This document shows positions 1 to 64,000 of a stretch of DNA of 64,000 bases, one piece after another. Every line of letters starts with the position of its first letter. The stretch's first letter is position 1. The stretch is taken from the IMG/VR virus record IMGVR_UViG_3300027791_000011; one strand, written 5' to 3'. A program made the position numbers and the translations under genes. The DNA is from an uncultured virus (IMG/VR IMGVR_UViG_3300027791_000011). Taxonomy: Duplodnaviria; Heunggongvirae; Uroviricota; Caudoviricetes. The notes beneath the pieces are model-generated. The model was not told where the DNA came from, did not search any database, and saw only the letters and a program-made list of their open reading frames with translations.

Positions 1-1259
1 AATTTTTCTATATCTGTTAATAGTTGCTCTTTATTATTACCATATGCTTCTACAAACCCTGGAAGAGTTTTAGCTAACTCTGCAGCCTCTGCTTGTCTAC
101 CAGTTTGTATTAAATTAGCAATCTGCATTATTTCCATAACTTTAGTAGCTTTTAAGTTATCACTTAGACCTTCAAAAGGTTTCCATCCTGGAGTTATTTC
201 GACACTGCCTGAAACTTCATTAAGAAATCCTAAGCTAGGCATAGCAGCAAAACTCGATAACAATCTAGTACCAGAAGCACTAGTTGTTCCTGACTCAATG
301 CCTATACTAACTTGTTGGTCTTTATCTATTGTAGTTGTATTACCCCTCATAATATCTAATAATATAGAAGGCTGTTTAAACATATCTCCACTACCACCAC
401 TACCACTACCATCACCACTACCAAGTGCAGAAGAAGATCTACTTCCACTAGTCCATCCAACTTGATTTTCAATTAATGGTCTAAATCTATTAAAGAGTAT
501 TTTTAAAGCTTCATCTCTATCTTCAGTTAGAGGAGGCTTACCGTTAACCATTTCTGTAATTTCTCTTAAAGCTTGTATACCTTCAGGAGTACTAGTTACA
601 AATTGCTCCATAAGTCCTTTTACTATTTTATCAGCCTTACTATTTGACACTCCTTTTCCTCCTTGATAAGTAGTCAAAACATCATAAATCTGATCGTTGT
701 TTAAATCTTCAAACATTGTACCTGACTTACCACCTGATTGTGCAATTGTGCCAACCATTTGTATAAATTTACTTTCTTGATCAAGTCTTTGTTCAGCCTG
801 ATGTTGATATTTATTTATACTACCATCATCATTTAATGTTCTAAAGTAATTAGGATCTTGCCCAAACATTAACATGCTAGAAAACCCACCAGGAGTTTGT
901 ATAGCCATTTGCTTAGTTATTTCGTATTCTGTAGCGTTTCGTCTAAACGCAGATGCTACAGGATCTGATGTGTAAAATTGCATAGCTTTGTTTACACTAG
1001 ACGTAGCATCTTCAGGTGCATCCATTACAGAGCCTAATATATTTTCTACCCCATCTTCTAAATACGTTCTACCATATTCATCTCCTGGCATAAAATTCAT
1101 TTTAGCTACACCCTCTTTAAGTAAAGAAGATCCTGCTACATTTTTATCGTATGTATCTCTTAAAGATTTAATTGATTCAATATACTTATCTACACCTACA
1201 TCATAGTATAAAGATTCATAATCAGATAATCCACTTGTTATATCGTATTTACTTGCCAT
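1..1259 (-). CDS. Putative virion cargo/ejection protein (partial, runs off window start)
   Basis: Read manually and not in the ORF track. ATG at 1259 gives MASKYDITSGLSDYESLYYD..., open to position 1. Lies downstream of the muzzle/cargo genes as in crAss-like phages. Confidence 0.65.
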   Translation of the reverse strand, partial: MASKYDITSGLSDYESLYYDVGVDKYIESIKSLRDTYDKNVAGSSLLKEGVAKMNFMPGDEYGRTYLEDGVENILGSVMDAPEDATSSVNKAMQFYTSDPVASAFRRNATEYEITKQMAIQTPGGFSSMLMFGQDPNYFRTLNDDGSINKYQHQAEQRLDQESKFIQMVGTIAQSGGKSGTMFEDLNNDQIYDVLTTYQGGKGVSNSKADKIVKGLMEQFVTSTPEGIQALREITEMVNGKPPLTEDRDEALKILFNRFRPLIENQVGWTSGSRSSSALGSGDGSGSGGSGDMFKQPSILLDIMRGNTTTIDKDQQVSIGIESGTTSASGTRLLSSFAAMPSLGFLNEVSGSVEITPGWKPFEGLSDNLKATKVMEIMQIANLIQTGRQAEAAELAKTLPGFVEAYGNNKEQLLTDIEK

Positions 1260-1275
1260 ATTTAATTAATATTTT

Positions 1276-4200
1276 TTATTCATAAAGCTCATCGCCTCCA
1301 TTAGCTCGAATCATTGCTTCTGTAATACCCATAGAGTTCATAAGCTTAATCGTAGTTTTTCTTTCCATCATACCAGTACCAGCTGTTAAAGCTGTTGATA
1401 CCATTGCCATTATATTTTTATCTGAATACATTTTTCTTGAATCTAACGTAACTCCTGATATAGTCCTCATTAAATTATCCATTATATCAATCTTAGCTTT
1501 CTTAGTAGCTGTCCTAAAGTCCATCTCCTCAAGTTTCATTTTAATGTTTTTAACTTGATTTTGTTTTTCAGCATCCATATAATAACCAGCCGTTAATTTC
1601 TTACCTTCATTATCAGCTTTCATTAATAGATCTTGTTTCTGAGCTTCTAATCCACTCACAGCTTCTCTTCTTTTCTTTTCTACTGATAGTATTGCTGCAG
1701 CACTTGCTCCTTTCTCTTTTAATAAATTGGCTGTCATTACAGCGTCTTCATTAGTTGTAGCTATTTGTTGATCTACTTCTTTTACAGGAGCTTTTATATT
1801 TATAATAGGAGACTCTATGTCAGGAACTTTTCCAAACTCTCCAACTTCACCTTCCATTAAGTTTGCTTGACTCCAGGCTGTAATAGCCGGTATAACACTC
1901 ATACCTAAATCTCCAGCCATTTTAAATGCTCCTGCCCATTTATTCGTTTTTAAACTTGGTACTACAGTTCCGTCGCCGCCAGTATTATTAATTTCTGGTG
2001 GTATAGGTATACAGTTCCCTGAGCCATCATCCATCATTCCTGCTCCACAAGTACCTGTAATATCATCTTCTTCTTCGACAACTATATCTTCACCTGTAGT
2101 TGCTTCTGTTCTATTTTGTGTTGTCCAAGCCCAAGCTCCTTGATGCTGTTTACCCCATTGAGTAGTATTATTCCAATCATATGAAGTAAAGTCTTGTTGT
2201 TTTTTTATAAAGCTTCTCCAATCATTATAGTTTTGAAATCCATACTTATTAAGCTCTGCCATACCAGGTTGAGTAAACTTACCGTCTTTACCATCATAGT
2301 TTAGCATGTCTGTATAAGTATTGTTAGGAGTAGTAATTGATGGGTATGGAGATTCCATTCCTTGATAGCCTGCAGGTAATCCTATAGCATTTGAATTATT
2401 ATTACCTTGATATTTTAAAATACCTCCTTGTTTAAATTCTTGTACAAACTGAGGTGTTTGTGCGTTTGTATTTACAAAACCTCCTTGTTGTTTTTGCTCC
2501 ATATTATCGTTATTAACTTGCCATTTTTTAGATCCAAAATCATATACATCACCCACGCTGTCTCTCTCTGCTTTGTATCCAGATTCAAACTCTACCACTT
2601 CATCTTCTGGATAATAATATCTCATATTCTGAAAATCTACAGAATCTTGAAAATATTGGTCTCCCTTATTGTCAAATAAAGTTTCTATTTTTTTGTTCTT
2701 GTCTACATCTGAACTGTCAGATTGCATAATTTGATCAAACTCTGATATAAACTTCTGACTTTCTTCAGACCATACGTCACCTGCATCTTTACCAAAAACA
2801 AACTCTCTACCTCCAGGAGTAGCTAAGAGTAAACTTATACGAGCACCATATCTAGTAACCATATTTTGACCACTTTTCATAGTGATAACTTTCATCATAT
2901 TTCTTATTGGCCCTTGATCTTTCCATGCAGTTTTTGCTACTTCTCTCCAATATTTTCCTCCTGTCCACTTTTGAAGTCCTTCTCTTAATCTATTAAATTT
3001 TGACGCTTTATCTGCACCCCAATCTTTAGATTTAGCTAATCTTTGTCTCCATCCTTTTTCTTTATCAGGGTCTTCATTGTCTTCTGGTGGCGCTGGTGGA
3101 GGACCAGTAGCAGTCATTGTGCTTGAAGCTTCATTTTCAAAAGCCTTACTTCCACTTTCTAAATCTACTTCCATAGGTCCATCTTCTATTGTACCACTTG
3201 GAAATGCTTCTTCATAAGCAGCATCAGCATCTGACATTTGATTTGCTGCAGCCATTGGCAGTACTTGAGATATTTGTGCTCTAGACATAAACACTTCTCC
3301 ATTAGCTGTAGGTACCATAATACCTTCAAGGTTATTTTGCGTTGTATATATTCTTTCTCCTATCGCAGTTTGAGTTAAGGTTTCAAAACTTGCTTTTAAA
3401 GTATTTTGAGCTGATATTGATAAATCAGAGTAAGCGCCTGAAGATGTGGTTTGAGCCCATATGTCGCTCCATGGAATTGATGCAGCTGCGTCTACTGCTA
3501 AAGCCGTAGCAATAACAGGTAACAAAACATCGTCAACAACTCCTATAACTGTAGCGTCGTCTGCTACTAACATTACCGCCGCTCCCTTTAAAAAATCTTT
3601 AGAGCCTTCACTTAACAAGCCTTCATTTTCTTTTGTAGGAGAACCATCTGATCTTATTCCAGCTTGAACACCTAAGGCATTCTCCTTCTTAGACTCTTGG
3701 CTAATTAAATTATTATATGCGTTTTTTATTTCTGATATTGAAGGCTTTACCCAATTACCATTAGCATCTTTATAAAACCCTTCTCCTTTAGTTCTATTAC
3801 CTTCTGTGTATATATAATCTACCTGTTTATCTTGATAAGCATTAAGATCCCCTTGGAATCTTTTAAACTCTCCATCTAAAGAAAAGTTATAATCGTTTTT
3901 ATTAGGAGCTTCTCCAATCGCTAAGATTTCTCTTTCCTTTTCGCTTTGCAGGGACATGTTATCACGATCTTCTTGTGTTTCAACTCTTCCATACAGATAC
4001 TCATTTATAGGTACTTTTAGTATTTCTTGTGTGTTATTTTCGCTACTTCCTCTTACAGTAGATACATGGGTTGCTTTATTTACATCAAATGTAAATTCAT
4101 CTCCCATTATATACATACCATTAGTGTATTGATTTTTATACCCATATTCTGCTGTACCAAAAGGAATCTCTGGAACAGTACCTGCAGACCACATAGTATT

Positions 4201-4443
4201 ATATCTAGATAGTCTACCGTCTAATGTTTCATAAGCTGCTTCTGAATCTTCCTCTGTGTAATAAGAATTTGGATATCTTGAGGCTTTAACTGGCACTTCT
4301 GCTAACTCTATAGGATTAGCTTGAGTACCCATACCACTTTCAAATCCTGTCTCAGGAGTTTCTTCAACTATATTAGTATTAGTTTGACCTTGATACTTTC
4401 TTAATATTTTTCTTTGCTGTATTAAACTATTTAAATCTGCCAT
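1276..4443 (-). CDS. Putative virion cargo/ejection protein, 1055 aa
   Basis: Post-muzzle position, low complexity, KYQG/KQGG motifs, hydrophobic ADDATVIGVVDD hairpin and C-terminal coiled coil. Confidence 0.6.
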   Translation of the reverse strand: MADLNSLIQQRKILRKYQGQTNTNIVEETPETGFESGMGTQANPIELAEVPVKASRYPNSYYTEEDSEAAYETLDGRLSRYNTMWSAGTVPEIPFGTAEYGYKNQYTNGMYIMGDEFTFDVNKATHVSTVRGSSENNTQEILKVPINEYLYGRVETQEDRDNMSLQSEKEREILAIGEAPNKNDYNFSLDGEFKRFQGDLNAYQDKQVDYIYTEGNRTKGEGFYKDANGNWVKPSISEIKNAYNNLISQESKKENALGVQAGIRSDGSPTKENEGLLSEGSKDFLKGAAVMLVADDATVIGVVDDVLLPVIATALAVDAAASIPWSDIWAQTTSSGAYSDLSISAQNTLKASFETLTQTAIGERIYTTQNNLEGIMVPTANGEVFMSRAQISQVLPMAAANQMSDADAAYEEAFPSGTIEDGPMEVDLESGSKAFENEASSTMTATGPPPAPPEDNEDPDKEKGWRQRLAKSKDWGADKASKFNRLREGLQKWTGGKYWREVAKTAWKDQGPIRNMMKVITMKSGQNMVTRYGARISLLLATPGGREFVFGKDAGDVWSEESQKFISEFDQIMQSDSSDVDKNKKIETLFDNKGDQYFQDSVDFQNMRYYYPEDEVVEFESGYKAERDSVGDVYDFGSKKWQVNNDNMEQKQQGGFVNTNAQTPQFVQEFKQGGILKYQGNNNSNAIGLPAGYQGMESPYPSITTPNNTYTDMLNYDGKDGKFTQPGMAELNKYGFQNYNDWRSFIKKQQDFTSYDWNNTTQWGKQHQGAWAWTTQNRTEATTGEDIVVEEEDDITGTCGAGMMDDGSGNCIPIPPEINNTGGDGTVVPSLKTNKWAGAFKMAGDLGMSVIPAITAWSQANLMEGEVGEFGKVPDIESPIINIKAPVKEVDQQIATTNEDAVMTANLLKEKGASAAAILSVEKKRREAVSGLEAQKQDLLMKADNEGKKLTAGYYMDAEKQNQVKNIKMKLEEMDFRTATKKAKIDIMDNLMRTISGVTLDSRKMYSDKNIMAMVSTALTAGTGMMERKTTIKLMNSMGITEAMIRANGGDELYE

Positions 4444-4452
4444 AATTATATT

Positions 4453-5841
4453 TTAGTATTTCATAACTCTTCCTATGAAGCCTCCTTTTTTCATATTTCC
4501 TCCTTGAGATAAATCCATCATTTGCTGCTCTCCACTAGGGGTTGGGCTGTAACCAGACCCTCCTTGATCTTGCATGATTCTATTAATTAATTCTGCTTCT
4601 TTATCTGTTCTTGTAGGCATAGTCTGTTTAGCTGCGCCGTCATCTTGTTGAGACTCATTAGTCATAAAGTTAATCCATTGCATTTGCTCTTCTTGAGACA
4701 TGTTTTCAAAATCCATTTTAACTTTATCTTGTGCTTCTGGTGGTAATGACTCAATACCTAACCCTCCAGAAAACTTTAGCATACCCATCATTTTATTAAC
4801 AATTCCTTGACCTTGTGGAGGCATTGGCCCTTGCGGTCCTTGTTGTTCTTGCATTTGAGTCTCCATTTGAGGCATAGATCTTTCTACTCCTTCTCCTGAA
4901 CTCATATCTAAGGGCATTGGTCCTCCAGCTTGATATTTATAAGCACCTCCATGCCTCATGATTCTTTGCCCTAACATTGCTGGATTGTCAGACGGTATAC
5001 CTTGCATTTGTTGTGGCTGTAAAGAATTCATAACTCCACCTCTTTGTCCATACCCCATAGCTTCTCGATCTTCAGAATTAATAGTACCCGTGTAATCAGT
5101 AGTCTCATTACTCCAATTATTACCACGACTATATGCGTCCCCAATACTTTGATCATTTCCATATGTTTTACCAGTAGCTTGCTCAGTCATTATCTCGGTG
5201 CCCATCTTTACACCTCTAGTCAATTGTCCTCCTAACCAATTAAGAGGTTGAAACGCTTTTTGATACCACTTTCTCTCATCAACTCCATGTTGTAATTGTC
5301 GCATACCTCTCTGTCTTTGTATAGCAGGACCAACATCAGATCCTTCACCTGAGTATACACGGCCACCTTCGTTATATTTCATTTTACCTCCATAACCATA
5401 TTTCATTACACCTCCATAGTGGCCACGATTGTTTTTATTATTCATATCTGTATTATTTAAATTGTTATAAGCACCCCCTCTTTGTGCGGGAGTTACCTGT
5501 ATGTCGCTTGATTGTCTTTTAGCTTTACCGTCTTGCTCTGAAGCTAAAGCATCTACTTGTGTTTGCGGTGCATTTGAGTTAATCAACGAATCAAACTCAT
5601 CTGCATATGAAACGCCTCCTCTTCTTTTTACATACTCTGAAAATATAAAAGGCTGTCTACCTTGATTGGTATTAACTTCACCTACAGACTCTCCACCTTC
5701 TACTTCAATCATCCCTCCGTTTCCTCCAATCTGAGTTTTAATTCCATTATTAGCATGTTTAGGTCCATAAAATTTACCAGAGCGTGGCCCTGTTTTTTTA
5801 TAACTTCCTTGTCCCACTACGTTAAAGTTTAATTTAGACAT
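4453..5841 (-). CDS. Putative cargo protein with GPxHxxxGI...EVEGGE domain and many xxGG repeats
   Basis: GPKHANNGI and IEVEGGE motifs, a repeated MKYxxGG motif, and Met/Gln/Gly-rich composition. Confidence 0.6.
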   Translation of the reverse strand: MSKLNFNVVGQGSYKKTGPRSGKFYGPKHANNGIKTQIGGNGGMIEVEGGESVGEVNTNQGRQPFIFSEYVKRRGGVSYADEFDSLINSNAPQTQVDALASEQDGKAKRQSSDIQVTPAQRGGAYNNLNNTDMNNKNNRGHYGGVMKYGYGGKMKYNEGGRVYSGEGSDVGPAIQRQRGMRQLQHGVDERKWYQKAFQPLNWLGGQLTRGVKMGTEIMTEQATGKTYGNDQSIGDAYSRGNNWSNETTDYTGTINSEDREAMGYGQRGGVMNSLQPQQMQGIPSDNPAMLGQRIMRHGGAYKYQAGGPMPLDMSSGEGVERSMPQMETQMQEQQGPQGPMPPQGQGIVNKMMGMLKFSGGLGIESLPPEAQDKVKMDFENMSQEEQMQWINFMTNESQQDDGAAKQTMPTRTDKEAELINRIMQDQGGSGYSPTPSGEQQMMDLSQGGNMKKGGFIGRVMKY

Positions 5842-5844
5842 ATT

Positions 5845-6774
5845 TTATGAGTATTTAGTGTTCCACCAGTTGTATGATAAAGGTTGAGTACCTTGAATTG
5901 TATTCGCCTTTCTTGATTTTTTTCTAAACGCTAATAGTTTAGCGTCATATTGTTTCTTAAGTTGATCTTTTCTAGCTTTAGCTTTTTTAGCAGCTTTATC
6001 ACCTAAACTTGTACTGATTAGTGCAGCGGTAATTGCAGCAGGTATAGCTAATATAGGTCCTGCTCCTGGGATAAGCATTGCCATTTGAAATGCTGTTGAA
6101 CCCCAAGACATAGCATCTCCCGCTTTTTCATTACCTGTATAAGTAGTAGGATCTTTATCGTCAGCTAGATATTTTGTAGCAGCTCCAAGAACTCCAACTC
6201 CAGTCGCAACTCCAGATAAACTACTCACTGTTGATGCGTATTGACTACCTGCCATTTTATTACCAAAATTTTGCAACCCTTTACCAACAGACCATTCAGC
6301 ATTTTTTGTAACTAAAGCTCCGTCTACAATTTTCATACCTTTTGGTGCCGTACCTGCGTTAAATAAAAGTTGATCTGCTTTACTAAGTTTTGTCATATCA
6401 ACAGCAGTAAACTTAGGCGTCGCTTGAAAAGTACTAGCAGATGAAGTGTTCCACCATTTACCAGCATTAGCTGGATCATTTGATCCCCACATTCTTGTAG
6501 GGTCATTTAAATTTTGAGCAGTAGTTTTAAGATTGTTACCTTTGTATTGGTTAAAAGTATACAGTTGAGCTTGATTTCCTATGCCCTTTCTTTTTTGATC
6601 TCCGTAAAAATCTAATTGTGATTGTTGCTGACCAGTAGTATTTAGAGCAGCTATATCACTTTGATACCCTGTATTTAAAGCGTATAAGTCGCCTGCTCTT
6701 TTACCATTCCAATAAGTACCACGCTTTTGATTTGTCTTATCTAGTAAATTATTATATGAGAAAATATCTGCCAT
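5845..6774 (-). CDS. Putative membrane-inserting ejection (cargo) protein
   Basis: Directly after the muzzle gene. Gly/Ala-rich hydrophobic helices (GVATGVGVLGAA; MLIPGAGPILAIPAAITAALI) are followed by a basic helix. Confidence 0.6.
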   Translation of the reverse strand: MADIFSYNNLLDKTNQKRGTYWNGKRAGDLYALNTGYQSDIAALNTTGQQQSQLDFYGDQKRKGIGNQAQLYTFNQYKGNNLKTTAQNLNDPTRMWGSNDPANAGKWWNTSSASTFQATPKFTAVDMTKLSKADQLLFNAGTAPKGMKIVDGALVTKNAEWSVGKGLQNFGNKMAGSQYASTVSSLSGVATGVGVLGAATKYLADDKDPTTYTGNEKAGDAMSWGSTAFQMAMLIPGAGPILAIPAAITAALISTSLGDKAAKKAKARKDQLKKQYDAKLLAFRKKSRKANTIQGTQPLSYNWWNTKYS

Positions 6775-9700
6775 TATCTATAACTTATTTTTTTATATGC
6801 GTCTACCGAATACAAAGATACAAAATTATTTTGTATATTACTATAATAATATCTAATTCCTAACCATTTATCTGTGAATTTACCTCTTTCATGCCATTGT
6901 TTAGTAGCTGACAGGTAATCAGTGTTAAATCCAGGTAGCCAATCTTCTGCAAATCCTGCCCCAATTGATGATGTGTCTGGCCATGAACCAGGATCAACAT
7001 AGTTATTAACCATAGGCTCATTACTAGGTGGATTATTAAGAACACTGTAGTCTACGTCATCTCTAAATCCATTGAAGTACCAAGATCTTTCTGTCTTTCT
7101 ACCATTAACTCCCTCTGCATAAGGAATTACCGCAGACAACTGTCTTGAGTTATATACTTGAAAGGAAGATACTGGAGGATTAAAAGGAAGATCCATATAA
7201 GATCCTGAAATTACGTCTATATGCGTAGCTACCCAAGTAATAGATTTATATGTTTTTGTTAGCTCAGGACCTTCATTATCAATATAGTCTACCATAAACC
7301 CGTAGTTGGTATTATAGAATCGCCCAGGAGTTTGGTAAATTAAATTTTCTACTGGAGGTTGATGCTCCCACAAATTATTACCAAGTTCATGTTGGGGTAC
7401 CTTAAAATTATAAGATCTCCCTTCTACACTATAAAATCTCTTTAGTCCGGCTAAATAGTGCACAGGTTTGTAACTATGAAAAGATACCCACGCTTTACTT
7501 TGAGGGTCATATGATGCCGTCCATTCTTTATGTCTTAAAAAATGCTCTAACGTCACTTGCGCACCTGAGTCGGAAAACCATCTTGTTTCAGGATCATAAG
7601 AAACAGTACTCCAATCAGAGTTTGGGTTTGGCTTTAAATCTTTTTTAGTTAATATAAATCTTTTAAGAGAAGGATCATATGTAGCAATTATACCTATCCT
7701 TTTAATAGGATTATCATAATTATACGGTAATCCATACTGAGTTAGCTCTTTTCCAGTTTGAAGATGTTCTGCAAAAAAATGTTTTAACCCGTGTGAAGAA
7801 ATTTCTTCAAGTTTTTCACCCATTAAAAATATCTTTCCTGCATCTTTATCTGCAAAAAAGTATCCAAACTCAGAAGATACTGCTCCCCATTGACTTCCGC
7901 TACCTCCATAACCTCTATCAGTAAGTAGTATTTCTGCAGGATCTTTTTCAAATAAGTCTCCGGTACCAAGAAAAGCCTCAGAAGCATCTGATACTTGTAG
8001 TGTTTCTTTACCTTTAGTAAGGTACATTGCTCTTTCCATGTGTGGAACTACAACATTATTCCAAGATTTAACTTTCCACAACTCACCTCTATGTCTAGGA
8101 AGATCTCTATAATCTTCAGGTAAATAAACCCTAAAATTATCTCTTAATCCTGACTGGTTATATTTAATACTTCTTATTATTCTTGTAGGAAAATCTGTAA
8201 AACTTTGTAAAGGCTCATCTTTATCAAAAGCCTGCACAATCCTAGTCATGTTTAATTTATTAAAATCTAAATTATATGTAGCTAGTTTTTTAGTTGGGGC
8301 TTCATGATCCATTAATAATGAATGACTAGCAGGATAAGATGGATAATAAGCTGTGTCATCTGAATCGGTATGCCTCATATAAGGATTATGTCTAGACTCA
8401 GTCATAAAAACATAAACTGCATAATCCCAAATTTTAGAATTGTTTATCAGCATTACGGATGATGGGGAAAACATTTCGTCATGACTCATCGGAGCTCCAC
8501 CTCCTAAGATATGTTGATGGTACTGAGTTGAACCACCTGCTGGATAAGTGGTGTATCTAGTGGATTTTCTATATCTGTCATATGAATAGTACCCAATATA
8601 GGTATCTCCTCCCATGCAAATATCACCTTCACCAAACCAATCTCCTGTACTGTTTGGATTGTGCATGTATCCCAGACCTCCACCTGGATCAATAATATTT
8701 TGTGCATATCCTGTATATACAAATTGAGTTTGATTATTAAATCCTAAATGCACATTTAATTTAAACGAATGAAAATTAGCGTGGCTATGATAATAAACTG
8801 CTACTTTGTTTATCTCATTTGTTGAGCTTGCTGAGTCTCTATATATATCCTGAACTGATCCGTTATTATGGTACCAATTATCAAACCCCCAAGAATCATA
8901 CATCTCAAACGCAATACATTCAGTTCCATTCTCATTATCTACAGGATTAGTAAACCCAGAAGGTTGCATAATGGATCCTCCAGGTACACGAGTCTTAGCT
9001 CTAAGAGCAAATGTTCTCTTCATATTTCCAACGCCCCATAGGTTATGTTTACAAAAATCATAACTTAGATGAGTTTCATTTTGCCTGTTACCAAAAGTTA
9101 CACCATCAGAAGATTGTTGCCAAATAGAAAAGCCATCACCATTTATCGCATATTCAGTGTCTTCAAATTGCACCCAATCTATAGAATCAATAGTATCCCC
9201 ACTCAGCATTGAGTCTAAAGGCAAGGCTGTAAAAAATGGAGTAGGCACTTCACTCAAACCACCAGTTGGCCCTGCAATGTACTGATCGTCTAGCCATTGG
9301 TGAGGAAAGGCAAGCCATGCAGATCCAAAGTTATCAAAATGTTTACCTCCATTTTCTCTCCCTCCTTGTATTGGAGCGTAATCAACACATACTTTTTCGT
9401 TTGTAGTTTTTTCTAAATAATATATTTTATAAGCAACGCATAACTCTATAACTTCTGCAGGTATTGGAACGTCATTAATTCGTATTCCTAAAGGGTTAAC
9501 AGTTTGCAATTGTTGTGTATTAAAATCAACAGAATTTCCCATAAACCCGGATTCAGCAAAAGCAGCATTTGTAGGAAAATGATGATGCCTAACTTTCTCA
9601 CCGTGTAAGTCTATAGATCCTGGAACCTGATTACCATTACCAAACGTATCAACTTTCCACTCTTCAAAATTACCTGCATAATTACCATCTATATCTACAT

Positions 9701-11267
9701 CATTAGCTAGATCAGGATATGTTTCAGTTTGATTTTCCCAATAACCAAAACCCCTCCTGTTACCAATAGTATAATTAGTTCCAGCGTAAGTGTCAGTAAA
9801 ATAAAATAGACTTTGACTTCCTAAATGTGGTATTTGACTCATCCAAGAGTGGTCATCACCACCTGTTGATTGTGTTTGTGTAGTAACTAGTTCATTTTCA
9901 TACATTCCTCCATTCGCAGTCCAAATTCCATCTACATACCATCTCCACGTGGGCGTAGCTCTCCTGCCTGGTATATGATAAGCAACGCTTTCTGTACCAT
10001 CTTTCATTACCCAAGTAATGTAAAATGCATACACCTCCCCTCTTTTATATCCTTTTAATGTACTAGCATAGCGATTACTTTTTAAAGCAAATCTATCCAT
10101 AGGTATACCAGTGTCATATATTAAGTGCCATATTGACGTCGTTCCAGTATCTGCATTATGATCAGGGTTTACTTGAGCTTTGTGTATTTTTATATGATTT
10201 GCATATTTTTGATACCCAATATCAGTTCTGTTTTTTTCTAAATTTCCCCAATATAATACGTCATCTACTTGCGCAACTGATTTTGCTTTAGTGTAAGCTT
10301 CTTTAGGAACTTGAACAGCACCTATTATTTCTGATGCAGATTGTTCTAATCCTGTAAAGTATACGTATGTTAAACCTCCAACTGCGGTATTAATCTGTAC
10401 TTTATCAAGAGTAATTGCATCTTGAATATTATCTACTACTCTTATAATACAAGGTTGAATAAATTTATAATCTAAATCTAATTCACGCACAGACCATCTA
10501 ATAGCTTTAGATGTTCCTATACCTCCCGCACCTCCATTATATACACCATCACTTAAAAGGTTAGCGCCTCCCCAAGAATTTGTAGGTTCCATTGCAGCAG
10601 ATTCATTCTCATCATTTATATATATAGGATTACCTATCTCTAAATATGAAGTTACAGCCCCATCTTCTGTCATGTATGCGACAGCTAACTGATAAGTCCC
10701 TAGTTTAAGAGCACCTCCATTAGACATTATATTATCTAGTAGTACAATAGGATACGATTTTATTTGAGGAAACAAATTAAAAAGATCTAAATTATATGGA
10801 GATGTAGGAATGTTACTAAGATTCATATATCTTGGAACATTCTTATCATCAGTCCAATATATTGAAACTTCTCCTGTTGAGTTAATTTTATATTCTCCTT
10901 CTATAGGAAACCCACTACTAAAGTTAAACTTCTCTATTGATGCGACGTCGTTTACAAGAGTAGTATACATATGATCTAAACCTATTTTACCTATTTCAGA
11001 AACGCCTGTACCACTAACAGAAAATATAACAAACTTTGTTTGAGAAGCTAAATCATAAACAACTACTGACCCAATAACTTCAAGCGCACTGGGGAGGTCT
11101 ACATAATTTATAGTACCTGCTTCATTTGAAATAGCACCTATATCTCTACCCGTAGTAGCATTTAACGCATACCTGTACGTACCAGGTATTTGATCTATAG
11201 GGTTTAAATCCCTATTGATACCTTGAATAAGTTTTTGTTGCCTTTTACCTTTCTTTTCCTCTGCCAT
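6774..11267 (-). CDS. Tail muzzle / stabilization protein (crAss-like)
   Basis: 1497 aa. Starts GINRD...YRYALNA, has YWTDDKNVPRYMN, YKRGEVYAFYI and WTASYDP...WVSFHSY, and follows ring protein genes. Confidence 0.8.
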   Translation of the reverse strand: MAEEKKGKRQQKLIQGINRDLNPIDQIPGTYRYALNATTGRDIGAISNEAGTINYVDLPSALEVIGSVVVYDLASQTKFVIFSVSGTGVSEIGKIGLDHMYTTLVNDVASIEKFNFSSGFPIEGEYKINSTGEVSIYWTDDKNVPRYMNLSNIPTSPYNLDLFNLFPQIKSYPIVLLDNIMSNGGALKLGTYQLAVAYMTEDGAVTSYLEIGNPIYINDENESAAMEPTNSWGGANLLSDGVYNGGAGGIGTSKAIRWSVRELDLDYKFIQPCIIRVVDNIQDAITLDKVQINTAVGGLTYVYFTGLEQSASEIIGAVQVPKEAYTKAKSVAQVDDVLYWGNLEKNRTDIGYQKYANHIKIHKAQVNPDHNADTGTTSIWHLIYDTGIPMDRFALKSNRYASTLKGYKRGEVYAFYITWVMKDGTESVAYHIPGRRATPTWRWYVDGIWTANGGMYENELVTTQTQSTGGDDHSWMSQIPHLGSQSLFYFTDTYAGTNYTIGNRRGFGYWENQTETYPDLANDVDIDGNYAGNFEEWKVDTFGNGNQVPGSIDLHGEKVRHHHFPTNAAFAESGFMGNSVDFNTQQLQTVNPLGIRINDVPIPAEVIELCVAYKIYYLEKTTNEKVCVDYAPIQGGRENGGKHFDNFGSAWLAFPHQWLDDQYIAGPTGGLSEVPTPFFTALPLDSMLSGDTIDSIDWVQFEDTEYAINGDGFSIWQQSSDGVTFGNRQNETHLSYDFCKHNLWGVGNMKRTFALRAKTRVPGGSIMQPSGFTNPVDNENGTECIAFEMYDSWGFDNWYHNNGSVQDIYRDSASSTNEINKVAVYYHSHANFHSFKLNVHLGFNNQTQFVYTGYAQNIIDPGGGLGYMHNPNSTGDWFGEGDICMGGDTYIGYYSYDRYRKSTRYTTYPAGGSTQYHQHILGGGAPMSHDEMFSPSSVMLINNSKIWDYAVYVFMTESRHNPYMRHTDSDDTAYYPSYPASHSLLMDHEAPTKKLATYNLDFNKLNMTRIVQAFDKDEPLQSFTDFPTRIIRSIKYNQSGLRDNFRVYLPEDYRDLPRHRGELWKVKSWNNVVVPHMERAMYLTKGKETLQVSDASEAFLGTGDLFEKDPAEILLTDRGYGGSGSQWGAVSSEFGYFFADKDAGKIFLMGEKLEEISSHGLKHFFAEHLQTGKELTQYGLPYNYDNPIKRIGIIATYDPSLKRFILTKKDLKPNPNSDWSTVSYDPETRWFSDSGAQVTLEHFLRHKEWTASYDPQSKAWVSFHSYKPVHYLAGLKRFYSVEGRSYNFKVPQHELGNNLWEHQPPVENLIYQTPGRFYNTNYGFMVDYIDNEGPELTKTYKSITWVATHIDVISGSYMDLPFNPPVSSFQVYNSRQLSAVIPYAEGVNGRKTERSWYFNGFRDDVDYSVLNNPPSNEPMVNNYVDPGSWPDTSSIGAGFAEDWLPGFNTDYLSATKQWHERGKFTDKWLGIRYYYSNIQNNFVSLYSVDAYKKISYR
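6813..6820 (-). promoter_or_regulatory. Possible Bacteroidota -7 promoter element (TATCTTTG) inside the muzzle 3' end, upstream of the cargo genes
   Basis: Exact TAnnTTTG about 40 nt before the ATG at 6774; no clear -33 element. Confidence 0.4.
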
Positions 11268-11268
11268 A

Positions 11269-12141
11269 TTAGTCTCTTGCTAAGTCTTCTCGTTTATTTA
11301 TGTCTCTAAAGTTATTGTCAAATCTATTCATATTAGGAACTAATCTAACCCATTGATTTAAGAAAGATTCATATCCTGCAATATCAGGGAAATTAGCATT
11401 ATTTCTAGCTTGTGTGCAATAGTACTTCCATTGCTCTTCAGCAACTTGATATGTCATGCCATTATGATTAGGCGCGTACCCCCCTAATAATAGTTTTTTA
11501 TATATATACCAAAACAAAGCTTCTGAAAAACTAATGTCATCTGGTATTAAAGGATAGCAATCTTCGTCTAAAGGAAAAGCTGTGTAGCTTAAACATAACT
11601 TCCCATCTTTAAAAGATGTTTTAATTAAATTATTTTCTATTACATAAGATTCTGAAAAATCAGAAAATTCATTATCACATCCTAAAGAGTGTATATCTTT
11701 TCTAAATGTAGGTCTTCCATATGATAAAGTTTTAAGATTACTAGAATTTGTATCAGCAAAATATATCCCACTAAGAATTGCTACTTGATTATTTAAATCT
11801 CTTAACTCGTGATTTAAATCTTGATTAGGGTTAACAGCTAATTTGTCATTAAGTACTTTTATTTTAGCAAGTACAGAATCAAGTTCAGTTGTTGTATTAG
11901 AAGATATACCAACATTAATAGAAACTTGATTTACATAATATAAGTCAGCTGGCATAGCAACTTTATAATCCGTCACTGTTAAAATTGTATTCTTCGTAAC
12001 TAGTTGAGGACTTGCTCCTATATGCTCTAAAGCTTCACCTATCCACTCAACAGCATCATCAGTCCAATTATCATTAGTAGGTTTTAAATCTCTAAATACT
12101 TTTCTAATTATTGATTGAGAAGACTTATTTTTATAAATCAT
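11269..12141 (-). CDS. Tail ring (tubular) protein
   Basis: DAVEWIGEALEHIG and YTAFPLDEDCYPLIPDD..EALFWYI motifs; immediately upstream of the muzzle gene. Confidence 0.7.
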   Translation of the reverse strand: MIYKNKSSQSIIRKVFRDLKPTNDNWTDDAVEWIGEALEHIGASPQLVTKNTILTVTDYKVAMPADLYYVNQVSINVGISSNTTTELDSVLAKIKVLNDKLAVNPNQDLNHELRDLNNQVAILSGIYFADTNSSNLKTLSYGRPTFRKDIHSLGCDNEFSDFSESYVIENNLIKTSFKDGKLCLSYTAFPLDEDCYPLIPDDISFSEALFWYIYKKLLLGGYAPNHNGMTYQVAEEQWKYYCTQARNNANFPDIAGYESFLNQWVRLVPNMNRFDNNFRDINKREDLARD

Positions 12142-12143
12142 AT

Positions 12144-12620
12144 TTAATTCTTTTTAAATGTTAAATAAGCTAAATCATCTTGCTTAAGTAAAGTTGTTAA
12201 TTTTTCTTTATTACCTTTAACTCCTCTAGTGGGCACAAACTTATATACAGATTTGTTAGGTATTTTACATTTACCTTTATGCCAAGCATATCTATAAAAA
12301 TCTTTATCTGTATAATATATATACCATTTAGTTCCCTCCTTAGTTTTATTGTCATATAATTTAACACCTTTTTTTAAAAGCTCTTTCTTATACGTATTAG
12401 ACTCACCCCAATCTATAGTAGGTTTAGAGTTATTTCTTTCAACTCTTTTAATACTTATAGATGACAAGTTGTTACCTAAGTTAACTTTGTTTCCTTTTAA
12501 TATATACTCAATAACTTTAATATTAAATTCAGAGCATATAGACCTAAACAACTGATTGTCAATCGGCTCACTTTTCTGAGCTTTATAGTCTTTATATATG
12601 TCATCTAATAAATAATTCAT
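12144..12620 (-). CDS. IHF/HU-like protein of the crAss tail module
   Basis: Basic 158-aa protein with IDWGES and YKFVPTR motifs, located between ring genes as in crAss-like phages. Confidence 0.6.
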   Translation of the reverse strand: MNYLLDDIYKDYKAQKSEPIDNQLFRSICSEFNIKVIEYILKGNKVNLGNNLSSISIKRVERNNSKPTIDWGESNTYKKELLKKGVKLYDNKTKEGTKWYIYYTDKDFYRYAWHKGKCKIPNKSVYKFVPTRGVKGNKEKLTTLLKQDDLAYLTFKKN

Positions 12621-13321
12621 TATTGTTTTCCGCTAGATTGTGGTGGTATTTGACCTGGACTATCTTGTGCAGCATCATTTGTAGTGTCACTATTTGTCGT
12701 GACAAGCATTTTCATCTCTCCATTAAGTATTCCAGCAGTTAACATTTGAAGCATATCCATTGGTAAAGGGTATTCTGAGTTATCATCATAACACACTTCT
12801 CCCTCACAACTACTATATATATTTAATTTTTCAGGATCTTCAAAAATACCCCTTACATTAATCATACCATCTGCATCTGCGTTATACAAATAAAGATAAT
12901 TTTCTAAAATATATACTTTCTTTTTATCATGAGTATATTTATCCCACGGTAAAAATTGAACCATGTGAGGTTCTACTATTTGATAACTTCTTAACCCCGT
13001 TATATCTCCTGCATATGTAATTGCGTCATTGAAATTTAGCCTCACAAATTTAGGTAGGGGCATTTTAGTTCTGAATACATCACAACTAGTTTTGAGATTG
13101 CAACATTTAGAAGCATCTATCTTTTCTAATTCTAAACACTTTAAGTCTTGTTCAACTCCATTAGAAACAAATCCGTGTTTAGCCATGTCTCTTCTAATCA
13201 TCATAGCTCTATAATACTTTATAGTAAATTTAACTTGATCTAAAGAAATGTGGTCATTGTGATTTGACCTGCCTCCTCGATAAGTATTTAAAATATTGTA
13301 TGCAATCTCATTTAATGTCAT
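12620..13321 (-). CDS. Tail ring protein
   Basis: MTLNEIAYNI...YRAMMIRRD, VRGIFEDP and YPLP motifs, plus synteny. Confidence 0.65.
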   Translation of the reverse strand: MTLNEIAYNILNTYRGGRSNHNDHISLDQVKFTIKYYRAMMIRRDMAKHGFVSNGVEQDLKCLELEKIDASKCCNLKTSCDVFRTKMPLPKFVRLNFNDAITYAGDITGLRSYQIVEPHMVQFLPWDKYTHDKKKVYILENYLYLYNADADGMINVRGIFEDPEKLNIYSSCEGEVCYDDNSEYPLPMDMLQMLTAGILNGEMKMLVTTNSDTTNDAAQDSPGQIPPQSSGKQ

Positions 13322-13326
13322 AATTT

Positions 13327-14457
13327 TTAAACGTTAGTTTGTAAATATCCTTCGTATCCTCGTAGTTTATTCCAAATATGTGCTTGTCCCGTACGTTTAG
13401 CTTCGTACCCCATCATTTTATGCCATTCATCATTACCACAAATAGAAGGAATAAATCTAACTTTAATCCCTCTGTACTCATTAACCATCTCTTTATGCAA
13501 GTGACCACAATGAACTTCCCTGTGAGTAGTTTGCGCAAACATTTCAGGTTGCTCTGTAGCCATAATTAATGGCATCTCTGCTTTTTTCTCTTTGTCTCCG
13601 TGTGTAAACATAATCATATTTGTTCCGTATTTATAATATTTTCTAGAGTCATAGTTATTATCTATTGTAACTCCTTCATCATTTATATAAAAAGCTCTTA
13701 AGAACTCTCCTGAATAAAACATTCTTTCATAGTCATGATTACCTTGTATAACAATCACATCTACAGGAGCTGTTTTGGCTAAAAAGTTTATTGCTCGTAC
13801 CATTAAATTACAATACCCAATGAACGTTTCTTGCCATCCCGCGGAGTCGTGTTGAGATGTTCCTTTAGTAGTAGCTCTCGAATACCCTTCTGAATTCATA
13901 CCGTCATTACCTATAGGTAAAAGAATTCTTTCTATCTTTAAGCCTGATGCTTTATTCATAAGATCTTTTATAGTATCCATATAAACATTTTCAGCTTGAT
14001 CTAAAGTTTGACCATCTAGTTTGCCATAATGTATATCTGGTAAAGATATCTCATACACTATAGGGTCTTCTACCGCCTCATACTTTCTCTCAACTTTAGG
14101 ACTATACTTTTTAAGAGCTTCTAGAATTTCTTCTTTAACTTCTTTCATTATATTATCCTCTCCTTTTGTAACTACAGAAAATCTATTATCTCCTTTAATT
14201 GTCTGCCAAAACTTTACAGACTTAACATCATCTTCTGCTATCCCGTTACTGTCTAAGAACTCTTTGAACTCATTGATTTCAGACTTACTTATATTATCTA
14301 AATCAAAGTCGTTTCCTTTTGCTTCTATCCTACCTTCTCTTAGTGCGTGCCCACATGCTTCAACACTGCAGTCTAAGCGTTCAGAAAGACGTTCAGCACC
14401 TTCTTTAAGGTAGCCAGGCCTGTCTTTCAAAAAGGCCTTGATTTCATCTTTTGTCAT
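13327..14457 (-). CDS. Calcineurin-like metallophosphoesterase
   Basis: All five motifs are present: DIHYG, GND, GNHD, HGD and GHLH. Confidence 0.85.
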   Translation of the reverse strand: MTKDEIKAFLKDRPGYLKEGAERLSERLDCSVEACGHALREGRIEAKGNDFDLDNISKSEINEFKEFLDSNGIAEDDVKSVKFWQTIKGDNRFSVVTKGEDNIMKEVKEEILEALKKYSPKVERKYEAVEDPIVYEISLPDIHYGKLDGQTLDQAENVYMDTIKDLMNKASGLKIERILLPIGNDGMNSEGYSRATTKGTSQHDSAGWQETFIGYCNLMVRAINFLAKTAPVDVIVIQGNHDYERMFYSGEFLRAFYINDEGVTIDNNYDSRKYYKYGTNMIMFTHGDKEKKAEMPLIMATEQPEMFAQTTHREVHCGHLHKEMVNEYRGIKVRFIPSICGNDEWHKMMGYEAKRTGQAHIWNKLRGYEGYLQTNV

Positions 14458-14476
14458 ATATATATTTAGTTAGTTA

Positions 14477-14869
14477 CTACTTTTTGGCTTTTTCAAGTGA
14501 GCGACCACCAAAGTATGCACCAATCACAGTTATCAATACTAATTGTAATAGGTCTGTCCATTTTGCTTCGACGACAAAGTTAATAACTCCTGCGTCAATA
14601 AAGATTAATAATACAGTACTTATCACTAAAAATATTAACACTAATGGTCTAACATTTTTACTCAACCAAGAATCAGACTTCATATCTGCTGACCATCTTG
14701 AAGAAATTTCCTTCTCCATGTTAGTCTCATAGTTAGCTATTAACTCTTTTATTTTTAATTCAGCGGCCAGTTTTTCTTCTTTTGAGGTGTGTAAGTTGTC
14801 TATAACTCCACCAACACTCTTCACTAATTCACCTGCTCCTGCTGAAAATATTTTTCCTAATATACTCAT
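14477..14869 (-). CDS. Holin, 3TM (GTA_holin_3TM-like)
   Basis: SDSWLSKNVRP, two hydrophobic helices and YFGGRSLEK. Confidence 0.85.
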   Translation of the reverse strand: MSILGKIFSAGAGELVKSVGGVIDNLHTSKEEKLAAELKIKELIANYETNMEKEISSRWSADMKSDSWLSKNVRPLVLIFLVISTVLLIFIDAGVINFVVEAKWTDLLQLVLITVIGAYFGGRSLEKAKK

Positions 14870-14886
14870 GTTATTTTATTTAATTG

Positions 14887-16059
14887 TTATTCACAAGGAT
14901 CTGATTTATGCTGACATCGGCCTATTTCACTACACCAATAATAATCTGTTTCACACTCTTGTTCTTCTTTTAATGTTTCTTTATCACTAATAACTTTTTC
15001 TTCTCTTTGTACTTTTTCAGTTGCTTCATATCCATCGTTATATGTAACTATCTCTGAGTACTGCTCATCAAGAATAGTATCTTCTGTATACGCTTCTTCC
15101 TCTTTAATTACTTCTGGACTTAGTACTGGAGTTATGTTTGCTAGTTCTGGCTTCTTAAGTATTTCCGCTGCTAGTTTTTTCCTTTCTTTATTTTCAATTA
15201 TTAATAGTTCTTGGTTTATTAAATACCCTTCTATCATAGACGTTACATCTACAGTACCACCCACAGTTTCAATACTTATATTTATATCAGTCCCAGCAGG
15301 AAATAGATAAGGCGCATCAAAACTTAAAGCTGGTTCATTTTGAGACTCAAACGTATTTGGTATTCTACCTTTATACACAATTTGTAGCGCTCCTTGTACT
15401 CCAGCTTTCAAACTCCAGTTACATATTTGCAACACATCTGTATGTAGCTTAATACTATTTATGTACAAGCTGTGTGCCCTAGGCACTGTATAATGAGAAC
15501 TTAACATTTTTCCTTCTTCTGCTAGAATCTTAGCGTAAATATACTGAGTAGCTATTGGAACTCCTGAAGAAACAAAATCATTTATATCTATTATATTATA
15601 TTGTCTAACACCGTCTAAAGCTGTAACATAAATATCTCCTTGATTTTTTAACAACCTTCCAGCTGTACATACTTTTATGTCATTTATTCTCCTATAATGA
15701 TTAACTAATTTTATAGGAGTTTGCCCAGACAATCTAACTTTTTCTGTGCTAATACCATAAGAAGATGTAAGTCCTGTAATTCTAACTTCTATAGCTCCTT
15801 TGTCTCCATGCCTATCTTCAACTACTTCTTCTCTCTCATCATAATCTCCATAGCCTGTATCAAGAATACTGGAACTAGATATAAAATATATCCTAGTGTA
15901 TACACTATCATTAGTTAAAACCCTAGGCACGCTAATAGGAAACGTATAGTCCCCATTACCATTAAGACCTAATCCACTACAAACATTTTCAGGGTCTGTA
16001 CTAGTTGTTATCTCCGGATTATATCCAATCCTACAAAATTTAGTTTTATACACTGCCAT
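14887..16059 (-). CDS. Hypothetical phage protein with acidic C-terminal tail
   Basis: Beta-rich core (ITGL..Y..E.V.L.G, YTVP) seen in phage structural-region proteins; function not assignable. Confidence 0.5.
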   Translation of the reverse strand: MAVYKTKFCRIGYNPEITTSTDPENVCSGLGLNGNGDYTFPISVPRVLTNDSVYTRIYFISSSSILDTGYGDYDEREEVVEDRHGDKGAIEVRITGLTSSYGISTEKVRLSGQTPIKLVNHYRRINDIKVCTAGRLLKNQGDIYVTALDGVRQYNIIDINDFVSSGVPIATQYIYAKILAEEGKMLSSHYTVPRAHSLYINSIKLHTDVLQICNWSLKAGVQGALQIVYKGRIPNTFESQNEPALSFDAPYLFPAGTDINISIETVGGTVDVTSMIEGYLINQELLIIENKERKKLAAEILKKPELANITPVLSPEVIKEEEAYTEDTILDEQYSEIVTYNDGYEATEKVQREEKVISDKETLKEEQECETDYYWCSEIGRCQHKSDPCE

Positions 16060-16062
16060 ATA

Positions 16063-16530
16063 TTACATGCTTCTATGTTCGTAAATAGTTCTACCGTTCT
16101 TCTTTAGTGCTACTGTTAGCTTCTTTCTATTTGGACGATGAGTTACATAACTTACATGTATCCAATTAGGATTATTATCATCACCAAACTCCCATATAAG
16201 CTGATCAAAAATTAAATTGTCTTTTATATAATGATACATTTCAGCATTTGTTTTATATTTAAACGTATCATCTAAATCTAAAGCTTGACCTTTCATATGT
16301 TGAGAATTCTTAGATCCACCTATTGCTGTATTAACAGGTTCTCCTCTAAACATACTAGTAATTTTTATTGGACCTCCCACCCATTCTCTCAATGGTTCAA
16401 ACAAGTGTTCAGCTATTTCATGCATGCACTTCAATTGCTCTGGCCCAGGTGTGTTATCTAAACCTCTTCTTAGAGCAGTATTACTGTGCATACCTTCTTT
16501 GTAACTTATATGTGGACTTATCTTTTTCAT
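16063..16530 (-). CDS. Peptidase M15A endolysin (Zn D-Ala-D-Ala peptidase fold)
   Basis: SQHMKGQALD, FDQLIWEF and WIHVSY motifs. Start reassigned to ATG 16530 (MKKISPHISY); the track start at 16632 overlaps the upstream gene. Confidence 0.85.
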   Translation of the reverse strand: MKKISPHISYKEGMHSNTALRRGLDNTPGPEQLKCMHEIAEHLFEPLREWVGGPIKITSMFRGEPVNTAIGGSKNSQHMKGQALDLDDTFKYKTNAEMYHYIKDNLIFDQLIWEFGDDNNPNWIHVSYVTHRPNRKKLTVALKKNGRTIYEHRSM

Positions 16531-16534
16531 ACCT

Positions 16535-16900
16535 CTATGAGAATATACCATACTCCACAATAGTATTTGCAGTTTGTGCGTGTACTTTAATATCTGCTGC
16601 AGTAGACCAAGGCAACCATGCCCACTCTCCACCTTGTATGATCAAATGATCACCAGTTGAAAAAGTTACATATAAGTAGTTACCAGCTGTAGTGTCGCAG
16701 TTTCTTAAATATACATATGTACCTGTAGAATATTCACCGTTAACTGCAAGTACTGTTGCTGCGCCCGCAGACGTGCCTGCAATATCTTTTCTTTGTACAC
16801 CACCTTCAGTAACAGTTAAAGAGTTAGTTGTCTCTGAAGACAAACTATCTGTAGTTAAATCAGTAGATGTTAAAATTAATTTTGCTTTTAATGTTGCCAT
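16535..16900 (-). CDS. Small beta-rich putative virion protein (paralog of 16936..17319)
   Basis: MATLKAKLILTSTDLTTDSLS...YVYLRN...GEWAWLPW...VEYGIF. Confidence 0.6.
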   Translation of the reverse strand: MATLKAKLILTSTDLTTDSLSSETTNSLTVTEGGVQRKDIAGTSAGAATVLAVNGEYSTGTYVYLRNCDTTAGNYLYVTFSTGDHLIIQGGEWAWLPWSTAADIKVHAQTANTIVEYGIFS

Positions 16901-16935
16901 TTTTATTTATTTTTAATTGTTAATAATTATTTTTA

Positions 16936-17319
16936 CTACGCTTCAAATATTGCATACTCTATTATAGGTGTTCCTGATGCTGCATCTACCCAAAGATAAT
17001 CGTTTTCTCCATAAGGAAAGAACATCCATTCGTTTGGACCTAACACTGCAAATGCTGACCCAACAGAACCACTACTGTCTTCTTTTATTACTATTTTTTC
17101 TGCTGCGTCAGTACTTAAATTTTTAAGATAAACATATGCTTTCTTGTCTGTAGAGTCCAAAACACCTACTGGTATCTTAGAATCTGTTGTGCTTGTTGTG
17201 TATCTTCCTATTGCTTGCTCATCTCCAGTTGCTAGTAAGCTTGCTGTCTGATTGATACTTAAGGAATCTGTATGCCAGTCTGTGCTGGTTAACGTTAATC
17301 TTGCTGATAATTTTGCCAT
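16936..17319 (-). CDS. Small beta-rich putative virion protein (paralog of 16535..16900)
   Basis: MAKLSARLTLTSTDWHTDSLS...YVYLKN...NEWMFFPY...IEYAIF. Confidence 0.6.
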   Translation of the reverse strand: MAKLSARLTLTSTDWHTDSLSINQTASLLATGDEQAIGRYTTSTTDSKIPVGVLDSTDKKAYVYLKNLSTDAAEKIVIKEDSSGSVGSAFAVLGPNEWMFFPYGENDYLWVDAASGTPIIEYAIFEA

Positions 17320-17333
17320 AATTTCTATTTTTA

Positions 17334-19505
17334 TTATTTGTTATTAATTTTTACTTGTCTAGTCACACTTCCATCATCATATATATATAATATAATTTGA
17401 TTCTTAATATCAACTACAGGCCTACCTAATAAATCTGTAGTCATTATTAAATTTTTATTTTCTGCTCGTTTAGGTAACGAAGTGATCCAATTACTTGAGC
17501 AATGTTCATATGTTAATTGACAGATATTGTCCCATTCATTAGCACAGCAATACTCATCTACTTCTATAGTCCAAGCGTAGCAGGCGTCATTTAACCAATA
17601 AGGTAAACCAGGACCAGTAATACAACCAGCATCATAGAGACAGCTAAGACTGTCAGACGTATTAGCAATTGGATTAAAGTTATAGGCTCCTTGGTCCATA
17701 CAACCTTGAACCACAGATATACATGAATTATTTTCAGTATTAGCCAGCGAATCATAGTTAATAGCAGTACTGTCAGTACAACCATAAATGTAAGCGATAC
17801 AACTAAAGTCTTCTGTATTAGCTGTTGGATTGTAATTAAGGGCACTTGGATCAGTGCAACCATAAGTAAAAGTAACGCAAGTATTATTATCGACATTGGC
17901 TAAGGGATTAAAATTAAACATTATACTATCAGTACATCCATATATAGGAAGCACACAACTAAAATCATCTGTATTACAGCTATCACAGAAGTTTAAGGCT
18001 ATTGGATTTGTACACCCTAACAGTACTCCTATACATGTAGAGTTATCTGTATTTGCTAATGGGTCGTAATTAAATGCTGCTGTGTCCATACACCCATAAA
18101 GATAAGGTATGCATGAATTATTATCTGTGTTGGCCGTTGGGTCATAATTAAATTGAGACGCATCCATACATCCAAGTATAACTGGAAGACAAGAGGTATC
18201 CTCAACATTAGCTAAAACATTATAATTAAATGCTAAAGGGTCTGTGCATCCATAAACAACTCCAATACAACTACCATCATCAGTATTTGCTAGTGAGTCG
18301 TAATTAAATGCTAATTGGCTCATACAACCATATATTATAGCAATACAAGTATCTGGAACATTAGCGTTAGGATTGTAGTTAAATGCTAAAGGCTGCATAC
18401 ACCCTGTTACAATTGCTATACATGAGCCAGTAAGCTCTGTGTTAGCTAAAGGATTGTAGTTAAGCGCTAGCGGATTCATACATCCTAAAATAACTAAAGT
18501 ACTACAAGATCCATTATCATAATCATAATTAGCGCTGTATTCTAAATAAACAGGATTTGTACACCCTGGATTGTAATAGCAACTAACATCATCTGTGTTT
18601 GCTAAACTATCATAGTTAATAGCTGTTGGGTATGTACATCCAAATATCTTTTCAATACATAAATTACCACAATAAGTTGATGTTTTATATTTAAACAAAG
18701 GCTGTATAAAAGGAGCTAATACTTCTATCATTATATCTCCTAAAGGATTTGTTAATTTAAATCCACAATGAGAAGCTGTTAAAGAAGCTTGTTGTGAAAT
18801 GTAAAACTTAAACTCGACCTCCATTGGTGAGTTTAGATTTATTATAAAGTCTTGTGTATATAAAGCAGTATCTATAGTATAGTACCACGTATTAGTATCT
18901 TGTTTGACTTCTAAGTACGATGATTGCCATCCATCGCCTATCAGATCATTGAGTGTTAGTATATAATCACAATTAGGTATCAATGCCATTGTATTAGCTA
19001 CTGGGTCATAGTTATACATACTATCGTCTACACATCCAAATACTTTTAAAGTATTACATGAACCGTCGTCTGTATCAGCTAAAGGGTTAAACTCTACATA
19101 CATGTGATCCATGCAGCCCATGACGGGTGGGCAAGCATCAGATACAAAAAAGTGCATTGAATCATTACCAAAAGCAGGATCTGTACCAAACACAAGAGTG
19201 TCATTACATTGTTTAACATAATAAGATCCATCTAAACCGCCCCACATAGCCCCATTTAATCCATCACCATAACTATCATATATTGTAAATACTAAATTAC
19301 CTTCTGGCAACATAACAGGTATTACCATAGACTGATAATTAACAGCACTATAATAAGGTCCATCAGAAGCAACTATAGTTCCAGTCGTATCTTTTATATC
19401 CCAAGATGTTTCTGACATATATTGATCTAAATAAATATGTACAGACGATGGAACTTGTCCAAATACAGTAAGTGGTAATAATAGTAATACTAGTAGTTTC
19501 TTCAT
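17334..19505 (-). CDS. Secreted Cys-repeat protein (about 15 GCxDxxAxNYxxxANxDDxSC repeats) with flavobacterial-type C-terminal sorting-like domain
   Basis: Sec signal MKKLLVLLLLPLTVFG (likely start 19505; track start 19517), ~26-aa repeats, and C-terminal DLLGR...LYIYDDGSV. Confidence 0.8.
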   Translation of the reverse strand: MKKLLVLLLLPLTVFGQVPSSVHIYLDQYMSETSWDIKDTTGTIVASDGPYYSAVNYQSMVIPVMLPEGNLVFTIYDSYGDGLNGAMWGGLDGSYYVKQCNDTLVFGTDPAFGNDSMHFFVSDACPPVMGCMDHMYVEFNPLADTDDGSCNTLKVFGCVDDSMYNYDPVANTMALIPNCDYILTLNDLIGDGWQSSYLEVKQDTNTWYYTIDTALYTQDFIINLNSPMEVEFKFYISQQASLTASHCGFKLTNPLGDIMIEVLAPFIQPLFKYKTSTYCGNLCIEKIFGCTYPTAINYDSLANTDDVSCYYNPGCTNPVYLEYSANYDYDNGSCSTLVILGCMNPLALNYNPLANTELTGSCIAIVTGCMQPLAFNYNPNANVPDTCIAIIYGCMSQLAFNYDSLANTDDGSCIGVVYGCTDPLAFNYNVLANVEDTSCLPVILGCMDASQFNYDPTANTDNNSCIPYLYGCMDTAAFNYDPLANTDNSTCIGVLLGCTNPIALNFCDSCNTDDFSCVLPIYGCTDSIMFNFNPLANVDNNTCVTFTYGCTDPSALNYNPTANTEDFSCIAYIYGCTDSTAINYDSLANTENNSCISVVQGCMDQGAYNFNPIANTSDSLSCLYDAGCITGPGLPYWLNDACYAWTIEVDEYCCANEWDNICQLTYEHCSSNWITSLPKRAENKNLIMTTDLLGRPVVDIKNQIILYIYDDGSVTRQVKINNK

Positions 19506-19506
19506 T

Positions 19507-19869
19507 TTAAAAATCACTCATTAGTTGGTTATCAATTTCTTCTTGTACTTCTTCTTTTGTAGCTACCATCTTAAAACTTAAATCAGCTTGGAACCTAGCT
19601 ACTTCAACTCCATCTTTAAATATTATAATAGTAGGTATAACTGCTATCTTATGTTTCTTTTGCAACTCCGTGTCTTTACTTACATCTATATATGCAGCTG
19701 TTTGAATATCTGTAAGGTCATATGCCCACTCTACTTTATTACTCTCGTTCCACCCTGCATTAAATACTGCTATAGACATCTGCCCATACGACGCATTACT
19801 AAGTAACATAAAAAATATTATTAACATATACATACCAAATATTTTCCAAGTTACATCAGGCTTTTCCAT
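19507..19869 (-). CDS. Exported thioredoxin-fold protein lacking CxxC
   Basis: Signal/TM segment, then FNAGWN at the usual F.A.WCxxC position, YIDV and IAVIPTIIIFKDGVEVARF. The protein has no Cys. Confidence 0.75.
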   Translation of the reverse strand: MEKPDVTWKIFGMYMLIIFFMLLSNASYGQMSIAVFNAGWNESNKVEWAYDLTDIQTAAYIDVSKDTELQKKHKIAVIPTIIIFKDGVEVARFQADLSFKMVATKEEVQEEIDNQLMSDF

Positions 19870-20150
19870 TATCTGTTATATAATTTATCCTCTATTCTTT
19901 CAAGAGTCTTTTTCATTTCGTCTACATCTGATTTTGTATCCATAATAGTCTGCCTAATCATTTTATCTTTCATATCAAACTCCATACGAGTAACTTCTGG
20001 GTCTGGTGGTACTGGCATTTCCATAGCCCTTGCTATATCAGCTTGCAGCATAAACCACATACTAACTAGTGTAAATATTAACGCTGCAATTCCTCCTAAT
20101 GTTTTTATACTTAACTTTAAGGTTGTATCTTCGTTTAGTTCTTTGTCCAT
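19869..20150 (-). CDS. Single-TM protein with C-terminal coiled coil
   Basis: TLGGIAALIFTLVSMWFML helix and coiled-coil tail; TAATG-coupled to both neighbours. Confidence 0.65.
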   Translation of the reverse strand: MDKELNEDTTLKLSIKTLGGIAALIFTLVSMWFMLQADIARAMEMPVPPDPEVTRMEFDMKDKMIRQTIMDTKSDVDEMKKTLERIEDKLYNR

Positions 20151-20236
20151 TATTTTTTACATTTTACAGGACACCATCCTAAACATACTTTACCAAACGT
20201 TATTGCCTTAACAGCCTTACATATAAATTTCTTCAT
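20150..20236 (-). CDS. 28-aa cationic Cys-rich peptide MKKFICKAVKAITFGKVCLGWCPVKCKK
   Basis: Below the ORF-track cutoff. It has an A-rich leader, exactly fills the gap, and its TAA overlaps the next ATG (TAATG at 20150). Confidence 0.7.
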   Translation of the reverse strand: MKKFICKAVKAITFGKVCLGWCPVKCKK

Positions 20237-20245
20237 TTTTTATTT

Positions 20246-21340
20246 TTAAAATATTATATAATTTACTCCTAGTTTAAAGTCATACCACTCTCTATTCCAA
20301 TACTTATTATATTTACCCTCTACAAAGTATCCTAAATTTTTATTTACCTTTATACCATATATTAATCCTGCAGAATAATCATACCATTGATCCTCTGTTA
20401 TGTAATTATGGTAAGAGAACTCACTGCCATCATTGTAGTGGTACGGCATTAAATTGCCCCATGCGTGCAACCATGTGTTTTTCTTATATTTATAATAATC
20501 AAACCCAAACACTAAAGAGTGTTGAATTATCTTTTTTAACTCGCCCCTTTTCTTTTCTGTATACTCTGCTAGAACTTGAGGTATAACTACTTCTTTCCAT
20601 ACTTCAGCACTATTAGCAACTATATTTCCACTAGGATCAGTATATTCATTCGCATATAAATCATAACTATATCCTTCTTCTATAGCTAAATGCGTATAAT
20701 GTAAACTACCATTATCCAACAACCACTCTGCTAAAGGATCATATCCATAAGGCTCAGCAAGTCTATGTGCTGCGCCTATGCTAAAAGACAAGTCTGAGTT
20801 TTTCTTAACTCTATATCTTTCTGACAATTCAAAATATTCTATATCTGCAAATCCGTCTTTTAAATATTCTACTTTAGCAGCAAATTGATTAACACAATAA
20901 GGACCATCACATGCGTCGTCAGAGCTATATCTAATAAAATGATGTTGATCTATATAGTCAACTCCTTGTTGCCTAGCATAATCGATTTCAAATAAATATT
21001 CAAATCCTTGTACTTTACCAACTGTAGCTGCATCACTGTAGTTAGACTCAGTACCGTCATAAAAAGTATTAGCTTTATTTTCATATCCAAATCTAGCTAT
21101 CTTTCGTATACCAAATGTAATAGAGTAATCATAAGGAGTGTTTATAACACCTTCTTCTAATTGCCCTGAAGTAATAGCAAATGTAGATCTAGGAGATAAC
21201 GATGTTCCACCGTTAACTGCTCCATACACAGTAGAAAATTTTAATTGTTTTTTAAACTCAGATTTAAAATCAAAATCTATTTGAGCATTAACTGTAAAGC
21301 TAATTAAAAGGATTAATAAAATATTTAGAATTTTGTTCAT
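20246..21340 (-). CDS. Putative outer-membrane beta-barrel protein
   Basis: Sec signal (..SFTVNA|Q), alternating aromatic strands and a C-terminal BAM-type signal FKLGVNYIIF. Confidence 0.7.
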   Translation of the reverse strand: MNKILNILLILLISFTVNAQIDFDFKSEFKKQLKFSTVYGAVNGGTSLSPRSTFAITSGQLEEGVINTPYDYSITFGIRKIARFGYENKANTFYDGTESNYSDAATVGKVQGFEYLFEIDYARQQGVDYIDQHHFIRYSSDDACDGPYCVNQFAAKVEYLKDGFADIEYFELSERYRVKKNSDLSFSIGAAHRLAEPYGYDPLAEWLLDNGSLHYTHLAIEEGYSYDLYANEYTDPSGNIVANSAEVWKEVVIPQVLAEYTEKKRGELKKIIQHSLVFGFDYYKYKKNTWLHAWGNLMPYHYNDGSEFSYHNYITEDQWYDYSAGLIYGIKVNKNLGYFVEGKYNKYWNREWYDFKLGVNYIIF

Positions 21341-21636
21341 TACCCTGATACTTTCACTGCTCCACTACTATTCCATAATTGACCAGCACTTCCTGGATCC
21401 CTGGTTGGTAATGAATCTCCCATTGTGTTTGGTAATAGAAGCTCAGCACTTATTACATATCTTCTTAACTCATCTATATCTTCTTGCATTTGTTGCATTT
21501 GATATAGCATGGCTGCTTCAGCAGGATAAGCTTCTAATGTAGTGTGATTTCCAGCGTCAAATTTAGCTTTCATTGCGGCTTTTATATCGCCTGATCTTGA
21601 ATGTATTGCTTCTTGTTTTTTACTTGCTAATGCCAT
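21340..21636 (-). CDS. Hypothetical protein (fibre-associated)
   Basis: Coiled coil plus C-terminal LPTRDPGSAGQLWNSSGAVKVS motif typical of phage fibre-region proteins. Confidence 0.55.
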   Translation of the reverse strand: MALASKKQEAIHSRSGDIKAAMKAKFDAGNHTTLEAYPAEAAMLYQMQQMQEDIDELRRYVISAELLLPNTMGDSLPTRDPGSAGQLWNSSGAVKVSG

Positions 21637-21643
21637 ATTGTTT

Positions 21644-23830
21644 TTATATTAATGCTAAGGTTACTGTAGCTCCATATATGAGAATATTTGCTGCTCCAGG
21701 AGTACATTTAATTACTAAATCTTGAGTTGCTGATGAAGGTATGTTTGTTATTGCTTGGTTTGTGTTGAACGTAGCGTTTGTTGATGCGACCGCATTTGTA
21801 GAACCAGTTTGGTAGTTAAATGGTGAGATAACTGCGGCGTTAGAAGTATTAGCACTTGCGTGTACTTGAACGTATGTTACTTTGAATAGTGGTGGTATTT
21901 CCACAAATGCGTAGAAATCATCAGTAGTACCGTGCCCCCTAACTGCTAGCGTATTAGCTACAGCGTCATGAACATACGCCGGTCTTCCAGTATCAGGATT
22001 GTTCTTAAACTCATTAGGAAATACTTTTATTGTTAGTGATTGAGTTTTAATGTGGTTACCTTCTATTGAAGCTGCTCCAGCTGCAACTCTTTCAAAAGTA
22101 CAGTCAGGCTCTTCTAAACTGATTGACCCAGTAGTTGTTACAACACCAGTTATATTTGTATTACCTTCTAATTCAATTGTAGTGGCAGCATCTAAAGTTA
22201 AAACAGTACCTTCTATATCAACAGTTGTCCCTGAAGTAATAGTTGATGCTCCTGTAACATCTATATCTAAGACACCTGCGTCTATATCAACTATAGACCC
22301 AGCATTTGCATCAGCATCTAAATGAAAAGCAACTCCTGCTAAATGTTCAGTAATTATACGGACGTCACTAGCAGATCCTTGAGACATTATTGTTGTTTGA
22401 CCCCCAGAATCAAAGTACTGTGCTCCTACTGATGTAATGGCTGTTGCTCCCGCTACATCTACGTCTAGCCCTCCCGCAGTAGCATTTATATCTATTGCGT
22501 TAGTTCCTGTTCCTGCAGAGTTAATTGATAGTACTTGCGCTCCTCCTCCAACTACCGCTAAAGAAAGATCTTTACCAGATCCTGTAACGTGTATGTTAGA
22601 GTCATCTGTACCATCTATAGATATAGTAGTTCCATCTAACGATGCAGCTCCTAGTGCATTTAAATCTAAAATACCAGCATCGATTTTAACTTCTGAGCCA
22701 GCGTCAGCATTTGCAGCTATATGAAATGCAAGGCCTGCAGTGTGTTCAGTAATCATTCTTATATCACTTGCATTTCCCTGGGACATTATAATTGTTTGTC
22801 CGCTAGAGTCAAAAGTTTGAGCACCTACTGTTGTAATGACTGTTGCTCCTTCTACGTCTACATCTAACCCACCTGCAGTGGCGTTTATGTCTATTGCATT
22901 GGTTCCTGTACCAGCTGAAGTAAGTGATAACACTTGAGCACCACCACCAACTACACCTACAGTAAGGTCTTTACCAGACCCTGTGACATTTATATTAGAA
23001 TCGTCTGTTCCGTCTATAGACACAGTAGCCGCATCTATTGTAGCAGTTCCTGTAACATCTATATCTAGAATACCAGCATCAATATCTACAATCGATCCTG
23101 CGTTTGCATTTGCATCTAAATGGAATGCTGTTCCCGCTAAATGCTCAGTGATTACTCTAACATCGCTTGCGCTCCCTTGAGCTAATATAGTAATTTGCCC
23201 GCTAGCGTCAATGGTAGATATTCCAGTTGTAGTAGTTATATGTGTAGCAGCATTAAGCGTGCTAGCTCCTGTTACATCTATGTCTAAAATACCAGCGTCA
23301 ATTTGTACTTCTGAAGCTGCATTTGCGTTTGCGTCAAGGTGGAAAGCAACTCCTGCTGTGTGAGCGGTAGTTATTTTAATATCACTTGCTGCTCCTGCGG
23401 TATCAATAGTAATTGCACCTGAAGTATCTATATCTAAAGCTACAGCATCTAAATCTAAATTTCCAGATCCATCATAAGCTAATGCTTCTGTATCATCTCC
23501 AAATGTTGCTCCAGTAGCACCTGCAATTGTAACTGTAGAAGCTGCATCTATAGTAGTAGCACCATCTGAATCTATATCCAATATACCTGCATCTATATTT
23601 AATATTGAACCTGCAGTTCCATTACATTCAATTTTAATTGCCTCTCCTGCTGTATGTTCTGAGACGATATGAATATTACTAGCAGCTCCTTCACCTGCTA
23701 TATACATACTACCATCACCAATACCAATTATATCTACATTACCATCTACTTGGAGGCCTCCCCATTTTTTTGCTGTTGTTCCTATACTACCTTCATTATC
23801 GGCTCTAGGGACTATATTTTTTGTTGCCAT
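21644..23830 (-). CDS. Tail fibre/spike with internal repeats
   Basis: N-terminal IVPRADNEGSIGTTAKKW, repeated IDAGILDID/EHxAGxAFH units, and Ala/Gly/Thr/Asp-rich composition. Confidence 0.75.
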   Translation of the reverse strand: MATKNIVPRADNEGSIGTTAKKWGGLQVDGNVDIIGIGDGSMYIAGEGAASNIHIVSEHTAGEAIKIECNGTAGSILNIDAGILDIDSDGATTIDAASTVTIAGATGATFGDDTEALAYDGSGNLDLDAVALDIDTSGAITIDTAGAASDIKITTAHTAGVAFHLDANANAASEVQIDAGILDIDVTGASTLNAATHITTTTGISTIDASGQITILAQGSASDVRVITEHLAGTAFHLDANANAGSIVDIDAGILDIDVTGTATIDAATVSIDGTDDSNINVTGSGKDLTVGVVGGGAQVLSLTSAGTGTNAIDINATAGGLDVDVEGATVITTVGAQTFDSSGQTIIMSQGNASDIRMITEHTAGLAFHIAANADAGSEVKIDAGILDLNALGAASLDGTTISIDGTDDSNIHVTGSGKDLSLAVVGGGAQVLSINSAGTGTNAIDINATAGGLDVDVAGATAITSVGAQYFDSGGQTTIMSQGSASDVRIITEHLAGVAFHLDADANAGSIVDIDAGVLDIDVTGASTITSGTTVDIEGTVLTLDAATTIELEGNTNITGVVTTTGSISLEEPDCTFERVAAGAASIEGNHIKTQSLTIKVFPNEFKNNPDTGRPAYVHDAVANTLAVRGHGTTDDFYAFVEIPPLFKVTYVQVHASANTSNAAVISPFNYQTGSTNAVASTNATFNTNQAITNIPSSATQDLVIKCTPGAANILIYGATVTLALI

Positions 23831-23851
23831 ATTCTTTTATTTTTTATATTA

Positions 23852-24106
23852 TTAAATTACTTCAGGCATTATATCACCATTTGAATCTATATCCCAGCAC
23901 TCACTAATACTAGGAGATACTTCTGGCATAATGTCGCCACCCCCATCTAAATCCCAAGTATCACAAAAATCTGTAATAATATCTTGGGGTCGTAAGTTCT
24001 GCACTCCATCATCCTCAAAAAAGCAACATAAAGTAAATTGACTTAAGACTGGATAATTAGCTAAACGTATATTACTAATACCTAATATGTTTTGTAATAT
24101 AGTCAC
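23852..24106 (-). CDS. Hypothetical protein with duplicated WDxDxxGDIMPEV motif
   Basis: ORF track; two tandem copies of the motif at the C-terminus. Confidence 0.55.
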   Translation of the reverse strand: MTILQNILGISNIRLANYPVLSQFTLCCFFEDDGVQNLRPQDIITDFCDTWDLDGGGDIMPEVSPSISECWDIDSNGDIMPEVI

Positions 24107-24405
24107 TATTTATAGTATGCCATTATTGACCCATCCACTAAAGCTACAGCTTTAAAATCTCCGTAGTATGGAAGTCCTGTTATTAAATCTATATCTGTAG
24201 TTACAGTATTAGCTCCATTTTCCTCCCAATTTACAATAGATGCAGAAACATCTAAAGTTGTATTATCCGCTATAGCTATTATACAATAAAAGTGCCCATA
24301 GTGTTTAGCTGTATTGTTTATTACATTAGCCCCCTGCTGTCCATAAGGAGCCTTTAGTAGATCTTCTACCATATTTGTTGTGTCCCTATCTTTTATTAAT
24401 GCCAT
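24106..24405 (-). CDS. Hypothetical small virion-type protein
   Basis: ORF in operon; ends YYGDFKAVALVDGSIMAYY. Confidence 0.55.
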   Translation of the reverse strand: MALIKDRDTTNMVEDLLKAPYGQQGANVINNTAKHYGHFYCIIAIADNTTLDVSASIVNWEENGANTVTTDIDLITGLPYYGDFKAVALVDGSIMAYYK

Positions 24406-24418
24406 ATTTTCTTATTTA

Positions 24419-24829
24419 TTAATTATCGATTACTATCTTACGAATACTCATTATTTGTTTTGCACTAATATCAAAAGGTAGCTTATCAGAATAAATAGTA
24501 TAAAGTTGAATAGTAGCTTCTTCTTCTAATAGCTTTTCAACTTCTTTTAATTGTTCCTGTCTAGCTTGTTCAAGATCTTTATGCTCATCTTCTAATTTTT
24601 TAGCTGCAGCTTCGTTTCCGTCTTTATGTAACTTTTGAACTTCTTCAGCTACCTTTCTAAACTCATCTGTTGGTTTACTTGCTTCTTCAATGTGTTTTAA
24701 TTCTTTCTGAATATTCTCTATGTTTTTAGCTACTACCATAGCGAATTTAACTCCACGCAATTCTGAACATTCGTTTAGACCTTGCATTAATTCTACTAAC
24801 TGCCTGTTTGTTACTGTTTGTGTTGCCAT
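24419..24829 (-). CDS. Coiled-coil protein, possible fibre assembly chaperone
   Basis: Helical and charged; lies between fibre genes. Confidence 0.5.
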   Translation of the reverse strand: MATQTVTNRQLVELMQGLNECSELRGVKFAMVVAKNIENIQKELKHIEEASKPTDEFRKVAEEVQKLHKDGNEAAAKKLEDEHKDLEQARQEQLKEVEKLLEEEATIQLYTIYSDKLPFDISAKQIMSIRKIVIDN

Positions 24830-24858
24830 CGTTTTAAATTTATTTAGTTTATATTAGT

Positions 24859-26181
24859 TTATGCGGGTGTTGCAAAATACGGAACCCACTTATCCGTGCC
24901 ATTTATATTTATTCTTGCCCATCCATCATTTGCGTTTGTGTGATTAGGAAATGTTCCATGTAAACTAGAAACGCATGTAGACGCATCTGTTGCTGATGAT
25001 CCAGTAAATATGATGAATGGTTCATCATTGTCATTTTGATCTAACTCTAAACAAGCGGCTCCAGTTGTATCGTTTTGTATGTCAACTACAGCATTGTTAT
25101 TAGCTCCTGTACTACCAAAGGTAAAGTGTTTATTAGATCCGTGAATTTTCATAACTTGAGCAATAGTACCTCCATCAGTTACAGAAAGATTAATATCTCC
25201 ATCTCCTGATCCTGAATTACCTGCTAATAAATTAATAGCTCCTCCTGCAGCAGTGCCGTTTGCAGCACCTCCAGATAATGTTATAGCTCCTCCAGCTGTA
25301 TTACTAGCTGTACCAGCAGAGCCAGTTATTTTAAATTCATTACCAGCTCCTGTACTAGGAGACATAACGTTTATTTCTCTTGTGTCACCAGATGTAAAAG
25401 ATATATTATCTCCTACAGTTAATGCTGCAGTATTAGTAGTATCATATGTTGCAGTAGGACCACTGTGTCCTATAAAAACTCTACCAGTAGTATCAATGTT
25501 TATACCTTCCGATGAGCCATCACCACTAAGCCATCCTATTCCTAAGTCTAAATTATGACCATTTAAACTAACTTCATTATTAAAAACTACTGATGATGTA
25601 AATGTAACGTCATTTAAATCCACATTTAAAGTATGTGGAGAAGTAGTAAGATCCCAAGCTAATCCCGCACCTGCTGGTATTAAAGTAGAGAGTGATGCAT
25701 ACTCTGCATTTAAGCCGTCAGTTTTTAAAACTTGATTAGCTGTTCCTACTCCAGATAGAGTTAATGCATTTATAGCAGATTGTTGATTTAAAGCTCCTGT
25801 ACCTCCGTTTTCTATAGATAGTACGCTTACTCCTCCGTCAGATGCTAAATCTATAGTTTGTAAAAATTTAGATTTCTCATTGTTGCAACTATTTAAATCT
25901 AATTCTGCTGGATAAAAGTTTGCCATGATAGTTCCACTAGAAGTATTAAAAGCTAAAAGATTTGTATTAGATTTAATACTTTTTAATTTAATTCTATTCC
26001 CTGTAGTAGATTCTATCAATCCAACTCCAATACCACTATTAGTTACAGTTGTAGCTAAATCAGATGCTTTAAATTTTGCTTCTCTATTACTTGTAATATC
26101 TGCTATATACACATACCAAGCTCCAGCATTAATCTGTTCTATTACTGCGTTTTGTAAATTTTTTATTTTTGTATTTGCCAT
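24859..26181 (-). CDS. Tail fibre-like protein
   Basis: LSIENGGTGA, GTANQVLKTDG, GGAITLSGG/GGAINLLAG repeats and C-terminal WARININGTDKWVPYF. Confidence 0.7.
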   Translation of the reverse strand: MANTKIKNLQNAVIEQINAGAWYVYIADITSNREAKFKASDLATTVTNSGIGVGLIESTTGNRIKLKSIKSNTNLLAFNTSSGTIMANFYPAELDLNSCNNEKSKFLQTIDLASDGGVSVLSIENGGTGALNQQSAINALTLSGVGTANQVLKTDGLNAEYASLSTLIPAGAGLAWDLTTSPHTLNVDLNDVTFTSSVVFNNEVSLNGHNLDLGIGWLSGDGSSEGINIDTTGRVFIGHSGPTATYDTTNTAALTVGDNISFTSGDTREINVMSPSTGAGNEFKITGSAGTASNTAGGAITLSGGAANGTAAGGAINLLAGNSGSGDGDINLSVTDGGTIAQVMKIHGSNKHFTFGSTGANNNAVVDIQNDTTGAACLELDQNDNDEPFIIFTGSSATDASTCVSSLHGTFPNHTNANDGWARININGTDKWVPYFATPA

Positions 26182-26192
26182 AGTTTTATTTT

Positions 26193-29100
26193 TTAAAAGT
26201 CAAAATTCTGTATGTCATCTACTCCGTCTACCCCTCTTATAGGAGAAGATGATTCGTTTGGATCTGGTAGATAATCAACATCTTCGTCTGTTTTAGCCTT
26301 GCTTGCGCAGTCTGGGCAGATCTTTGTTAAATAAGTGGTCCAAGTTAGTAAAATTTTAGGAGATAAGCAAGACCCGCGGAACCCTAATCCGAATCTTTTT
26401 ATTAAGTATCTTATTAACAATACCCTCCACACATCTATAGTATTGTAAGTGAAACTGTTCATATCTAGTACTCCTCCTAGCATTTTATCATAAACAGTAG
26501 TAGCAAGATTACCTACACATCCTACAATATCTTCAAGATCGTCAAGACATTCAGGGCAGTCTGGTTCTGCTGAAGCCGTTCCCGCACATCTAAATACACC
26601 ATTACAGTATGTTAAATGCTGCGTTCCTGTACATTCGTGTCCTACAAATTGAGCAGTTGTAGAATGAAACTCTCCATTTATATAAGACTCACTTGATATT
26701 GGAGTTCCTCCCCCATCTAGTACAGTTATATTTTGAAGGTCTGTAGCTGTAAGTGTAGGGTCTGCTAAGTACGCAACTGTTGGTATACCCCCTACATTTT
26801 GATTATATAATTCAAATGCAAAAGCTGCTGGTCCCGTAACATTTTTACCATCAAATTGTAAAGTATGTTTTCCTGGGAGTAAAGCTATAGGAAATAAATT
26901 CCAAAATGTATTATTAGATGTTTGATTAAGTAAATGTATATACACCTGCCCGTCTACACTAAATCTAACTTCATCGTCTCCAGCTAAAGCTAGTATAAAA
27001 TTAGTAGCAACTGGTATATCTATAGTACATATTGTAATACCAGGTCTAGAATTAACAGGCTGATGAGCTGTAGTAGTAGAAGTATATTGATTAAACCATT
27101 GAGGCCATATACCTATATCTTTTAATCTATTATTATATACTGGGAAGTTCATAGTCCAAGATGGATCTGTTGCTAAGATACCTGCTCCAACGTCTATAAC
27201 TTCAGCTTCTCCTGGTAGAGTAGGTAGTTGCGATGTGAATGGTAATAAATTTACATCTTGACCTACAGGAACTGGTGATGTATAAGTACCTCCAGTCCAT
27301 ACTCCAAATATTTTAGCGCCAACTTGCCCCCAAGTTAAAGTGTTTGCGCAGCAAGGCATGTTTTGAGCTACAGTAACTGCTGTCCAATTATTCTTCCATA
27401 CTCCAGATATATTTAAACAATCTACAGGATTATTAACACCTCCTATAACTGTACCTGCATTAGCATCAAAACATTTACCATATAACGGTGCAGCTTCATT
27501 TTCAAATCCTATACATGTATTGAAGTTTGGATTAACTATTAAATTTCCAGTCCATACTCCTGCAGCGTTAGTACAATCTATGTAATTATTATTACCTGCA
27601 ACACTACAAGTACCAGTATTTAAGTCTTCTGTGTATTGATTTTCATCTAACTCATAACCTGGAGGACACCCACAATCACAGTTTTCCGCTCCAAATATAT
27701 CGATAAGATTTAACATTCCATTATCTAAAACGGCTGCTGCACAATTATCACAATTTTCTATTGGAGCTATAAGTGGAGAACCACTTGTCCCTCCATATGA
27801 TGATGCAGGTGCATCTATTACATTATTAGTAACTCTAACAACATACATAGCTTCTAGTGCCGCCGCTCCAAGTGGAGCAGTAACAGATAAATTTGTTAGA
27901 GTAAATTCTACTGGTGCTCCCATTTGAGCTTGTGTTGGTGTATAATAGAAATAACCTTGAGAATTTAAACCGCCATCTATTTCAGGACATATTTCAGTAC
28001 CTGCACTAGTTTCTGTTAATTGAAAACACCATCCGCTATTATTTGCGCTACATGATGGAGTTCCACATTCGTGTCCTCCTTGCCCTCCTCCTGCTGTAAA
28101 ATCAAATTTTACTTGATGGTCTGCACAACAATCTAAATTACAAGATCCTGTTCCTGGCACATCACAACAAACATCTCCGTAATAAGGAGAAAATAAATTA
28201 CTATCATATGATAAAGAAGATGCTCCTGGATCTTCTATAAATACTTCAATTGCCCAGTTCATACCTGGCCACCAAAAATCTTCTTGAACTTCAAATGTAA
28301 ATGTTCCATTAGTACCCCCCATAATAGATACTCCTGTGTGTCCTGTTGTAGTAACATTTAAATTAGATATACTTTCTAACTCTACTTTTGTACCTCCATT
28401 CCATATAGCTACTGAATGATCTGCAAATATATCTACAAAATCTGCATAACAATTATCCTCTGTACAATCTACACAAAAGTTAACACATGTAGCTGGTCCT
28501 CCAGGATTACAATCTTCTATCATATCATCAAACATAGGATTAAAGCAAGGACTAGCATCATGAACCCATATTCTATATATACCAGAATCTAAATTATCAA
28601 AGCCATAATATGTAATATTAGTATTAGCATCTACTATAGAAGTCCAAGTTCCTGGTGTTGTTGTGCTAGCATTATAATTAGTTATATTAAATATTGTAGG
28701 CCCACTGTCAGTAGCATTAGGATCAGTATTGACCCAATGTAGACCATCGTCAATACTGTAATATAAATCTCCTACTCCTCCACTTGCAGTAATAGTTATA
28801 GACCCACATCCACAATCATTACAATAAGGATGAGTATATTGTATGTCCTCAATAAGTACTGGGTTGTTTGCTATAGTCCAAGTACCTGTAACAGTTTCAC
28901 CACAAAAGTCTGTAACAGTAACTTCATAATCCCCAGGGCATAACGCTCTTATATCTTCAATAGTGGCTCCAGGCCACGTAGCAGTATTAGTTGTACTAGT
29001 ATGAGCCCCTGAAGTAGTTATCCATGAATATGTAAATGGTCCAACTCCATCATGTACAGTCAAATCAATTTCTCCACTACACTCGTCGCAACAGTTAGAA

Positions 29101-32100
29101 TCGACAACTACAGCGCTTAAAGTCATAGGAACATATGGACTTAAAGGTATTTGATCTGCTACTGTAGGACCTTGACAACTATTAACTACACTGACTAAAT
29201 ATATATAAATATCTAATCCTCCAGTTAAGCTTAGGTTATTTCCACTAACAGTTTCTGTCCAAGTGTTGTCTACTAAGAGGCCTACTAAATCTGTAGAATT
29301 AAAAGATACTGTCCCTCCAGAATTTTGTATTTGAACAAATGTAGCATTATCTGTACTAAACCACAACTCAAACGGAAAGTCTCCTACAGTATTTGAAACT
29401 TCAAAAGTCCCATCATCTCCAGTCACACAAGTAGGTCCAGTTGTTTTTGGAATAGCAGTATCTTCAATAGCATTAGCTAAAATAATCTGCGTTATTGTTT
29501 CTGAGCATCCATTTTGATCAGTTACTGTCACAGTGTAAGTTCCTCCTATTAAATTAGAATCTCCTGTTGGTGTGTCTGGTGTGTAAGCCGCTCCGTCTTT
29601 AGTCCATACAAATGTATATCCCGGAGTCCCTCCAGTTGGCGTTACCTCAATTGTTCCGTCGTTTGTTGAAGCGCATGAGACGTCTGAGTATGTATAATTT
29701 ACTACTATAGAATTTCCACCTCCGAGTACAAATGTCATGTCATGAGTACATCCTGTAGCGGTTACAGTTATTGTAATAGTATATTGTGTAGCGGATGTAA
29801 CTCCCGATACTTCATATTCTCCATTTGCTGGACTACCAAGTATAACCCAAGTTCCTACTGACGCTCCACTGTTAAAATCAATTAGATTTGTAATAGTATA
29901 ATCATTAGCATTTATAAGATTTCCACTACTATCTTCTGCAATAATTGTAAATTGGGTTGGCCCAGGAGTACAAGGAGCAACGTAATTGTTTAGTATAGCT
30001 GTAGGAGAGTTTCCTTCAGTTAAAACAACACCTAACTCTTCAGCTGTACATCCATTTGAGTCTGTAACTTGAATGTCCCAAGATCCAGCACCTAATCCTG
30101 TTATAGTTGCAGTTGAAGAAAGAATCCAAGTACTAGTACCATTTAATTTATATGCATACGTATAAGTCCCACTACCTGCATTTGGAACTAATTGTATTGT
30201 TCCAGTTCCGCCACCACAAACAGCGCTTGTTGCAATATAACTTAAGCCTACAGTAGGTACTATTCCTATAGTAAAACTACCTGATACATCACAGCTATCA
30301 GGATCTACTAGAGTATAAGTATAAGTACCAGCACCTAAACCATTATTAGAAACATTTATTGTAGTAGTAGTAGATGTTAATGGTGTATTAGTAAAACTTA
30401 AACTAGGACCAGTAACACTAAACAAATAAGTTACATTAGGAGTAACATCCCAAGACATAGAAAATGATCCGTCAGAACCAGCACATGTTTCATCTGTAAT
30501 TGTAGGGGCGAAAAGCAAACTATGTGTGGCCCCTGCAACACTTAGAGTGTACGTACCTGCATTGTCAGTACAACCAGTTGCATCTGAAACATTGATTATA
30601 TATTGCCCTGCAAAAAGAGGACTAGCAGTTTGTACAGCAGATGCACTTCCTGCATTACCAGAAACAATTGCAACACCTCCACTAGTAATTGTCCAACTAT
30701 AAGGTGCAGTACCTGTAGGATTATTAGGGTCATCACAAGTAAATTGTATCTGCCCATTTGTATTACACGTAGGACTAATTATTTGAACTAAATTTATTGT
30801 AGGAGCTACACCTTGATTAGTTACAGTAAACATTTCTGAATAGCTACATCCTGTTGACCTATCAATCACCATTAACATATGGTTCCCAGGACAGACAAGC
30901 GAAGCTTTACCGCAAGAACCAGTAATAGGAATACTGGTTCCTCCAGCATCAGTCCAAAGTCCAGTTCCTGTATGATTACTATAAGGTCCAGCTGAAAATA
31001 TAGGTGTAACTGTTTGCCCAGTAAAAAGCCATAGAATATCAGCATTTTCCATATTCACTGTAGTAAGATCTGTATTTATCTGCACAGATCCAGCACAAGA
31101 AGTATTACATCCCCCATAATTTGTTACAGCTACACTTAAATTAATAGGTCCATCTGGACAACTTGCAAAGCTATTATAATAAAGAGTACTCCCATTAAAG
31201 TTACGCTGTGGACCTGTGGAGTAAGAATTCCAAGGAGTATAGTCTATCCTATCAAACCTAACAATCATTGGAGTATAAAAAGGATTAGTACCATTATAAC
31301 TACCTAATGAAGTTGATTCAATCTCCTCAGAAACACTAGAATTAAAAGCTACATTACCACTTATAGGATCTCCGTCAAAAACTCCTGCAAATACAGGATG
31401 ATGAGTACAAGTTGTAGCTGTTGATCCTGGAACTATCTCTTGATCTTCTATTCCAAATCGTGCATTTGCAGTTGCACCACTGCCCGTCCAATTAGGAGAC
31501 TTAGTGCCATACCCTTGACCATTAGCAAAATTAGATCCTGGCCCACCAGATAAATTAAACGCGCTGTAAGCGGAAGTACTATTAAACCCAGAATTGTTTT
31601 GATCCCCTGCTTTAGCTAAACTAATTAATCCATATTCAGGCTGGAAAGTAACCGCAGCTCCAACATATCCATTGTCTAATAGAGGTGTTGCTCCTTGGAG
31701 CAGTCTGTCAGAAGACGTTGCACCTTCTAATAATCCACCGGAAATTTTATTAGTACCCATATTTCCAATAGGAGATATGTGATCCATCATAATCGCTGAA
31801 GTTCCTTGATTAAATGTATTGAAATACCAAGTGGCTGTACCACCTGTCGGGTGCCAATGAGTATCTCCTATGTGTTGTACTGCACCGGAAATTTTATTTC
31901 TTATTATAATATCCCAACCACTGTTTCCTGTAGTGTCTGAATTCTGTCCAACATCATTAAGTATATCGTAACCTGCACCCTGAAAATACTGAGAGTAAAT
32001 CTGCTCATGTACAGTATTGTAACTAGAGTTATCAAAACCCATTTCTGTATCCGTCATCGTATTCCCCTTAGTATTTAGTTGGGTTATATGCGATGCTAAA

Positions 32101-32963
32101 TAATGATTAGGAATATGATGCTGTCCTCCTTGTATAGGTTCTTTAGATATAAATACACATTTTCTTTTATCAGCGGCTGAAAAATTATTAAACCTAGGAT
32201 CTGTAGCGTTTATTTGAGACCAAAGATTGTCAGCAAAAATTATTGCTTTAGCAGTATCAAACATATCACCAGCAGTAAAAAAGTCAAGAGTTTCCCCAGT
32301 AAGGGAATCTTGAAAATCAATAGTTAAGTCGCTACTATTAAGAGTACTTGCAGTTGGATCTGAAGTAGAAAATAAAGGCACAAAAGGAATAATGTAATCT
32401 AGATTATGTTCTTTATTTGAGTTCCAATTATATGCGGTAGTACCGTTTACATAATTATTAGCAGGATCACCACACGAATTTATAAATTGAAAAAAGGTAC
32501 TACCATTTCTAGCTTCACGAAATCTATACGTTCCCCTTAACCGTATTGTTGATGAGTTTGCAAAAGAGGATATGTTAGACCTTCCTAGCATACCAGCAGG
32601 AGTATCCTCTGGATACAACACACAAATCATATGCTGCTTTGCTCCATTGCTGGCGTTAGTGTTGCTACCCCATGAACCATATCCGTTTGGTTCATTAGGA
32701 GTTAGTACAGTTCCACCTGCAGATTTTGCTGTACCTTGAAGGTACTCACAGTAATTGTCTGATGCTCCAGCCACTCCCCATGTTGTTCTAGTTACAGTTC
32801 CTGTACCTCCTTGAAGTACAGCAGAGTTGGAATGTAAAGGACCCATTAAAAATCTTAACCCTCTTTTATCACCACCCGAATCTACCCAATTACTAATGTC
32901 TAAGTGATCATACCCGCCTGTATCATTCAGGCCTATCATGTTTATCCATTCTCCGTAAGCCAT
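26193..32963 (-). CDS. Giant (2256 aa) tail adhesin-like protein with SprB repeats, Cys-rich modules and a PA14-like domain
   Basis: Repeats such as DVSCASTNDGTIEVTPTGGTPGYTFVW...GTYTVTVTDQNGC, LAGDDEVRFSVDG...PGKHTL, and an EGF-like CGCPPGYEL. No signal peptide. Confidence 0.75.
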   Translation of the reverse strand: MAYGEWINMIGLNDTGGYDHLDISNWVDSGGDKRGLRFLMGPLHSNSAVLQGGTGTVTRTTWGVAGASDNYCEYLQGTAKSAGGTVLTPNEPNGYGSWGSNTNASNGAKQHMICVLYPEDTPAGMLGRSNISSFANSSTIRLRGTYRFREARNGSTFFQFINSCGDPANNYVNGTTAYNWNSNKEHNLDYIIPFVPLFSTSDPTASTLNSSDLTIDFQDSLTGETLDFFTAGDMFDTAKAIIFADNLWSQINATDPRFNNFSAADKRKCVFISKEPIQGGQHHIPNHYLASHITQLNTKGNTMTDTEMGFDNSSYNTVHEQIYSQYFQGAGYDILNDVGQNSDTTGNSGWDIIIRNKISGAVQHIGDTHWHPTGGTATWYFNTFNQGTSAIMMDHISPIGNMGTNKISGGLLEGATSSDRLLQGATPLLDNGYVGAAVTFQPEYGLISLAKAGDQNNSGFNSTSAYSAFNLSGGPGSNFANGQGYGTKSPNWTGSGATANARFGIEDQEIVPGSTATTCTHHPVFAGVFDGDPISGNVAFNSSVSEEIESTSLGSYNGTNPFYTPMIVRFDRIDYTPWNSYSTGPQRNFNGSTLYYNSFASCPDGPINLSVAVTNYGGCNTSCAGSVQINTDLTTVNMENADILWLFTGQTVTPIFSAGPYSNHTGTGLWTDAGGTSIPITGSCGKASLVCPGNHMLMVIDRSTGCSYSEMFTVTNQGVAPTINLVQIISPTCNTNGQIQFTCDDPNNPTGTAPYSWTITSGGVAIVSGNAGSASAVQTASPLFAGQYIINVSDATGCTDNAGTYTLSVAGATHSLLFAPTITDETCAGSDGSFSMSWDVTPNVTYLFSVTGPSLSFTNTPLTSTTTTINVSNNGLGAGTYTYTLVDPDSCDVSGSFTIGIVPTVGLSYIATSAVCGGGTGTIQLVPNAGSGTYTYAYKLNGTSTWILSSTATITGLGAGSWDIQVTDSNGCTAEELGVVLTEGNSPTAILNNYVAPCTPGPTQFTIIAEDSSGNLINANDYTITNLIDFNSGASVGTWVILGSPANGEYEVSGVTSATQYTITITVTATGCTHDMTFVLGGGNSIVVNYTYSDVSCASTNDGTIEVTPTGGTPGYTFVWTKDGAAYTPDTPTGDSNLIGGTYTVTVTDQNGCSETITQIILANAIEDTAIPKTTGPTCVTGDDGTFEVSNTVGDFPFELWFSTDNATFVQIQNSGGTVSFNSTDLVGLLVDNTWTETVSGNNLSLTGGLDIYIYLVSVVNSCQGPTVADQIPLSPYVPMTLSAVVVDSNCCDECSGEIDLTVHDGVGPFTYSWITTSGAHTSTTNTATWPGATIEDIRALCPGDYEVTVTDFCGETVTGTWTIANNPVLIEDIQYTHPYCNDCGCGSITITASGGVGDLYYSIDDGLHWVNTDPNATDSGPTIFNITNYNASTTTPGTWTSIVDANTNITYYGFDNLDSGIYRIWVHDASPCFNPMFDDMIEDCNPGGPATCVNFCVDCTEDNCYADFVDIFADHSVAIWNGGTKVELESISNLNVTTTGHTGVSIMGGTNGTFTFEVQEDFWWPGMNWAIEVFIEDPGASSLSYDSNLFSPYYGDVCCDVPGTGSCNLDCCADHQVKFDFTAGGGQGGHECGTPSCSANNSGWCFQLTETSAGTEICPEIDGGLNSQGYFYYTPTQAQMGAPVEFTLTNLSVTAPLGAAALEAMYVVRVTNNVIDAPASSYGGTSGSPLIAPIENCDNCAAAVLDNGMLNLIDIFGAENCDCGCPPGYELDENQYTEDLNTGTCSVAGNNNYIDCTNAAGVWTGNLIVNPNFNTCIGFENEAAPLYGKCFDANAGTVIGGVNNPVDCLNISGVWKNNWTAVTVAQNMPCCANTLTWGQVGAKIFGVWTGGTYTSPVPVGQDVNLLPFTSQLPTLPGEAEVIDVGAGILATDPSWTMNFPVYNNRLKDIGIWPQWFNQYTSTTTAHQPVNSRPGITICTIDIPVATNFILALAGDDEVRFSVDGQVYIHLLNQTSNNTFWNLFPIALLPGKHTLQFDGKNVTGPAAFAFELYNQNVGGIPTVAYLADPTLTATDLQNITVLDGGGTPISSESYINGEFHSTTAQFVGHECTGTQHLTYCNGVFRCAGTASAEPDCPECLDDLEDIVGCVGNLATTVYDKMLGGVLDMNSFTYNTIDVWRVLLIRYLIKRFGLGFRGSCLSPKILLTWTTYLTKICPDCASKAKTDEDVDYLPDPNESSSPIRGVDGVDDIQNFDF

Positions 32964-33547
32964 TAGCAGTTACAATTACATTCGTTAGTACTGCACATAC
33001 TTTTAGCTTTTAAATATTTTTTATATGCTTTTTTAAATTGATCTGGTGTCTGTAAACAATCTGTTGTGTTTACTTTAGCTCCTTGTATTAATAAATATAT
33101 TTTACTTATTACATCAAGAGCTTTAGAACATTCTTCGTCACAACTACAATCTATTAACTCAGTTAATTTACTTGCAATACAACAATCTATGTCACAATGT
33201 CCTACAACACCCGCAGTAAATGTTGTCCCTGGATCTACTGGATCTTGAATAACTATCATAAAAACTCCATTCAAAGATTCTTCTGTTGCAGTAGAAATAT
33301 TAAGAAAAGTTAATTCTGTTGCTCCTGAGCCATTTAAAGCTACAGGACTATTTAATACATATCCATTTATAGTTAATCCTGTTGCAGGATCTACATTCCC
33401 ATTATAAGGTTGGGTCGGATCTAAGAGTTCATATATTTGTGATGGACTCTCAAAATCGTTATGGAATAGTGTATACGTAGCGCCTGAAGGAGCCCCCGAA
33501 ACTTGCAAGGTTTTACAATCAGCACTTAGTGAAAAAGATACAGGCAT
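32963..33547 (-). CDS. Cys-rich putative tail hub/attachment protein
   Basis: IDCCIA..CSC and terminal CSTNECNCNC; first gene of the tail-appendage operon. Confidence 0.5.
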   Translation of the reverse strand: MPVSFSLSADCKTLQVSGAPSGATYTLFHNDFESPSQIYELLDPTQPYNGNVDPATGLTINGYVLNSPVALNGSGATELTFLNISTATEESLNGVFMIVIQDPVDPGTTFTAGVVGHCDIDCCIASKLTELIDCSCDEECSKALDVISKIYLLIQGAKVNTTDCLQTPDQFKKAYKKYLKAKSMCSTNECNCNC

Positions 33548-33567
33548 TTAATTTAAGTTTTAAAGTT

Positions 33568-33600
33568 AAAAAAAGGAAGGGGGTATTAACCCCCGACCTC
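33568..33600 (-). terminator. Rho-independent terminator after the auxiliary capsid gene
   Basis: Minus strand reads GGGGGT-TAAT-ACCCCC followed by TTCCTTTTTTT. Confidence 0.8.
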
Positions 33601-33614
33601 TTATTGATCATTCT

Positions 33615-34631
33615 CTATGCAGAGAATAATATTGTTTTATCTGTTACTGCAGCTTGATCCATGAACATGTTATCTAACACAGTATCTCCTGCAGCCATTT
33701 CTGTAGAACTATCACCAATATATATTCTTATAGTATTCAATTCACCTGCAGGAGCAATTCCTGTTGAGTTAGGGTGGTTGTGTCTGTAAGTAACATCCAT
33801 TACATGATATTTCCATGTTTTTGTTGCAAATGTCTCAGCAGTCTTTGGAAGGTATAATCTATTTAAATGACCATATCTACCTTGAGTTTTTTTCTCATCT
33901 GATAAAGCTTGAGCATAATTTCCAACTCCTACAATAGGAGCATGAACTTTAAAGATGTTAGCAACTGTACCAGCACTAACAGTAATAGCAGTATCACTAT
34001 CATCAATTACTTGAAATGATGTTCCAAACTCTTTAGCAGTAATCGTAAAGTCAGAAGTATTAGCTAAAGCTGCAGAAACTGCTGCTGCTTTATCTGCATT
34101 TACTGCATCTACTAAACCTTGACATATTTCTGCTGCAGTTGCTGAAGCATCTGATACATACTCATAATTTCTAATTTCTCCAGTTCTATCTGATAACTCT
34201 TTAGCATTAGTAGGATTAGCATATTCAGAATAATCGTTGATAGATCCAATATACTTTACTATTACTTTAATAGCAAACCTAGTGTTGTTATTAGTATTAC
34301 TGATAGTCTCAGTTGTAGTGTTTCCAGCTTTTACAGCCGTAACGTGCTCTTTCCAATCTACTCTTACAATATCTCTTGTATTAATGATTGGAGACGATAA
34401 AGGATTACCTGTTGTTCTCCCTTGAACGAATTGTACTCTTGATTTAACCCATTGTTCTGTACCCCCTGTTGGCTTGTCTACATATAAATCTGCAGCAGCT
34501 CCGTCAGTGTTATTTGTACCTTCACCTAAAATACCTACAATACCAGATCCAATCGCGCTCATCGCTTGATTGTTTGATACTACCGCATTTGAGATGAACA
34601 CTTGAGATAAATTACTTCCATTTCTTGACAT
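33615..34631 (-). CDS. Auxiliary capsid protein (crAss-like)
   Basis: 338 aa, Ala/Thr-rich, third gene downstream of the MCP and followed by a terminator. Confidence 0.6.
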   Translation of the reverse strand: MSRNGSNLSQVFISNAVVSNNQAMSAIGSGIVGILGEGTNNTDGAAADLYVDKPTGGTEQWVKSRVQFVQGRTTGNPLSSPIINTRDIVRVDWKEHVTAVKAGNTTTETISNTNNNTRFAIKVIVKYIGSINDYSEYANPTNAKELSDRTGEIRNYEYVSDASATAAEICQGLVDAVNADKAAAVSAALANTSDFTITAKEFGTSFQVIDDSDTAITVSAGTVANIFKVHAPIVGVGNYAQALSDEKKTQGRYGHLNRLYLPKTAETFATKTWKYHVMDVTYRHNHPNSTGIAPAGELNTIRIYIGDSSTEMAAGDTVLDNMFMDQAAVTDKTILFSA

Positions 34632-34666
34632 AATTTTTGTTTTTAATTATTAATAATAAATTGATC

Positions 34667-35896
34667 TTATTCAGATCTTAATTCCTCCATCCTATTTGTT
34701 TGATACCTTGGGTCTGCTAACCCCTCAAGAATGCTAGCTACAGACATATCAACAATTTCTTGGTGAGTATGTTCAGCTAGTTCACAAGTTATAACAGATC
34801 CTGTAGTACTACTAATAGCACGAGGTTTTCTTAAATACGTAAGTTTTACCTTAGGCACAAAAAAAGTTTCATCAGTATATATATCTAAATTGCTCCCATT
34901 TATAGTCGAGAGCGGACTTGTATGTTTTGTTTTGTTAAAAGGATCATCTAATAATGTGTAGATATCATCTAACTGTGAAAATCTATTTACAGACGATGTT
35001 GTATATTTAACATCATCGCAAGACCTACTAAGTACTTCTGGTTGAGAATCTATACGAGGAACTCCATCAGAACGTACACCATCTCTATCACTTACAGCTG
35101 AATTAGTATTACATCTCCATCTTTCAACTACAATAAAGCAATCAGGATTAGTAAAAATGGTTGCTGTACCATCATCTCTAAATGTCCAATAAGGAGGTAA
35201 AACTATACCTACTACTGGATTACCTGATGGTGGTGACCAAGCTGGTACACTACCTGTCGGATCAAGATTTATAAATGTAGTAACACCAGAATTATTTAAA
35301 TATTGATTATCTGTGTATACAGAATTATCAGTACAACCTCCTGTTATACCTCCCATAGCCTGATTGTAAACATCTATTTGCTGTGGAACTCCATTTTCAT
35401 CATATACTTCAATCAGTATCTTGTTTACCCAATAGGTGTCATTAGGGTTATAACCAACCATCGAATAATTATCCCATGAAAACTCGTAAAGATCAACCAT
35501 AGCCCACTGTAGTGGTTGCATGGCAGGTATAATACAATCCATTTTTTGACAATTATTATGATACACTAAACTTCTTTGATTCAGCAAAAACATATATTTA
35601 TTATCCTCAGGCAATACTATTGAATCTATAAATACATTATGGTCTACTTGACCTTTATATGTAGTAGTAATAGATTCTTCAGTTATTAATCTTCTTAGAT
35701 CATCTATTCTTTTTTGAGATTGTTCAAATCCTTTAGAATATTTATTTCCAAATTGATTATACCTGCCTTTAACAAATTTATCTTGAGCTTTGTTAAGTTC
35801 AAAATCAATTTCTTGAGGTAATAAAACGTCAACCTGGTGGGATGCAATTTTTTGCACCCCTTGGTTGACAGCTATATGCATTTCTGGTACGGTCAT
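34667..35896 (-). CDS. Tail ring protein with large internal insertion
   Basis: EIDFELNKAQ, GFEQSQKRIDDL, YLRKP and CELAEHTHQEIVDMSV motifs. Confidence 0.7.
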   Translation of the reverse strand: MTVPEMHIAVNQGVQKIASHQVDVLLPQEIDFELNKAQDKFVKGRYNQFGNKYSKGFEQSQKRIDDLRRLITEESITTTYKGQVDHNVFIDSIVLPEDNKYMFLLNQRSLVYHNNCQKMDCIIPAMQPLQWAMVDLYEFSWDNYSMVGYNPNDTYWVNKILIEVYDENGVPQQIDVYNQAMGGITGGCTDNSVYTDNQYLNNSGVTTFINLDPTGSVPAWSPPSGNPVVGIVLPPYWTFRDDGTATIFTNPDCFIVVERWRCNTNSAVSDRDGVRSDGVPRIDSQPEVLSRSCDDVKYTTSSVNRFSQLDDIYTLLDDPFNKTKHTSPLSTINGSNLDIYTDETFFVPKVKLTYLRKPRAISSTTGSVITCELAEHTHQEIVDMSVASILEGLADPRYQTNRMEELRSE

Positions 35897-36699
35897 TAAA
35901 TAATTACTTCTTTAAGTTTCGCTCTTAGCGTTGTTAATGTTCCAGAATTCTTTTTATCTTTCATATACACAATAGTATCTTCTGTTGTTTCTCCAAGAAC
36001 CTCGTCTATATGGATAACTTGATTTCCAATTTTTCTTAAAACTCCAGCTGAAACCATTTCTTCAATTTCTGCTTTTAGTTCTAAATTCTTATCTCTAGCA
36101 ATTCTAATGAACTTTGCTGGCTCATTGTTTTTAATTTCATATAGAATTGTTTCCTTTTGATCGATATTTAGAGTTTCAGGCTTAGCTTTTGACATCATAC
36201 GTAACATTCTGTCCATTGTAGCGGGATCGCTAGATGCTTTAATATATTCTTTATCTGCGTCTTTTCTTAATCTCACTTGTTTAGCTTTTGCCATTTCGTC
36301 GCTTTTATTATCATGGATATAAAACTTATGTGTGCTTAACATATCATTTTTACTGCCTGCACATTTAGGATGTTTTAAAGCAAACCTATATTGTAAATAG
36401 TGTTCTGCATTAAGTGGCATCTCATTTTCATCTAGTCCTACTTCCAATTCAACTCCTCCAAACGGAACCTTAATACTTAGTTCTGTCCAAAATCGTCTTT
36501 CATGATGTGGCCAGTCCTGATGGTCTGGGTTAACATCTAAAAGCCCTTTCATTAATTTTTTAGCTTCCTCTCCTTCTATACCTTTTAAAGGTTGTCTTCC
36601 TACAAAACAACTACTTAATCTTACTTGTGCTGCAACTCGTACAGCTTCTGGTAAATGATCAAGCGTGTTTTCTTTTCTTCTTATCCAAATTTTTCTCAT
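35896..36699 (-). CDS. Conserved crAss-like protein downstream of the MCP (gene 75-like)
   Basis: Synteny; FWTELSIKVP and YLQYRFALKHP motifs. Confidence 0.6.
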   Translation of the reverse strand: MRKIWIRRKENTLDHLPEAVRVAAQVRLSSCFVGRQPLKGIEGEEAKKLMKGLLDVNPDHQDWPHHERRFWTELSIKVPFGGVELEVGLDENEMPLNAEHYLQYRFALKHPKCAGSKNDMLSTHKFYIHDNKSDEMAKAKQVRLRKDADKEYIKASSDPATMDRMLRMMSKAKPETLNIDQKETILYEIKNNEPAKFIRIARDKNLELKAEIEEMVSAGVLRKIGNQVIHIDEVLGETTEDTIVYMKDKKNSGTLTTLRAKLKEVII

Positions 36700-36772
36700 A
36701 GTGTGGTACTTTTATAGTTTAAATTAGTCGGATGTAAAGTATAACTCTCCTAATTTTGTATTCTAGATATTT

Positions 36773-36805
36773 AAAATAGAGGGGGAATTTCACCCCCCAC
36801 TACTT
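36773..36805 (-). terminator. Terminator downstream of the MCP
   Basis: Minus strand reads TAGTGGGGGG-TGAAA-TTCCCCCTCTA-TTTT. Confidence 0.7.
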
Positions 36806-36863
36806 TAAAACTAAATATATAGACTACGATGTAACACAGTGCTAGCTTCCTAGCATTGCTTCT

Positions 36864-38300
36864 TTATGATTTTACACATGTAATATCTAATGATGTATCG
36901 AATCGTCTTAGTACAATACCTGCTGTTTTAAGCATGTGTACACTAGCACCATCAATATCAGAAGCTCTAGCATTACCTTGGTCGAAACCTCTAGGCACTA
37001 CAGAACCACCAACAGCCCAACGCATCATTTCACGACCTTTTTTATTGATCATTTGTACGTTAGCTTGTCCGTCATAATTAGATTGATCTACAAAAACCAT
37101 ACGGTAAGACTCCATAGAGTAACCAGTTACTGGATGCTTTTTAGCTGCATCAGCAACAGGACCATGATCAAACATAGGATGCTTAACTACATTTACTGAA
37201 TGCCCATCAATATGGTCATATCTAGTAAAGTAACCAGTCATTCCTAATGATCTACCTGATCCAGTAATGAATTTACTATCAGCATTAATAGTCCAAGGTG
37301 TACCAGCACCAGTAGTGAAACCACCTGTATAACCTTTCATAGCGTTATCAAATTCTCTCATACCACCTGTACCTGTAAACAATGTAACTTGCTTGTCATT
37401 ACCATCTGTCATTCCATAGAATAAATCACCGATTATATTCTTAAGTTTTGTCTCTGTCATAGTAGAGTACGTGTCCTTATTAACAACTTGTTGTAAAAGA
37501 CCCGGACCTGTAATTACAGGTTGAGCATTTTCATCAAGCATGGTAGTTATACCATTAGCGTCATAAGTTTTTTCACCATACCAATACATCAACTCACATT
37601 CTTCTTTAAATTTAAGCATGTGTGTATACTCTTCATAATCCATCCAAAGCTTAGTAGTCTTACCACCTTTAACAGGTAATGAGAATTCAGCTACATAATC
37701 TTTAGCATTTCCTGCGAAATGATAAGATTTTCTAACTGTACCAATCTTTGCGCGAACCATACCTGGAGCAGACCAATTAGAAGCGTTACCTCTAGAAAAG
37801 TCTAATCCAACGTTAGCATACATTTGTGCCCAATTTGCTCCTGACTCAAAATCACCAGCTGATAAACCAGTAGATCCTGGCTCAACTAACTGCATTGAGT
37901 AATCATATCCAACACCACCAGCTGCAGCAGTAGGTTCAGACATAATTCTTGCCTGTGTTCCGTTTGCTGAGATTAGAGTGTATGGAAAAATAAACCACTT
38001 ATCCGGAAATGTTAAGGTAAAAGGAGCGCCACTTGCTCCGTCACCTGAAGAAGCTGCTGCTACCAATGGACGTACGTTAACTTCATGAGTTTTTACGCGG
38101 TATTCATATTCCCATCTATCGATGGATTTAGTGTTACCAACACCCTCAGTTAGCATAGTCAATGGAAACTTTCTATCTTCTCTTCCAGCTAAGTGCGTAA
38201 TAATTGGAGATAACTCAGTTGGTCTCTCCAATAACGCATTTGCCAAACTGTTTGAGTCTGTCATTTGCGCGTCATTGTAATACGTCCTTAATACTTGCAT
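36864..38300 (-). CDS. Major capsid protein (crAss-like HK97 fold)
   Basis: 478 aa. ECELMYWYG, ITGPGLLQQ, LFTGTGGMREFD and HPMFD..HPVTGYSMESYRMVFVD motifs, in portal-scaffold-MCP order. Confidence 0.9.
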   Translation of the reverse strand: MQVLRTYYNDAQMTDSNSLANALLERPTELSPIITHLAGREDRKFPLTMLTEGVGNTKSIDRWEYEYRVKTHEVNVRPLVAAASSGDGASGAPFTLTFPDKWFIFPYTLISANGTQARIMSEPTAAAGGVGYDYSMQLVEPGSTGLSAGDFESGANWAQMYANVGLDFSRGNASNWSAPGMVRAKIGTVRKSYHFAGNAKDYVAEFSLPVKGGKTTKLWMDYEEYTHMLKFKEECELMYWYGEKTYDANGITTMLDENAQPVITGPGLLQQVVNKDTYSTMTETKLKNIIGDLFYGMTDGNDKQVTLFTGTGGMREFDNAMKGYTGGFTTGAGTPWTINADSKFITGSGRSLGMTGYFTRYDHIDGHSVNVVKHPMFDHGPVADAAKKHPVTGYSMESYRMVFVDQSNYDGQANVQMINKKGREMMRWAVGGSVVPRGFDQGNARASDIDGASVHMLKTAGIVLRRFDTSLDITCVKS

Positions 38301-38348
38301 TTTTTAATTCAATTTTTATGGGACCCTATCTCCCAATTCCGGGTACTA

Positions 38349-39452
38349 CTAAGACCAGTTGCCTAAGTCTAATTCTAAATCATCAACGTCAAAATTGCCT
38401 GATGAAGCCCTTACGCCTTTACCTGCAGTTTTTATTTTATCTTTATTTGTCTTTAATCTAGATCTTAAGCTTTTAGCGGCTTGAGTCTTAGCTTTCTTTT
38501 GTACAATAGATGTTAAATCAAAACCTTTGAATAACAAATAGTCTATTGCTAATTTCGTTTCTACGTCTGCGTCTGCATACATACTATCTCTTTTAGTTTC
38601 TCCTTGCGGATTAATAGGTTTAGATAAGAAATCAAAAAAATCTGATTTGTCTCTTTCCTGTATTGAGATACCTTTAAATTCTTTATTTTCAGATATCGTG
38701 CCTTTTACTCCATCCCAAAATTCTTTTTGGTTTTTTTCTGATTCACGATTTTCAACAGCTTGCTCCTCTAGTTGTTTTGTCTTAACATCTTTTTGATATT
38801 TAACTAAAGCAACTTTAGCTTTTTGTGCTTTCTCAAATAATTTATCTGAGTCTGCATAGTCTGATATTAGATCAGTTATAAATTCTTGTTCATGCCCTTT
38901 TATCTTTAAGTATTCTGCCATTACAGCTTGTTGAGAAGTTACATCATTAATATCTACTTTAAAATCTGCTAGATCTTTAATAGCGTTATTGCCCATTAAA
39001 AATTGTCTAGAATCTCCTCCGTTCATAACATATTCTAAATGCTCTTTTACGTCTGGGTGAGTTTGAAACAATTTATCTAATTGGCTTTCTGCTACTTTAG
39101 TTGCCAACTCTTTAGTCATATTAGTTAAGCCTTCTGGAGTATCATCATACTCATTCTCTAACTCAAACCCAAAAGTTGTAGCTATCTCAGATACTAATGT
39201 ATCCTCTACAGTTTCTATTTCAGGTTCTACGTCTTTCTTTTTCTTTTCTAAAACAACTTCTTCCTTTACTTCTTCAACTTCTTCTACTTTTTCTGTTAGC
39301 TCTAGAATGTCTTCATCTAATGTTACATCTTCGAGTTTAGCTTCTGTTACTTCTTCTTGGGCGGACTCTTCAACCGCCTCTGGGATACCATCACCTATTA
39401 CATCTTCAAAGGTAATGTCCTCTAGTTTAATTTTATTATCTGTGTTATCCAT
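38349..39452 (-). CDS. Acidic scaffold-like protein upstream of the MCP
   Basis: Very Glu/Asp-rich N-terminus, helical, directly precedes the MCP. Confidence 0.6.
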   Translation of the reverse strand: MDNTDNKIKLEDITFEDVIGDGIPEAVEESAQEEVTEAKLEDVTLDEDILELTEKVEEVEEVKEEVVLEKKKKDVEPEIETVEDTLVSEIATTFGFELENEYDDTPEGLTNMTKELATKVAESQLDKLFQTHPDVKEHLEYVMNGGDSRQFLMGNNAIKDLADFKVDINDVTSQQAVMAEYLKIKGHEQEFITDLISDYADSDKLFEKAQKAKVALVKYQKDVKTKQLEEQAVENRESEKNQKEFWDGVKGTISENKEFKGISIQERDKSDFFDFLSKPINPQGETKRDSMYADADVETKLAIDYLLFKGFDLTSIVQKKAKTQAAKSLRSRLKTNKDKIKTAGKGVRASSGNFDVDDLELDLGNWS

Positions 39453-39471
39453 AGTTTAGTTATATTTAATT

Positions 39472-39547
39472 TACAAATTTAGTTAAAATTTAGTTAATAT
39501 TAAAGTGTTTTTTTACTTTTACTCTAGTCTTTATTATATACCACTTT
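39472..39547 (-). promoter_or_regulatory. Putative late promoter, copy 1 (scaffold/MCP operon)
   Basis: TAAATTTG -7 element plus upstream boxes with the same spacing as at 43198-43273. Confidence 0.6.
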
Positions 39548-40876
39548 TTATTTATTGTTTTTTACTGAATCTAGCTTCGTCTCAACATTTTTAATAGCTC
39601 TATCTAAAATTAATTTCTGCTGCTCATTTAATTTTGTTGCCTTATCATCCCTCTCTTTGATTAATTCATTATATTTTTTTTCTACCGCTTTAGCATATGC
39701 ATCAGTACCAGTACCATAATCCTTTATCATATTATATAAATGAGTCTTGTCACTAGCTTTGTGTTCTTCTATTTCTTTTCTATATCCTCCCTTTAACATT
39801 TCTATTCCTAAAATCTTATACTTTTCTCTATCTTCATCTGAATCGCCAAGAAATCCTTCACCTCCATATTCATATGTGTTTAGTATGTCTTCTTTATCTA
39901 ATCCGTCGTATTGCCCAGTTTCTTTATTATAGTACTTTACATAATCTCCTCCTCCATATTTAAGAAATAATTTAGATTGATCTACTAATTGTTTGTGGTA
40001 TTCAGTATCCATATTTTCTACATCATAAAATCTTCTTATACCCGGAGTAGTTATATTTTTAAGTAAATTTCCAGTCAACTGCACAGGACCATAGGCAGAC
40101 GATCCTGATTTTTTTGCTTTAGTTCTAATAAAAGAGTTATACCCTTCTTCATCTATTGATCCTCTATGTTCATGAGATTCAACTGCATTATATAATAAAT
40201 CAAAATCTACATCACTAATATCAGTATCACTAACGTTATAGCTACCTCTTGTGAATTTATAATCTGGATCAACCACCCCACTTTCTGTGTCTCCTTGTTT
40301 TTTAGGAAATCCTTCTTGCATGTTTGAATAAGCCTTAGTGCTAATTGTACTATCCTTTTTAGAATTAGAAGTTCCTGATTTTTTCTTATGATTTATATTA
40401 TGATATAATCCTCCTGCATGATATTCTTTCATAGATCTCCCTTCAACCATAGAAGGTATTAAAGTATCTAACTGACTTTTTATTTCTTCTCTTTTAATTG
40501 GCACACCCCCATATGTTAGCATAGGTGTTTCTTCTACTTCACTAGAAGTATCTACTATAAACTTTTCTTCTCCTGGAAATAATATTCCTTGATAATTTCC
40601 ATCTGCAGTAACTTTAACAGGGTGATCTTGTCTACCTTCTAGCGAGTGGGCTTCTAAAGTATCAAAATTTAATTTAGCAGATGACCCATAAGGCGCACCT
40701 TCTAATCCTTTTTGTATTTCTTTTTTTGAATTTGCTTCTGTGTGATTGTCTGCACTAGAAGTGTGACTTTTAAATAAGTCTATGTAGCTCCCAGTGTATC
40801 CAGAAGATTTAGCTTGTTTTAATAATTCTAGTCTAGTTTTATTATTCACCTGTATTATTAGAGTTTCTGTCTGCAC
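39548..40876 (-). CDS. Mosaic virion protein with C-terminal lysozyme-like/lytic transglycosylase domain
   Basis: AVESHE...SSAYGPVQLT...YGTG..AYAKAV and xxGG motifs. True start may be GTG 40849, overlapping the portal stop. Confidence 0.6.
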   Translation of the reverse strand: MQTETLIIQVNNKTRLELLKQAKSSGYTGSYIDLFKSHTSSADNHTEANSKKEIQKGLEGAPYGSSAKLNFDTLEAHSLEGRQDHPVKVTADGNYQGILFPGEEKFIVDTSSEVEETPMLTYGGVPIKREEIKSQLDTLIPSMVEGRSMKEYHAGGLYHNINHKKKSGTSNSKKDSTISTKAYSNMQEGFPKKQGDTESGVVDPDYKFTRGSYNVSDTDISDVDFDLLYNAVESHEHRGSIDEEGYNSFIRTKAKKSGSSAYGPVQLTGNLLKNITTPGIRRFYDVENMDTEYHKQLVDQSKLFLKYGGGDYVKYYNKETGQYDGLDKEDILNTYEYGGEGFLGDSDEDREKYKILGIEMLKGGYRKEIEEHKASDKTHLYNMIKDYGTGTDAYAKAVEKKYNELIKERDDKATKLNEQQKLILDRAIKNVETKLDSVKNNK

Positions 40877-43172
40877 TAGCTTTTCTTTCTTCTGATTTTA
40901 TTTTCATAACATCTATAGATTCATCAGCTCTATTAGACCTTACATCTTCTTTTTGGCCTTTATCTTTTATAAATACGTCTTGCTTTCTAATTTCTAACTC
41001 TTTCTCTTTAACTTGTATTTCTCTATCCTTAATTGCTTTGTTAGAAATTATTTTTTCCATCTCTATTTCAGATTTATCTGACCCTTCTGCTGAAATCAAA
41101 GCTTTTTCAATTTCAACTTGCCTGTCTTTCTCTTTATTCATATTCTCATTCTCCAACTTCATTTGCTCCATTTGTAATTTTCTCTCTTCCATTTCAGCTT
41201 GAGCTTCTTGTTGGGCTTGGCCTAGTTTTTCCATATGAGCTTCAGCTTCTTTAATTTTAGATTTAACTTGAGTGAAACTATCAGAATCTATAGCTTCAGC
41301 AACTATAGAAGCAGGAACTCCGTTTTGAATCATAGACTGAGCTAATGATTCTACTTTTAATTTCTTTTCTAAATCAGCGCCTCCGTCACTTACAAATACT
41401 CCATATTCTGATTCCATGTGAGATAAAGCATCTACAGATAAAAACTCTGATGTTCCGTCAGGCATAACATACATAGTTTTCTTTCCATTAATCCAAGCTT
41501 CTTTAGAATAATCTAATATAGCTTGTAAGTCTCTTTTTTCTAAAGAAGAATATTTTTTAAATAAATCTTCTGTAATATGAGAGGATTGCATAATTGCTTG
41601 TTGTGATGTTGCCTTACCTTCATAACTTCCTACTTGGCCTTGTCTTTGTCTATTAACTCCAGAAACTCTTTCCCATTCTAATACTATAGATTCTAATAAT
41701 ACAATATATTGTTCTATAGTTTTAATAGATAAATCTAATACAGATTGATGTTGAGGTGATAGTTGTATTCCTTCTTTATTGTAATCTACCCAGGCAATAC
41801 CTGTAGCATCTACATAGTACATAAACTTATCCATGTCCCATTTTTTAGGAATCATGTTAATATCAAACTGAGCTATAATATCTTTTGATTTAGAAATAGC
41901 TACTTCTAATCTATATTTAAAAATATTATAATTTAATTGGTAAGGGATTCCCAGAGACACTAAGGATATGTTTTTAGAATTATAGTCAGAGTACCTCCTA
42001 CCATTGATAGGTAATTTACATTTAGAGGGATTATCCATGGACGTTCTCTGGTTTAATACGGGTTTCAAACCTACGTATATATCCTTACCAATTTTTGTTC
42101 CTTCCCAAACTTCATTTGTCCACTCCCACCTTAAAGTTGCTTCAGCCTCTTGTTCTAATCCTTCAGGCATTTCAAATCCATCTGGTACTATTTGTTCTTC
42201 TTCTTGACCTGTCATTGGATCCATATAAGTTAAGAACCCTAGTCTTTTTCTTGACTTCCAATATACAGTTATAACTTCTATTAGTCTAGATTCATTTCTT
42301 CCATCACGTTGTTGTCTATTACTCCAAATAGAACTTTCTGTATCATATATAGTTGAATCTTCTAACTGAGATGTTTCTGCGCTTGTTAATTCATCATGGT
42401 AGAAATCAACAATAGTTGACGCGTGTGCAAATTTTCTAACAGAAGCCCAATCTCCATCTTCTACAAATTCTAAATCTGGATCAAGATCATAATCTACATC
42501 TAATGGATTTAAAATTTCATAAAACACTTCGTCTCCTCTAACTCCTCTATGTGTATATACTTCGCCTGCTACTAAAAAATTAAACCAACCTTTCCTAAAC
42601 TTATCGTGAACTTCTTCTGCTTGTACAAGAAAGTTTAAAGATTGCTGACCTTTAGTGGCCCTCATATCTACATATGAATTATTAAATTCTTTTACTATAT
42701 GTTCTGGTAATGGTATTTGTTCTGGATCTTCAATAGGCATTCCTTCCATCTGACCTACAGCTTGCATTTTAGATATGAACTGTTGATGCAAAGATTTCAT
42801 AATTTTTTGTTTCTTTTCTTCTTCTCTTTGATCTACAGCATCAGAGTTAGTTACTATAACAGAGAAATTAAAAGGTCTTTTAGATTTTTCTCCTAACAAC
42901 AAATCAATAACTGGTTTTATTATTGGATAGTTTCTAAGCCTTGAAGGAAAGTTTTTTCTTGATTTACCATAAGGTTTAAGAACATAGTTGTAATCATGCT
43001 CATCTATCTCTCCATTATAGAAATCAAATAATCTTTTTAAATCGCCTCGCCTATTACTGACACTGTACGTAGTACCGTCTGTAAGGCCTATAAAAGCTTC
43101 CACACATTTTTTAGCCCACTTCTTAGTTTTCTGTGCGCTTTTTAATTTTTGTTTTGGTATTTCTTGATTCAT
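40842..43172 (-). CDS. Portal protein
   Basis: 776 aa. NYPIIKPVIDLLLGE, WEWTNEVWEG and SGVNRQRQG motifs with a C-terminal coiled coil; downstream of TerL. Confidence 0.9.
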   Translation of the reverse strand: MNQEIPKQKLKSAQKTKKWAKKCVEAFIGLTDGTTYSVSNRRGDLKRLFDFYNGEIDEHDYNYVLKPYGKSRKNFPSRLRNYPIIKPVIDLLLGEKSKRPFNFSVIVTNSDAVDQREEEKKQKIMKSLHQQFISKMQAVGQMEGMPIEDPEQIPLPEHIVKEFNNSYVDMRATKGQQSLNFLVQAEEVHDKFRKGWFNFLVAGEVYTHRGVRGDEVFYEILNPLDVDYDLDPDLEFVEDGDWASVRKFAHASTIVDFYHDELTSAETSQLEDSTIYDTESSIWSNRQQRDGRNESRLIEVITVYWKSRKRLGFLTYMDPMTGQEEEQIVPDGFEMPEGLEQEAEATLRWEWTNEVWEGTKIGKDIYVGLKPVLNQRTSMDNPSKCKLPINGRRYSDYNSKNISLVSLGIPYQLNYNIFKYRLEVAISKSKDIIAQFDINMIPKKWDMDKFMYYVDATGIAWVDYNKEGIQLSPQHQSVLDLSIKTIEQYIVLLESIVLEWERVSGVNRQRQGQVGSYEGKATSQQAIMQSSHITEDLFKKYSSLEKRDLQAILDYSKEAWINGKKTMYVMPDGTSEFLSVDALSHMESEYGVFVSDGGADLEKKLKVESLAQSMIQNGVPASIVAEAIDSDSFTQVKSKIKEAEAHMEKLGQAQQEAQAEMEERKLQMEQMKLENENMNKEKDRQVEIEKALISAEGSDKSEIEMEKIISNKAIKDREIQVKEKELEIRKQDVFIKDKGQKEDVRSNRADESIDVMKIKSEERKASADRNSNNTGE

Positions 43173-43197
43173 CCGCTCTGACTGGTTTCAATTAACT

Positions 43198-43273
43198 TAC
43201 AAATATAATACTTTATCTTGACATCTCATAGTGATTTTAAATTTTTGGTGTGCACATTATTAATATAACACTT
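43198..43273 (-). promoter_or_regulatory. Putative late promoter, copy 2 (portal)
   Basis: TATATTTG -7 element plus boxes aligning with 39472-39547. Confidence 0.6.
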
Positions 43274-43604
43274 ATAAATAATTACATATGTCGTATAAAC
43301 TGTATTTTAAAGTTAACTCTTCTCCCTGTTCTATTTTTTTTATTGTTTTTAATTTTTTATAATCACTATCATCATCTTCAATTAACTCGCAATTTGCAGT
43401 TTCAGAATGATTAATAAATCCTCCTAATGGAGTTCTAATATAATCGTGTTGAAAATTTGGATCATAAACATGACTAATACCTATAACTACCTCTCCCGGA
43501 ATATCTTCTTTGGCTAGAATCCCTGCTCCGTGAATTTCTGACGGACCTATCGCTAAGTATTCTGGTAGAGGGTTATAAGGTTCTTTTTCTTTACATTTTT
43601 TCAT
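43272..43604 (-). CDS. SET-domain protein (putative protein-lysine methyltransferase)
   Basis: SEIHGAGILA (motif I), GGFINHS..ANC (NHS) and IEQGEELTLKY (ELxxxY). Confidence 0.9.
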   Translation of the reverse strand: MKKCKEKEPYNPLPEYLAIGPSEIHGAGILAKEDIPGEVVIGISHVYDPNFQHDYIRTPLGGFINHSETANCELIEDDDSDYKKLKTIKKIEQGEELTLKYSLYDICNYL

Positions 43605-45578
43605 TTAATAGTGATTTTGATCAAACCAATCATTGGCAGAATTATCTTCTAAAACTTCTTTTACTTCTGCATTATAAAGTTCTCTCGTATGATACATTCC
43701 TATCATCAATGACATAACTCTATCAAAGTTGCCTTTATGGTTAAATTTTATTAATTCTGTTATAAGAGCCGGATCATTTATAGTGTGTAGATTTAAATAT
43801 GTATTACCCTCAGCATCTTGACTTCTAGGTGTAATTAACCAATCTCTTATATAAAGCTCTCCTTGACGTTTCCGTGCTTCTGTCATATGCATTCCATATT
43901 GTCGTCGTACTTTTCTAGATTGCAATTCTCTTTTATCTAGCATTTCAAACTCTTCTTGTAGTCTGTGTAACTTTCTATGTCTTTTTGCATAAGCAATTAC
44001 TTCTCCTCGATCATTCTCAAACCCAATTTTACATCCATAATAATCTGCTAGCATAAACATATTTCTATTAAATTCATCTGATGTAGATGGCCTCCCTACA
44101 TAAGAAGCTACTATCATATCATCAGGAGTGGATATATTGTTTGGTCGTTTTATAATAAATACACTACCTAAAGATTTAGAATCTGCTGACTGACTTTGTC
44201 CATAAGGATCATGACAAGCTACGTATAAATTAATAGGTACTTGTTGTTTAGCGTTTTTATATGGAGACTCCCAAATTACAACACATCCTGAATTGTCATC
44301 ATCTTTTTTATGTGGAAATTTATGAACTGGCTTTAAGTTGGGATTAGGTTTAAATTTTATTTTTGAACTCTCTCCATAATATAATTCTCCTGCTATGCCT
44401 AAAGAATCTAAATTGTGTACTTGAATTTTATTATATTGTTCTTTTAAACTAGCTATATCAAATAAATTTGCACTTACTTGTAGTGTAGCTTCATTAGGTG
44501 AGTAAGGATGCTCAGCTATGTATTGGTCTAATGCTTTTGGATCAGAACTGCCTTTCTTCTTTTCTCTTTCTGATTCTTGGAAGACTCTAGATTCTGCTTC
44601 TAAAGAATTCCCATCATCATCCATAAAACCATCTAAGTTTTCATATATTGGAATAAAATAACCACACGTAGTTCCCATAGCTCCTTCATCCCACACATTC
44701 TCATAGTCCATACAATCATATGCTGCTGGATTATAAAATATTTCTTCCATAGCTTCAAAGTCATTTCCTTCAGTACCTCCTGTACCAAAAGCTACCATAG
44801 TACCTAGTGTTTTGTTTCCCTGTCTCATTGTTGGCATGGTTACTTCCCAAGCTTTTAATAATCCTGGGAACGACCCTGCCTCTTCAAAAAATACTAGCTC
44901 TCCCGCTTTACCCCTTACTTTATCTGGAGCATCTTTTAATGATACTCCCATTATTTGAGATTTCATACCTAACTCTACTTCAACACCATTAACTTTCTTT
45001 TTATACCCAGACATTTTACTCATCTCTCTATCTCGCAACCGTGGTTGAGCCCAAGCTGTGTTATCATCTATAAATGATAAAAATTCCCACGCTTTAGATA
45101 AAAGACCATCTCCAATTAAATATTCTTTCTGTCCTGCAAATACAAAGTTCTTAGAGTTTCTTACATGGAAATAATTACGAGCAAGCATAGACCCTGCTTT
45201 ATAAGAGTATCCCTTACGCCTTGCTTTTAATACAATCATATGTCTATCACTTTTTCTAGCTTTATTTATTTCATGAAAGTATTTATAATCTCCGTCGTAA
45301 AAGGATGGGAAGGTTCTATCACGTTTTGCTTGCATAGTTCCATCTGGTAATAGTACATCTACAGCCCTATCAATAGGACAATAATTTAAATAAAAATAAT
45401 GAAAGCCAGTAAGATAAATACCATCAACTGTGTGTCCATGTAAACATCTATTTCTTTCTCTGTCCCAAAATTCATAATAATCTTTAGTTCCAGGTAAAGC
45501 TGTAGTATATACTTTATGTTCTTTAAAGTAGTTTGCTGCTTTACTAAACTTAGAAGTATCTTTAAATTTCTTCTCCAA
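43605..45578 (-). CDS. terL: Terminase large subunit
   Basis: LKARRKGYS Walker A, FFEEAG Walker B, GTGG, and nuclease motifs HDPY...DRVMSL. Confidence 0.92.
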   Translation of the reverse strand: MEKKFKDTSKFSKAANYFKEHKVYTTALPGTKDYYEFWDRERNRCLHGHTVDGIYLTGFHYFYLNYCPIDRAVDVLLPDGTMQAKRDRTFPSFYDGDYKYFHEINKARKSDRHMIVLKARRKGYSYKAGSMLARNYFHVRNSKNFVFAGQKEYLIGDGLLSKAWEFLSFIDDNTAWAQPRLRDREMSKMSGYKKKVNGVEVELGMKSQIMGVSLKDAPDKVRGKAGELVFFEEAGSFPGLLKAWEVTMPTMRQGNKTLGTMVAFGTGGTEGNDFEAMEEIFYNPAAYDCMDYENVWDEGAMGTTCGYFIPIYENLDGFMDDDGNSLEAESRVFQESEREKKKGSSDPKALDQYIAEHPYSPNEATLQVSANLFDIASLKEQYNKIQVHNLDSLGIAGELYYGESSKIKFKPNPNLKPVHKFPHKKDDDNSGCVVIWESPYKNAKQQVPINLYVACHDPYGQSQSADSKSLGSVFIIKRPNNISTPDDMIVASYVGRPSTSDEFNRNMFMLADYYGCKIGFENDRGEVIAYAKRHRKLHRLQEEFEMLDKRELQSRKVRRQYGMHMTEARKRQGELYIRDWLITPRSQDAEGNTYLNLHTINDPALITELIKFNHKGNFDRVMSLMIGMYHTRELYNAEVKEVLEDNSANDWFDQNHY

Positions 45579-45831
45579 TGCTATTCTTGATTTTCATTAA
45601 TTCACTACATTTTTCATATTCTTCTGTTGAGATAAAATGTTCTAATAACATATCTAGTATCATATCAGACTTACCATCATCTCCTTTTGGATTAAAAGGA
45701 AGAGCTACGTTACCCGCTCCTCTATCTAATGCGTCCATTAAGTTATCAAAAGACGTTCTATTTGTTACTAATAAATATGCGTTATTCATAGCTTGATTAA
45801 ATAGTTCAACATCATTTTCAAATTCTGCCAT
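45562..45831 (-). CDS. Small protein with C-terminal UVR-like motif
   Basis: EEYEKCSELMK resembles the UvrB/C EEYExAAxLRD motif. Confidence 0.55.
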   Translation of the reverse strand: MAEFENDVELFNQAMNNAYLLVTNRTSFDNLMDALDRGAGNVALPFNPKGDDGKSDMILDMLLEHFISTEEYEKCSELMKIKNSIGEEI

Positions 45832-46373
45832 TACTCATTATATTTATTTAATTCTACACCTCCTCGTGTACTTGCTTTTTCTTGTTCTTCTCTTTTAACT
45901 ATATCTTCTAATTTAGATAATCCTTGAACTACATCTCCTACTTTAGTTAAATTAACAACTAGATCTTTAGCTGAATATATAGGCTTACCATTATCATCTA
46001 ATATTGTTAAATCTATATCTTGGAAATAAGCTTCTAGTTTTTTAATAGAACTTCTAGCAGCTTTTAATAATAACACCGCATGAGTATCCATTAAATTTGT
46101 ATATCTGTCACATGCAGCTTTTACTACTTTATCAGCTTTCCATTTACCCTCTCCAAATATACTATCTATTACCCTTAATTCTTTTTGCTCTCCATCATAA
46201 ACTGCATATGGTGAATTATGATTACACATAAAATAAATATAAGCAAATTCTTTTAATGCTGTTTCTTTACCTGGATTTCTATCTCTCTTATGTATCTTCT
46301 TAAATTCTTGTATTATTAAGGCATAAGGAGAAGCAGATGCTAAATTATTATTTATTATTATCAGGTCTTGCAT
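45831..46373 (-). CDS. Conserved crAss-like protein upstream of TerL (terminase small subunit candidate)
   Basis: RDR..KE.A.KEFAYIYF...SPY motif, helical, and its position. The TerS role is an inference. Confidence 0.5.
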   Translation of the reverse strand: MQDLIIINNNLASASPYALIIQEFKKIHKRDRNPGKETALKEFAYIYFMCNHNSPYAVYDGEQKELRVIDSIFGEGKWKADKVVKAACDRYTNLMDTHAVLLLKAARSSIKKLEAYFQDIDLTILDDNGKPIYSAKDLVVNLTKVGDVVQGLSKLEDIVKREEQEKASTRGGVELNKYNE

Positions 46374-46554
46374 TTTCTAAAATTTTTAATAATTGTTTAT
46401 CTGTATACATTTTTTTAGCGCCTTTATATTTACTATATTCATCTGGATTAAATATCATTTTAACCTCAGTTAATTCATTCTTAACTTTTCTTATAGTCCA
46501 TCTTCTTCCTCTAAGAGATCTCTTTAAATTTTTTAATTGTAGTCTCAAACTCAT
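46348..46554 (-). CDS. Small basic hypothetical protein
   Basis: ORF downstream of a TATCTTTG promoter; overlaps the next gene. Confidence 0.55.
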   Translation of the reverse strand: MSLRLQLKNLKRSLRGRRWTIRKVKNELTEVKMIFNPDEYSKYKGAKKMYTDKQLLKILENARPDNNK

Positions 46555-46590
46555 AGCTCAAATTTTTTATGTGTGTTACCAGTTATTAGG

Positions 46591-46598
46591 CAAAGATA
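46591..46598 (-). promoter_or_regulatory. Bacteroidota -7 promoter element upstream of the terminase operon
   Basis: Intergenic CGTATCTTTGCC on the minus strand. Confidence 0.7.
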
Positions 46599-46665
46599 CG
46601 TATTTTCTTTTGTATAGATACGCCTTCTACAGTCTTTGTTATGTATGTTTAAGTAATGTAAGAAC

Positions 46666-46896
46666 TTAAATATTTTTAATATCTTTTTCATTTTTTAAAT
46701 TGTTTATATGTTTTATTCTGTTTTTATCCACTGTAAACTTTCCTAAATATGGTAAACGTATAGTATCAAAATCACCTCTCTTAATAATCTTAGCTGTAAA
46801 TTTAAATTGAGAGTTTACTATTTCTTCTACTTGTTTTATTGTTAATCCGTATTTATTTGCTAAGTGATAAATTATTTCTTCTCTATTTCTTTCCAT
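46666..46896 (-). CDS. HU/IHF-like DNA-binding protein
   Basis: EEIIYHLANKYGLTIKQVEEIV...DTIRLPYLGKFTV matches the HU/IHF N-terminal pattern. Confidence 0.75.
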   Translation of the reverse strand: MERNREEIIYHLANKYGLTIKQVEEIVNSQFKFTAKIIKRGDFDTIRLPYLGKFTVDKNRIKHINNLKNEKDIKNI

Positions 46897-47111
46897 TTAC
46901 CTTTTGGACAATTTGATGTTGCCCATGTAGCTTTAACAGGCATATAACACCCACACATTTTACATGTGGCTTTTTGTTGGTTTAAATGTTCACACGTTGA
47001 ACATGTTTCTATTCTTTCTTTATACTCGTCTTCATTTACGTTAGGTCTTCCTTCTTTAACATATTTGTAAACTTCAGACGAGAAGTTACTTATCAATTCA
47101 AATATCTTCAT
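46872..47111 (-). CDS. Small Cys-rich metal-binding protein (DUF6171-like)
   Basis: RIETCSTCEHL, CKMCGCYMPVKA and CPKGKW. Confidence 0.7.
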   Translation of the reverse strand: MKIFELISNFSSEVYKYVKEGRPNVNEDEYKERIETCSTCEHLNQQKATCKMCGCYMPVKATWATSNCPKGKWKEIEKK

Positions 47112-47244
47112 CTTTTTCTGTTATTAAGTCTAATAATTTTCCATTTATATTATATACTGCAACTATGATGTATGGCGATATAGTCCACATCTGTATTATG
47201 TAATTAGTATCTTCTGAATACTGTAACCGTAATCTCTCCTCCAT
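47098..47244 (-). CDS. Possible 48-aa hypothetical protein
   Basis: Read manually as MEERLRLQYSEDTNYIIQMWTISPYIIVAVYNINGKLLDLITEKDEDI; fills the gap between two genes. Confidence 0.35.
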   Translation of the reverse strand: MEERLRLQYSEDTNYIIQMWTISPYIIVAVYNINGKLLDLITEKDEDI

Positions 47245-47539
47245 CGTCTGCTTTTAATAATTTATTTAGTTTGTATATAGAACCTGTAGTGTGTATAGCT
47301 TCTTTATCTTTTAATCTTTTAATATAATTATTTAAAGTATTGTAATCTTTAATACCTAAAGCTATTGCTACATCCTTTTTATTTTCAATACTACATAAAT
47401 TTCCAGTTTCTTTTTGATCTTCTATAGTTATTAAAAGGGATAGTATTTGAAGCTCAGTCTTAGTTAGATTAAATACACCGTTCCAAAAGCTTATATATTT
47501 ATATGGACTGTTTAATGTTATTTTAATATTTTCACTCAT
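47204..47539 (-). CDS. Winged-helix (RepL/MarR-like) DNA-binding protein
   Basis: NLTKTELQILSLL...DVAIALGIKDYNTLNNYIKRLKDKEAI...YKLN. Confidence 0.65.
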   Translation of the reverse strand: MSENIKITLNSPYKYISFWNGVFNLTKTELQILSLLITIEDQKETGNLCSIENKKDVAIALGIKDYNTLNNYIKRLKDKEAIHTTGSIYKLNKLLKADDGGEITVTVFRRY

Positions 47540-47540
47540 T

Positions 47541-47795
47541 TTATTTCTTTAGTTTTCTTATTTCTATTTTAGCTTTACCATCATTAATTAGTATCTTAGC
47601 TTTAGTGGATTGTATGTTATACTTCTCTATATGCTCATCCATTCCGTACCTTGTACATAAATAAGATAAGAATACTTCTAGCTCATATGAAACTTCTTGA
47701 AATTTTTTACGTAATTCTAAAGTTTTAATAACTTCAATTTTTAAATCCTCATAATCTTTAAGACTAATAGTAACTGTTCCAGCTATAGTTTTCAT
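47541..47795 (-). CDS. Hypothetical protein
   Basis: ORF in operon with TVTISLKDYEDL start. Confidence 0.55.
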   Translation of the reverse strand: MKTIAGTVTISLKDYEDLKIEVIKTLELRKKFQEVSYELEVFLSYLCTRYGMDEHIEKYNIQSTKAKILINDGKAKIEIRKLKK

Positions 47796-48073
47796 TACAT
47801 TACTCCTAATACTAGATGTTCAGGAGCCATAACATAACTCTCTTCATCTATAATTACAATGTGTCCTTTTCCTGCTGGATCTAACATAACGGTATCACCC
47901 TTCTTAACCCATTGCACTTCTGGGCCAACTTCTAATACTTCTAGAATATTTGTTTTCATTGCTTCTTTAACGGAATCAGGCAGAATTATACCGCTCTCTG
48001 TTTCTTCTTTTCTTGGATCAGGCATTATTATCCAACTCCTAACAGGTTTAAATGTGAATTTTTTCTTTGTCAT
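47795..48073 (-). CDS. groES: GroES-like co-chaperonin (cpn10)
   Basis: FKP..., ETESGIILPDS mobile loop, VLEVGPEVQWVKKGDTV and terminal VLGVM. Confidence 0.85.
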   Translation of the reverse strand: MTKKKFTFKPVRSWIIMPDPRKEETESGIILPDSVKEAMKTNILEVLEVGPEVQWVKKGDTVMLDPAGKGHIVIIDEESYVMAPEHLVLGVM

Positions 48074-48096
48074 AGTTTATTATTAATTAGTTTATG

Positions 48097-48129
48097 CAAA
48101 GATATAAAAAGTTTTGTTACACTTCCAAA
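48097..48129 (-). promoter_or_regulatory. Bacteroidota housekeeping promoter for the groES operon
   Basis: TTTG (-33; 48126-48129), a 21-nt spacer, then TATCTTTG (-7; 48097-48104). Confidence 0.8.
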
Positions 48130-48147
48130 CGTTTCTTAATATTTTTT

Positions 48148-48187
48148 AAATAAAAAATGGGTAGCAAATTTCTTTACTACCCATCTC
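48148..48187 (-). terminator. Rho-independent terminator
   Basis: ATGGGTAGTAAA-GAAA-TTTGCTACCCAT followed by TTTTTATTT. Confidence 0.85.
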
Positions 48188-48206
48188 TAAAATTTTAAAG
48201 GTCTTC

Positions 48207-49040
48207 TTAGCTATTAAGTGTAATTGATCCATCAGCAGAAGCTGTTGCTCTACAAAACCACTCAGTACCATCCGATATAAACTCAATCCACTCACCACCA
48301 AGGGCAGCAGCTTCAAGAGTAACAGAATCTGCACCTAGATTAGTAGTATTTCCTGTACCTGTTCCTGATCCTCCTCCTGATACTGGTTGTGTTACAGTTA
48401 TAATCTCCCAATTAGTTTGACTTGATCCCCCAGTAATTGATATATCTGAAAAGTCAATGTCAACACCTGCAACTGCAGCTGTAATTACAATATTACGATC
48501 ATCAGCACCTAGTTGATTTCCTCCTACTACTGTTACAGCAGCGCTGGCAATTTGAGGTTGATCCGCTAGCTTAGCAGCAAATGCAGCTATCGTTTGATCA
48601 CTAGTACCTGAATATGTTGTTGTAGATAGTGGATATCCTTCTATTGAGCATGCTATAACATTACTAGCTACAAGCGCACCACCAAAACTAAAAGTATATA
48701 CAGCTTTAGTAATTGTAGCTCCGGATCCTATTTGTTGAGCTCTAATTGTGTGTTGCGGACATAATATAATAGCGTCCCCTAGGCCTGATGGACTACTCCT
48801 TGCTATAAAGGTAAAATTTAATCCTGGTGTACTTGGAAGTGGTAAGTTTATAGTGAGATTGTTTGATCCCGATATGTCTAATATAACATAGCTTCCGCTA
48901 TCATAGTCATATAAAGTCATACCACTAGTAGTTACTCTATGTACTCTACGTGTAGTACCAGTTAACTCAGCTAACTGAAAGTTTTTATTTATAGATGAGG
49001 TTTTCTCGTTTAAGAAAGACCTTACTCGTTCTAATTTCAT
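48207..49040 (-). CDS. Stand-alone beta-rich, virion-like (decoration/fibre-type) protein
   Basis: TLYDYDSGS..., TINLP...GLNFTFI, GEWIEFISDGTEWF; flanked by its own promoter and terminator. Confidence 0.55.
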   Translation of the reverse strand: MKLERVRSFLNEKTSSINKNFQLAELTGTTRRVHRVTTSGMTLYDYDSGSYVILDISGSNNLTINLPLPSTPGLNFTFIARSSPSGLGDAIILCPQHTIRAQQIGSGATITKAVYTFSFGGALVASNVIACSIEGYPLSTTTYSGTSDQTIAAFAAKLADQPQIASAAVTVVGGNQLGADDRNIVITAAVAGVDIDFSDISITGGSSQTNWEIITVTQPVSGGGSGTGTGNTTNLGADSVTLEAAALGGEWIEFISDGTEWFCRATASADGSITLNS

Positions 49041-49064
49041 AATTTCTTTGGTTTTTATTTTAAG

Positions 49065-49318
49065 TGTGAAGAGGATATAGTTATCCCCCTATGATTTCTA
49101 TTTTCAAACTTGGATTTCACTCTAGTAGTTCTCCTTATTAAGGGACCCAAGGATGCTATTCTCGTTGTTAATTCAACACACTTACTAATGTGGTTATGCA
49201 CCCTACCTAGAACTTATACACTTGTTCTTTTGTAACTACCGGAGAAAACTCTATCTCTATTTGAGACTACAACCCGATGTCTTTCCCCATTTTTGGTTAC
49301 CGTGGGGTGATATTGTTA
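49065..49318 (-). ncRNA. Putative structured RNA / long 5' leader, family unknown
   Basis: ORF-free, directly downstream of a TATCTTTG promoter, with at least 8 nested helices whose G-U pairs fit the minus strand. Confidence 0.6.
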
Positions 49319-49323
49319 CGATG

Positions 49324-49331
49324 CAAAGATA
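49324..49331 (-). promoter_or_regulatory. Bacteroidota -7 promoter element
   Basis: TTTATATCTTTGCAT, identical over 15 nt to the groES promoter core. Confidence 0.75.
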
Positions 49332-49502
49332 TAAACTTTATTTGGAATAAAAAAACAAAACTAAAAAAAAATTAATGTGGAGAGTTAGTGAGAGCGTGAT
49401 CCACCTCAAAGCGTAACCCCTGTGGGAATTAAGGAATTGAAGGTACTCCCTCCAATTTCCGATTTTTGAATTTTAGAATATTAACCAATTTAATTATATA
49501 TT

Positions 49503-49856
49503 ATGAACAAATTAACAAACTATGTAGAGTTTACGTCAGACAAAGATACTAAGAAGTATTTTGATGAAGTAAAGAAGAACAACCTAAGTGTTATAGGGCA
49601 GTCGTCAGAAAGTCCATTAGATTTAGGAGAGTACAAAGCATCTATCACAGGTAACAAAAACAGAATAGTAGGTAAAACAGGTGAGAATGAATGGTGTATT
49701 TTCTTGATGGAAGTAAAAGTAAAAGGTGGAAGTTTTAGTGGAGTAATGGATAAAATTCCATTCAACCCAACTACCAACTACAAAAAGAATTCAGTTATAA
49801 ACTTTGAAATTTACAAAGATAAAAACGGGTTGAAACGTGGAAGATTAGTAAACTAA
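49503..49856 (+). CDS. First early-arm gene, hypothetical (possible OB-fold)
   Basis: A-rich leader, beta-rich, ends INFEIYKDKNGLKRGRLV and has its own terminator. Confidence 0.6.
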   Translation: MNKLTNYVEFTSDKDTKKYFDEVKKNNLSVIGQSSESPLDLGEYKASITGNKNRIVGKTGENEWCIFLMEVKVKGGSFSGVMDKIPFNPTTNYKKNSVINFEIYKDKNGLKRGRLVN

Positions 49857-49863
49857 CAAATTG

Positions 49864-49895
49864 AAGGAAGGGGAGAAATCCCTTTCCTTTTTTTT
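49864..49895 (+). terminator. Rho-independent terminator
   Basis: AAGGAAGGGGA-GAAA-TCCCTTTCCTT followed by a T run. Confidence 0.88.
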
Positions 49896-50126
49896 ATTTA
49901 CCTTACAGCGAGATATTGATCGCGATTGCATGTACCAGGATTTATTCATAATATATTAAGCCAAATTCAAAGATGAGTAAAGATAATCATTATAATATAA
50001 CATAAAGTCTAATCAGACAGACTATAAAAGCAGTAGAACTGACCAGAGTTATTGAGTTAACTTGTGTTGTGAGGCACTTAAAAACTCTATTTATTAACTA
50101 ATATTAACCAATTTAACATAATTAAC

Positions 50127-50318
50127 ATGAAAACGTATGAAAAAGAGTGGTGTTCTGTAACACTAATGAATAGATTTAAGATCTGTTTAAAGTTTGAATT
50201 TAGTCCAAGACAAATAGATTTACTAATGATTGGTGCTCAATTGACCAATGGAATAGCAATAACCATTTTAGGTGTATCAGTTATGATAGAATGGAATGTT
50301 GTAAAGAAGAAGAAATGA
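50127..50318 (+). CDS. Small hypothetical protein
   Basis: TATTAACCAATTTAA leader; ORF track. Confidence 0.55.
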   Translation: MKTYEKEWCSVTLMNRFKICLKFEFSPRQIDLLMIGAQLTNGIAITILGVSVMIEWNVVKKKK

Positions 50319-50434
50319 TGAGTAATAATAAAACTTATCATGTACCAAAGCCAAAAGTGTGGTATAAAACTAATGTATGTTTTATAATACTATTCATTTT
50401 GTTTTGGGGAGGGTTATTTACCTTCATATATTAA
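50315..50434 (+). CDS. 39-aa small membrane protein
   Basis: Read manually: ATGA-coupled, MMSNNKTYHVPKPKVWYKTNVCFIILFILFWGGLFTFIY. Confidence 0.5.
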   Translation: MMSNNKTYHVPKPKVWYKTNVCFIILFILFWGGLFTFIY

Positions 50435-50441
50435 GATTTAC

Positions 50442-50586
50442 CTTGACTTTATGTCAAGTGTGCGTAAAACTTAGGTACTGAAATGGAAACAAGTATACGA
50501 CAACAGTAAATAGTGGTGATTACCATAATCCACAACGCACACAATTTAAATTATACAGAAGTTGAGATGAATTAATCTCATGTATA
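50442..50586 (+). ncRNA. Putative structured RNA element(s)
   Basis: GTGTGCGT/ACGCACAC closing stem with internal hairpins, and flanking hairpins on both sides. Confidence 0.4.
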
Positions 50587-50594
50587 GTTTATAT

Positions 50595-50750
50595 AAAAAA
50601 TAGGCACTAACCAGCAAGCCACTAAGAATATTTCTTCAGTGATCTGACTTGTATAAGACTAAAGTCGTCTGCAGACGGTTAAACATTAGTGCGAACTACA
50701 ACATACCCCAACGTGGGACTCGAGTGTGTTGTGGCCTATTTTTTTATTTT
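50595..50750 (+). ncRNA. Putative multibranched structured RNA
   Basis: Nested helices, an 11-bp stem with plus-strand G-U pairs, ending in a T run. Confidence 0.55.
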
Positions 50751-50783
50751 AACACAAATTATTCATTAAAAACATTAAACATT

Positions 50784-50987
50784 ATGGCAACAGCCGAACA
50801 AAATACAAATTATATTATATTGTCTAACCAAATTGAAGAGCATTCAAAATTATTAGAAGAGATTGTAAGATTATTAAGTGATATGACTGATAATGTATCA
50901 GACAATAGAGCTCTGATTGGTACAAATGCTGATCTAATTAAAAGAGTATGTGAGACATTAGATACAATAACAAAAGAAATCTATTAA
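50784..50987 (+). CDS. Small coiled-coil protein
   Basis: ATG 50784 (MATAEQN) follows an A-rich leader; the TTG-started extension in the track overlaps the structured region. Confidence 0.6.
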   Translation: MATAEQNTNYIILSNQIEEHSKLLEEIVRLLSDMTDNVSDNRALIGTNADLIKRVCETLDTITKEIY

Positions 50988-50989
50988 TT

Positions 50990-51169
50990 ATGGAATTATA
51001 TAATAAAGAGAAAGTATTAGAGATTTATAAGAACTTACAACATACTTATGATACTATGAAAGATAGTAAGGTAATGGTGCCTTCTAATCCAATGTTCAAA
51101 CCATCAAGAGCATCAAAAGCATCAATCAAAAGAAAATTAGACGAGATAAAAAGAAAATACAAATTATAA
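50990..51169 (+). CDS. 59-aa basic hypothetical protein
   Basis: Read manually as MELYNKEKVLEIY...KRKYKL; fills the gap. Confidence 0.55.
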   Translation: MELYNKEKVLEIYKNLQHTYDTMKDSKVMVPSNPMFKPSRASKASIKRKLDEIKRKYKL

Positions 51170-51188
51170 ACATTAAATAACATTATAC

Positions 51189-51527
51189 ATGAAGACAATA
51201 ACAGTTAAGGTAAAAACAAAAGAATTAGAAGTTACAAACAAGGTAAAAACATACTATTATAAAGATTGTGATGGTAAAGAAGTATTAATTGGATCACAAA
51301 TATCTATGGATAAATTTCATTTAGGTAAGACGGCAGATCAATGTCACATAGAAGTATATTCTAAATGGACTAAAGCTAGAAGATTCAAAACTAAACTTCA
51401 TAAAGTTATAGTAGACAATGTTAAATTAGGAGGAATTCAGAGTCACATTAATAATATAATGACCAAAGTTAATGGTTATGCATATCAATATAGTATTAAT
51501 AATGAATCTGGTCCTTTATGTCAATAA
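51189..51527 (+). CDS. Hypothetical protein
   Basis: ORF track; A-rich leader. Confidence 0.6.
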   Translation: MKTITVKVKTKELEVTNKVKTYYYKDCDGKEVLIGSQISMDKFHLGKTADQCHIEVYSKWTKARRFKTKLHKVIVDNVKLGGIQSHINNIMTKVNGYAYQYSINNESGPLCQ

Positions 51528-51588
51528 TCATGATGGTAATATTTATTACAATAATTGTAGGTATTGCTATTGAAAACATAATAAAAGC

Positions 51589-52224
51589 ATGGAAAAAATA
51601 AATGTATTAAATAGTTGTGCTCCAGAAGATTGTCAAACTGGAGACACTATACTATTAAGAGCAACAGTAGATCAAACAGGTGAAGGTATGTTTATGGAAT
51701 TTGGTTCAATAGTGGTTAGGAAAAATCACTTGCGAGCTAGATTCAATAAACATAGAACCAATGGTTTTGTTCCTGGAATGCGTAGAGCATGGGAACCGTG
51801 TACAATGGAAGATATAAAAGATGAGTTTAATATAGATTTATTAGACTTAGAATCTGAAATTGATTCTGAAGGTAGAGAGTTTTACACATTAAATGTATTA
51901 CATCCAATGTCATACAACTCACAAACAAGAGAGATGATGAAATTATGTGTACAAATAAATGAGACTACAAAGCCAACAGAAAACCAATCAAAGAATTGGA
52001 GAAAGAAAGCTAAAAAAGTCAATGATGAATACTTTAAACACGAAGGACAGCTTATCTTTGCCAACACATCTATTGTTTATGGGCTACCAAATCATGTATA
52101 TCTGGAACACGATTTACCAGAGTATATAATTACTGATAGTAAAATAATTAATTCAAACCAGGAGTTTGATAACGTACCTGAATTGATGGAAGACACGGAA
52201 ATGAAAGAATCCTTTTTAGATTAG
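51589..52224 (+). CDS. Hypothetical protein with acidic tail (possible ssDNA-binding)
   Basis: ORF track; beta-rich with an acidic C-terminus. Confidence 0.5.
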   Translation: MEKINVLNSCAPEDCQTGDTILLRATVDQTGEGMFMEFGSIVVRKNHLRARFNKHRTNGFVPGMRRAWEPCTMEDIKDEFNIDLLDLESEIDSEGREFYTLNVLHPMSYNSQTREMMKLCVQINETTKPTENQSKNWRKKAKKVNDEYFKHEGQLIFANTSIVYGLPNHVYLEHDLPEYIITDSKIINSNQEFDNVPELMEDTEMKESFLD

Positions 52225-52226
52225 AT

Positions 52227-52367
52227 ATGAAACAAATAGATGAAATGTTAAATAGATGGATACATAATACCATCGTAAGAGAAGCACTAAGAAAATTAAT
52301 AATCGAGTATGCACAATCTGCCTTTCAAGAAGGACGAGGAGAAGATGGATTTGGTGATTACTCATAA
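52227..52367 (+). CDS. 46-aa hypothetical protein
   Basis: Read manually as MKQIDEMLNRWIHN...GFGDYS; starts 2 nt after the previous stop. Confidence 0.45.
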   Translation: MKQIDEMLNRWIHNTIVREALRKLIIEYAQSAFQEGRGEDGFGDYS

Positions 52368-52377
52368 AACAAATAAT

Positions 52378-52617
52378 ATGGGACATATGAAATGGATATA
52401 CTCAATGATACAAGACGGTACTATTGATGTATATAGATTGCTGTACAATAATGCAGTGAAGTATAAATTAGAAGAGTTTATATTTGAGAGTAGAGTGCAC
52501 AGTATATCATACGCACAAGGTGTTCTTGCTATTGCAGTGAAAGCTGAACAAGAATATGATAAATATATAGATGCATGTGCAGATGCAGAGTATGATGCTC
52601 AATTTTTAGAACAATGA
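52378..52617 (+). CDS. Hypothetical protein
   Basis: Likely start MGHMKWIY after an A-rich leader (track start 52309); ATGA-coupled to polA. Confidence 0.55.
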   Translation: MGHMKWIYSMIQDGTIDVYRLLYNNAVKYKLEEFIFESRVHSISYAQGVLAIAVKAEQEYDKYIDACADAEYDAQFLEQ

Positions 52618-54521
52618 TATACTTTGTAGGACCTGATTCTATTTTACCATGTTGTGAAACAGCAACAATTAATGACGTGGTAGAATATTGTCAAACTAAA
52701 AAATATCTAGGTGTTGATACTGAAACTGAAGGATTTGATTTTACTTGTAAGAAAATGATTATGTTTCAGATAGGTGATACAACTAATCAATATGTAATTG
52801 ACACTAGACATGTAAGTATTGAGCCATTAAGGTCCGTGCTCGAAAGTAAAGATATAGAAAAGATATTTCACAATGCTAAATTTGATTATAAGTTTATATT
52901 AAAATGGGCAGATATAAAATGTGAGCATGTATTTGATACATTTCTTACTGAGCTTGTATTAAACTGTGGTAAGAAAATAGGATTTGGACTAGCTGATGTA
53001 GTAAAAAGATACTTTGGAGATACATTAAACAAAGAGACTCGTAATTTATTTATTAAATTAGAGGGTAATCCTTTTACTCAAGATCAAATAGTTTATGGCG
53101 CTAAAGATGTAGAGTATTTATGTAGAATAAAATGGGAACAAAGACATAAATTAACTGAGTTACAATTAGGACCAGTTGCTAATCTTGAGAACCAGGCTGT
53201 GTTAGCATTTGCAGACATGGAGTATAATGGTTTAGATTTAGATATACAACAATGGAAATCTTTAGAAGGAGCAAATACTACTAGAGCTGATGCATTGCTT
53301 ATAAATCTAGACGAGACATTAACTGAAGATAGTAAATTAGAAAAATTTGTGTCTAGATATATACAGAGTGATATGTTTACACCAATAGAAGAGTTAAGAA
53401 AAGTTGATGTTAAATGGACATCGCCTAAACAGGTGCTTGAAGTATTTCAGTGTCTTATACCTAGTCTAGAGAATGTGAATGGCAAAGAAATGTATAAACA
53501 TAGATATAGACATGAAATTATTAATACTTATGTTCAATATAAAGAAGCTATGAAGTTGTGCACATCTTATGGTGAGGCATTTCTTAAGAATCTTAAAGGG
53601 GACAATAGAATACATACAAGTTTTCACCAAATTCTAGATACAGGTAGAGTTAGCTCATCTAAACCTAACATGCAGCAGATTCCAGCTGATAACAGCTTTA
53701 GGAATTGTTTTACTGCACCAGACGGATGGAGTTTTGTAAGTGCTGATTACAGTTCGCAAGAATTAAATGTAATTGCCTTTGGATCTAAAGACCCTGTGTG
53801 GTTGAAAGCCTTAGAAGAAGGACAGGATTTACACTCTACTTGTGCAGAATTGGTGTATGACAAACAGTGGCTAGACGCAGCTGAAGATAATTGTGCATAT
53901 TATTATAATAATGCTAAACAAAAATGTAATTGTAAAGAACATAAAAAACTTAGAACAAATGTCAAAACTATTAATTTCGGGCTTGCTTATGGGATGGGCC
54001 CTAATAAGCTTTCTGATACTCTTAATATCAGTGTGGAAGGAGCTAAAGAACTCATCGAAAAATACTTCCAAACCTTCCCATCAATCAAAGGATTCTTAGA
54101 GAAACTAGGTAACTATGGTAAGAAGTATGGATATATAAAAACATTTCCTCCTTACAATAGAAAGAGATGGTTTACTACTTGGCACCCTAGAATACATCAA
54201 AGTAAATCTTCTTCATTTGAACTTGGAAGCATTGAACGTGCTAGTAAGAACACACCTATACAAGGCGCATCTGCAGACATGACAAAGCTTGCTTTAGTAA
54301 GAATTAGAGAATATATTAATGAAATACTACATTGGAAAGATGAATGCCCTATTAAAGTAGTAATGACTGTACATGACCAGATCGACACAATATGTAGAGA
54401 TGATTATTTAGATACTTGGAAAAAAGACATTGTTATGTTAATGGAGTGGGCAGCTAAAGATATAGTAACAAATGGCTTGTTAAAGGCTGAAGTCACAGTG
54501 AGTGACTGTTGGGAGAAATAA
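52614..54521 (+). CDS. polA: Family A DNA polymerase with 3'-5' exonuclease
   Basis: Exo motifs DTETE, HNAKFD and YGAKD; TGRVSS.PNMQQIP; motif A DYSSQE; motif B RTNVKTINFGLAYG; motif C VHDQ. Confidence 0.95.
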   Translation: MIYFVGPDSILPCCETATINDVVEYCQTKKYLGVDTETEGFDFTCKKMIMFQIGDTTNQYVIDTRHVSIEPLRSVLESKDIEKIFHNAKFDYKFILKWADIKCEHVFDTFLTELVLNCGKKIGFGLADVVKRYFGDTLNKETRNLFIKLEGNPFTQDQIVYGAKDVEYLCRIKWEQRHKLTELQLGPVANLENQAVLAFADMEYNGLDLDIQQWKSLEGANTTRADALLINLDETLTEDSKLEKFVSRYIQSDMFTPIEELRKVDVKWTSPKQVLEVFQCLIPSLENVNGKEMYKHRYRHEIINTYVQYKEAMKLCTSYGEAFLKNLKGDNRIHTSFHQILDTGRVSSSKPNMQQIPADNSFRNCFTAPDGWSFVSADYSSQELNVIAFGSKDPVWLKALEEGQDLHSTCAELVYDKQWLDAAEDNCAYYYNNAKQKCNCKEHKKLRTNVKTINFGLAYGMGPNKLSDTLNISVEGAKELIEKYFQTFPSIKGFLEKLGNYGKKYGYIKTFPPYNRKRWFTTWHPRIHQSKSSSFELGSIERASKNTPIQGASADMTKLALVRIREYINEILHWKDECPIKVVMTVHDQIDTICRDDYLDTWKKDIVMLMEWAAKDIVTNGLLKAEVTVSDCWEK

Positions 54522-54528
54522 GCCAAAA

Positions 54529-54740
54529 ATGTCCAGTTTTTTAACGAATAAACTGGACAAATGTGTACCAATTATGTACCAACAGAAGTGTAACTTATAT
54601 GAAACAAAACAAGGTAAAATGTAACTTAGATGAAACATTAACAAACTAAAACAATAGATATGAAAAAGATATGGGATACGGTAGTACCACATGATGTAAC
54701 AAAAAAGTTATGGTAATAAATAAAACAATAGATATGAAAA
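54529..54740 (+). repeat. Intergenic inverted and direct repeat cluster
   Basis: TGTCCAGTTT/AAACTGGACA inverted repeat, TGTAACTTA(T/G)ATGAAACA x2 and TAAAACAATAGATATGAAAA x2. Confidence 0.75.
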
Positions 54741-54958
54741 CAGAACTAGTTAAACATTTTGTAATGGAATGCAAACAAGAACAAGAATGGAAAAAAAGAT
54801 TCAAAGCTAATCATATTGAGTTTGATAATTATTTCAAATACAGTGGGCAAGTAGAACGAGAAAGACAAATTTATATGAATACAAACTTATGGAATTATGA
54901 AAACAAAACAGAGAGAGAAGCAGCAAAAATTAGCTGTGAACTCGTGGGCCAAGAGTAA
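54734..54958 (+). CDS. Hypothetical protein
   Basis: Likely start MKTELVKHF within the repeated leader (track start 54710). Confidence 0.5.
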   Translation: MKTELVKHFVMECKQEQEWKKRFKANHIEFDNYFKYSGQVERERQIYMNTNLWNYENKTEREAAKISCELVGQE

Positions 54959-56078
54959 TTTTACAGGTACTATAATAGCAGGTACAGGATTTGGTAAGTC
55001 TAGATGCTGTGTCCTTGCTGTTGGAGAAACATTACGTAGAATCGTTGAAGATGGTGAATATAAGGGCTTAGTATTAGTACCAACTGTACAATTACAGGAC
55101 CAATTTAGAAAAGAGTTTATTAAATGGGGGTATGAAGATGTATTAGATGATGTAAATTTTATGTGCTATCAAAGTGCATATAAGTTAGTAGGGCATCATT
55201 ATGATATAGTTGTGTGCGACGAAATACATTTAGGGTTAGCACCAGAATATAGAAAATTCTTTGAGAACAATTTATGGGACAGACTATTGTGTGTAACGGC
55301 TACTATACCAGAAGAAGAAGAGTATGAGCACTATTTAAGATCTCTTGCACCTACAGTGTATGAGATTGATTTAGAAACTTGTATTAAATTAGGATTTGTA
55401 AGCCCTTATAATATCTCTTGTATTTCTGTTAAGTTAACACCAATAGAGCAGAAAGAGTATAATAAAGCTAATCAATCCTTTGTTCACTATAAGTATAATC
55501 TTGGACAGTTTGATGCATTTAATGAGGCTAAAAGAATAATGGCTAATAAAAATGCATATGCAGAAGAGAAGAAAAATGCTATTATGTTTTACAGAGCTAT
55601 TAAAAACAGAAAATCTGTAGTAGACAATGCATCTAATAAGATAACAGTCTTACAAAAGATAGTATTAAATAATTTAGATAAAAAAATACTAACTTTTGGA
55701 GGTTCTAATGAGTTCACTAATAATATGTGTGAGGCTGTTTCTCCTTTAGCTGTTACATATCATTCTAAGATGACTAAAAAACAACGAAACCTTAGTTTAG
55801 AGTTATTTAATAATGATACTAAAAATGTACTGTGTTCAACTAAAGCTTTGAATCAAGGATTTGATATTCAAGGTGCAGAGCTAGGTATAATATGCGGATT
55901 AACTAGTAAATCTTTAACTATGATACAAAGAATTGGTAGACTGCTAAGATACAAAGAGAACAAAATAGGAAAAATTGTTATAGTGTATGTAGCTGATAGT
56001 CAAGAAGATAAATGGTTGAAGAATGCAATCAAGAGTTTTAACAACGTCAAGTATATTGACGATATAAAAAAATTATAA
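54897..56078 (+). CDS. Superfamily 2 (DExH) helicase
   Basis: GTGFGKS, VLVPT, CDEIH, TAT, LNQGFD and QRIGR motifs. Confidence 0.9.
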   Translation: MKTKQREKQQKLAVNSWAKSNFTGTIIAGTGFGKSRCCVLAVGETLRRIVEDGEYKGLVLVPTVQLQDQFRKEFIKWGYEDVLDDVNFMCYQSAYKLVGHHYDIVVCDEIHLGLAPEYRKFFENNLWDRLLCVTATIPEEEEYEHYLRSLAPTVYEIDLETCIKLGFVSPYNISCISVKLTPIEQKEYNKANQSFVHYKYNLGQFDAFNEAKRIMANKNAYAEEKKNAIMFYRAIKNRKSVVDNASNKITVLQKIVLNNLDKKILTFGGSNEFTNNMCEAVSPLAVTYHSKMTKKQRNLSLELFNNDTKNVLCSTKALNQGFDIQGAELGIICGLTSKSLTMIQRIGRLLRYKENKIGKIVIVYVADSQEDKWLKNAIKSFNNVKYIDDIKKL

Positions 56079-56107
56079 ATAATGTATAATCTTATTGATA
56101 TTTTTTG

Positions 56108-56115
56108 TATATTTG
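56108..56115 (+). promoter_or_regulatory. Bacteroidota -7 promoter element for the initiator/DnaB operon
   Basis: Intergenic TATATTTGCA about 40 nt before ATG 56153. Confidence 0.65.
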
Positions 56116-56152
56116 CATATATATAAATATCAACGGTATAAAAAAAATTGTT

Positions 56153-56695
56153 ATGAATATAGAAATAAACACAGATTTTCTTACAGCATATGGAATTAGC
56201 GCAGATGATTATTTGTACCTCTATATTGTACAAAGAAACGGACACAAATACTTGCAAACCCTTACTTTAAACCCTGATATAGACTCGATGATAAACAAAG
56301 GTTATCTTAGGCTTAGTGAAGATAAACATTTAATTACAGAAGCTTTCAAATTGTTAGTTACTAGTAATTATGATGATATGTTCGCTGAGCTTATAGATGC
56401 CTATCCTATGAAGGTACAATCACCTGGTAGAGGTGTAAGGATACTCCACGCTAAAGATCCTAAAGCACGAGCTAATGAAAAAGCTAAGAAAAGATATAAA
56501 CAAATAGTCAAAGCCAACAAGAATACGCATGATCATATTATAAAGTGTCTTAATATACAGTTAGATGTAGATAAAGACAATTTAGGATATTTGCAAAATC
56601 TTGAAACTTGGTTAAATAATCACACTTGGGAAAAATACGAAGATATAAATGAAAACAAATCAGAAGACTCCCAAAGAATTACAAGACAACTCTGA
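56153..56695 (+). CDS. Putative replication initiator / helicase loader
   Basis: FAELIDAYP...LETWLNNHTWE resembles phage replisome-organizer C-termini; directly before dnaB. Start reassigned to MNIEIN. Confidence 0.55.
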   Translation: MNIEINTDFLTAYGISADDYLYLYIVQRNGHKYLQTLTLNPDIDSMINKGYLRLSEDKHLITEAFKLLVTSNYDDMFAELIDAYPMKVQSPGRGVRILHAKDPKARANEKAKKRYKQIVKANKNTHDHIIKCLNIQLDVDKDNLGYLQNLETWLNNHTWEKYEDINENKSEDSQRITRQL

Positions 56696-57611
56696 TGTAT
56701 TCAGCAAAAGAGGATTTCAAACTATAGATAAGGCTGTAAGACAGTCTATAAAGATAGTAAAAGATGCTAAACGTGGTATACGTAGTGTATACCCGACTGC
56801 TTGGCCGCGTCTAAATAGAAATCTTCTTGGCGGATTACAGAAAGGGAAAATGTATGTAATTGCTGGCCGACCTGGCGTAGGTAAGTCAGCCTTTAGTAAT
56901 CAATTAATATTTGATGTGCTTGATACTAATCAACATAAAAATGTTATTGTATTATACTGGAGCTTTGAAATGCCAGGCTATCAACAAATTATGAGAACTG
57001 TGTCTAACAAAGTAAATAAAAACGTAGCAGATTTATTATCTGTAGACGACACTTTAGATGACACTAGTTTACAAAATTATGTAGATAAAGCAGAGGTATA
57101 CAGTAAGTACCCTATATACTTTCATAATGTTCCAAAAGATATGGAATTTATTAAGAAAGTAAATATAGATGTATTTAATGATTACCCTGATGCAACAGTA
57201 ATAAATTTATATGACCATTCTAGATTAATAGCCGGTGAATCTGATTCAGAACTGCAACGTTTAAATAATGTTTCTAAAACAGCTATGTGGTTACAATCTA
57301 AAATGGGGGTAATAAATATATTATTGTCACAATTAAATAGAAACATAGAACAAGAGTATAGAGCTAAAAATCAATACCAACCAATGTTAACAGATTTGTT
57401 TGGTGGTGATAGTATAGGTCAAGATGCTCATGTTGTTATGATTCTTAACAGGCCTTATGATTTATATGGTATAACAGAATCTTATTGTGATGAAGCACCA
57501 CAAGGATTATTAGCCTGTCATGTAGAAAAGAATAGAGATGGTATGCTTGGTATGATTCCATACGAAGCAGACTTATCAACATTCACAATTTATGAACGTA
57601 AAAAATTATAA
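56649..57611 (+). CDS. dnaB: DnaB-like replicative helicase (RecA domain only)
   Basis: AGRPGVGKS, SFEM, LSQLNR, SIGQDAH and KNRDG motifs. Confidence 0.9.
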   Translation: MKTNQKTPKELQDNSDVFSKRGFQTIDKAVRQSIKIVKDAKRGIRSVYPTAWPRLNRNLLGGLQKGKMYVIAGRPGVGKSAFSNQLIFDVLDTNQHKNVIVLYWSFEMPGYQQIMRTVSNKVNKNVADLLSVDDTLDDTSLQNYVDKAEVYSKYPIYFHNVPKDMEFIKKVNIDVFNDYPDATVINLYDHSRLIAGESDSELQRLNNVSKTAMWLQSKMGVINILLSQLNRNIEQEYRAKNQYQPMLTDLFGGDSIGQDAHVVMILNRPYDLYGITESYCDEAPQGLLACHVEKNRDGMLGMIPYEADLSTFTIYERKKL

Positions 57612-57613
57612 TT

Positions 57614-57841
57614 ATGGAAATTGTAGCAATTATACTTGCACTAGGCGCATCGTTTGCGCTAGGCATGTATGTAATAACACAAATAGAGAAAGATATAGAT
57701 AAGAGAACAGGATCTGACTATGATGTTGAACCTGAATTTGCTAAAAGGAAAGGTTTTAAGTGTACTCAAAACGAAAAATTAATTAATAACATGAATAAAA
57801 TTAAAACTAATGGAACTACCGACAACGAAGGTAAAGGCTAG
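57614..57841 (+). CDS. Small N-terminally membrane-anchored protein
   Basis: Hydrophobic N-terminal helix. Confidence 0.5.
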   Translation: MEIVAIILALGASFALGMYVITQIEKDIDKRTGSDYDVEPEFAKRKGFKCTQNEKLINNMNKIKTNGTTDNEGKG

Positions 57842-58508
57842 CCGCAAATCGCCTAAAAGAATGGTTATTTATGGTCCTCCAAAAATTGGAAAGACTACAG
57901 TATTAAGCCAATTAGATAATTGCCTTATTATTGATCTAGAAGATGGTTCAGATATGATTGATGCTTTAAAGATTAAAGCAAACAATTTTAAAGAATTGTC
58001 TGAAATTGGACAACAGATAATAAAAAATGATAAGCCATATAAATACATAGCTATTGACACAATAACCAAACTAGAAGAATGGTGTGAGCTTGAAGGTAAG
58101 AAGATATACCAATCAGTTCCTCAAGGTAAAAACTTTGATAAGAAAAACGAAGGGTTGTCTGTACTATCATTACCAAATGGTGGTGGGTATTTATATCTAA
58201 GAATGGCATATAAAAAATGGATTGAAAAGTTAAATAAACTAGCAGATCATATTATACTAGTAGGACATTTGAAAGATAAAATGATTGAAAAGAAGGGCAA
58301 AGAGGTAAGCTCTAAAGATCTTGATTTAACTGGTAAGATAAAACAAATTACATGTACAAATGCTGATGCTATTGGCTATATTTACAGAGAAAATGGAGAA
58401 ACTATGATTTCATTTAATGCTGGAGATGATATAGCAGCAGGTAGTAGATGTGATCACTTAAAAGGGCAAGAGATGCCACTAGACTGGAATAAAATATATA
58501 TAGACTAA
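57810..58508 (+). CDS. Sak4-like / AAA_24 ATPase (ssDNA annealing)
   Basis: YGPPKIGKTT, IDLEDG, IAIDTIT and ILVGH motifs. Confidence 0.85.
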   Translation: MELPTTKVKASRKSPKRMVIYGPPKIGKTTVLSQLDNCLIIDLEDGSDMIDALKIKANNFKELSEIGQQIIKNDKPYKYIAIDTITKLEEWCELEGKKIYQSVPQGKNFDKKNEGLSVLSLPNGGGYLYLRMAYKKWIEKLNKLADHIILVGHLKDKMIEKKGKEVSSKDLDLTGKIKQITCTNADAIGYIYRENGETMISFNAGDDIAAGSRCDHLKGQEMPLDWNKIYID

Positions 58509-58509
58509 A

Positions 58510-58920
58510 ATGAATAGTAACTTAGAAACAAAAAAAATGATTGAAACAAATGTACCAACTGAAGGCACGGTTGTAAAACAAGAAACGCCAACAAGAATGA
58601 CTACTACTATGATCTTAAATGATTTAGAGAATGGAATTGGTAGAGATGGAATTAAAGAGAAGTATAATCTAGAAGCATGGATGGTTGTAGAATTATTTAA
58701 ACATCCTACATTAAAAGGTAAGAAAGTTAAGAAAAAAAGAGCTCTTCCTTTTGAGTTTATAGATGATACAGTAGAAGCAATAGATCCTAATCAAACTACT
58801 ATTGAGCAAATTATCGAAGAGGAAGAATTGGAAACTCCAACTGTTGAAGATACTATGAAACTAGTAGAAGATCAACAAGCTGAAGAGTTTGGATCAGATT
58901 ATGATGAAGACGAATTTTAA
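58510..58920 (+). CDS. Hypothetical protein with acidic C-terminus
   Basis: ORF track; possible HTH followed by a Glu/Asp-rich tail. Confidence 0.55.
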   Translation: MNSNLETKKMIETNVPTEGTVVKQETPTRMTTTMILNDLENGIGRDGIKEKYNLEAWMVVELFKHPTLKGKKVKKKRALPFEFIDDTVEAIDPNQTTIEQIIEEEELETPTVEDTMKLVEDQQAEEFGSDYDEDEF

Positions 58921-58944
58921 ATTAATAAATAAAACTAAATAATT

Positions 58945-59691
58945 ATGGCAATTGAAAGCAATGCAAGTACGGAAGAAGTAATGACTGGAGGTATGACTTT
59001 ATACTCTGGGTTATCAAATTTTACAGTGATAGCTATTAACCCTAATCTAGAAAAATTACATGGGTTAGGAATAATGCTAAAAACAGAACCTGAGTATACA
59101 ATCGACCTTAACGGTGAGGAAAGATTCAAAATTACATTTTGGTTAAAGAATGAAGATACTACTATTAGAATGGAAGTGTTAGCAAGCGACAACTACAGAC
59201 AATCTAAGACTGGTAAATATTTATGGATGAATTCTATTGGGCAAGAAACTTGGTCTGAAGAAGCACCTACATATGAATGGTGGAAATCAGAAGGCCAACG
59301 TAAATCTTATATTGGTGAAGACACTCTTATAAAATTTGTTAAATCATGGGCTAATGTAGCTTCAGGTGGGAAAGTATCCTTTGAAACTATTGAGGATATA
59401 TGTGGTGGTAGTGCTTTAGGTGAACTCCAGGATTTAGCAACAGCTCTTAAACAAAATGAAGTTAGATGTTTAGTTGGTGTTAACAATGGTAAATATCAAA
59501 AAGTTTATACTAGAGTATTTGGTAGAGTAAAACCACAAAGAGATGATTTCTTTGTTAAAGAATTAAATACTGAATATGGTGAGTTTAAGGCTGATTACGA
59601 TATGACTCTTGCTTGGGGACCATTTATTCCAACTATAGAGCCTATTACTGCAGATGTAGAAGCAGTAAGTGAATCAGACGACTGGGTTTAA
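58945..59691 (+). CDS. Putative single-stranded DNA-binding protein
   Basis: Between the Sak4-like gene and primase; VIAINP motif and acidic/aromatic tail ESDDWV. Confidence 0.55.
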   Translation: MAIESNASTEEVMTGGMTLYSGLSNFTVIAINPNLEKLHGLGIMLKTEPEYTIDLNGEERFKITFWLKNEDTTIRMEVLASDNYRQSKTGKYLWMNSIGQETWSEEAPTYEWWKSEGQRKSYIGEDTLIKFVKSWANVASGGKVSFETIEDICGGSALGELQDLATALKQNEVRCLVGVNNGKYQKVYTRVFGRVKPQRDDFFVKELNTEYGEFKADYDMTLAWGPFIPTIEPITADVEAVSESDDWV

Positions 59692-60725
59692 TGCCTATAG
59701 ATAGTAGAAATAGTAAAGACCATTTATCAAAAGATGTCATACTTAGTAGAATTACTGAGTATGACATTTTTAGATATTATTGTCCAAGTTTTAAAGAGCT
59801 TAACAGTAAATTTTGTAGTGAGTTACGTAAAGATCAAACTCCTACTGTTTCTATTATTAAATGGAATAATAAATTGCTCTATAAAGACTTTGGATTTAGT
59901 GAGCACACTTTTGATTGTTTTTCTTATGTTCAATATGTTTATACTCTTACATTTTTTGATTGTCTTAGAATTATAGATAACGATTTTAATTTAAATTTAG
60001 CACATCAACAAGATGTTATAAATTTTACTAAAGGATGTTTAGGATACAGGCATAATAAGGTAATAGAAGACAAAAAAGTTATAATTATTAAAAAGAAAAA
60101 AAGAAATTGGACTCTAGAAGATAAAAACTTTTGGTCTAAGTACTCTATTACTAAAAAAACTTTATGTATATTTGCCGTTGAGCCGCTTGATTACTATTGG
60201 GTTAACTATGATAGATTTAAATGTAACCCAATAACTTATGCTTATAAGATAGGGAATAAATATAAAATATATTCTCCTTACAGTGACGTTAAATGGACAA
60301 GTAATACAACAAAAAAACATGTCCAAGGCTATGAACAGCTCCCAGATGCATGGGGATTATTAATAATAACCTCCTCATTAAAAGACATTATGTGTCTATA
60401 TGAAATGGGATACTATGCTATTGCTCTTCAAAGTGAAATGCAATTACCTAGTGAAAAGTTGATAGAAGAATTAAATGAAAGATTTGAACAAATAATGATT
60501 TTGTATGACAATGATTTAAAAGAACCTAATCCGGGACAAGTAATGTCCTCTAAAATATGTAATACATATGGATTTAAGAATTTATGCATACCAGATGAAT
60601 ATAAATGTAAAGATATTTCAGATTTGATTAAAGAACGTGGTATAGAGATGGCTTCTAACTTAATTAAAATATTAATAAATGAAGAAGTATCCAAAAAGAA
60701 GAACAAAAGTAAAGAATGCAGTTAA
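59691..60725 (+). CDS. DNA primase (TOPRIM)
   Basis: SELRKDQTPT, YKDFG, IITSSLKD, YDND and KDISD motifs. Confidence 0.85.
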   Translation: MPIDSRNSKDHLSKDVILSRITEYDIFRYYCPSFKELNSKFCSELRKDQTPTVSIIKWNNKLLYKDFGFSEHTFDCFSYVQYVYTLTFFDCLRIIDNDFNLNLAHQQDVINFTKGCLGYRHNKVIEDKKVIIIKKKKRNWTLEDKNFWSKYSITKKTLCIFAVEPLDYYWVNYDRFKCNPITYAYKIGNKYKIYSPYSDVKWTSNTTKKHVQGYEQLPDAWGLLIITSSLKDIMCLYEMGYYAIALQSEMQLPSEKLIEELNERFEQIMILYDNDLKEPNPGQVMSSKICNTYGFKNLCIPDEYKCKDISDLIKERGIEMASNLIKILINEEVSKKKNKSKECS

Positions 60726-61113
60726 AAATATATATAAAGGCATTCAATTTCAATCCAAATTAGAATTATCTTGTTATAAAGAACTAGAAGCAAATCAAAT
60801 AGAAGTAGAATATGAGAAACACACATATACAGTATTTGATGGTATAGTTTACCCGCAAGCATGCTACGAAGGAACAGCAAAGAAATTATATAATAAAGGT
60901 AGTAAGATTAGACCAATCACTTATACACCTGACTTTGTAGATCCTAATGGTAAATGGATTATTGAAACAAAAGGCTATGCAAATGAGTCTTTCCCACTAA
61001 GGTGGAAATTATTCAAAAAACACCTTAAAGATAACAACAAACAATATGTGCTTTTTATGCCTCGGAATAAGAAACAGGTAATAGAAGTCGTAGAACTGAT
61101 CAAACAATTATAA
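60679..61113 (+). CDS. PD-(D/E)XK endonuclease
   Basis: FQSKLE, YTPDF and IIETKG motifs. Confidence 0.85.
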   Translation: MKKYPKRRTKVKNAVKNIYKGIQFQSKLELSCYKELEANQIEVEYEKHTYTVFDGIVYPQACYEGTAKKLYNKGSKIRPITYTPDFVDPNGKWIIETKGYANESFPLRWKLFKKHLKDNNKQYVLFMPRNKKQVIEVVELIKQL

Positions 61114-61114
61114 C

Positions 61115-61142
61115 AAAGGGCCCTTAACAGGGCTCTTTTTCA
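61115..61142 (+). terminator. Rho-independent terminator
   Basis: AAAGGGCCCT-TAAC-AGGGCTCTTT-TT. Confidence 0.8.
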
Positions 61143-61164
61143 TTAACCAATTAAAATTAAAATT

Positions 61165-61335
61165 ATGGCAGAAAATGCAAAAGAATTTTTACACTCTGAT
61201 GAAATGAGTGAATGGGATACAGTATTTGACCCAGGAGGTAAACAAGAATACACAGAAGAACAATTAATACGCTTTGCAGAGATATGGGCAGAGTTGAAAG
61301 TTGATCAACTACACCAAATCCATTTGGAGAACTAA
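61165..61335 (+). CDS. 56-aa hypothetical protein
   Basis: Read manually as MAENAKEFL...IHLEN; TTAACCAATT leader and TAATG-coupled to the next gene. Confidence 0.6.
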   Translation: MAENAKEFLHSDEMSEWDTVFDPGGKQEYTEEQLIRFAEIWAELKVDQLHQIHLEN

Positions 61336-61595
61336 TGGGAAGTCTAGTAAGCCCATGCTGTGGGGATGAATACACAGATAATGAAGACGGGCGTAGTTAC
61401 TGCTGCGACGCACCAATAATGAATGGTATATGTCAAAATAAAGACTGTTTAGATCATGCAGAACCTGCAGAAGGATTTGTATGTGAAAAGTGTGAAGAGT
61501 TCTTTGAAGAACCTGAAGTAGATTATGAGTACGCAGCAAAGATGCATGATTCTTATCTAGAAGATCGTATGGACGAAGAAAGATTAGGATTATGA
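61335..61595 (+). CDS. Small Cys-rich, acidic, probable Zn-binding protein
   Basis: SPCCG, SYCCDAP, ICQNKDCLDH and CEKCEE. Confidence 0.65.
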   Translation: MGSLVSPCCGDEYTDNEDGRSYCCDAPIMNGICQNKDCLDHAEPAEGFVCEKCEEFFEEPEVDYEYAAKMHDSYLEDRMDEERLGL

Positions 61596-61990
61596 ACACT
61601 CCAAAATATAAAAAATGGGTTAAAAACCTAAAAGAGGGAGATATTGTTATGTACCTGGATGGTAAATGGAGTGAACCTGTAATGTTTCTTTCGTTTAATG
61701 GAGATAGTTCTTCTTCTGGGTACAGGGCGCAACACGTATACATACCTAGTTGGAATATTGATTCCTGGAATTCTTCAACGAAAGATAATCCACAAGAACA
61801 TGTTGATGAACAATGGAACTCAACACTTACTGAGCTTGAAAAACAAGGACTTAAGTCTAGAAGTTTTACAATATGTTCAGTAAATGCAAGAGCAGAAGAA
61901 CGATATCTGCCATACCCAATAGAATTCTTAACTAAAAATCAACTAAAATTTATAAAAATAATAAACAAATTAAAAGGATATGAGTATTAA
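61592..61990 (+). CDS. Hypothetical protein
   Basis: ORF track; ATGA-coupled. Confidence 0.55.
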   Translation: MNTPKYKKWVKNLKEGDIVMYLDGKWSEPVMFLSFNGDSSSSGYRAQHVYIPSWNIDSWNSSTKDNPQEHVDEQWNSTLTELEKQGLKSRSFTICSVNARAEERYLPYPIEFLTKNQLKFIKIINKLKGYEY

Positions 61991-64000
61991 ATCGATCAAC
62001 AAACCAATGCAAGGAGACGCCGGCATTGCTAAAAAGATTAACAAAGGCGCTGAGAAGATGGTATTTGACATTCTTCAATCTACACAATATTCTATGCCAG
62101 TTCAGTCTACAGTTAGAGAGTTAGTTACAAATGCATGTGACTCTCAACGTGAAAAAGAAATAGCTATAGAAATATTAATGGGTACAAAGAAAGTTGAAGA
62201 CTATTATATTGAAAGGCATGGTGATGCTTATGAAGATAGTAATTTTGATAAAAGTTATTACAATAGAGATCATTTTAATGTACATTCTGAAATAGATTTA
62301 GTATATACTAAAAATGAAGGTGTGGGTTACTGTGATACATTTGCAGTCACTGATTATGGTGTAGGTATTGGAGCAAGACGTTTAGAAGGTATATTGGAAC
62401 TAGGTTATTCTACGAAAAGAAATACTAGTGAAAATTTTGGTGCCTTTGGCCTTGGAGCTAAGGCTGCGCTATCAACCGGCGTAGACTTCTATACTATAGA
62501 GACTGTATATAATGGTATGAGATTTAAATGTAATTGCTTTAACTATAAAACTGATTTTATTATACCTGCATTTAATGTAAAGACAGGTAAAACTAATCCT
62601 TTTGTTACATTTACTGATGGCACTAAAGTATATTATGTACCTACTGAAGCTACTAATCAGACTACGGTATCGTTTGGAGTTAAGAAACACAATCGTAGTA
62701 AGTTTGAAGAGGCTGTAGAAGAACAATTAATGTACTTTGATAATGTTAACTTTAAGGTTCTAGATACAGATGAAGATTCTTATGAGTCAGAAAGGAAAGT
62801 TAGGTTTCAAGCTGAGATATTGTATAATTCTAAGAATCTAATAATATCTGATTCTTACTATTTTAATAAACCACACATTGTGCTTGTTAAAGATGAGAAC
62901 GCTACTACAGGTATTAACTACGGTTATATTGACTTTCGTGAATTAGAAATGGAACAGATGTATGGTTCTATTGCGTTCAAATGTCCTGCTCGTCAAGTTG
63001 TTGTTGATGAACGTGGCGTAGAGACTGTTTTACAAGAAGGTGTAGATGTTACTCCATCTCGTGAGAAAGTTATATGGAATGAGGCTACTAAAAACTACAT
63101 TAAAAGTGTAATTATGGCTGCAGCTCAAGAAGCTAGTGATATTATAGAAGAAGAATTACAAGAAACTGACTTTCTTAAGTGGGTTGATGCTTGTAGATCT
63201 ATTATTACTGGTAACAGTAGTGAGAATAGAATTCTTAATAAACTAGCACGTATAATAGATACTGAGGCAATAAAACCTAAGTTTGGACCTGATCGTAGAA
63301 TTAAATATGGTCCTGCTAATACGCTATTTGAAGGCATGATTCTTATGAAGCCTTACCAAGATAGAGGAGGTGATGGTGTAAAACGTGAAGCAATTAAAGA
63401 CTGGAATGGATTTGATGCTAAACATTTTTATGAGAGAGAAGATAAATGGTCTAAGTATAAGGATATGTATCTTATGGACGATCCAGATAACAACTATAAC
63501 CAACATCATGTTTGTACTTATACTTTAGATGATTTAGACGAAAAATTTAATAGTGCTCTTGTAAAAGCTGCAGGTAATCCTGATGCTATTCAAAAAGTTA
63601 TGAAAGAAAAGAATAGAGTTACATCTAAACGTACTGCTATCCTTAAATTTATTGAAGCATCGGAGTGGTATAAAAACTATGATGATACTGAAATCCCTGA
63701 AGAGTGGTTAACAAGCTATAAGGAAGAGGAGTCTCAAGAAGAAGAAAAAGCGAAGTTTAATAATTTATCAGCTGCAGAACGCCGGGAGATAGAAAAGCGT
63801 ATGGTCGCTTACACTGTTAGATACGATGATAGAAAACAGGATCATTTTACTATGGATAAGATAGAGCCTAAAACTATAGATCTTATGAATAGTAAATATC
63901 GTACTTATTATTGTACTAGAGCAGATGAAGGTAAAATGAAACAAGCTGCTATGCTTCTTAAGAATATTCAACCTAGTCATCGTGAAGTATATCCAGATAC
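61980..64000 (+). CDS. RIIA-like GHKL ATPase (partial, runs off window end)
   Basis: Read manually and not in the track. MSIKSINK...VRELVTNACDS, DYGVGI and STKRNTSENFGAFGLGAK are the N, G1 and G2 boxes of rIIA-like proteins. Confidence 0.8.
   Translation, partial: MSIKSINKPMQGDAGIAKKINKGAEKMVFDILQSTQYSMPVQSTVRELVTNACDSQREKEIAIEILMGTKKVEDYYIERHGDAYEDSNFDKSYYNRDHFNVHSEIDLVYTKNEGVGYCDTFAVTDYGVGIGARRLEGILELGYSTKRNTSENFGAFGLGAKAALSTGVDFYTIETVYNGMRFKCNCFNYKTDFIIPAFNVKTGKTNPFVTFTDGTKVYYVPTEATNQTTVSFGVKKHNRSKFEEAVEEQLMYFDNVNFKVLDTDEDSYESERKVRFQAEILYNSKNLIISDSYYFNKPHIVLVKDENATTGINYGYIDFRELEMEQMYGSIAFKCPARQVVVDERGVETVLQEGVDVTPSREKVIWNEATKNYIKSVIMAAAQEASDIIEEELQETDFLKWVDACRSIITGNSSENRILNKLARIIDTEAIKPKFGPDRRIKYGPANTLFEGMILMKPYQDRGGDGVKREAIKDWNGFDAKHFYEREDKWSKYKDMYLMDDPDNNYNQHHVCTYTLDDLDEKFNSALVKAAGNPDAIQKVMKEKNRVTSKRTAILKFIEASEWYKNYDDTEIPEEWLTSYKEEESQEEEKAKFNNLSAAERREIEKRMVAYTVRYDDRKQDHFTMDKIEPKTIDLMNSKYRTYYCTRADEGKMKQAAMLLKNIQPSHREVYPD

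Follow-up and report, generated by a model that had tools for sequence, protein, structure and literature searches.

The five co-directional minus-strand ORFs at positions 17334-21340 of the window analysed here (a 64,000-nt stretch of DNA from an uncultured marine crAss-like phage) form a cassette of two layers: a phage-only trio, composed of a β-barrel protein (BB), a protein with one transmembrane segment (TM93) and an exported thioredoxin-fold protein (TRX), and a variable exported protein. The cassette is best explained as two nested things rather than as one dedicated display system. The reading we prefer, tentatively and with somewhat less than even confidence, predicts that the trio functions as a lysis-linked envelope complex and that the variable protein is a passenger secreted by the host.

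Organization of the cassette

The genes are as tightly packed as the initial annotation described (Table 1): the junctions at 21340, 20150 and 19869 overlap by one base each, 9 nt separate BB from pep28, and the stop of TRX (19507) abuts the ATG of the Cys-repeat gene (19505). Read from a GTG, the Cys-rich ORF would span 17334-19517 (727 aa); the ATG (MKKLL...) is the more likely start. The module sits within a co-directional block of structural and late genes. Its placement "between tail fibres and lysis genes" holds on the lysis side, although two paralogous genes (121/127 aa) separate the cassette from the M15 endolysin, but the fibre label is putative, the single match of the upstream 728-aa ORF being a PHROG of unknown function (E 0.004). 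The endolysin probably starts at the ATG of MKKISPH, and the holin scores 23.7 bits against PF11351, slightly below the cut-off of 24.8. The capsid protein of the window is 27-29% identical to those of crAss-like and Flavobacterium phages, and the host of this uncultured ocean phage was presumably a Flavobacterium-type bacterium.

Table 1. Cassette genes and neighbouring lysis genes of the window
Feature	Position	Strand	Basis
BB, 364-aa barrel	20246-21340	-	ORF and structure model
pep28, 28-aa cationic Cys peptide (accessory)	20150-20236	-	ORF
TM93, 93-aa one-TM protein	19869-20150	-	ORF and alignment
TRX, 120-aa exported thioredoxin-fold protein without CxxC	19507-19869	-	ORF, profile and alignment
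Cys-repeat protein, 723 aa from the ATG at 19505	17334-19505	-	
M15 peptidase endolysin (context gene)	16063-16530	-	PF08291, E 3.2e-14; phrog_894 endolysin, E 4e-27
Holin (context gene)	14477-14869	-	phrog_3427, E 6e-31

BB, TRX and the Cys-repeat protein each begin with a hydrophobic stretch followed by [A/G]-Q, and they are the sole ORFs with a convincing export signal of this kind among the 262 ATG-ORFs of the window. In 117 of 124 TRX and 123 of 146 BB sequences the residue following the signal peptide (+1) is Gln, which is consistent with a Bacteroidetes host, given the Q-rule described for that phylum (PMC5837995).

Proteins of the trio

The signal peptide of BB ends in ...VNA before the +1 Q and its C-terminus reads NYIIF; F or Y occupies the C-terminal end in 112 of 144 family members. 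The AF2 model, built from 28 sequences, supports the earlier proposal of an outer-membrane barrel (pLDDT 76, pTM 0.70, 14 DSSP strands, helical insert at 196-270), with Tsx as the best structural match (VIA: Tsx, Z 14.1, rmsd 4.2 over 196 residues; KdgM, 13.0; NanC, 12.7; autotransporter barrels, about 12; PorV, 7.6). The fold is thus shared with Tsx, KdgM/NanC and the NalP/EstA translocators (Z 12-14 over about 170-196 aligned residues), from which BB differs by an identity of 10-13%, the lack of a family match, its restriction to phages, the large conserved insert and a conserved loop at 81-111. A PorP/SprF assignment fails, with no such match in Pfam at E<=10 or in the six-frame search at E<=1 and 0.44% in hhalign against six real PorP/SprF proteins, while the likeness to PorV is weak and does not make BB clearly PorV-like. 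At E<=1e-3 we found 3699 homologs. BB occurs in one of 301 Bacteroidota genomes, which contains a binned viral contig, and among species genomes on three mis-binned MAG contigs; the nearest 30 Atlas clusters are all viral. The family is therefore restricted to phages.

TRX matches TIGR01068 (E 2e-5) and, below the cut-off of 23.5, Pfam Thioredoxin (E 2.3e-4, 21.6 bits), a cut-off that two orthologs (L112 and L139) exceed with about 29 bits. In the alignment of 37 sequences (A4), Q30 (the +1 residue), F36, W40, N41, N44, P79 and T80 are invariant and F120, close to the C-terminus, is nearly so. WNxxN replaces WCxxC in all 37, which bears out the proposed redox-dead thioredoxin fold. TM93, for which no family was found in Pfam or PHROG, shows in an alignment of 25 sequences (A3) a conserved TM segment, a Pro-rich linker and a C-terminal helical motif EVTRMEFDMKDxxIRQTI...KLY; its stop overlaps the TRX start or lies at most 5 nt from it in 124 of 131 loci. 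Since only about 55 residues follow the membrane segment, TM93 probably cannot span the periplasm alone.

The accessory pep28 (8 Lys, no acidic residues, 4 Cys, helical moment 0.86) has no family match in Pfam or PHROG searches; its 17 orthologs (25-49 aa), found at the same position, share the motif MKKxICKxVKxITFGKIC. The "disruptin" of phage phiKT is a cationic lysis peptide, and pep28 resembles it by description, as a small, strongly cationic member of a lysis-linked module, but is set apart by four conserved Cys and by its presence in just 17 of 80 related loci. phiKT is among the phages listed as spanin-less (PMC6139136).

Co-occurrence and linkage to lysis genes

Among 160 IMG/VR loci fetched (set 1, L001-L080; set 2, L085-L164, with barrels about 36% identical to that of the window), 126 contain BB, TM93 and TRX together (64 in set 1 and 62 in set 2). 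The expectation that the cassette genes co-occur in other genomes is thus borne out, over hundreds of viral contigs. In tblastn searches of 80 related loci the Cys-repeat protein was found in 75, TM93 in 70, TRX in 67 and pep28 in 17, but the flanking genes of the window were rare (fibre-like, 9; 98-aa, 3; 390-aa, 3), so the association exceeds chance. Of ten carrier records, four encode a crAss-like capsid protein and three near-complete records (40-60 kb) lack it; the capsid protein of some carriers is a different one.

Of the 126 trio loci, 78 have a holin or endolysin at most 1 kb away. In set 1 such a gene is present at 46/64 loci (34 within 1 kb); in set 2, the fetched DNA includes one at 51/62 (34 within 100 nt, 44 within 1 kb). 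The usual gene orders are BB-TM93-TRX-M15-holin, or BB-TM93-TRX-holin without gaps. This co-travel had been missed in the initial annotation.

In our preferred reading, the trio belongs with the late lysis genes of marine Bacteroidota phages; BB would reside in the outer membrane, the helical TM93 would be anchored in the inner membrane and TRX, to which TM93 appears translationally coupled, would be exported. The three may assemble into a complex that bridges the inner and outer membranes, a physical link suggested by gene order and coupling alone, that would help to breach or loosen the outer membrane once the holin and endolysin have acted. In other phages this step is the role of spanins, whose job the trio would do without a lipoprotein; to our knowledge, no spanin described so far includes a β-barrel. 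Two-component spanins, as described for lambda Rz/Rz1 and T4 PseT.3/PseT.2 (PMC6139136), are likewise encoded by small, tightly coupled or overlapping lysis-cassette genes adjoining holin and endolysin, and likewise combine a single-pass inner-membrane partner with a helical extracytoplasmic part and a second partner in the outer membrane. However, that second partner is a lipoprotein in spanins and a 364-aa β-barrel in the trio, which also has an obligatory third, thioredoxin-fold periplasmic protein; TM93 is shorter than known i-spanins (117 aa in total in T4; PMC6139136); and the two share no sequence or family match. Nothing in the trio is suggestive of membrane fusion, which counts against a spanin-like role.

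PHROG/Pfam searches matched no spanin among the 44 proteins scanned, and a crude regular expression picked out no lipobox-like ORF among the 262 of the window, which covers part of the genome, so that a spanin could be encoded elsewhere. Kongari et al. 2018 (PMC6139136) surveyed 677 phages and detected no spanin in 91, among them Bacteroides phage B124-14 and Croceibacter phages P2559S/Y. Gut crassviruses have spanin-annotated genes according to a Crassvirales review (PMC10136315), so by that account Bacteroidota phages are not spanin-less in general.

The exported passenger

Within the trio sits a variable Sec-exported passenger, here the Cys-repeat protein, which consists of a signal peptide, a β-sandwich (SETSW...DSYGDG), a second β domain, 13 copies of a repeat C-x(6-9)-N-[YF]-...-C, a YCCxNEWDxIC domain and a short tail (43 Cys in all). 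The AF2 model is confident at residues 17-122 and 178-276 only, and the folds are generic sandwiches (Z<=6.9). The N-terminal domain is highly variable among passengers (at least four types, MAM among them), and orthologs bear PF18962 or MAM domains; an adhesin-like or carbohydrate-binding role may be envisaged.

The tail (about 35 residues, invariant D691, L693, G694, R695, Y709 and G712) is modelled with three strands (pLDDT 59-69), as against the 7-strand sandwich described for T9SS CTDs (PMC11285876). Its HMM matches a single ORF of the window, the Cys-repeat protein (E 3e-11), and signal-peptide ORFs at 56/64 (set 1) and 49/62 (set 2) trio loci. Six orthologs carry a canonical type A sorting domain in place of the tail (Pfam Por_Secre_tail above threshold in 4/8 tested, two more recognised by eye). 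The T9SS link made in the initial annotation is real in orthologs. The window's own protein carries no CTD of type A or type B that can be recognised and no Por_Secre_tail match (hhalign of the tail against canonical CTDs: 6.4% over 17 columns). The tail occupies the position of that sorting domain and recurs on secreted enzymes of bacteria; host machinery, most likely the T9SS, probably delivers the passenger to the cell surface or the medium late in infection. According to Bellas et al. 2020 (PMC7468147), the phage "Cryophage" encodes type A cargo, which similarly combines a Sec signal peptide and a C-terminal sorting element with a variable adhesin- or enzyme-like passenger in a Bacteroidota phage. 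Unlike type A cargo, the tail is short, three-stranded, without a CTD model match, common to three unrelated passenger types and strongly linked to the trio.

In bacteria the tail occurs in 4/301 and 4/81 genomes, one copy each. Bearers in genomes without BB are a GH16+CBM48 enzyme, a β-lactamase-family hydrolase and a 105-aa protein, and SprA is present in 5/5 barrel-less bacterial genomes having the tail.

Alternative explanations

The initial annotation had the barrel and the thioredoxin-fold protein serve the Cys-repeat protein. In its fullest form, a four-part display or export system, BB would receive or anchor the passenger tail, TRX act as its periplasmic chaperone and TM93 tether or energise the assembly, so that the host is coated with a phage-chosen adhesin; we regard this as possible but unlikely. 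It would account for the tail-bearing signal-peptide gene in or beside the trio at 105/126 loci (all 49 of set 2 inside the trio span or at most 100 nt from it), a frequency above expectation for an unrelated insertion that fits a four-part system better than our preferred reading, and for one tail being joined to three unrelated passenger types. The rarity of the tail in bacteria also speaks for it, being odd for a host sorting signal, as do the 12-strand autotransporter translocators among the best structural matches of BB (Z 10-12) and the non-strand loop 81-111, conserved like the strands. SprB, a cargo with a type B CTD, is paired with its cognate barrel SprF, of the PorP/SprF kind, and the cassette resembles that pair in encoding a large repeat-rich surface protein near an outer-membrane barrel; unlike there, HMM and profile comparisons exclude BB from PorP/SprF, no type B CTD is present and in the window the barrel gene lies four genes from the cargo. 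Trio and tail are found without each other in three ways: 5/6 loci whose passenger bears a canonical CTD keep the trio, 13/62 distant trio loci (set 2), including gap-free BB-TM93-TRX-holin loci, lack a nearby tail-bearing gene, and tail-bearing enzymes occur in barrel-less genomes. This disfavours a dedicated barrel-exports-cargo system and weakens the proposed service to the Cys-repeat protein; such a system would also not explain why the trio lies so close to holin and endolysin.

We consider improbable a role in receptor masking, superinfection exclusion or anti-readsorption, in which the phage receptor on infected cells and debris would be altered or covered by the exported proteins and progeny thereby spared. 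The varied N-terminal domains of the passenger would suit a specificity module, larger signal-less Cys-repeat proteins occupy tail-fibre positions in related phages, and a position in a co-directional late block would be apt for shielding progeny as they are released. However, at 60-80% identity the trio varies much less than expected of components in an arms race with receptors, Pfam/PHROG (PADLOC-independent) searches revealed no homology to known exclusion proteins, and the late placement poorly fits classical early exclusion. Very improbable is an auxiliary channel, with BB boosting nucleoside or sugar uptake during infection in the manner of Tsx or KdgM: these top the structural matches (Z 14.1 and about 13), but no such family match appears at E<=10, autotransporter barrels score almost equally, so the Tsx match mainly reflects the small-barrel fold, and the obligate TM93-TRX partners, late placement and lysis linkage are unexplained. 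We give hardly any credence to the idea that the proteins belong to the virion as ordinary fibre or decoration components and merely look exported, despite the location in a structural and late block and the occurrence of the Cys repeat, with 50% identity across 58 residues, in a "virion structural protein" from a cyanophage. Three of the proteins have cleavable-type signal peptides, with the +1 Gln conserved in more than 100 orthologs, one is an outer-membrane barrel and six orthologs have T9SS sorting domains, all of which bears out the earlier view of exported envelope proteins.

Conclusions

The exported protein set described here is widespread among phages. If the lysis-linked envelope complex with its host-secreted passenger is the correct reading, the trio together with a Cys-rich secreted protein may represent a new means by which phages open or remodel the outer membrane of the host.

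Gene layout and genomic neighborhood

The five ORFs of the cassette run head to tail, with three one-base overlaps and one 9-nt gap at their junctions. They comprise a 364-aa protein (the barrel), a 28-aa peptide (pep28), a 93-aa protein with one TM segment (TM93), a 120-aa thioredoxin-like protein (TRX) and a 723-aa exported Cys-repeat protein (the Cys protein); the barrel, TM93 and TRX are hereafter called the trio. Upstream the cassette is bordered by an ORF of 98 aa and by a repeat protein of 728 aa, a putative tail fibre whose only match is a PHROG of unknown function (E 0.004), and downstream by lysis genes, with the endolysin at 0.8 kb and the holin at 2.5 kb from the module.

Features of the cassette and of other genes in the window
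Feature	Position	Strand	Remarks
Barrel, 364 aa	20246-21340	minus	ORF
pep28, 28 aa	20150-20236	minus	ORF
TM93, 93 aa, one TM	19869-20150	minus	ORF
TRX, 120 aa, thioredoxin-like	19507-19869	minus	ORF
Cys protein, Cys-rich	17334-19517 from GTG; 723 aa from ATG at 19505 more plausible	minus	ORF
Paralogous 121/127-aa genes	16535-16900 and 16936-17319	minus	between cassette and endolysin
M15 endolysin	downstream of cassette		PF08291 E 3e-14; phrog_894 E 4e-27
390-aa ORF	14887-16059	minus	between endolysin and holin
Holin	downstream of cassette, beyond 390-aa ORF		phrog_3427 E 6e-31
84-aa ORF	23852-24106	minus	
2256-aa protein	26193-32963	minus	SprB repeats (PF13573, E 6.6e-11)

Terminase, portal and major head protein were identified by PHROG matches, and the head protein shares 27-29% identity with those of crAss-like and Flavobacterium psychrophilum phages. 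The nearest viral record, of 41 kb, is rated 48% complete, so that the window probably does not span the whole genome. All three exported proteins of the cassette carry Gln at position +1 after the signal peptide, a feature retained in 117/124 TRX and 123/146 barrel sequences and invariant in the TRX alignment; the signal-peptide regular expression caught just 19/63 N-termini of the Cys protein, because Pro breaks the hydrophobic run, and 19/19 of these have the +1 Gln. Such a residue is consistent with the Q-rule reported for Bacteroidetes (PMC5837995). The crAss-like kinship, the +1 Gln and the T9SS sorting domains found in orthologs of the Cys protein (see below) together indicate a putative Bacteroidota host.

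Several other features of the window deserve mention. The 121/127-aa genes have no family match in Pfam or PHROG; no other cluster in the related loci is as large as theirs, which counts 110 members in 56/80 loci, often in 2-3 copies. The 390-aa ORF, with an acidic, Cys-rich C-terminus, likewise lacks a Pfam or PHROG family and recurs in 3/80 related loci, and the 84-aa ORF, which ends in a duplicated motif (…WDLDGGGDIMPEV… / …WDIDSNGDIMPEV…), recurs in 5/80. The 2256-aa protein has no signal peptide and contains 69 Cys as well as Pfam SprB repeats, which characterize the gliding adhesin of Bacteroidota; it lacks the 13-fold repeat found in the Cys protein. Gene orientation and GC skew both change sign at ~48000-50000: below this point the minus strand bears the late genes for structure and lysis, and above it the plus strand bears the replication genes (DNA polymerase, helicases, primase, RIIA-like). 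Scans of the region 13000-25000 gave 44 sigma-70 promoters vs 56.8 in shuffled sequences, with a model that does not cover Bacteroidota promoters, and 4 terminators vs 4.3.

The barrel

Sequence searches assign the barrel to no known family: there was no match in Pfam, PHROG or NCBIfam even at E<=10, a sequence search against solved structures returned 0 matches for the barrel and 0 for the Cys protein, and megablast and tblastn searches of 50,697 phage records, a collection from which close records may be missing, revealed no relative of the locus or of the barrel. The AF2 model calculated with a 28-sequence alignment (pLDDT 76, pTM 0.70) has 14 DSSP strands and a helical insert at 196-270, and bears out the initial annotation, in which a barrel fold had been proposed: comparison with many solved outer-membrane proteins yields Z-scores of 10-14 (VIA-align: Tsx, Z 14.1; KdgM, 13.0; NanC, 12.7; autotransporter translocators, ~12), and Foldseek also reports resemblance to generic outer-membrane barrels. 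The loop 81-111 is poorly modelled, yet its conservation equals that of the strands. A C-terminal Phe or Tyr is present in 112/144 members of the family, the protein from the window ending in NYIIF. With its signal peptide, closed barrel and C-terminal aromatic beta-signal, the 364-aa protein is thus predicted to be a generic outer-membrane beta-barrel protein. In BFVD one relative was identified (23% identity, E 1e-24), the other matches being generic phage barrels.

The kinship with PorP/SprF (PF11751) suggested by the initial annotation did not hold: the family is not matched in Pfam at E<=10, comparison of the barrel family with six genuine PorP/SprF proteins by hhalign yielded a probability of 0.44%, and a six-frame search of the nearest viral record was negative at E<=1. 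PorV, the shuttle barrel of the T9SS, is a FadL-like protein of 14 strands; its structure (6h3i_F) matches our model with Z 7.6, well under the 14.1 of Tsx and within the range of generic barrels. We also rejected the identity with the Tsx nucleoside channel, for which there is no Pfam match at E<=10 and the likeness is structural only (11% identity).

TRX, TM93 and pep28

TRX from the window scores 21.6 bits against the Pfam Thioredoxin family (PF00085), just under the cut-off of 23.5, and two distant orthologs (in loci L112 and L139) reach ~29 bits, so that the 120-aa protein is a predicted member of the thioredoxin fold. In the alignment of 37 sequences the cis-Pro loop (P79-T80) is invariant, and a Phe close to the C-terminus almost invariant. 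As the initial annotation had noted, the fold is redox-dead: W40-N41-x-x-N44 replaces CxxC in 37/37 aligned sequences, and a C..C string, counted anywhere in the sequence irrespective of position, occurs in 6/132 orthologs. Since WNxxN invariably takes the place of the redox motif, decay seems less likely than a new, conserved site.

TM93 is without any known family; it has a single TM segment, a linker rich in Pro and, at the C-terminus, a conserved segment that looks helical. A homolog of 224 aa (L163:8089-8763) has a 110-residue N-terminal extension and a poly-Pro/Gln linker before the TM segment; the extension may hint at a cytoplasmic regulatory domain, and it is from this extension only that we infer an N-in topology with the helix in the periplasm. 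pep28 contains 8 Lys, 4 Cys and 0 acidic residues, and is conserved in 17/80 related loci.

Distribution of the trio and its association with lysis genes

Barrel homologs are abundant: of 5062 candidates 3699 pass E<=1e-3, the majority being proteins from marine metagenomes, and clustering at 50% leaves 310 representatives. Two sets of IMG/VR loci were collected, the first from 459 pattern matches, of which 440 were confirmed and 80 loci kept (set 1), and the second from seeds ~36% identical to the barrel of the window, with at least 590 of at least 601 matches confirmed and again 80 loci kept (set 2). The second scan was seeded from alignment A2, alignment A1 being too diverse as a seed, and single distant barrels used as queries found no viral loci. 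The family looks phage-only by its sequence distribution: the 30 nearest Atlas clusters are all viral, its profile matches 1/301 Bacteroidota genomes, that genome containing a binned viral contig, and among species genomes the barrel was found in just three MAG contigs of inconsistent taxonomy.

In the 80 loci of set 1, tblastn detected the Cys protein in 75, TM93 in 70 and TRX in 67, and the genes flanking the cassette in the window are rare. HMM searches of 83 loci (the three MAG contigs and set 2) identified the barrel in 76, TM93 in 70 and TRX in 65, and the conserved C-terminal part of the Cys protein in 8; the trio thus outlives the Cys protein. The complete trio occurs in 64 loci of set 1 and 62 of set 2. 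TM93 and TRX overlap or lie <=5 nt apart in 124/131 loci, and the barrel is located upstream in 105 loci and downstream in 24. We found no published description of the trio within the open-access literature searched.

A holin or endolysin lies <=1 kb from the trio in 78/126 loci overall. In set 1 these genes were found in the fetched DNA of 46/64 trio loci, 34 of them within 1 kb, and in set 2 in 51/62, with 34 at <=100 nt and 44 at <=1 kb from the module. The usual orders are barrel-TM93-TRX-M15-holin or, without gaps, barrel-TM93-TRX-holin, and the identities of M15 and holin in example loci were confirmed with Pfam. A crAss-like head protein is present in 4/10 carrier records and absent from three near-complete ones (40-60 kb); the trio has thus spread across phage lineages along with the lysis genes. 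In other phages accessory genes are inserted in the module, among them genes for a homolog of staphylococcal nuclease (PF00565, E 1e-9) and for a PAP2 phosphatase (E 3e-9). Further insertions encode a small barrel-like protein of 136 aa with a signal peptide, a lipoprotein-like one of 69 aa and several that are extremely basic (examples: L009:6689-7051, L034:4435-4962, L013:9148-9558, L033:7726-7935).

The Cys protein and its C-terminal tail

The Cys protein has 13 repeats and a total of 43 Cys. AF2 modelled it poorly as a whole (pLDDT 45), with confident beta-sandwich domains at 17-122 and 178-276 that match generic folds only (Z<=6.9). After a conserved YCCxNEWDxIC domain the orthologs have two alternative endings. 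Most of them, like the protein from the window, end in a tail of ~35 residues (…ITDLLGRP…FYIYDDGTVEKK…) with invariant D, L, G, R, Y and G, whereas six have in the same position a canonical T9SS type A C-terminal sorting domain (CTD). The CTD was confirmed by Pfam in 4/8 orthologs submitted (Por_Secre_tail PF18962; 35-46 bits, cut-off 27), and two further ones were recognized by the YPNP…GxY pattern and the alignment. Phage-encoded T9SS type A cargo has been described by Bellas et al. (PMC7468147), which the CTD-bearing orthologs resemble; the tail of the window protein, in contrast, is unrecognized by CTD models. Neither the whole protein nor its last 101 aa matched a type A CTD (PF18962/TIGR04183) at E<=10 in Pfam and NCBIfam, and a type B CTD (TIGR04131) gave no NCBIfam match at E<=10 in the protein or its C-terminus. 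Comparison of the tail with canonical CTDs by hhalign gave 6.4%, over the last 17 C-terminal columns only. In the AF2 model the tail forms three strands (pLDDT 59-69, within the poor whole-protein model); the type A CTD is described in PMC11285876 as a seven-strand Ig-like sandwich.

The same tail is found in two other classes of signal-peptide proteins encoded beside the trio in set 2. The first class (148-310 aa, directly after the barrel) has exactly 9 Cys, acidic repeats and a weak LDL-receptor-A-like motif, below threshold. The second (170-182 aa, between TRX and the endolysin) consists of the 'ETxW…DSYGDGWNG' sandwich, which also opens the Cys protein of the window, followed by the tail. 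Because the tail is common to three passenger classes, many trio loci seemingly without cargo do carry a small tail-bearing protein. A tail HMM identified 144 ORFs in 120 loci, and among loci with the complete trio it was found in 56/64 of set 1 and 49/62 of set 2, those of set 2 all <=100 nt from the trio; 119/120 tail-bearing ORFs have a hydrophobic N-terminus, and in the window the Cys protein is the sole ORF with the tail.

In bacteria the tail is rare, with a single copy in each of 4/301 Bacteroidota genomes and of 4/81 genomes from one family. The tail of the phage passengers also terminates three secreted proteins of bacteria (L172:373-1626; L173:1492-2847, minus strand; L174:1486-1803, minus strand); the carriers are a GH16+CBM48 enzyme, a beta-lactamase-family hydrolase and a 105-aa protein with a thrombospondin-3-like motif, all in ordinary chromosomal settings, and no Pfam family covers their tail. 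The barrel is absent from the bacterial genomes with the tail, and SprA is present in 5/5.

The Cys repeat also occurs in proteins of 1100-1580 aa without a signal peptide, encoded upstream of a 440-aa gene in a fibre-like position (e.g. L004:709-4842, L010:87-4622, L012:403-5013), and in an annotated virion structural protein of cyanophage S-CAM3.

Possible function of the trio and of the tail-bearing passengers

According to the initial annotation, the barrel would export or anchor the Cys protein. Three separations of trio and tail argue against the barrel as the exporter of the tail: the trio is kept beside passengers with a canonical CTD (intact in 5/6 such loci, the sixth being cut upstream), no tail gene is present in the fetched DNA of 13/62 trio loci of set 2 (some of them gap-free lysis cassettes, a few cut short), and the bacterial tail carriers live without the barrel. 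On the other hand, trio and tail go together in 83% of the trio loci and the tail is scarce in bacteria; this exceeds what casual insertion would give and favors a link between trio and tail.

The position of the trio in the lysis cassette invites comparison with two-component spanins, in which the i-spanin has an N-terminal TM segment and a periplasmic coiled coil and the o-spanin is an outer-membrane lipoprotein with a lipobox. TM93 has one TM segment and a helical-looking C-terminal segment; the outer-membrane component of the trio is the barrel and not an o-spanin lipoprotein. Among 44 proteins scanned from the window, which is part of the genome, there was no PHROG or Pfam match to a spanin, and a crude regular expression found no lipobox-like ORF among 262 window ORFs. 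In the survey of Kongari et al. (PMC6139136), spanins are given as absent in 91/677 phages, Bacteroides and Croceibacter phages included, and a review of Crassvirales (PMC10136315) mentions spanin-annotated genes in gut crassviruses.

What was observed comprises the export signals and folds, the coupling of the genes, the linkage to lysis and the restriction to phages. Beyond this our reading is tentative, and for its two parts taken together we would put it somewhat short of an even chance: the trio may be an envelope complex of the lysis cassette acting at the outer-membrane step, and the tail-bearing protein may be a variable passenger that the host delivers, probably via its T9SS. For this route the place of the tail, where other orthologs have the CTD, and the SprA of the bacterial tail carriers speak indirectly. 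TM93, in the N-in orientation, would reach with its helix into the periplasm, TRX would bridge it to the barrel, and the complex would weaken the outer membrane. The shortness of TM93 is a weak point of such a role in outer-membrane lysis, and so is the use of a barrel in a spanin-like role, for which we know of no precedent. A bolder proposal, which as a whole we consider rather unlikely, is that marine Bacteroidota phages open the outer membrane at lysis by a lipoprotein-free replacement of the spanin (an outer-membrane barrel with a helix protein of the inner membrane and a thioredoxin fold, the former redox site of which would now be a conserved WNxxN binding site), and that the ~35-residue tail would be a new minimal sorting signal docking variable adhesin-like passengers to this machine or to the host T9SS, for display or release just before bursting.

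The route of Bacteroidota phages through the outer membrane is poorly known, and the barrel family, being located beside holin and endolysin in several phage lineages, is a concrete, testable candidate for the missing step. The tail may mark a sorting signal beyond current CTD models, common to phage passengers and a few bacterial enzymes. Both the lysis-step candidate and the tail signal are relevant to the turnover of carbon by marine Flavobacteriia and to the engineering of surface display or lysis in Bacteroidota.

Follow-up and report, generated by a model that had tools for sequence, protein, structure and literature searches.

What lies at the strand switch of a crAss-like phage, where two gene arms diverge across a region with no recognizable gene, and what might it do? 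Few viruses of the gut and the sea are as abundant as the crAss-like phages, yet to our knowledge their RNA biology is almost entirely unexplored. We analyzed a stretch of 64,000 nucleotides (hereafter, the window) that contains such a region. The window belongs to a crAss-like phage: its minus strand encodes a large terminase (43605–45578), a portal protein, a major head protein, and a protein of 2256 aa, and its plus strand encodes a family A DNA polymerase. The terminases of the nearest GenBank phages are at best approximately 41% identical to that of the window at the amino acid level, which indicates a lineage without a close sequenced relative in that collection. A nucleotide search of the GenBank phages with a 1.8-kb query from the window gave no match, and the public runs containing the stretch are labeled marine or seawater metagenome. 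A gap of 462 nt (49041–49502) separates the diverging genes P0001 (minus) and P0002 (plus). No open frame spans this gap on either strand, and stops occur in all frames.

A preliminary description of the window had proposed a self-contained unit here, consisting of a promoter, a structured RNA of about 250 nt, a gene, and a terminator. The promoter, the ORF-free leader, the gene, and the terminator hairpin were all found where it had placed them (Table 1). The promoter has the form TAnnTTTG, which we take to be the Bacteroidota-type consensus, and a TTTG at 49356–49359 on the minus strand may be its −33 box. The terminator of the P0001 unit was read by eye; our terminator scan admitted loops of 3–8 nt and therefore did not list this hairpin, which has a 12-nt loop. 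At the 3′ end of the RNA, the hairpin 49070–49089 is present in the window and the U-tract is absent, as had been described, and the scan lists no intrinsic terminator there. The leader had also been called more GC-rich than its flanks. Its G+C content (0.34–0.38) does exceed that of the AT-rich flanks (0.19–0.31) and is about equal to that of the coding flanks, so the statement holds for the former alone.

Table 1. Coordinates of the features discussed, in window positions except for the three chromosomal islands.
Feature	Position	Strand	Basis or remark
−7 promoter box TATCTTTG (TAnnTTTG)	49324–49331	minus	sequence
Exact 11-mer TTATATCTTTG, including the −7 box	49324–49334	minus	exact-match search
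Structured RNA as modeled, 261 nt	49063–49323	minus	R2 match, 271 bits; predicted start near 49318
Domain 1	49232–49319	minus	P1 encloses hairpin P2 and P3; P3 bears hairpin P4
P1	49315–49319 / 49232–49236	minus	92.8% of cells paired, 5/5 pairs covary (91 sequences)
P2	49304–49308 / 49284–49288	minus	91.8% of cells paired, 5/5 pairs covary (91 sequences)
P3	49273–49278 / 49238–49243	minus	100% of cells paired (91 sequences)
P4	49263–49266 / 49254–49257	minus	99.1% of cells paired, 4/4 pairs covary (91 sequences)
P5 hairpin, conserved GUAUAA loop	49209–49228	minus	weakly supported; 3′ strand overlaps P10
Domain 2	49121–49211	minus	P10 encloses P6 and P9; P6 bears hairpins P7 and P8
P10	49207–49211 / 49121–49125	minus	98.3% of cells paired, 5/5 pairs covary (91 sequences)
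P6 (AGGGTGC/GCATCCT)	49198–49204 / 49150–49156	minus	98.2% of cells paired, 7/7 pairs covary (91 sequences)
P7	49190–49193 / 49178–49181	minus	98.0% of cells paired (91 sequences)
P8	49174–49177 / 49164–49167	minus	100% of cells paired (91 sequences)
P9	49143–49145 / 49132–49134	minus	90.4% of cells paired (91 sequences)
3′ element	49070–49090	minus	near-invariant AGGGGGA (49084–49090); hairpin 49082–49089 / 49070–49077
P0001, 277 aa	48207–49040	minus	insertion separating the RNA from the next promoter
Terminator hairpin of the P0001 unit	48151–48184	minus	8-bp stem (48177–48184 / 48157–48164), 12-nt loop, T-run; read by eye
Second promoter, 11-mer TTATATCTTTG identical to that of the RNA	48097–48107	minus	ahead of the GroES-like gene
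GroES-like gene	47795–48073		downstream of the second promoter; Cpn10 match, 1.6e-09
P0002, 117 aa, no family	49503–49856	plus	single-gene unit; own strong terminator 49863–49890
Second conserved non-coding block	49352–49470	unassigned	same intergenic region; conserved blocks in 10 relatives
Island G003 (L237/L238)	C6:131–142 kb		integrase, Sak4-like ATPase, RNA, GIY-YIG endonuclease, then PRTase/ORC-CDC6-like/CARF6/methylase
Island G140 (L233)	C1:~504 kb		integrase and ParB-methylase, at the border with ParA/ParB/DapB
Island G294 (L243)	C9:~24 kb		integrase, HTH_17 excisionase-like gene, then RNA; next gene convergent

We collected 80 terminase-anchored and 2 P0001-anchored loci and searched them with the 462-nt intergenic region using nhmmer. 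The region was matched in 44 of the 82 loci (33 distinct sequences), and the conserved core corresponds to approximately 49073–49335 of the window. Over this core the nucleotide identity was 70–83%. The terminases of the matched loci were 69–78% identical at the amino acid level, the closest relatives excepted, and the GroES-like protein, which is the next conserved product downstream, was just 38–66% identical among relatives. These values indicate that the non-coding stretch is the best-conserved feature of its neighborhood. The variability by codon phase was 0.180, 0.166, and 0.186, which shows no codon periodicity; with stops in all frames of the window and no excess variation at third positions, a protein-coding gene was not found.

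The helices were derived by eye from the alignment and then counted separately. In the 19 sequences of subfamily A, 53 pairs in 11 helices were paired in 91.7% of cells, compared with 39–50% for slid partners, and two-sided changes occurred in 23 pairs, compared with 3–7 for slid partners; none of the 500 shuffles reached this value. RNAalifold applied to the raw MAFFT alignment returned 16 pairs only, owing to differences between the subfamilies in the central domain. The full-length covariance model R2 gave 98 matches in 100 sources. In the resulting 91 distinct sequences, 91.3% of cells were paired (slid controls, 37–50%; 0 of 500 shuffles reached it), and two-sided changes were found in 45 of the 53 pairs, amounting to 656 cells against 23–120 in slid controls. 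This 91-row alignment was fitted to the model and is hence biased towards structure, and the MAFFT-based counts, which are free of this bias, are concordant. Conservation and covariation in relatives had been suggested as a check in the preliminary description, and both were observed over the 261-nt stretch.

The supported fold consists of two multi-helix domains followed by a 3′ element. Domain 1 was paired in 89.5% of cells in 82 representatives, compared with 35–58% for slid controls. Its junction strands, AGACAUCGGRUU and UCYCCGGUA, are invariant, and some subfamilies carry an extra hairpin, P1a, in this domain. The weak helices are P5 (60% of cells paired; 77% in the 19 sequences; 51–60% for its inner 2 pairs across the counts) and the 3′ hairpin, which was paired in 73.9% of cells in the 91 sequences, largely by G-U pairs. 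The AGGGG of the latter was almost invariant in the alignment from which the helices were derived. Of the nine helices drawn in the preliminary description, eight (P2, P4–P9, and the 3′ hairpin) recur in relatives, most of them with covariation. The ninth, a long-range stem (49234–49244/49120–49130), has to be abandoned: 65.6% of its cells were paired, it showed no two-sided change, and 493 of 500 shuffles equaled it. One half falls in P3/P1 and the other in P10, and P1, P3, and P10 replace it in the supported fold. The assignment of the RNA to the minus strand, which had been argued from G-U pairs, is borne out by P3, where a U-G pair is kept in 91 of the 91 sequences.

The window sequence by itself gave a different result. 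The minus-strand minimum free energy was −53.9 kcal/mol, compared with a shuffle mean of −53.5 kcal/mol (z −0.08), and the plus strand gave a z of −1.49. Neither strand has a folding advantage, contrary to the expectation that the leader would fold better than chance. For the window sequence, the fold supported by covariation has an energy of −38 kcal/mol, which is above the minimum free energy and explains the null z-score. The structural signal arises from comparison alone.

We compared the RNA with known classes. No Rfam 15 model matched the window at its gathering score. At E ≤ 10, the sole overlapping match was a 10.6-bit hit on the plus strand (gathering score, 70.3) that touches the 3′ edge of the RNA. 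When 20 diverse members were searched against Rfam at E ≤ 1, the only match was an 18-bit Intron_gpI hit on the other strand and outside the RNA. ARAGORN found no tRNA or tmRNA gene in the window. With respect to a group I intron, no Intron_gpI match falls on the RNA, and the feature upstream is a promoter and not an exon. Likenesses by eye to cobalamin-riboswitch, 16S rRNA, and boxA motifs were dropped because no Rfam model matched. In our literature search, which covered listings and passages of the preprint on phage phi14:2, the RNA was nowhere described. The RNA is thus unrecognized as any of these classes, as first supposed, and the proposal of a new phage non-coding RNA stands: it is structured, uncatalogued, read from the minus strand behind a presumably Bacteroidota-type promoter, and located at the divergence point.

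We scanned contigs with an exact pattern built from the two invariant junction strands. At least 120 viral contigs and at least 120 metagenome contigs matched; most of the matches listed were marine, and at least one was a human-gut contig. One of the RNA-bearing sequences, G155, is a complete gut crAss-like contig of 122,866 nt in which a strand switch 11.5 kb ahead of TerL holds the RNA, and the terminase of this contig is 32% identical to that of the window. Model R1 gave no match in phi14:2, crAss001, or cr60_1, and only weak, unconvincing matches (E ≥ 0.009) in cr125_1 and cr1_1. In 185,579 species genomes the pattern matched 14 times against an estimated chance expectation of about 30, and 3 of these matches were real according to nhmmer and R1, with the other 11 due to chance. 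Two further R1 matches among 151 Flavobacteriaceae genomes were rejected as false, as they lie inside coding genes, one of them FeoB-like. The three real matches are RNA homologues in Bacteroidota chromosomes, each beside an integrase in a chromosomal island (Table 1). No protein is common to the three islands and the window (BLAST, 1e-3), the terminase of the window has no match in the RNA-bearing islands, and scans with Pfam and NCBIfam found no replication genes in them. These results indicate that the RNA family is large and uncatalogued and is carried by Bacteroidota mobile elements, namely crAss-like phages and integrative islands. That it constitutes a new structured RNA family of such elements seems secure. 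In island G003, the RNA lies upstream of a GIY-YIG endonuclease and a PRTase/ORC-CDC6-like/CARF6/methylase cluster that resembles a defense operon.

RNA libraries contain contigs that overlap the RNA. Metatranscriptome X17 holds contigs 100% identical to the phage, with a depth of 76 for P0002 compared with 2–8 elsewhere, and this unevenness argues for RNA and against DNA carry-over. One X17 contig (48903–49167) covers the 3′ part of the RNA, crosses the 3′ hairpin, and enters the start of P0001, and the 5′ two-thirds of the RNA are uncovered in this library. A 161-nt contig of a close relative in X19 corresponds to 49141–49301, and a contig in X18, which is probably DNA, to 49141–49318. These low-depth contigs are blind to ends and levels, so that neither the gaps in X17 nor the low shares in X19, X20, and X18 are a sign of absence. 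The contigs give weak support to transcription and read-through of the RNA.

The surroundings of the RNA were compared across a pooled set of 143 distinct sequences with full flanks, and the flank counts use the 114 unique members with enough flank. A TAnnTTTG box lies upstream in 97 of the 114, at a median of 233 nt (IQR 229–236) before the 3′ AGGG. A second TAnnTTTG follows 25–130 nt past the AGGG in 59 of the 114; in the sequences inspected, it is accompanied by a TTTG −33 box and a GroES-like gene. In 51 of the 114, an ORF follows directly without an intervening promoter and starts 12–75 nt past the AGGG, which makes the RNA a 5′ leader as well in these members. A run of at least four T follows the 3′ hairpin in 45 of the 114.

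In all 29 related terminase-anchored loci, the terminase-side arm begins with the RNA. What follows it varies: a second promoter with a GroES-like gene, an amidase gene, or other unrelated ORFs, and the directly following ORFs (amidase-like in subfamily B, a Zn-ribbon protein, P0001, and others) are unrelated to one another. P0001 has no PHROG, Pfam, PADLOC, or PDB match, and a homologue of P0001 occurs in only 1 of the 29 related loci (L016), so that the gene is known from two loci, the window and L016. The suggested partnership with, or control of, this β-rich protein is therefore not upheld, and the self-contained unit of promoter, RNA, gene, and terminator is real in this phage and its closest relative and is not a trait of the family. 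Subfamily B (L072, L098, L129, and others) has a central domain shorter than elsewhere.

Complexity of this order usually marks an RNA as a ribozyme, a riboswitch, or an RNP core. We favor, with roughly an even chance of being right, a stand-alone RNA gene of about 240 nt whose folded product acts on a host machine. This reading is preferred since the downstream gene is variable, a separate promoter follows the RNA in about half of the members, and no element-encoded protein accompanies it. Because neither a downstream gene nor an element-encoded protein is conserved with the RNA, the RNA itself would be the active agent, acting in trans on a machine of the host and not on the adjacent gene. 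In the scheme that we infer, the host RNA polymerase would start a few bases before P1, and the 3′ G-run hairpin would stop part of the transcription, with the remaining transcripts continuing downstream, here into P0001. The folded RNA would be the active product and might act on the host machine as a stable RNP, a decoy, or a ribozyme. Several observations speak against a stand-alone product: the position at the head of the gene array in 29 of 29 loci and in G155 is what a cis role predicts, the RNA doubles as a 5′ leader in 51 of 114 members, a T-run follows in just 45 of 114 members, behind a hairpin that is poorly kept (73.9% of cells), and the window sequence taken alone folds no better than its shuffles. 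It is conceivable, though we hold it rather improbable, that the RNA represents a new catalytic or machine-like class of about 240 nt, common to the lytic crAss-like phages and the integrative islands of Bacteroidota, that needs host factors only, namely a self-processing ribozyme, a reprogrammer of the host RNA polymerase, or a protein-independent RNA-primed origin.

The head position is also what processive antitermination in cis would entail, in which the nascent RNA would ride the host polymerase through the terminators of the approximately 45-kb late arm or of an island operon. The models for such a role are put and EAR; put of phage HK022 and EAR (eps-associated RNA) are structured RNAs that come first behind a host-type promoter of a long operon and need no phage protein. 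By analogy, the crAss-like RNA occupies the same head-of-operon position (29/29 loci, and the strand switch in G155), the genes behind it in islands G003 and G140 are co-directional, no element-encoded protein is required, the identity of the next gene is irrelevant, and an RNA-library contig crosses the 3′ hairpin into P0001. However, a full promoter stands 25–130 nt past the RNA in 59 of 114 members, in the window with an identical 11-mer, so that most late transcription need not traverse the RNA, and in island G294 the next gene is convergent. The RNA also bears no likeness to put (about 70 nt, two stem-loops) or EAR (about 120 nt), whereas it has about 240 nt in two multi-helix domains, has no Rfam match, and often has a second promoter behind it. 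We regard antitermination as a possibility with a modest chance at most. The same strand-switch location would suit a replication origin, where the RNA would act as primer or activator in the manner of ColE1 RNA II, with the G-run seeding an RNA-DNA hybrid that is processed and then extended by the family A polymerase. ColE1 RNA II is a transcript of the host polymerase that depends on its fold, carries a G-run, and acts at an origin working without an element-encoded initiator. The analogy could extend to the G-run near the 3′ end, which is invariant in the crAss-like RNA, and to the location. The cumulative GC skew turns inside the profiled 47–51 kb stretch, at the strand switch, AT-rich runs adjoin, and a mechanism that requires no element-encoded protein suits islands in which Pfam and NCBIfam find no replication gene. 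In 5 records, the type of DNA polymerase was uninformative as to the presence of the RNA: a family A polymerase is encoded by the two RNA-bearing phages that were checked and also by crAss001, which has no RNA match. Gene orientation explains the skew turn equally well, and the invariant junctions and ten covarying helices exceed the needs of known primer RNAs. The junctions suggest a more specific three-dimensional fold than that of ColE1 RNA II. An origin function is doubtful in our judgment.

A cis-regulatory leader of the downstream gene, riboswitch-like or translational, would turn the G-run into a sequestered ribosome-binding site or a part of a regulated terminator. This would fit the 51 of 114 members in which an ORF starts 12–75 nt past the AGGG across a promoter-free gap, and above all subfamily B, where the G-run lies 15–17 nt before the ATG of the amidase-like gene (MREINRIIIHCS...), with a hairpin and no promoter between them. 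A gene-specific leader fits only this subfamily. The 51 directly following ORFs are mutually unrelated, the downstream genes share no function, and a promoter intervenes in 59 of the 114, which is not what a riboswitch or leader of one gene would give. Moreover, GGAGG never replaces the G-run among the members listed, the start regions of P0001 and of the GroES-like gene are A-rich and without a Shine-Dalgarno sequence, and the pairing of the 5′ segment with the 3′ element was −8.3 kcal/mol for cognate and −8.0 kcal/mol for non-cognate combinations (p = 0.37). A leader function as the general role is very unlikely. The view that there is no functional RNA at all, and that the region is a conserved DNA site or hides a small protein gene, could appeal to the stop-free stretches of 35–72 codons on one strand or the other in 19 sequences and to the window sequence folding no better than its shuffles. 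It would leave the compensatory changes in 45 of 53 pairs and the U-G pair of P3, which all 91 sequences keep on a single strand, without an explanation, and it sits badly with the absent codon periodicity and the stops in all window frames; we give it hardly any credence.

The favored stand-alone RNA can be set beside other RNAs of mobile elements. Like the pRNA of phi29, it is a structured phage RNA that has a promoter of its own and lies on the arm running toward the packaging genes. Its structure is unrelated to that of pRNA, and the large terminase and portal of crAss-like phages are of the classical kind. Islands without a match to the terminase of the window carry the RNA as well, which counts against a packaging role. 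Packaging and late-gene timing, both floated in the preliminary description, are guesses. GOLLD and ROOL, which we take to be among the Rfam models, are objects of the same kind, that is, complex, covarying RNAs carried by phages and without an assigned function; the crAss-like RNA is smaller, has so far been found only in elements of Bacteroidota, and matches no Rfam model. For phi14:2, a marine crAss-like phage of Cellulophaga, abundant long non-coding intergenic RNAs have been reported in the part of the preprint covered here (bioRxiv 10.1101/2020.03.07.982082). Like that of the window, they are intergenic, and they are described as highly transcribed; as given there, they map to the g004–g006 junctions and are transcribed rightward together with the early genes, and R1 has no match in phi14:2. 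The gene-free stretch of 1.7 kb in that genome (L217, 2905–4601) is likewise reported in the same part of the preprint as highly transcribed, many small ORF annotations having been removed from it; R1 does not match it.

The RNA offers a testable handle on the use of host machinery by crAss-like phages, and the same handle on islands that may depend on these phages or defend against them. It is a candidate for a new Rfam family, which would better annotate the seemingly "empty" intergenic region at the strand switch. If an RNA-primed origin were true, elements without replication genes could replicate.

The other side of the gap also holds conserved sequence. P0002 was considered as a conserved partner of the RNA and rejected, as its homologues occur in only 2 relatives, the closest ones. 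The block at 49352–49470 was rejected as a second structured RNA, with just 5 predicted pairs and 0 compensatory changes in 10 relatives. In these 10 relatives the block ends in an A/T run, and in the window it overlaps the site where the promoter of P0002 must necessarily lie.
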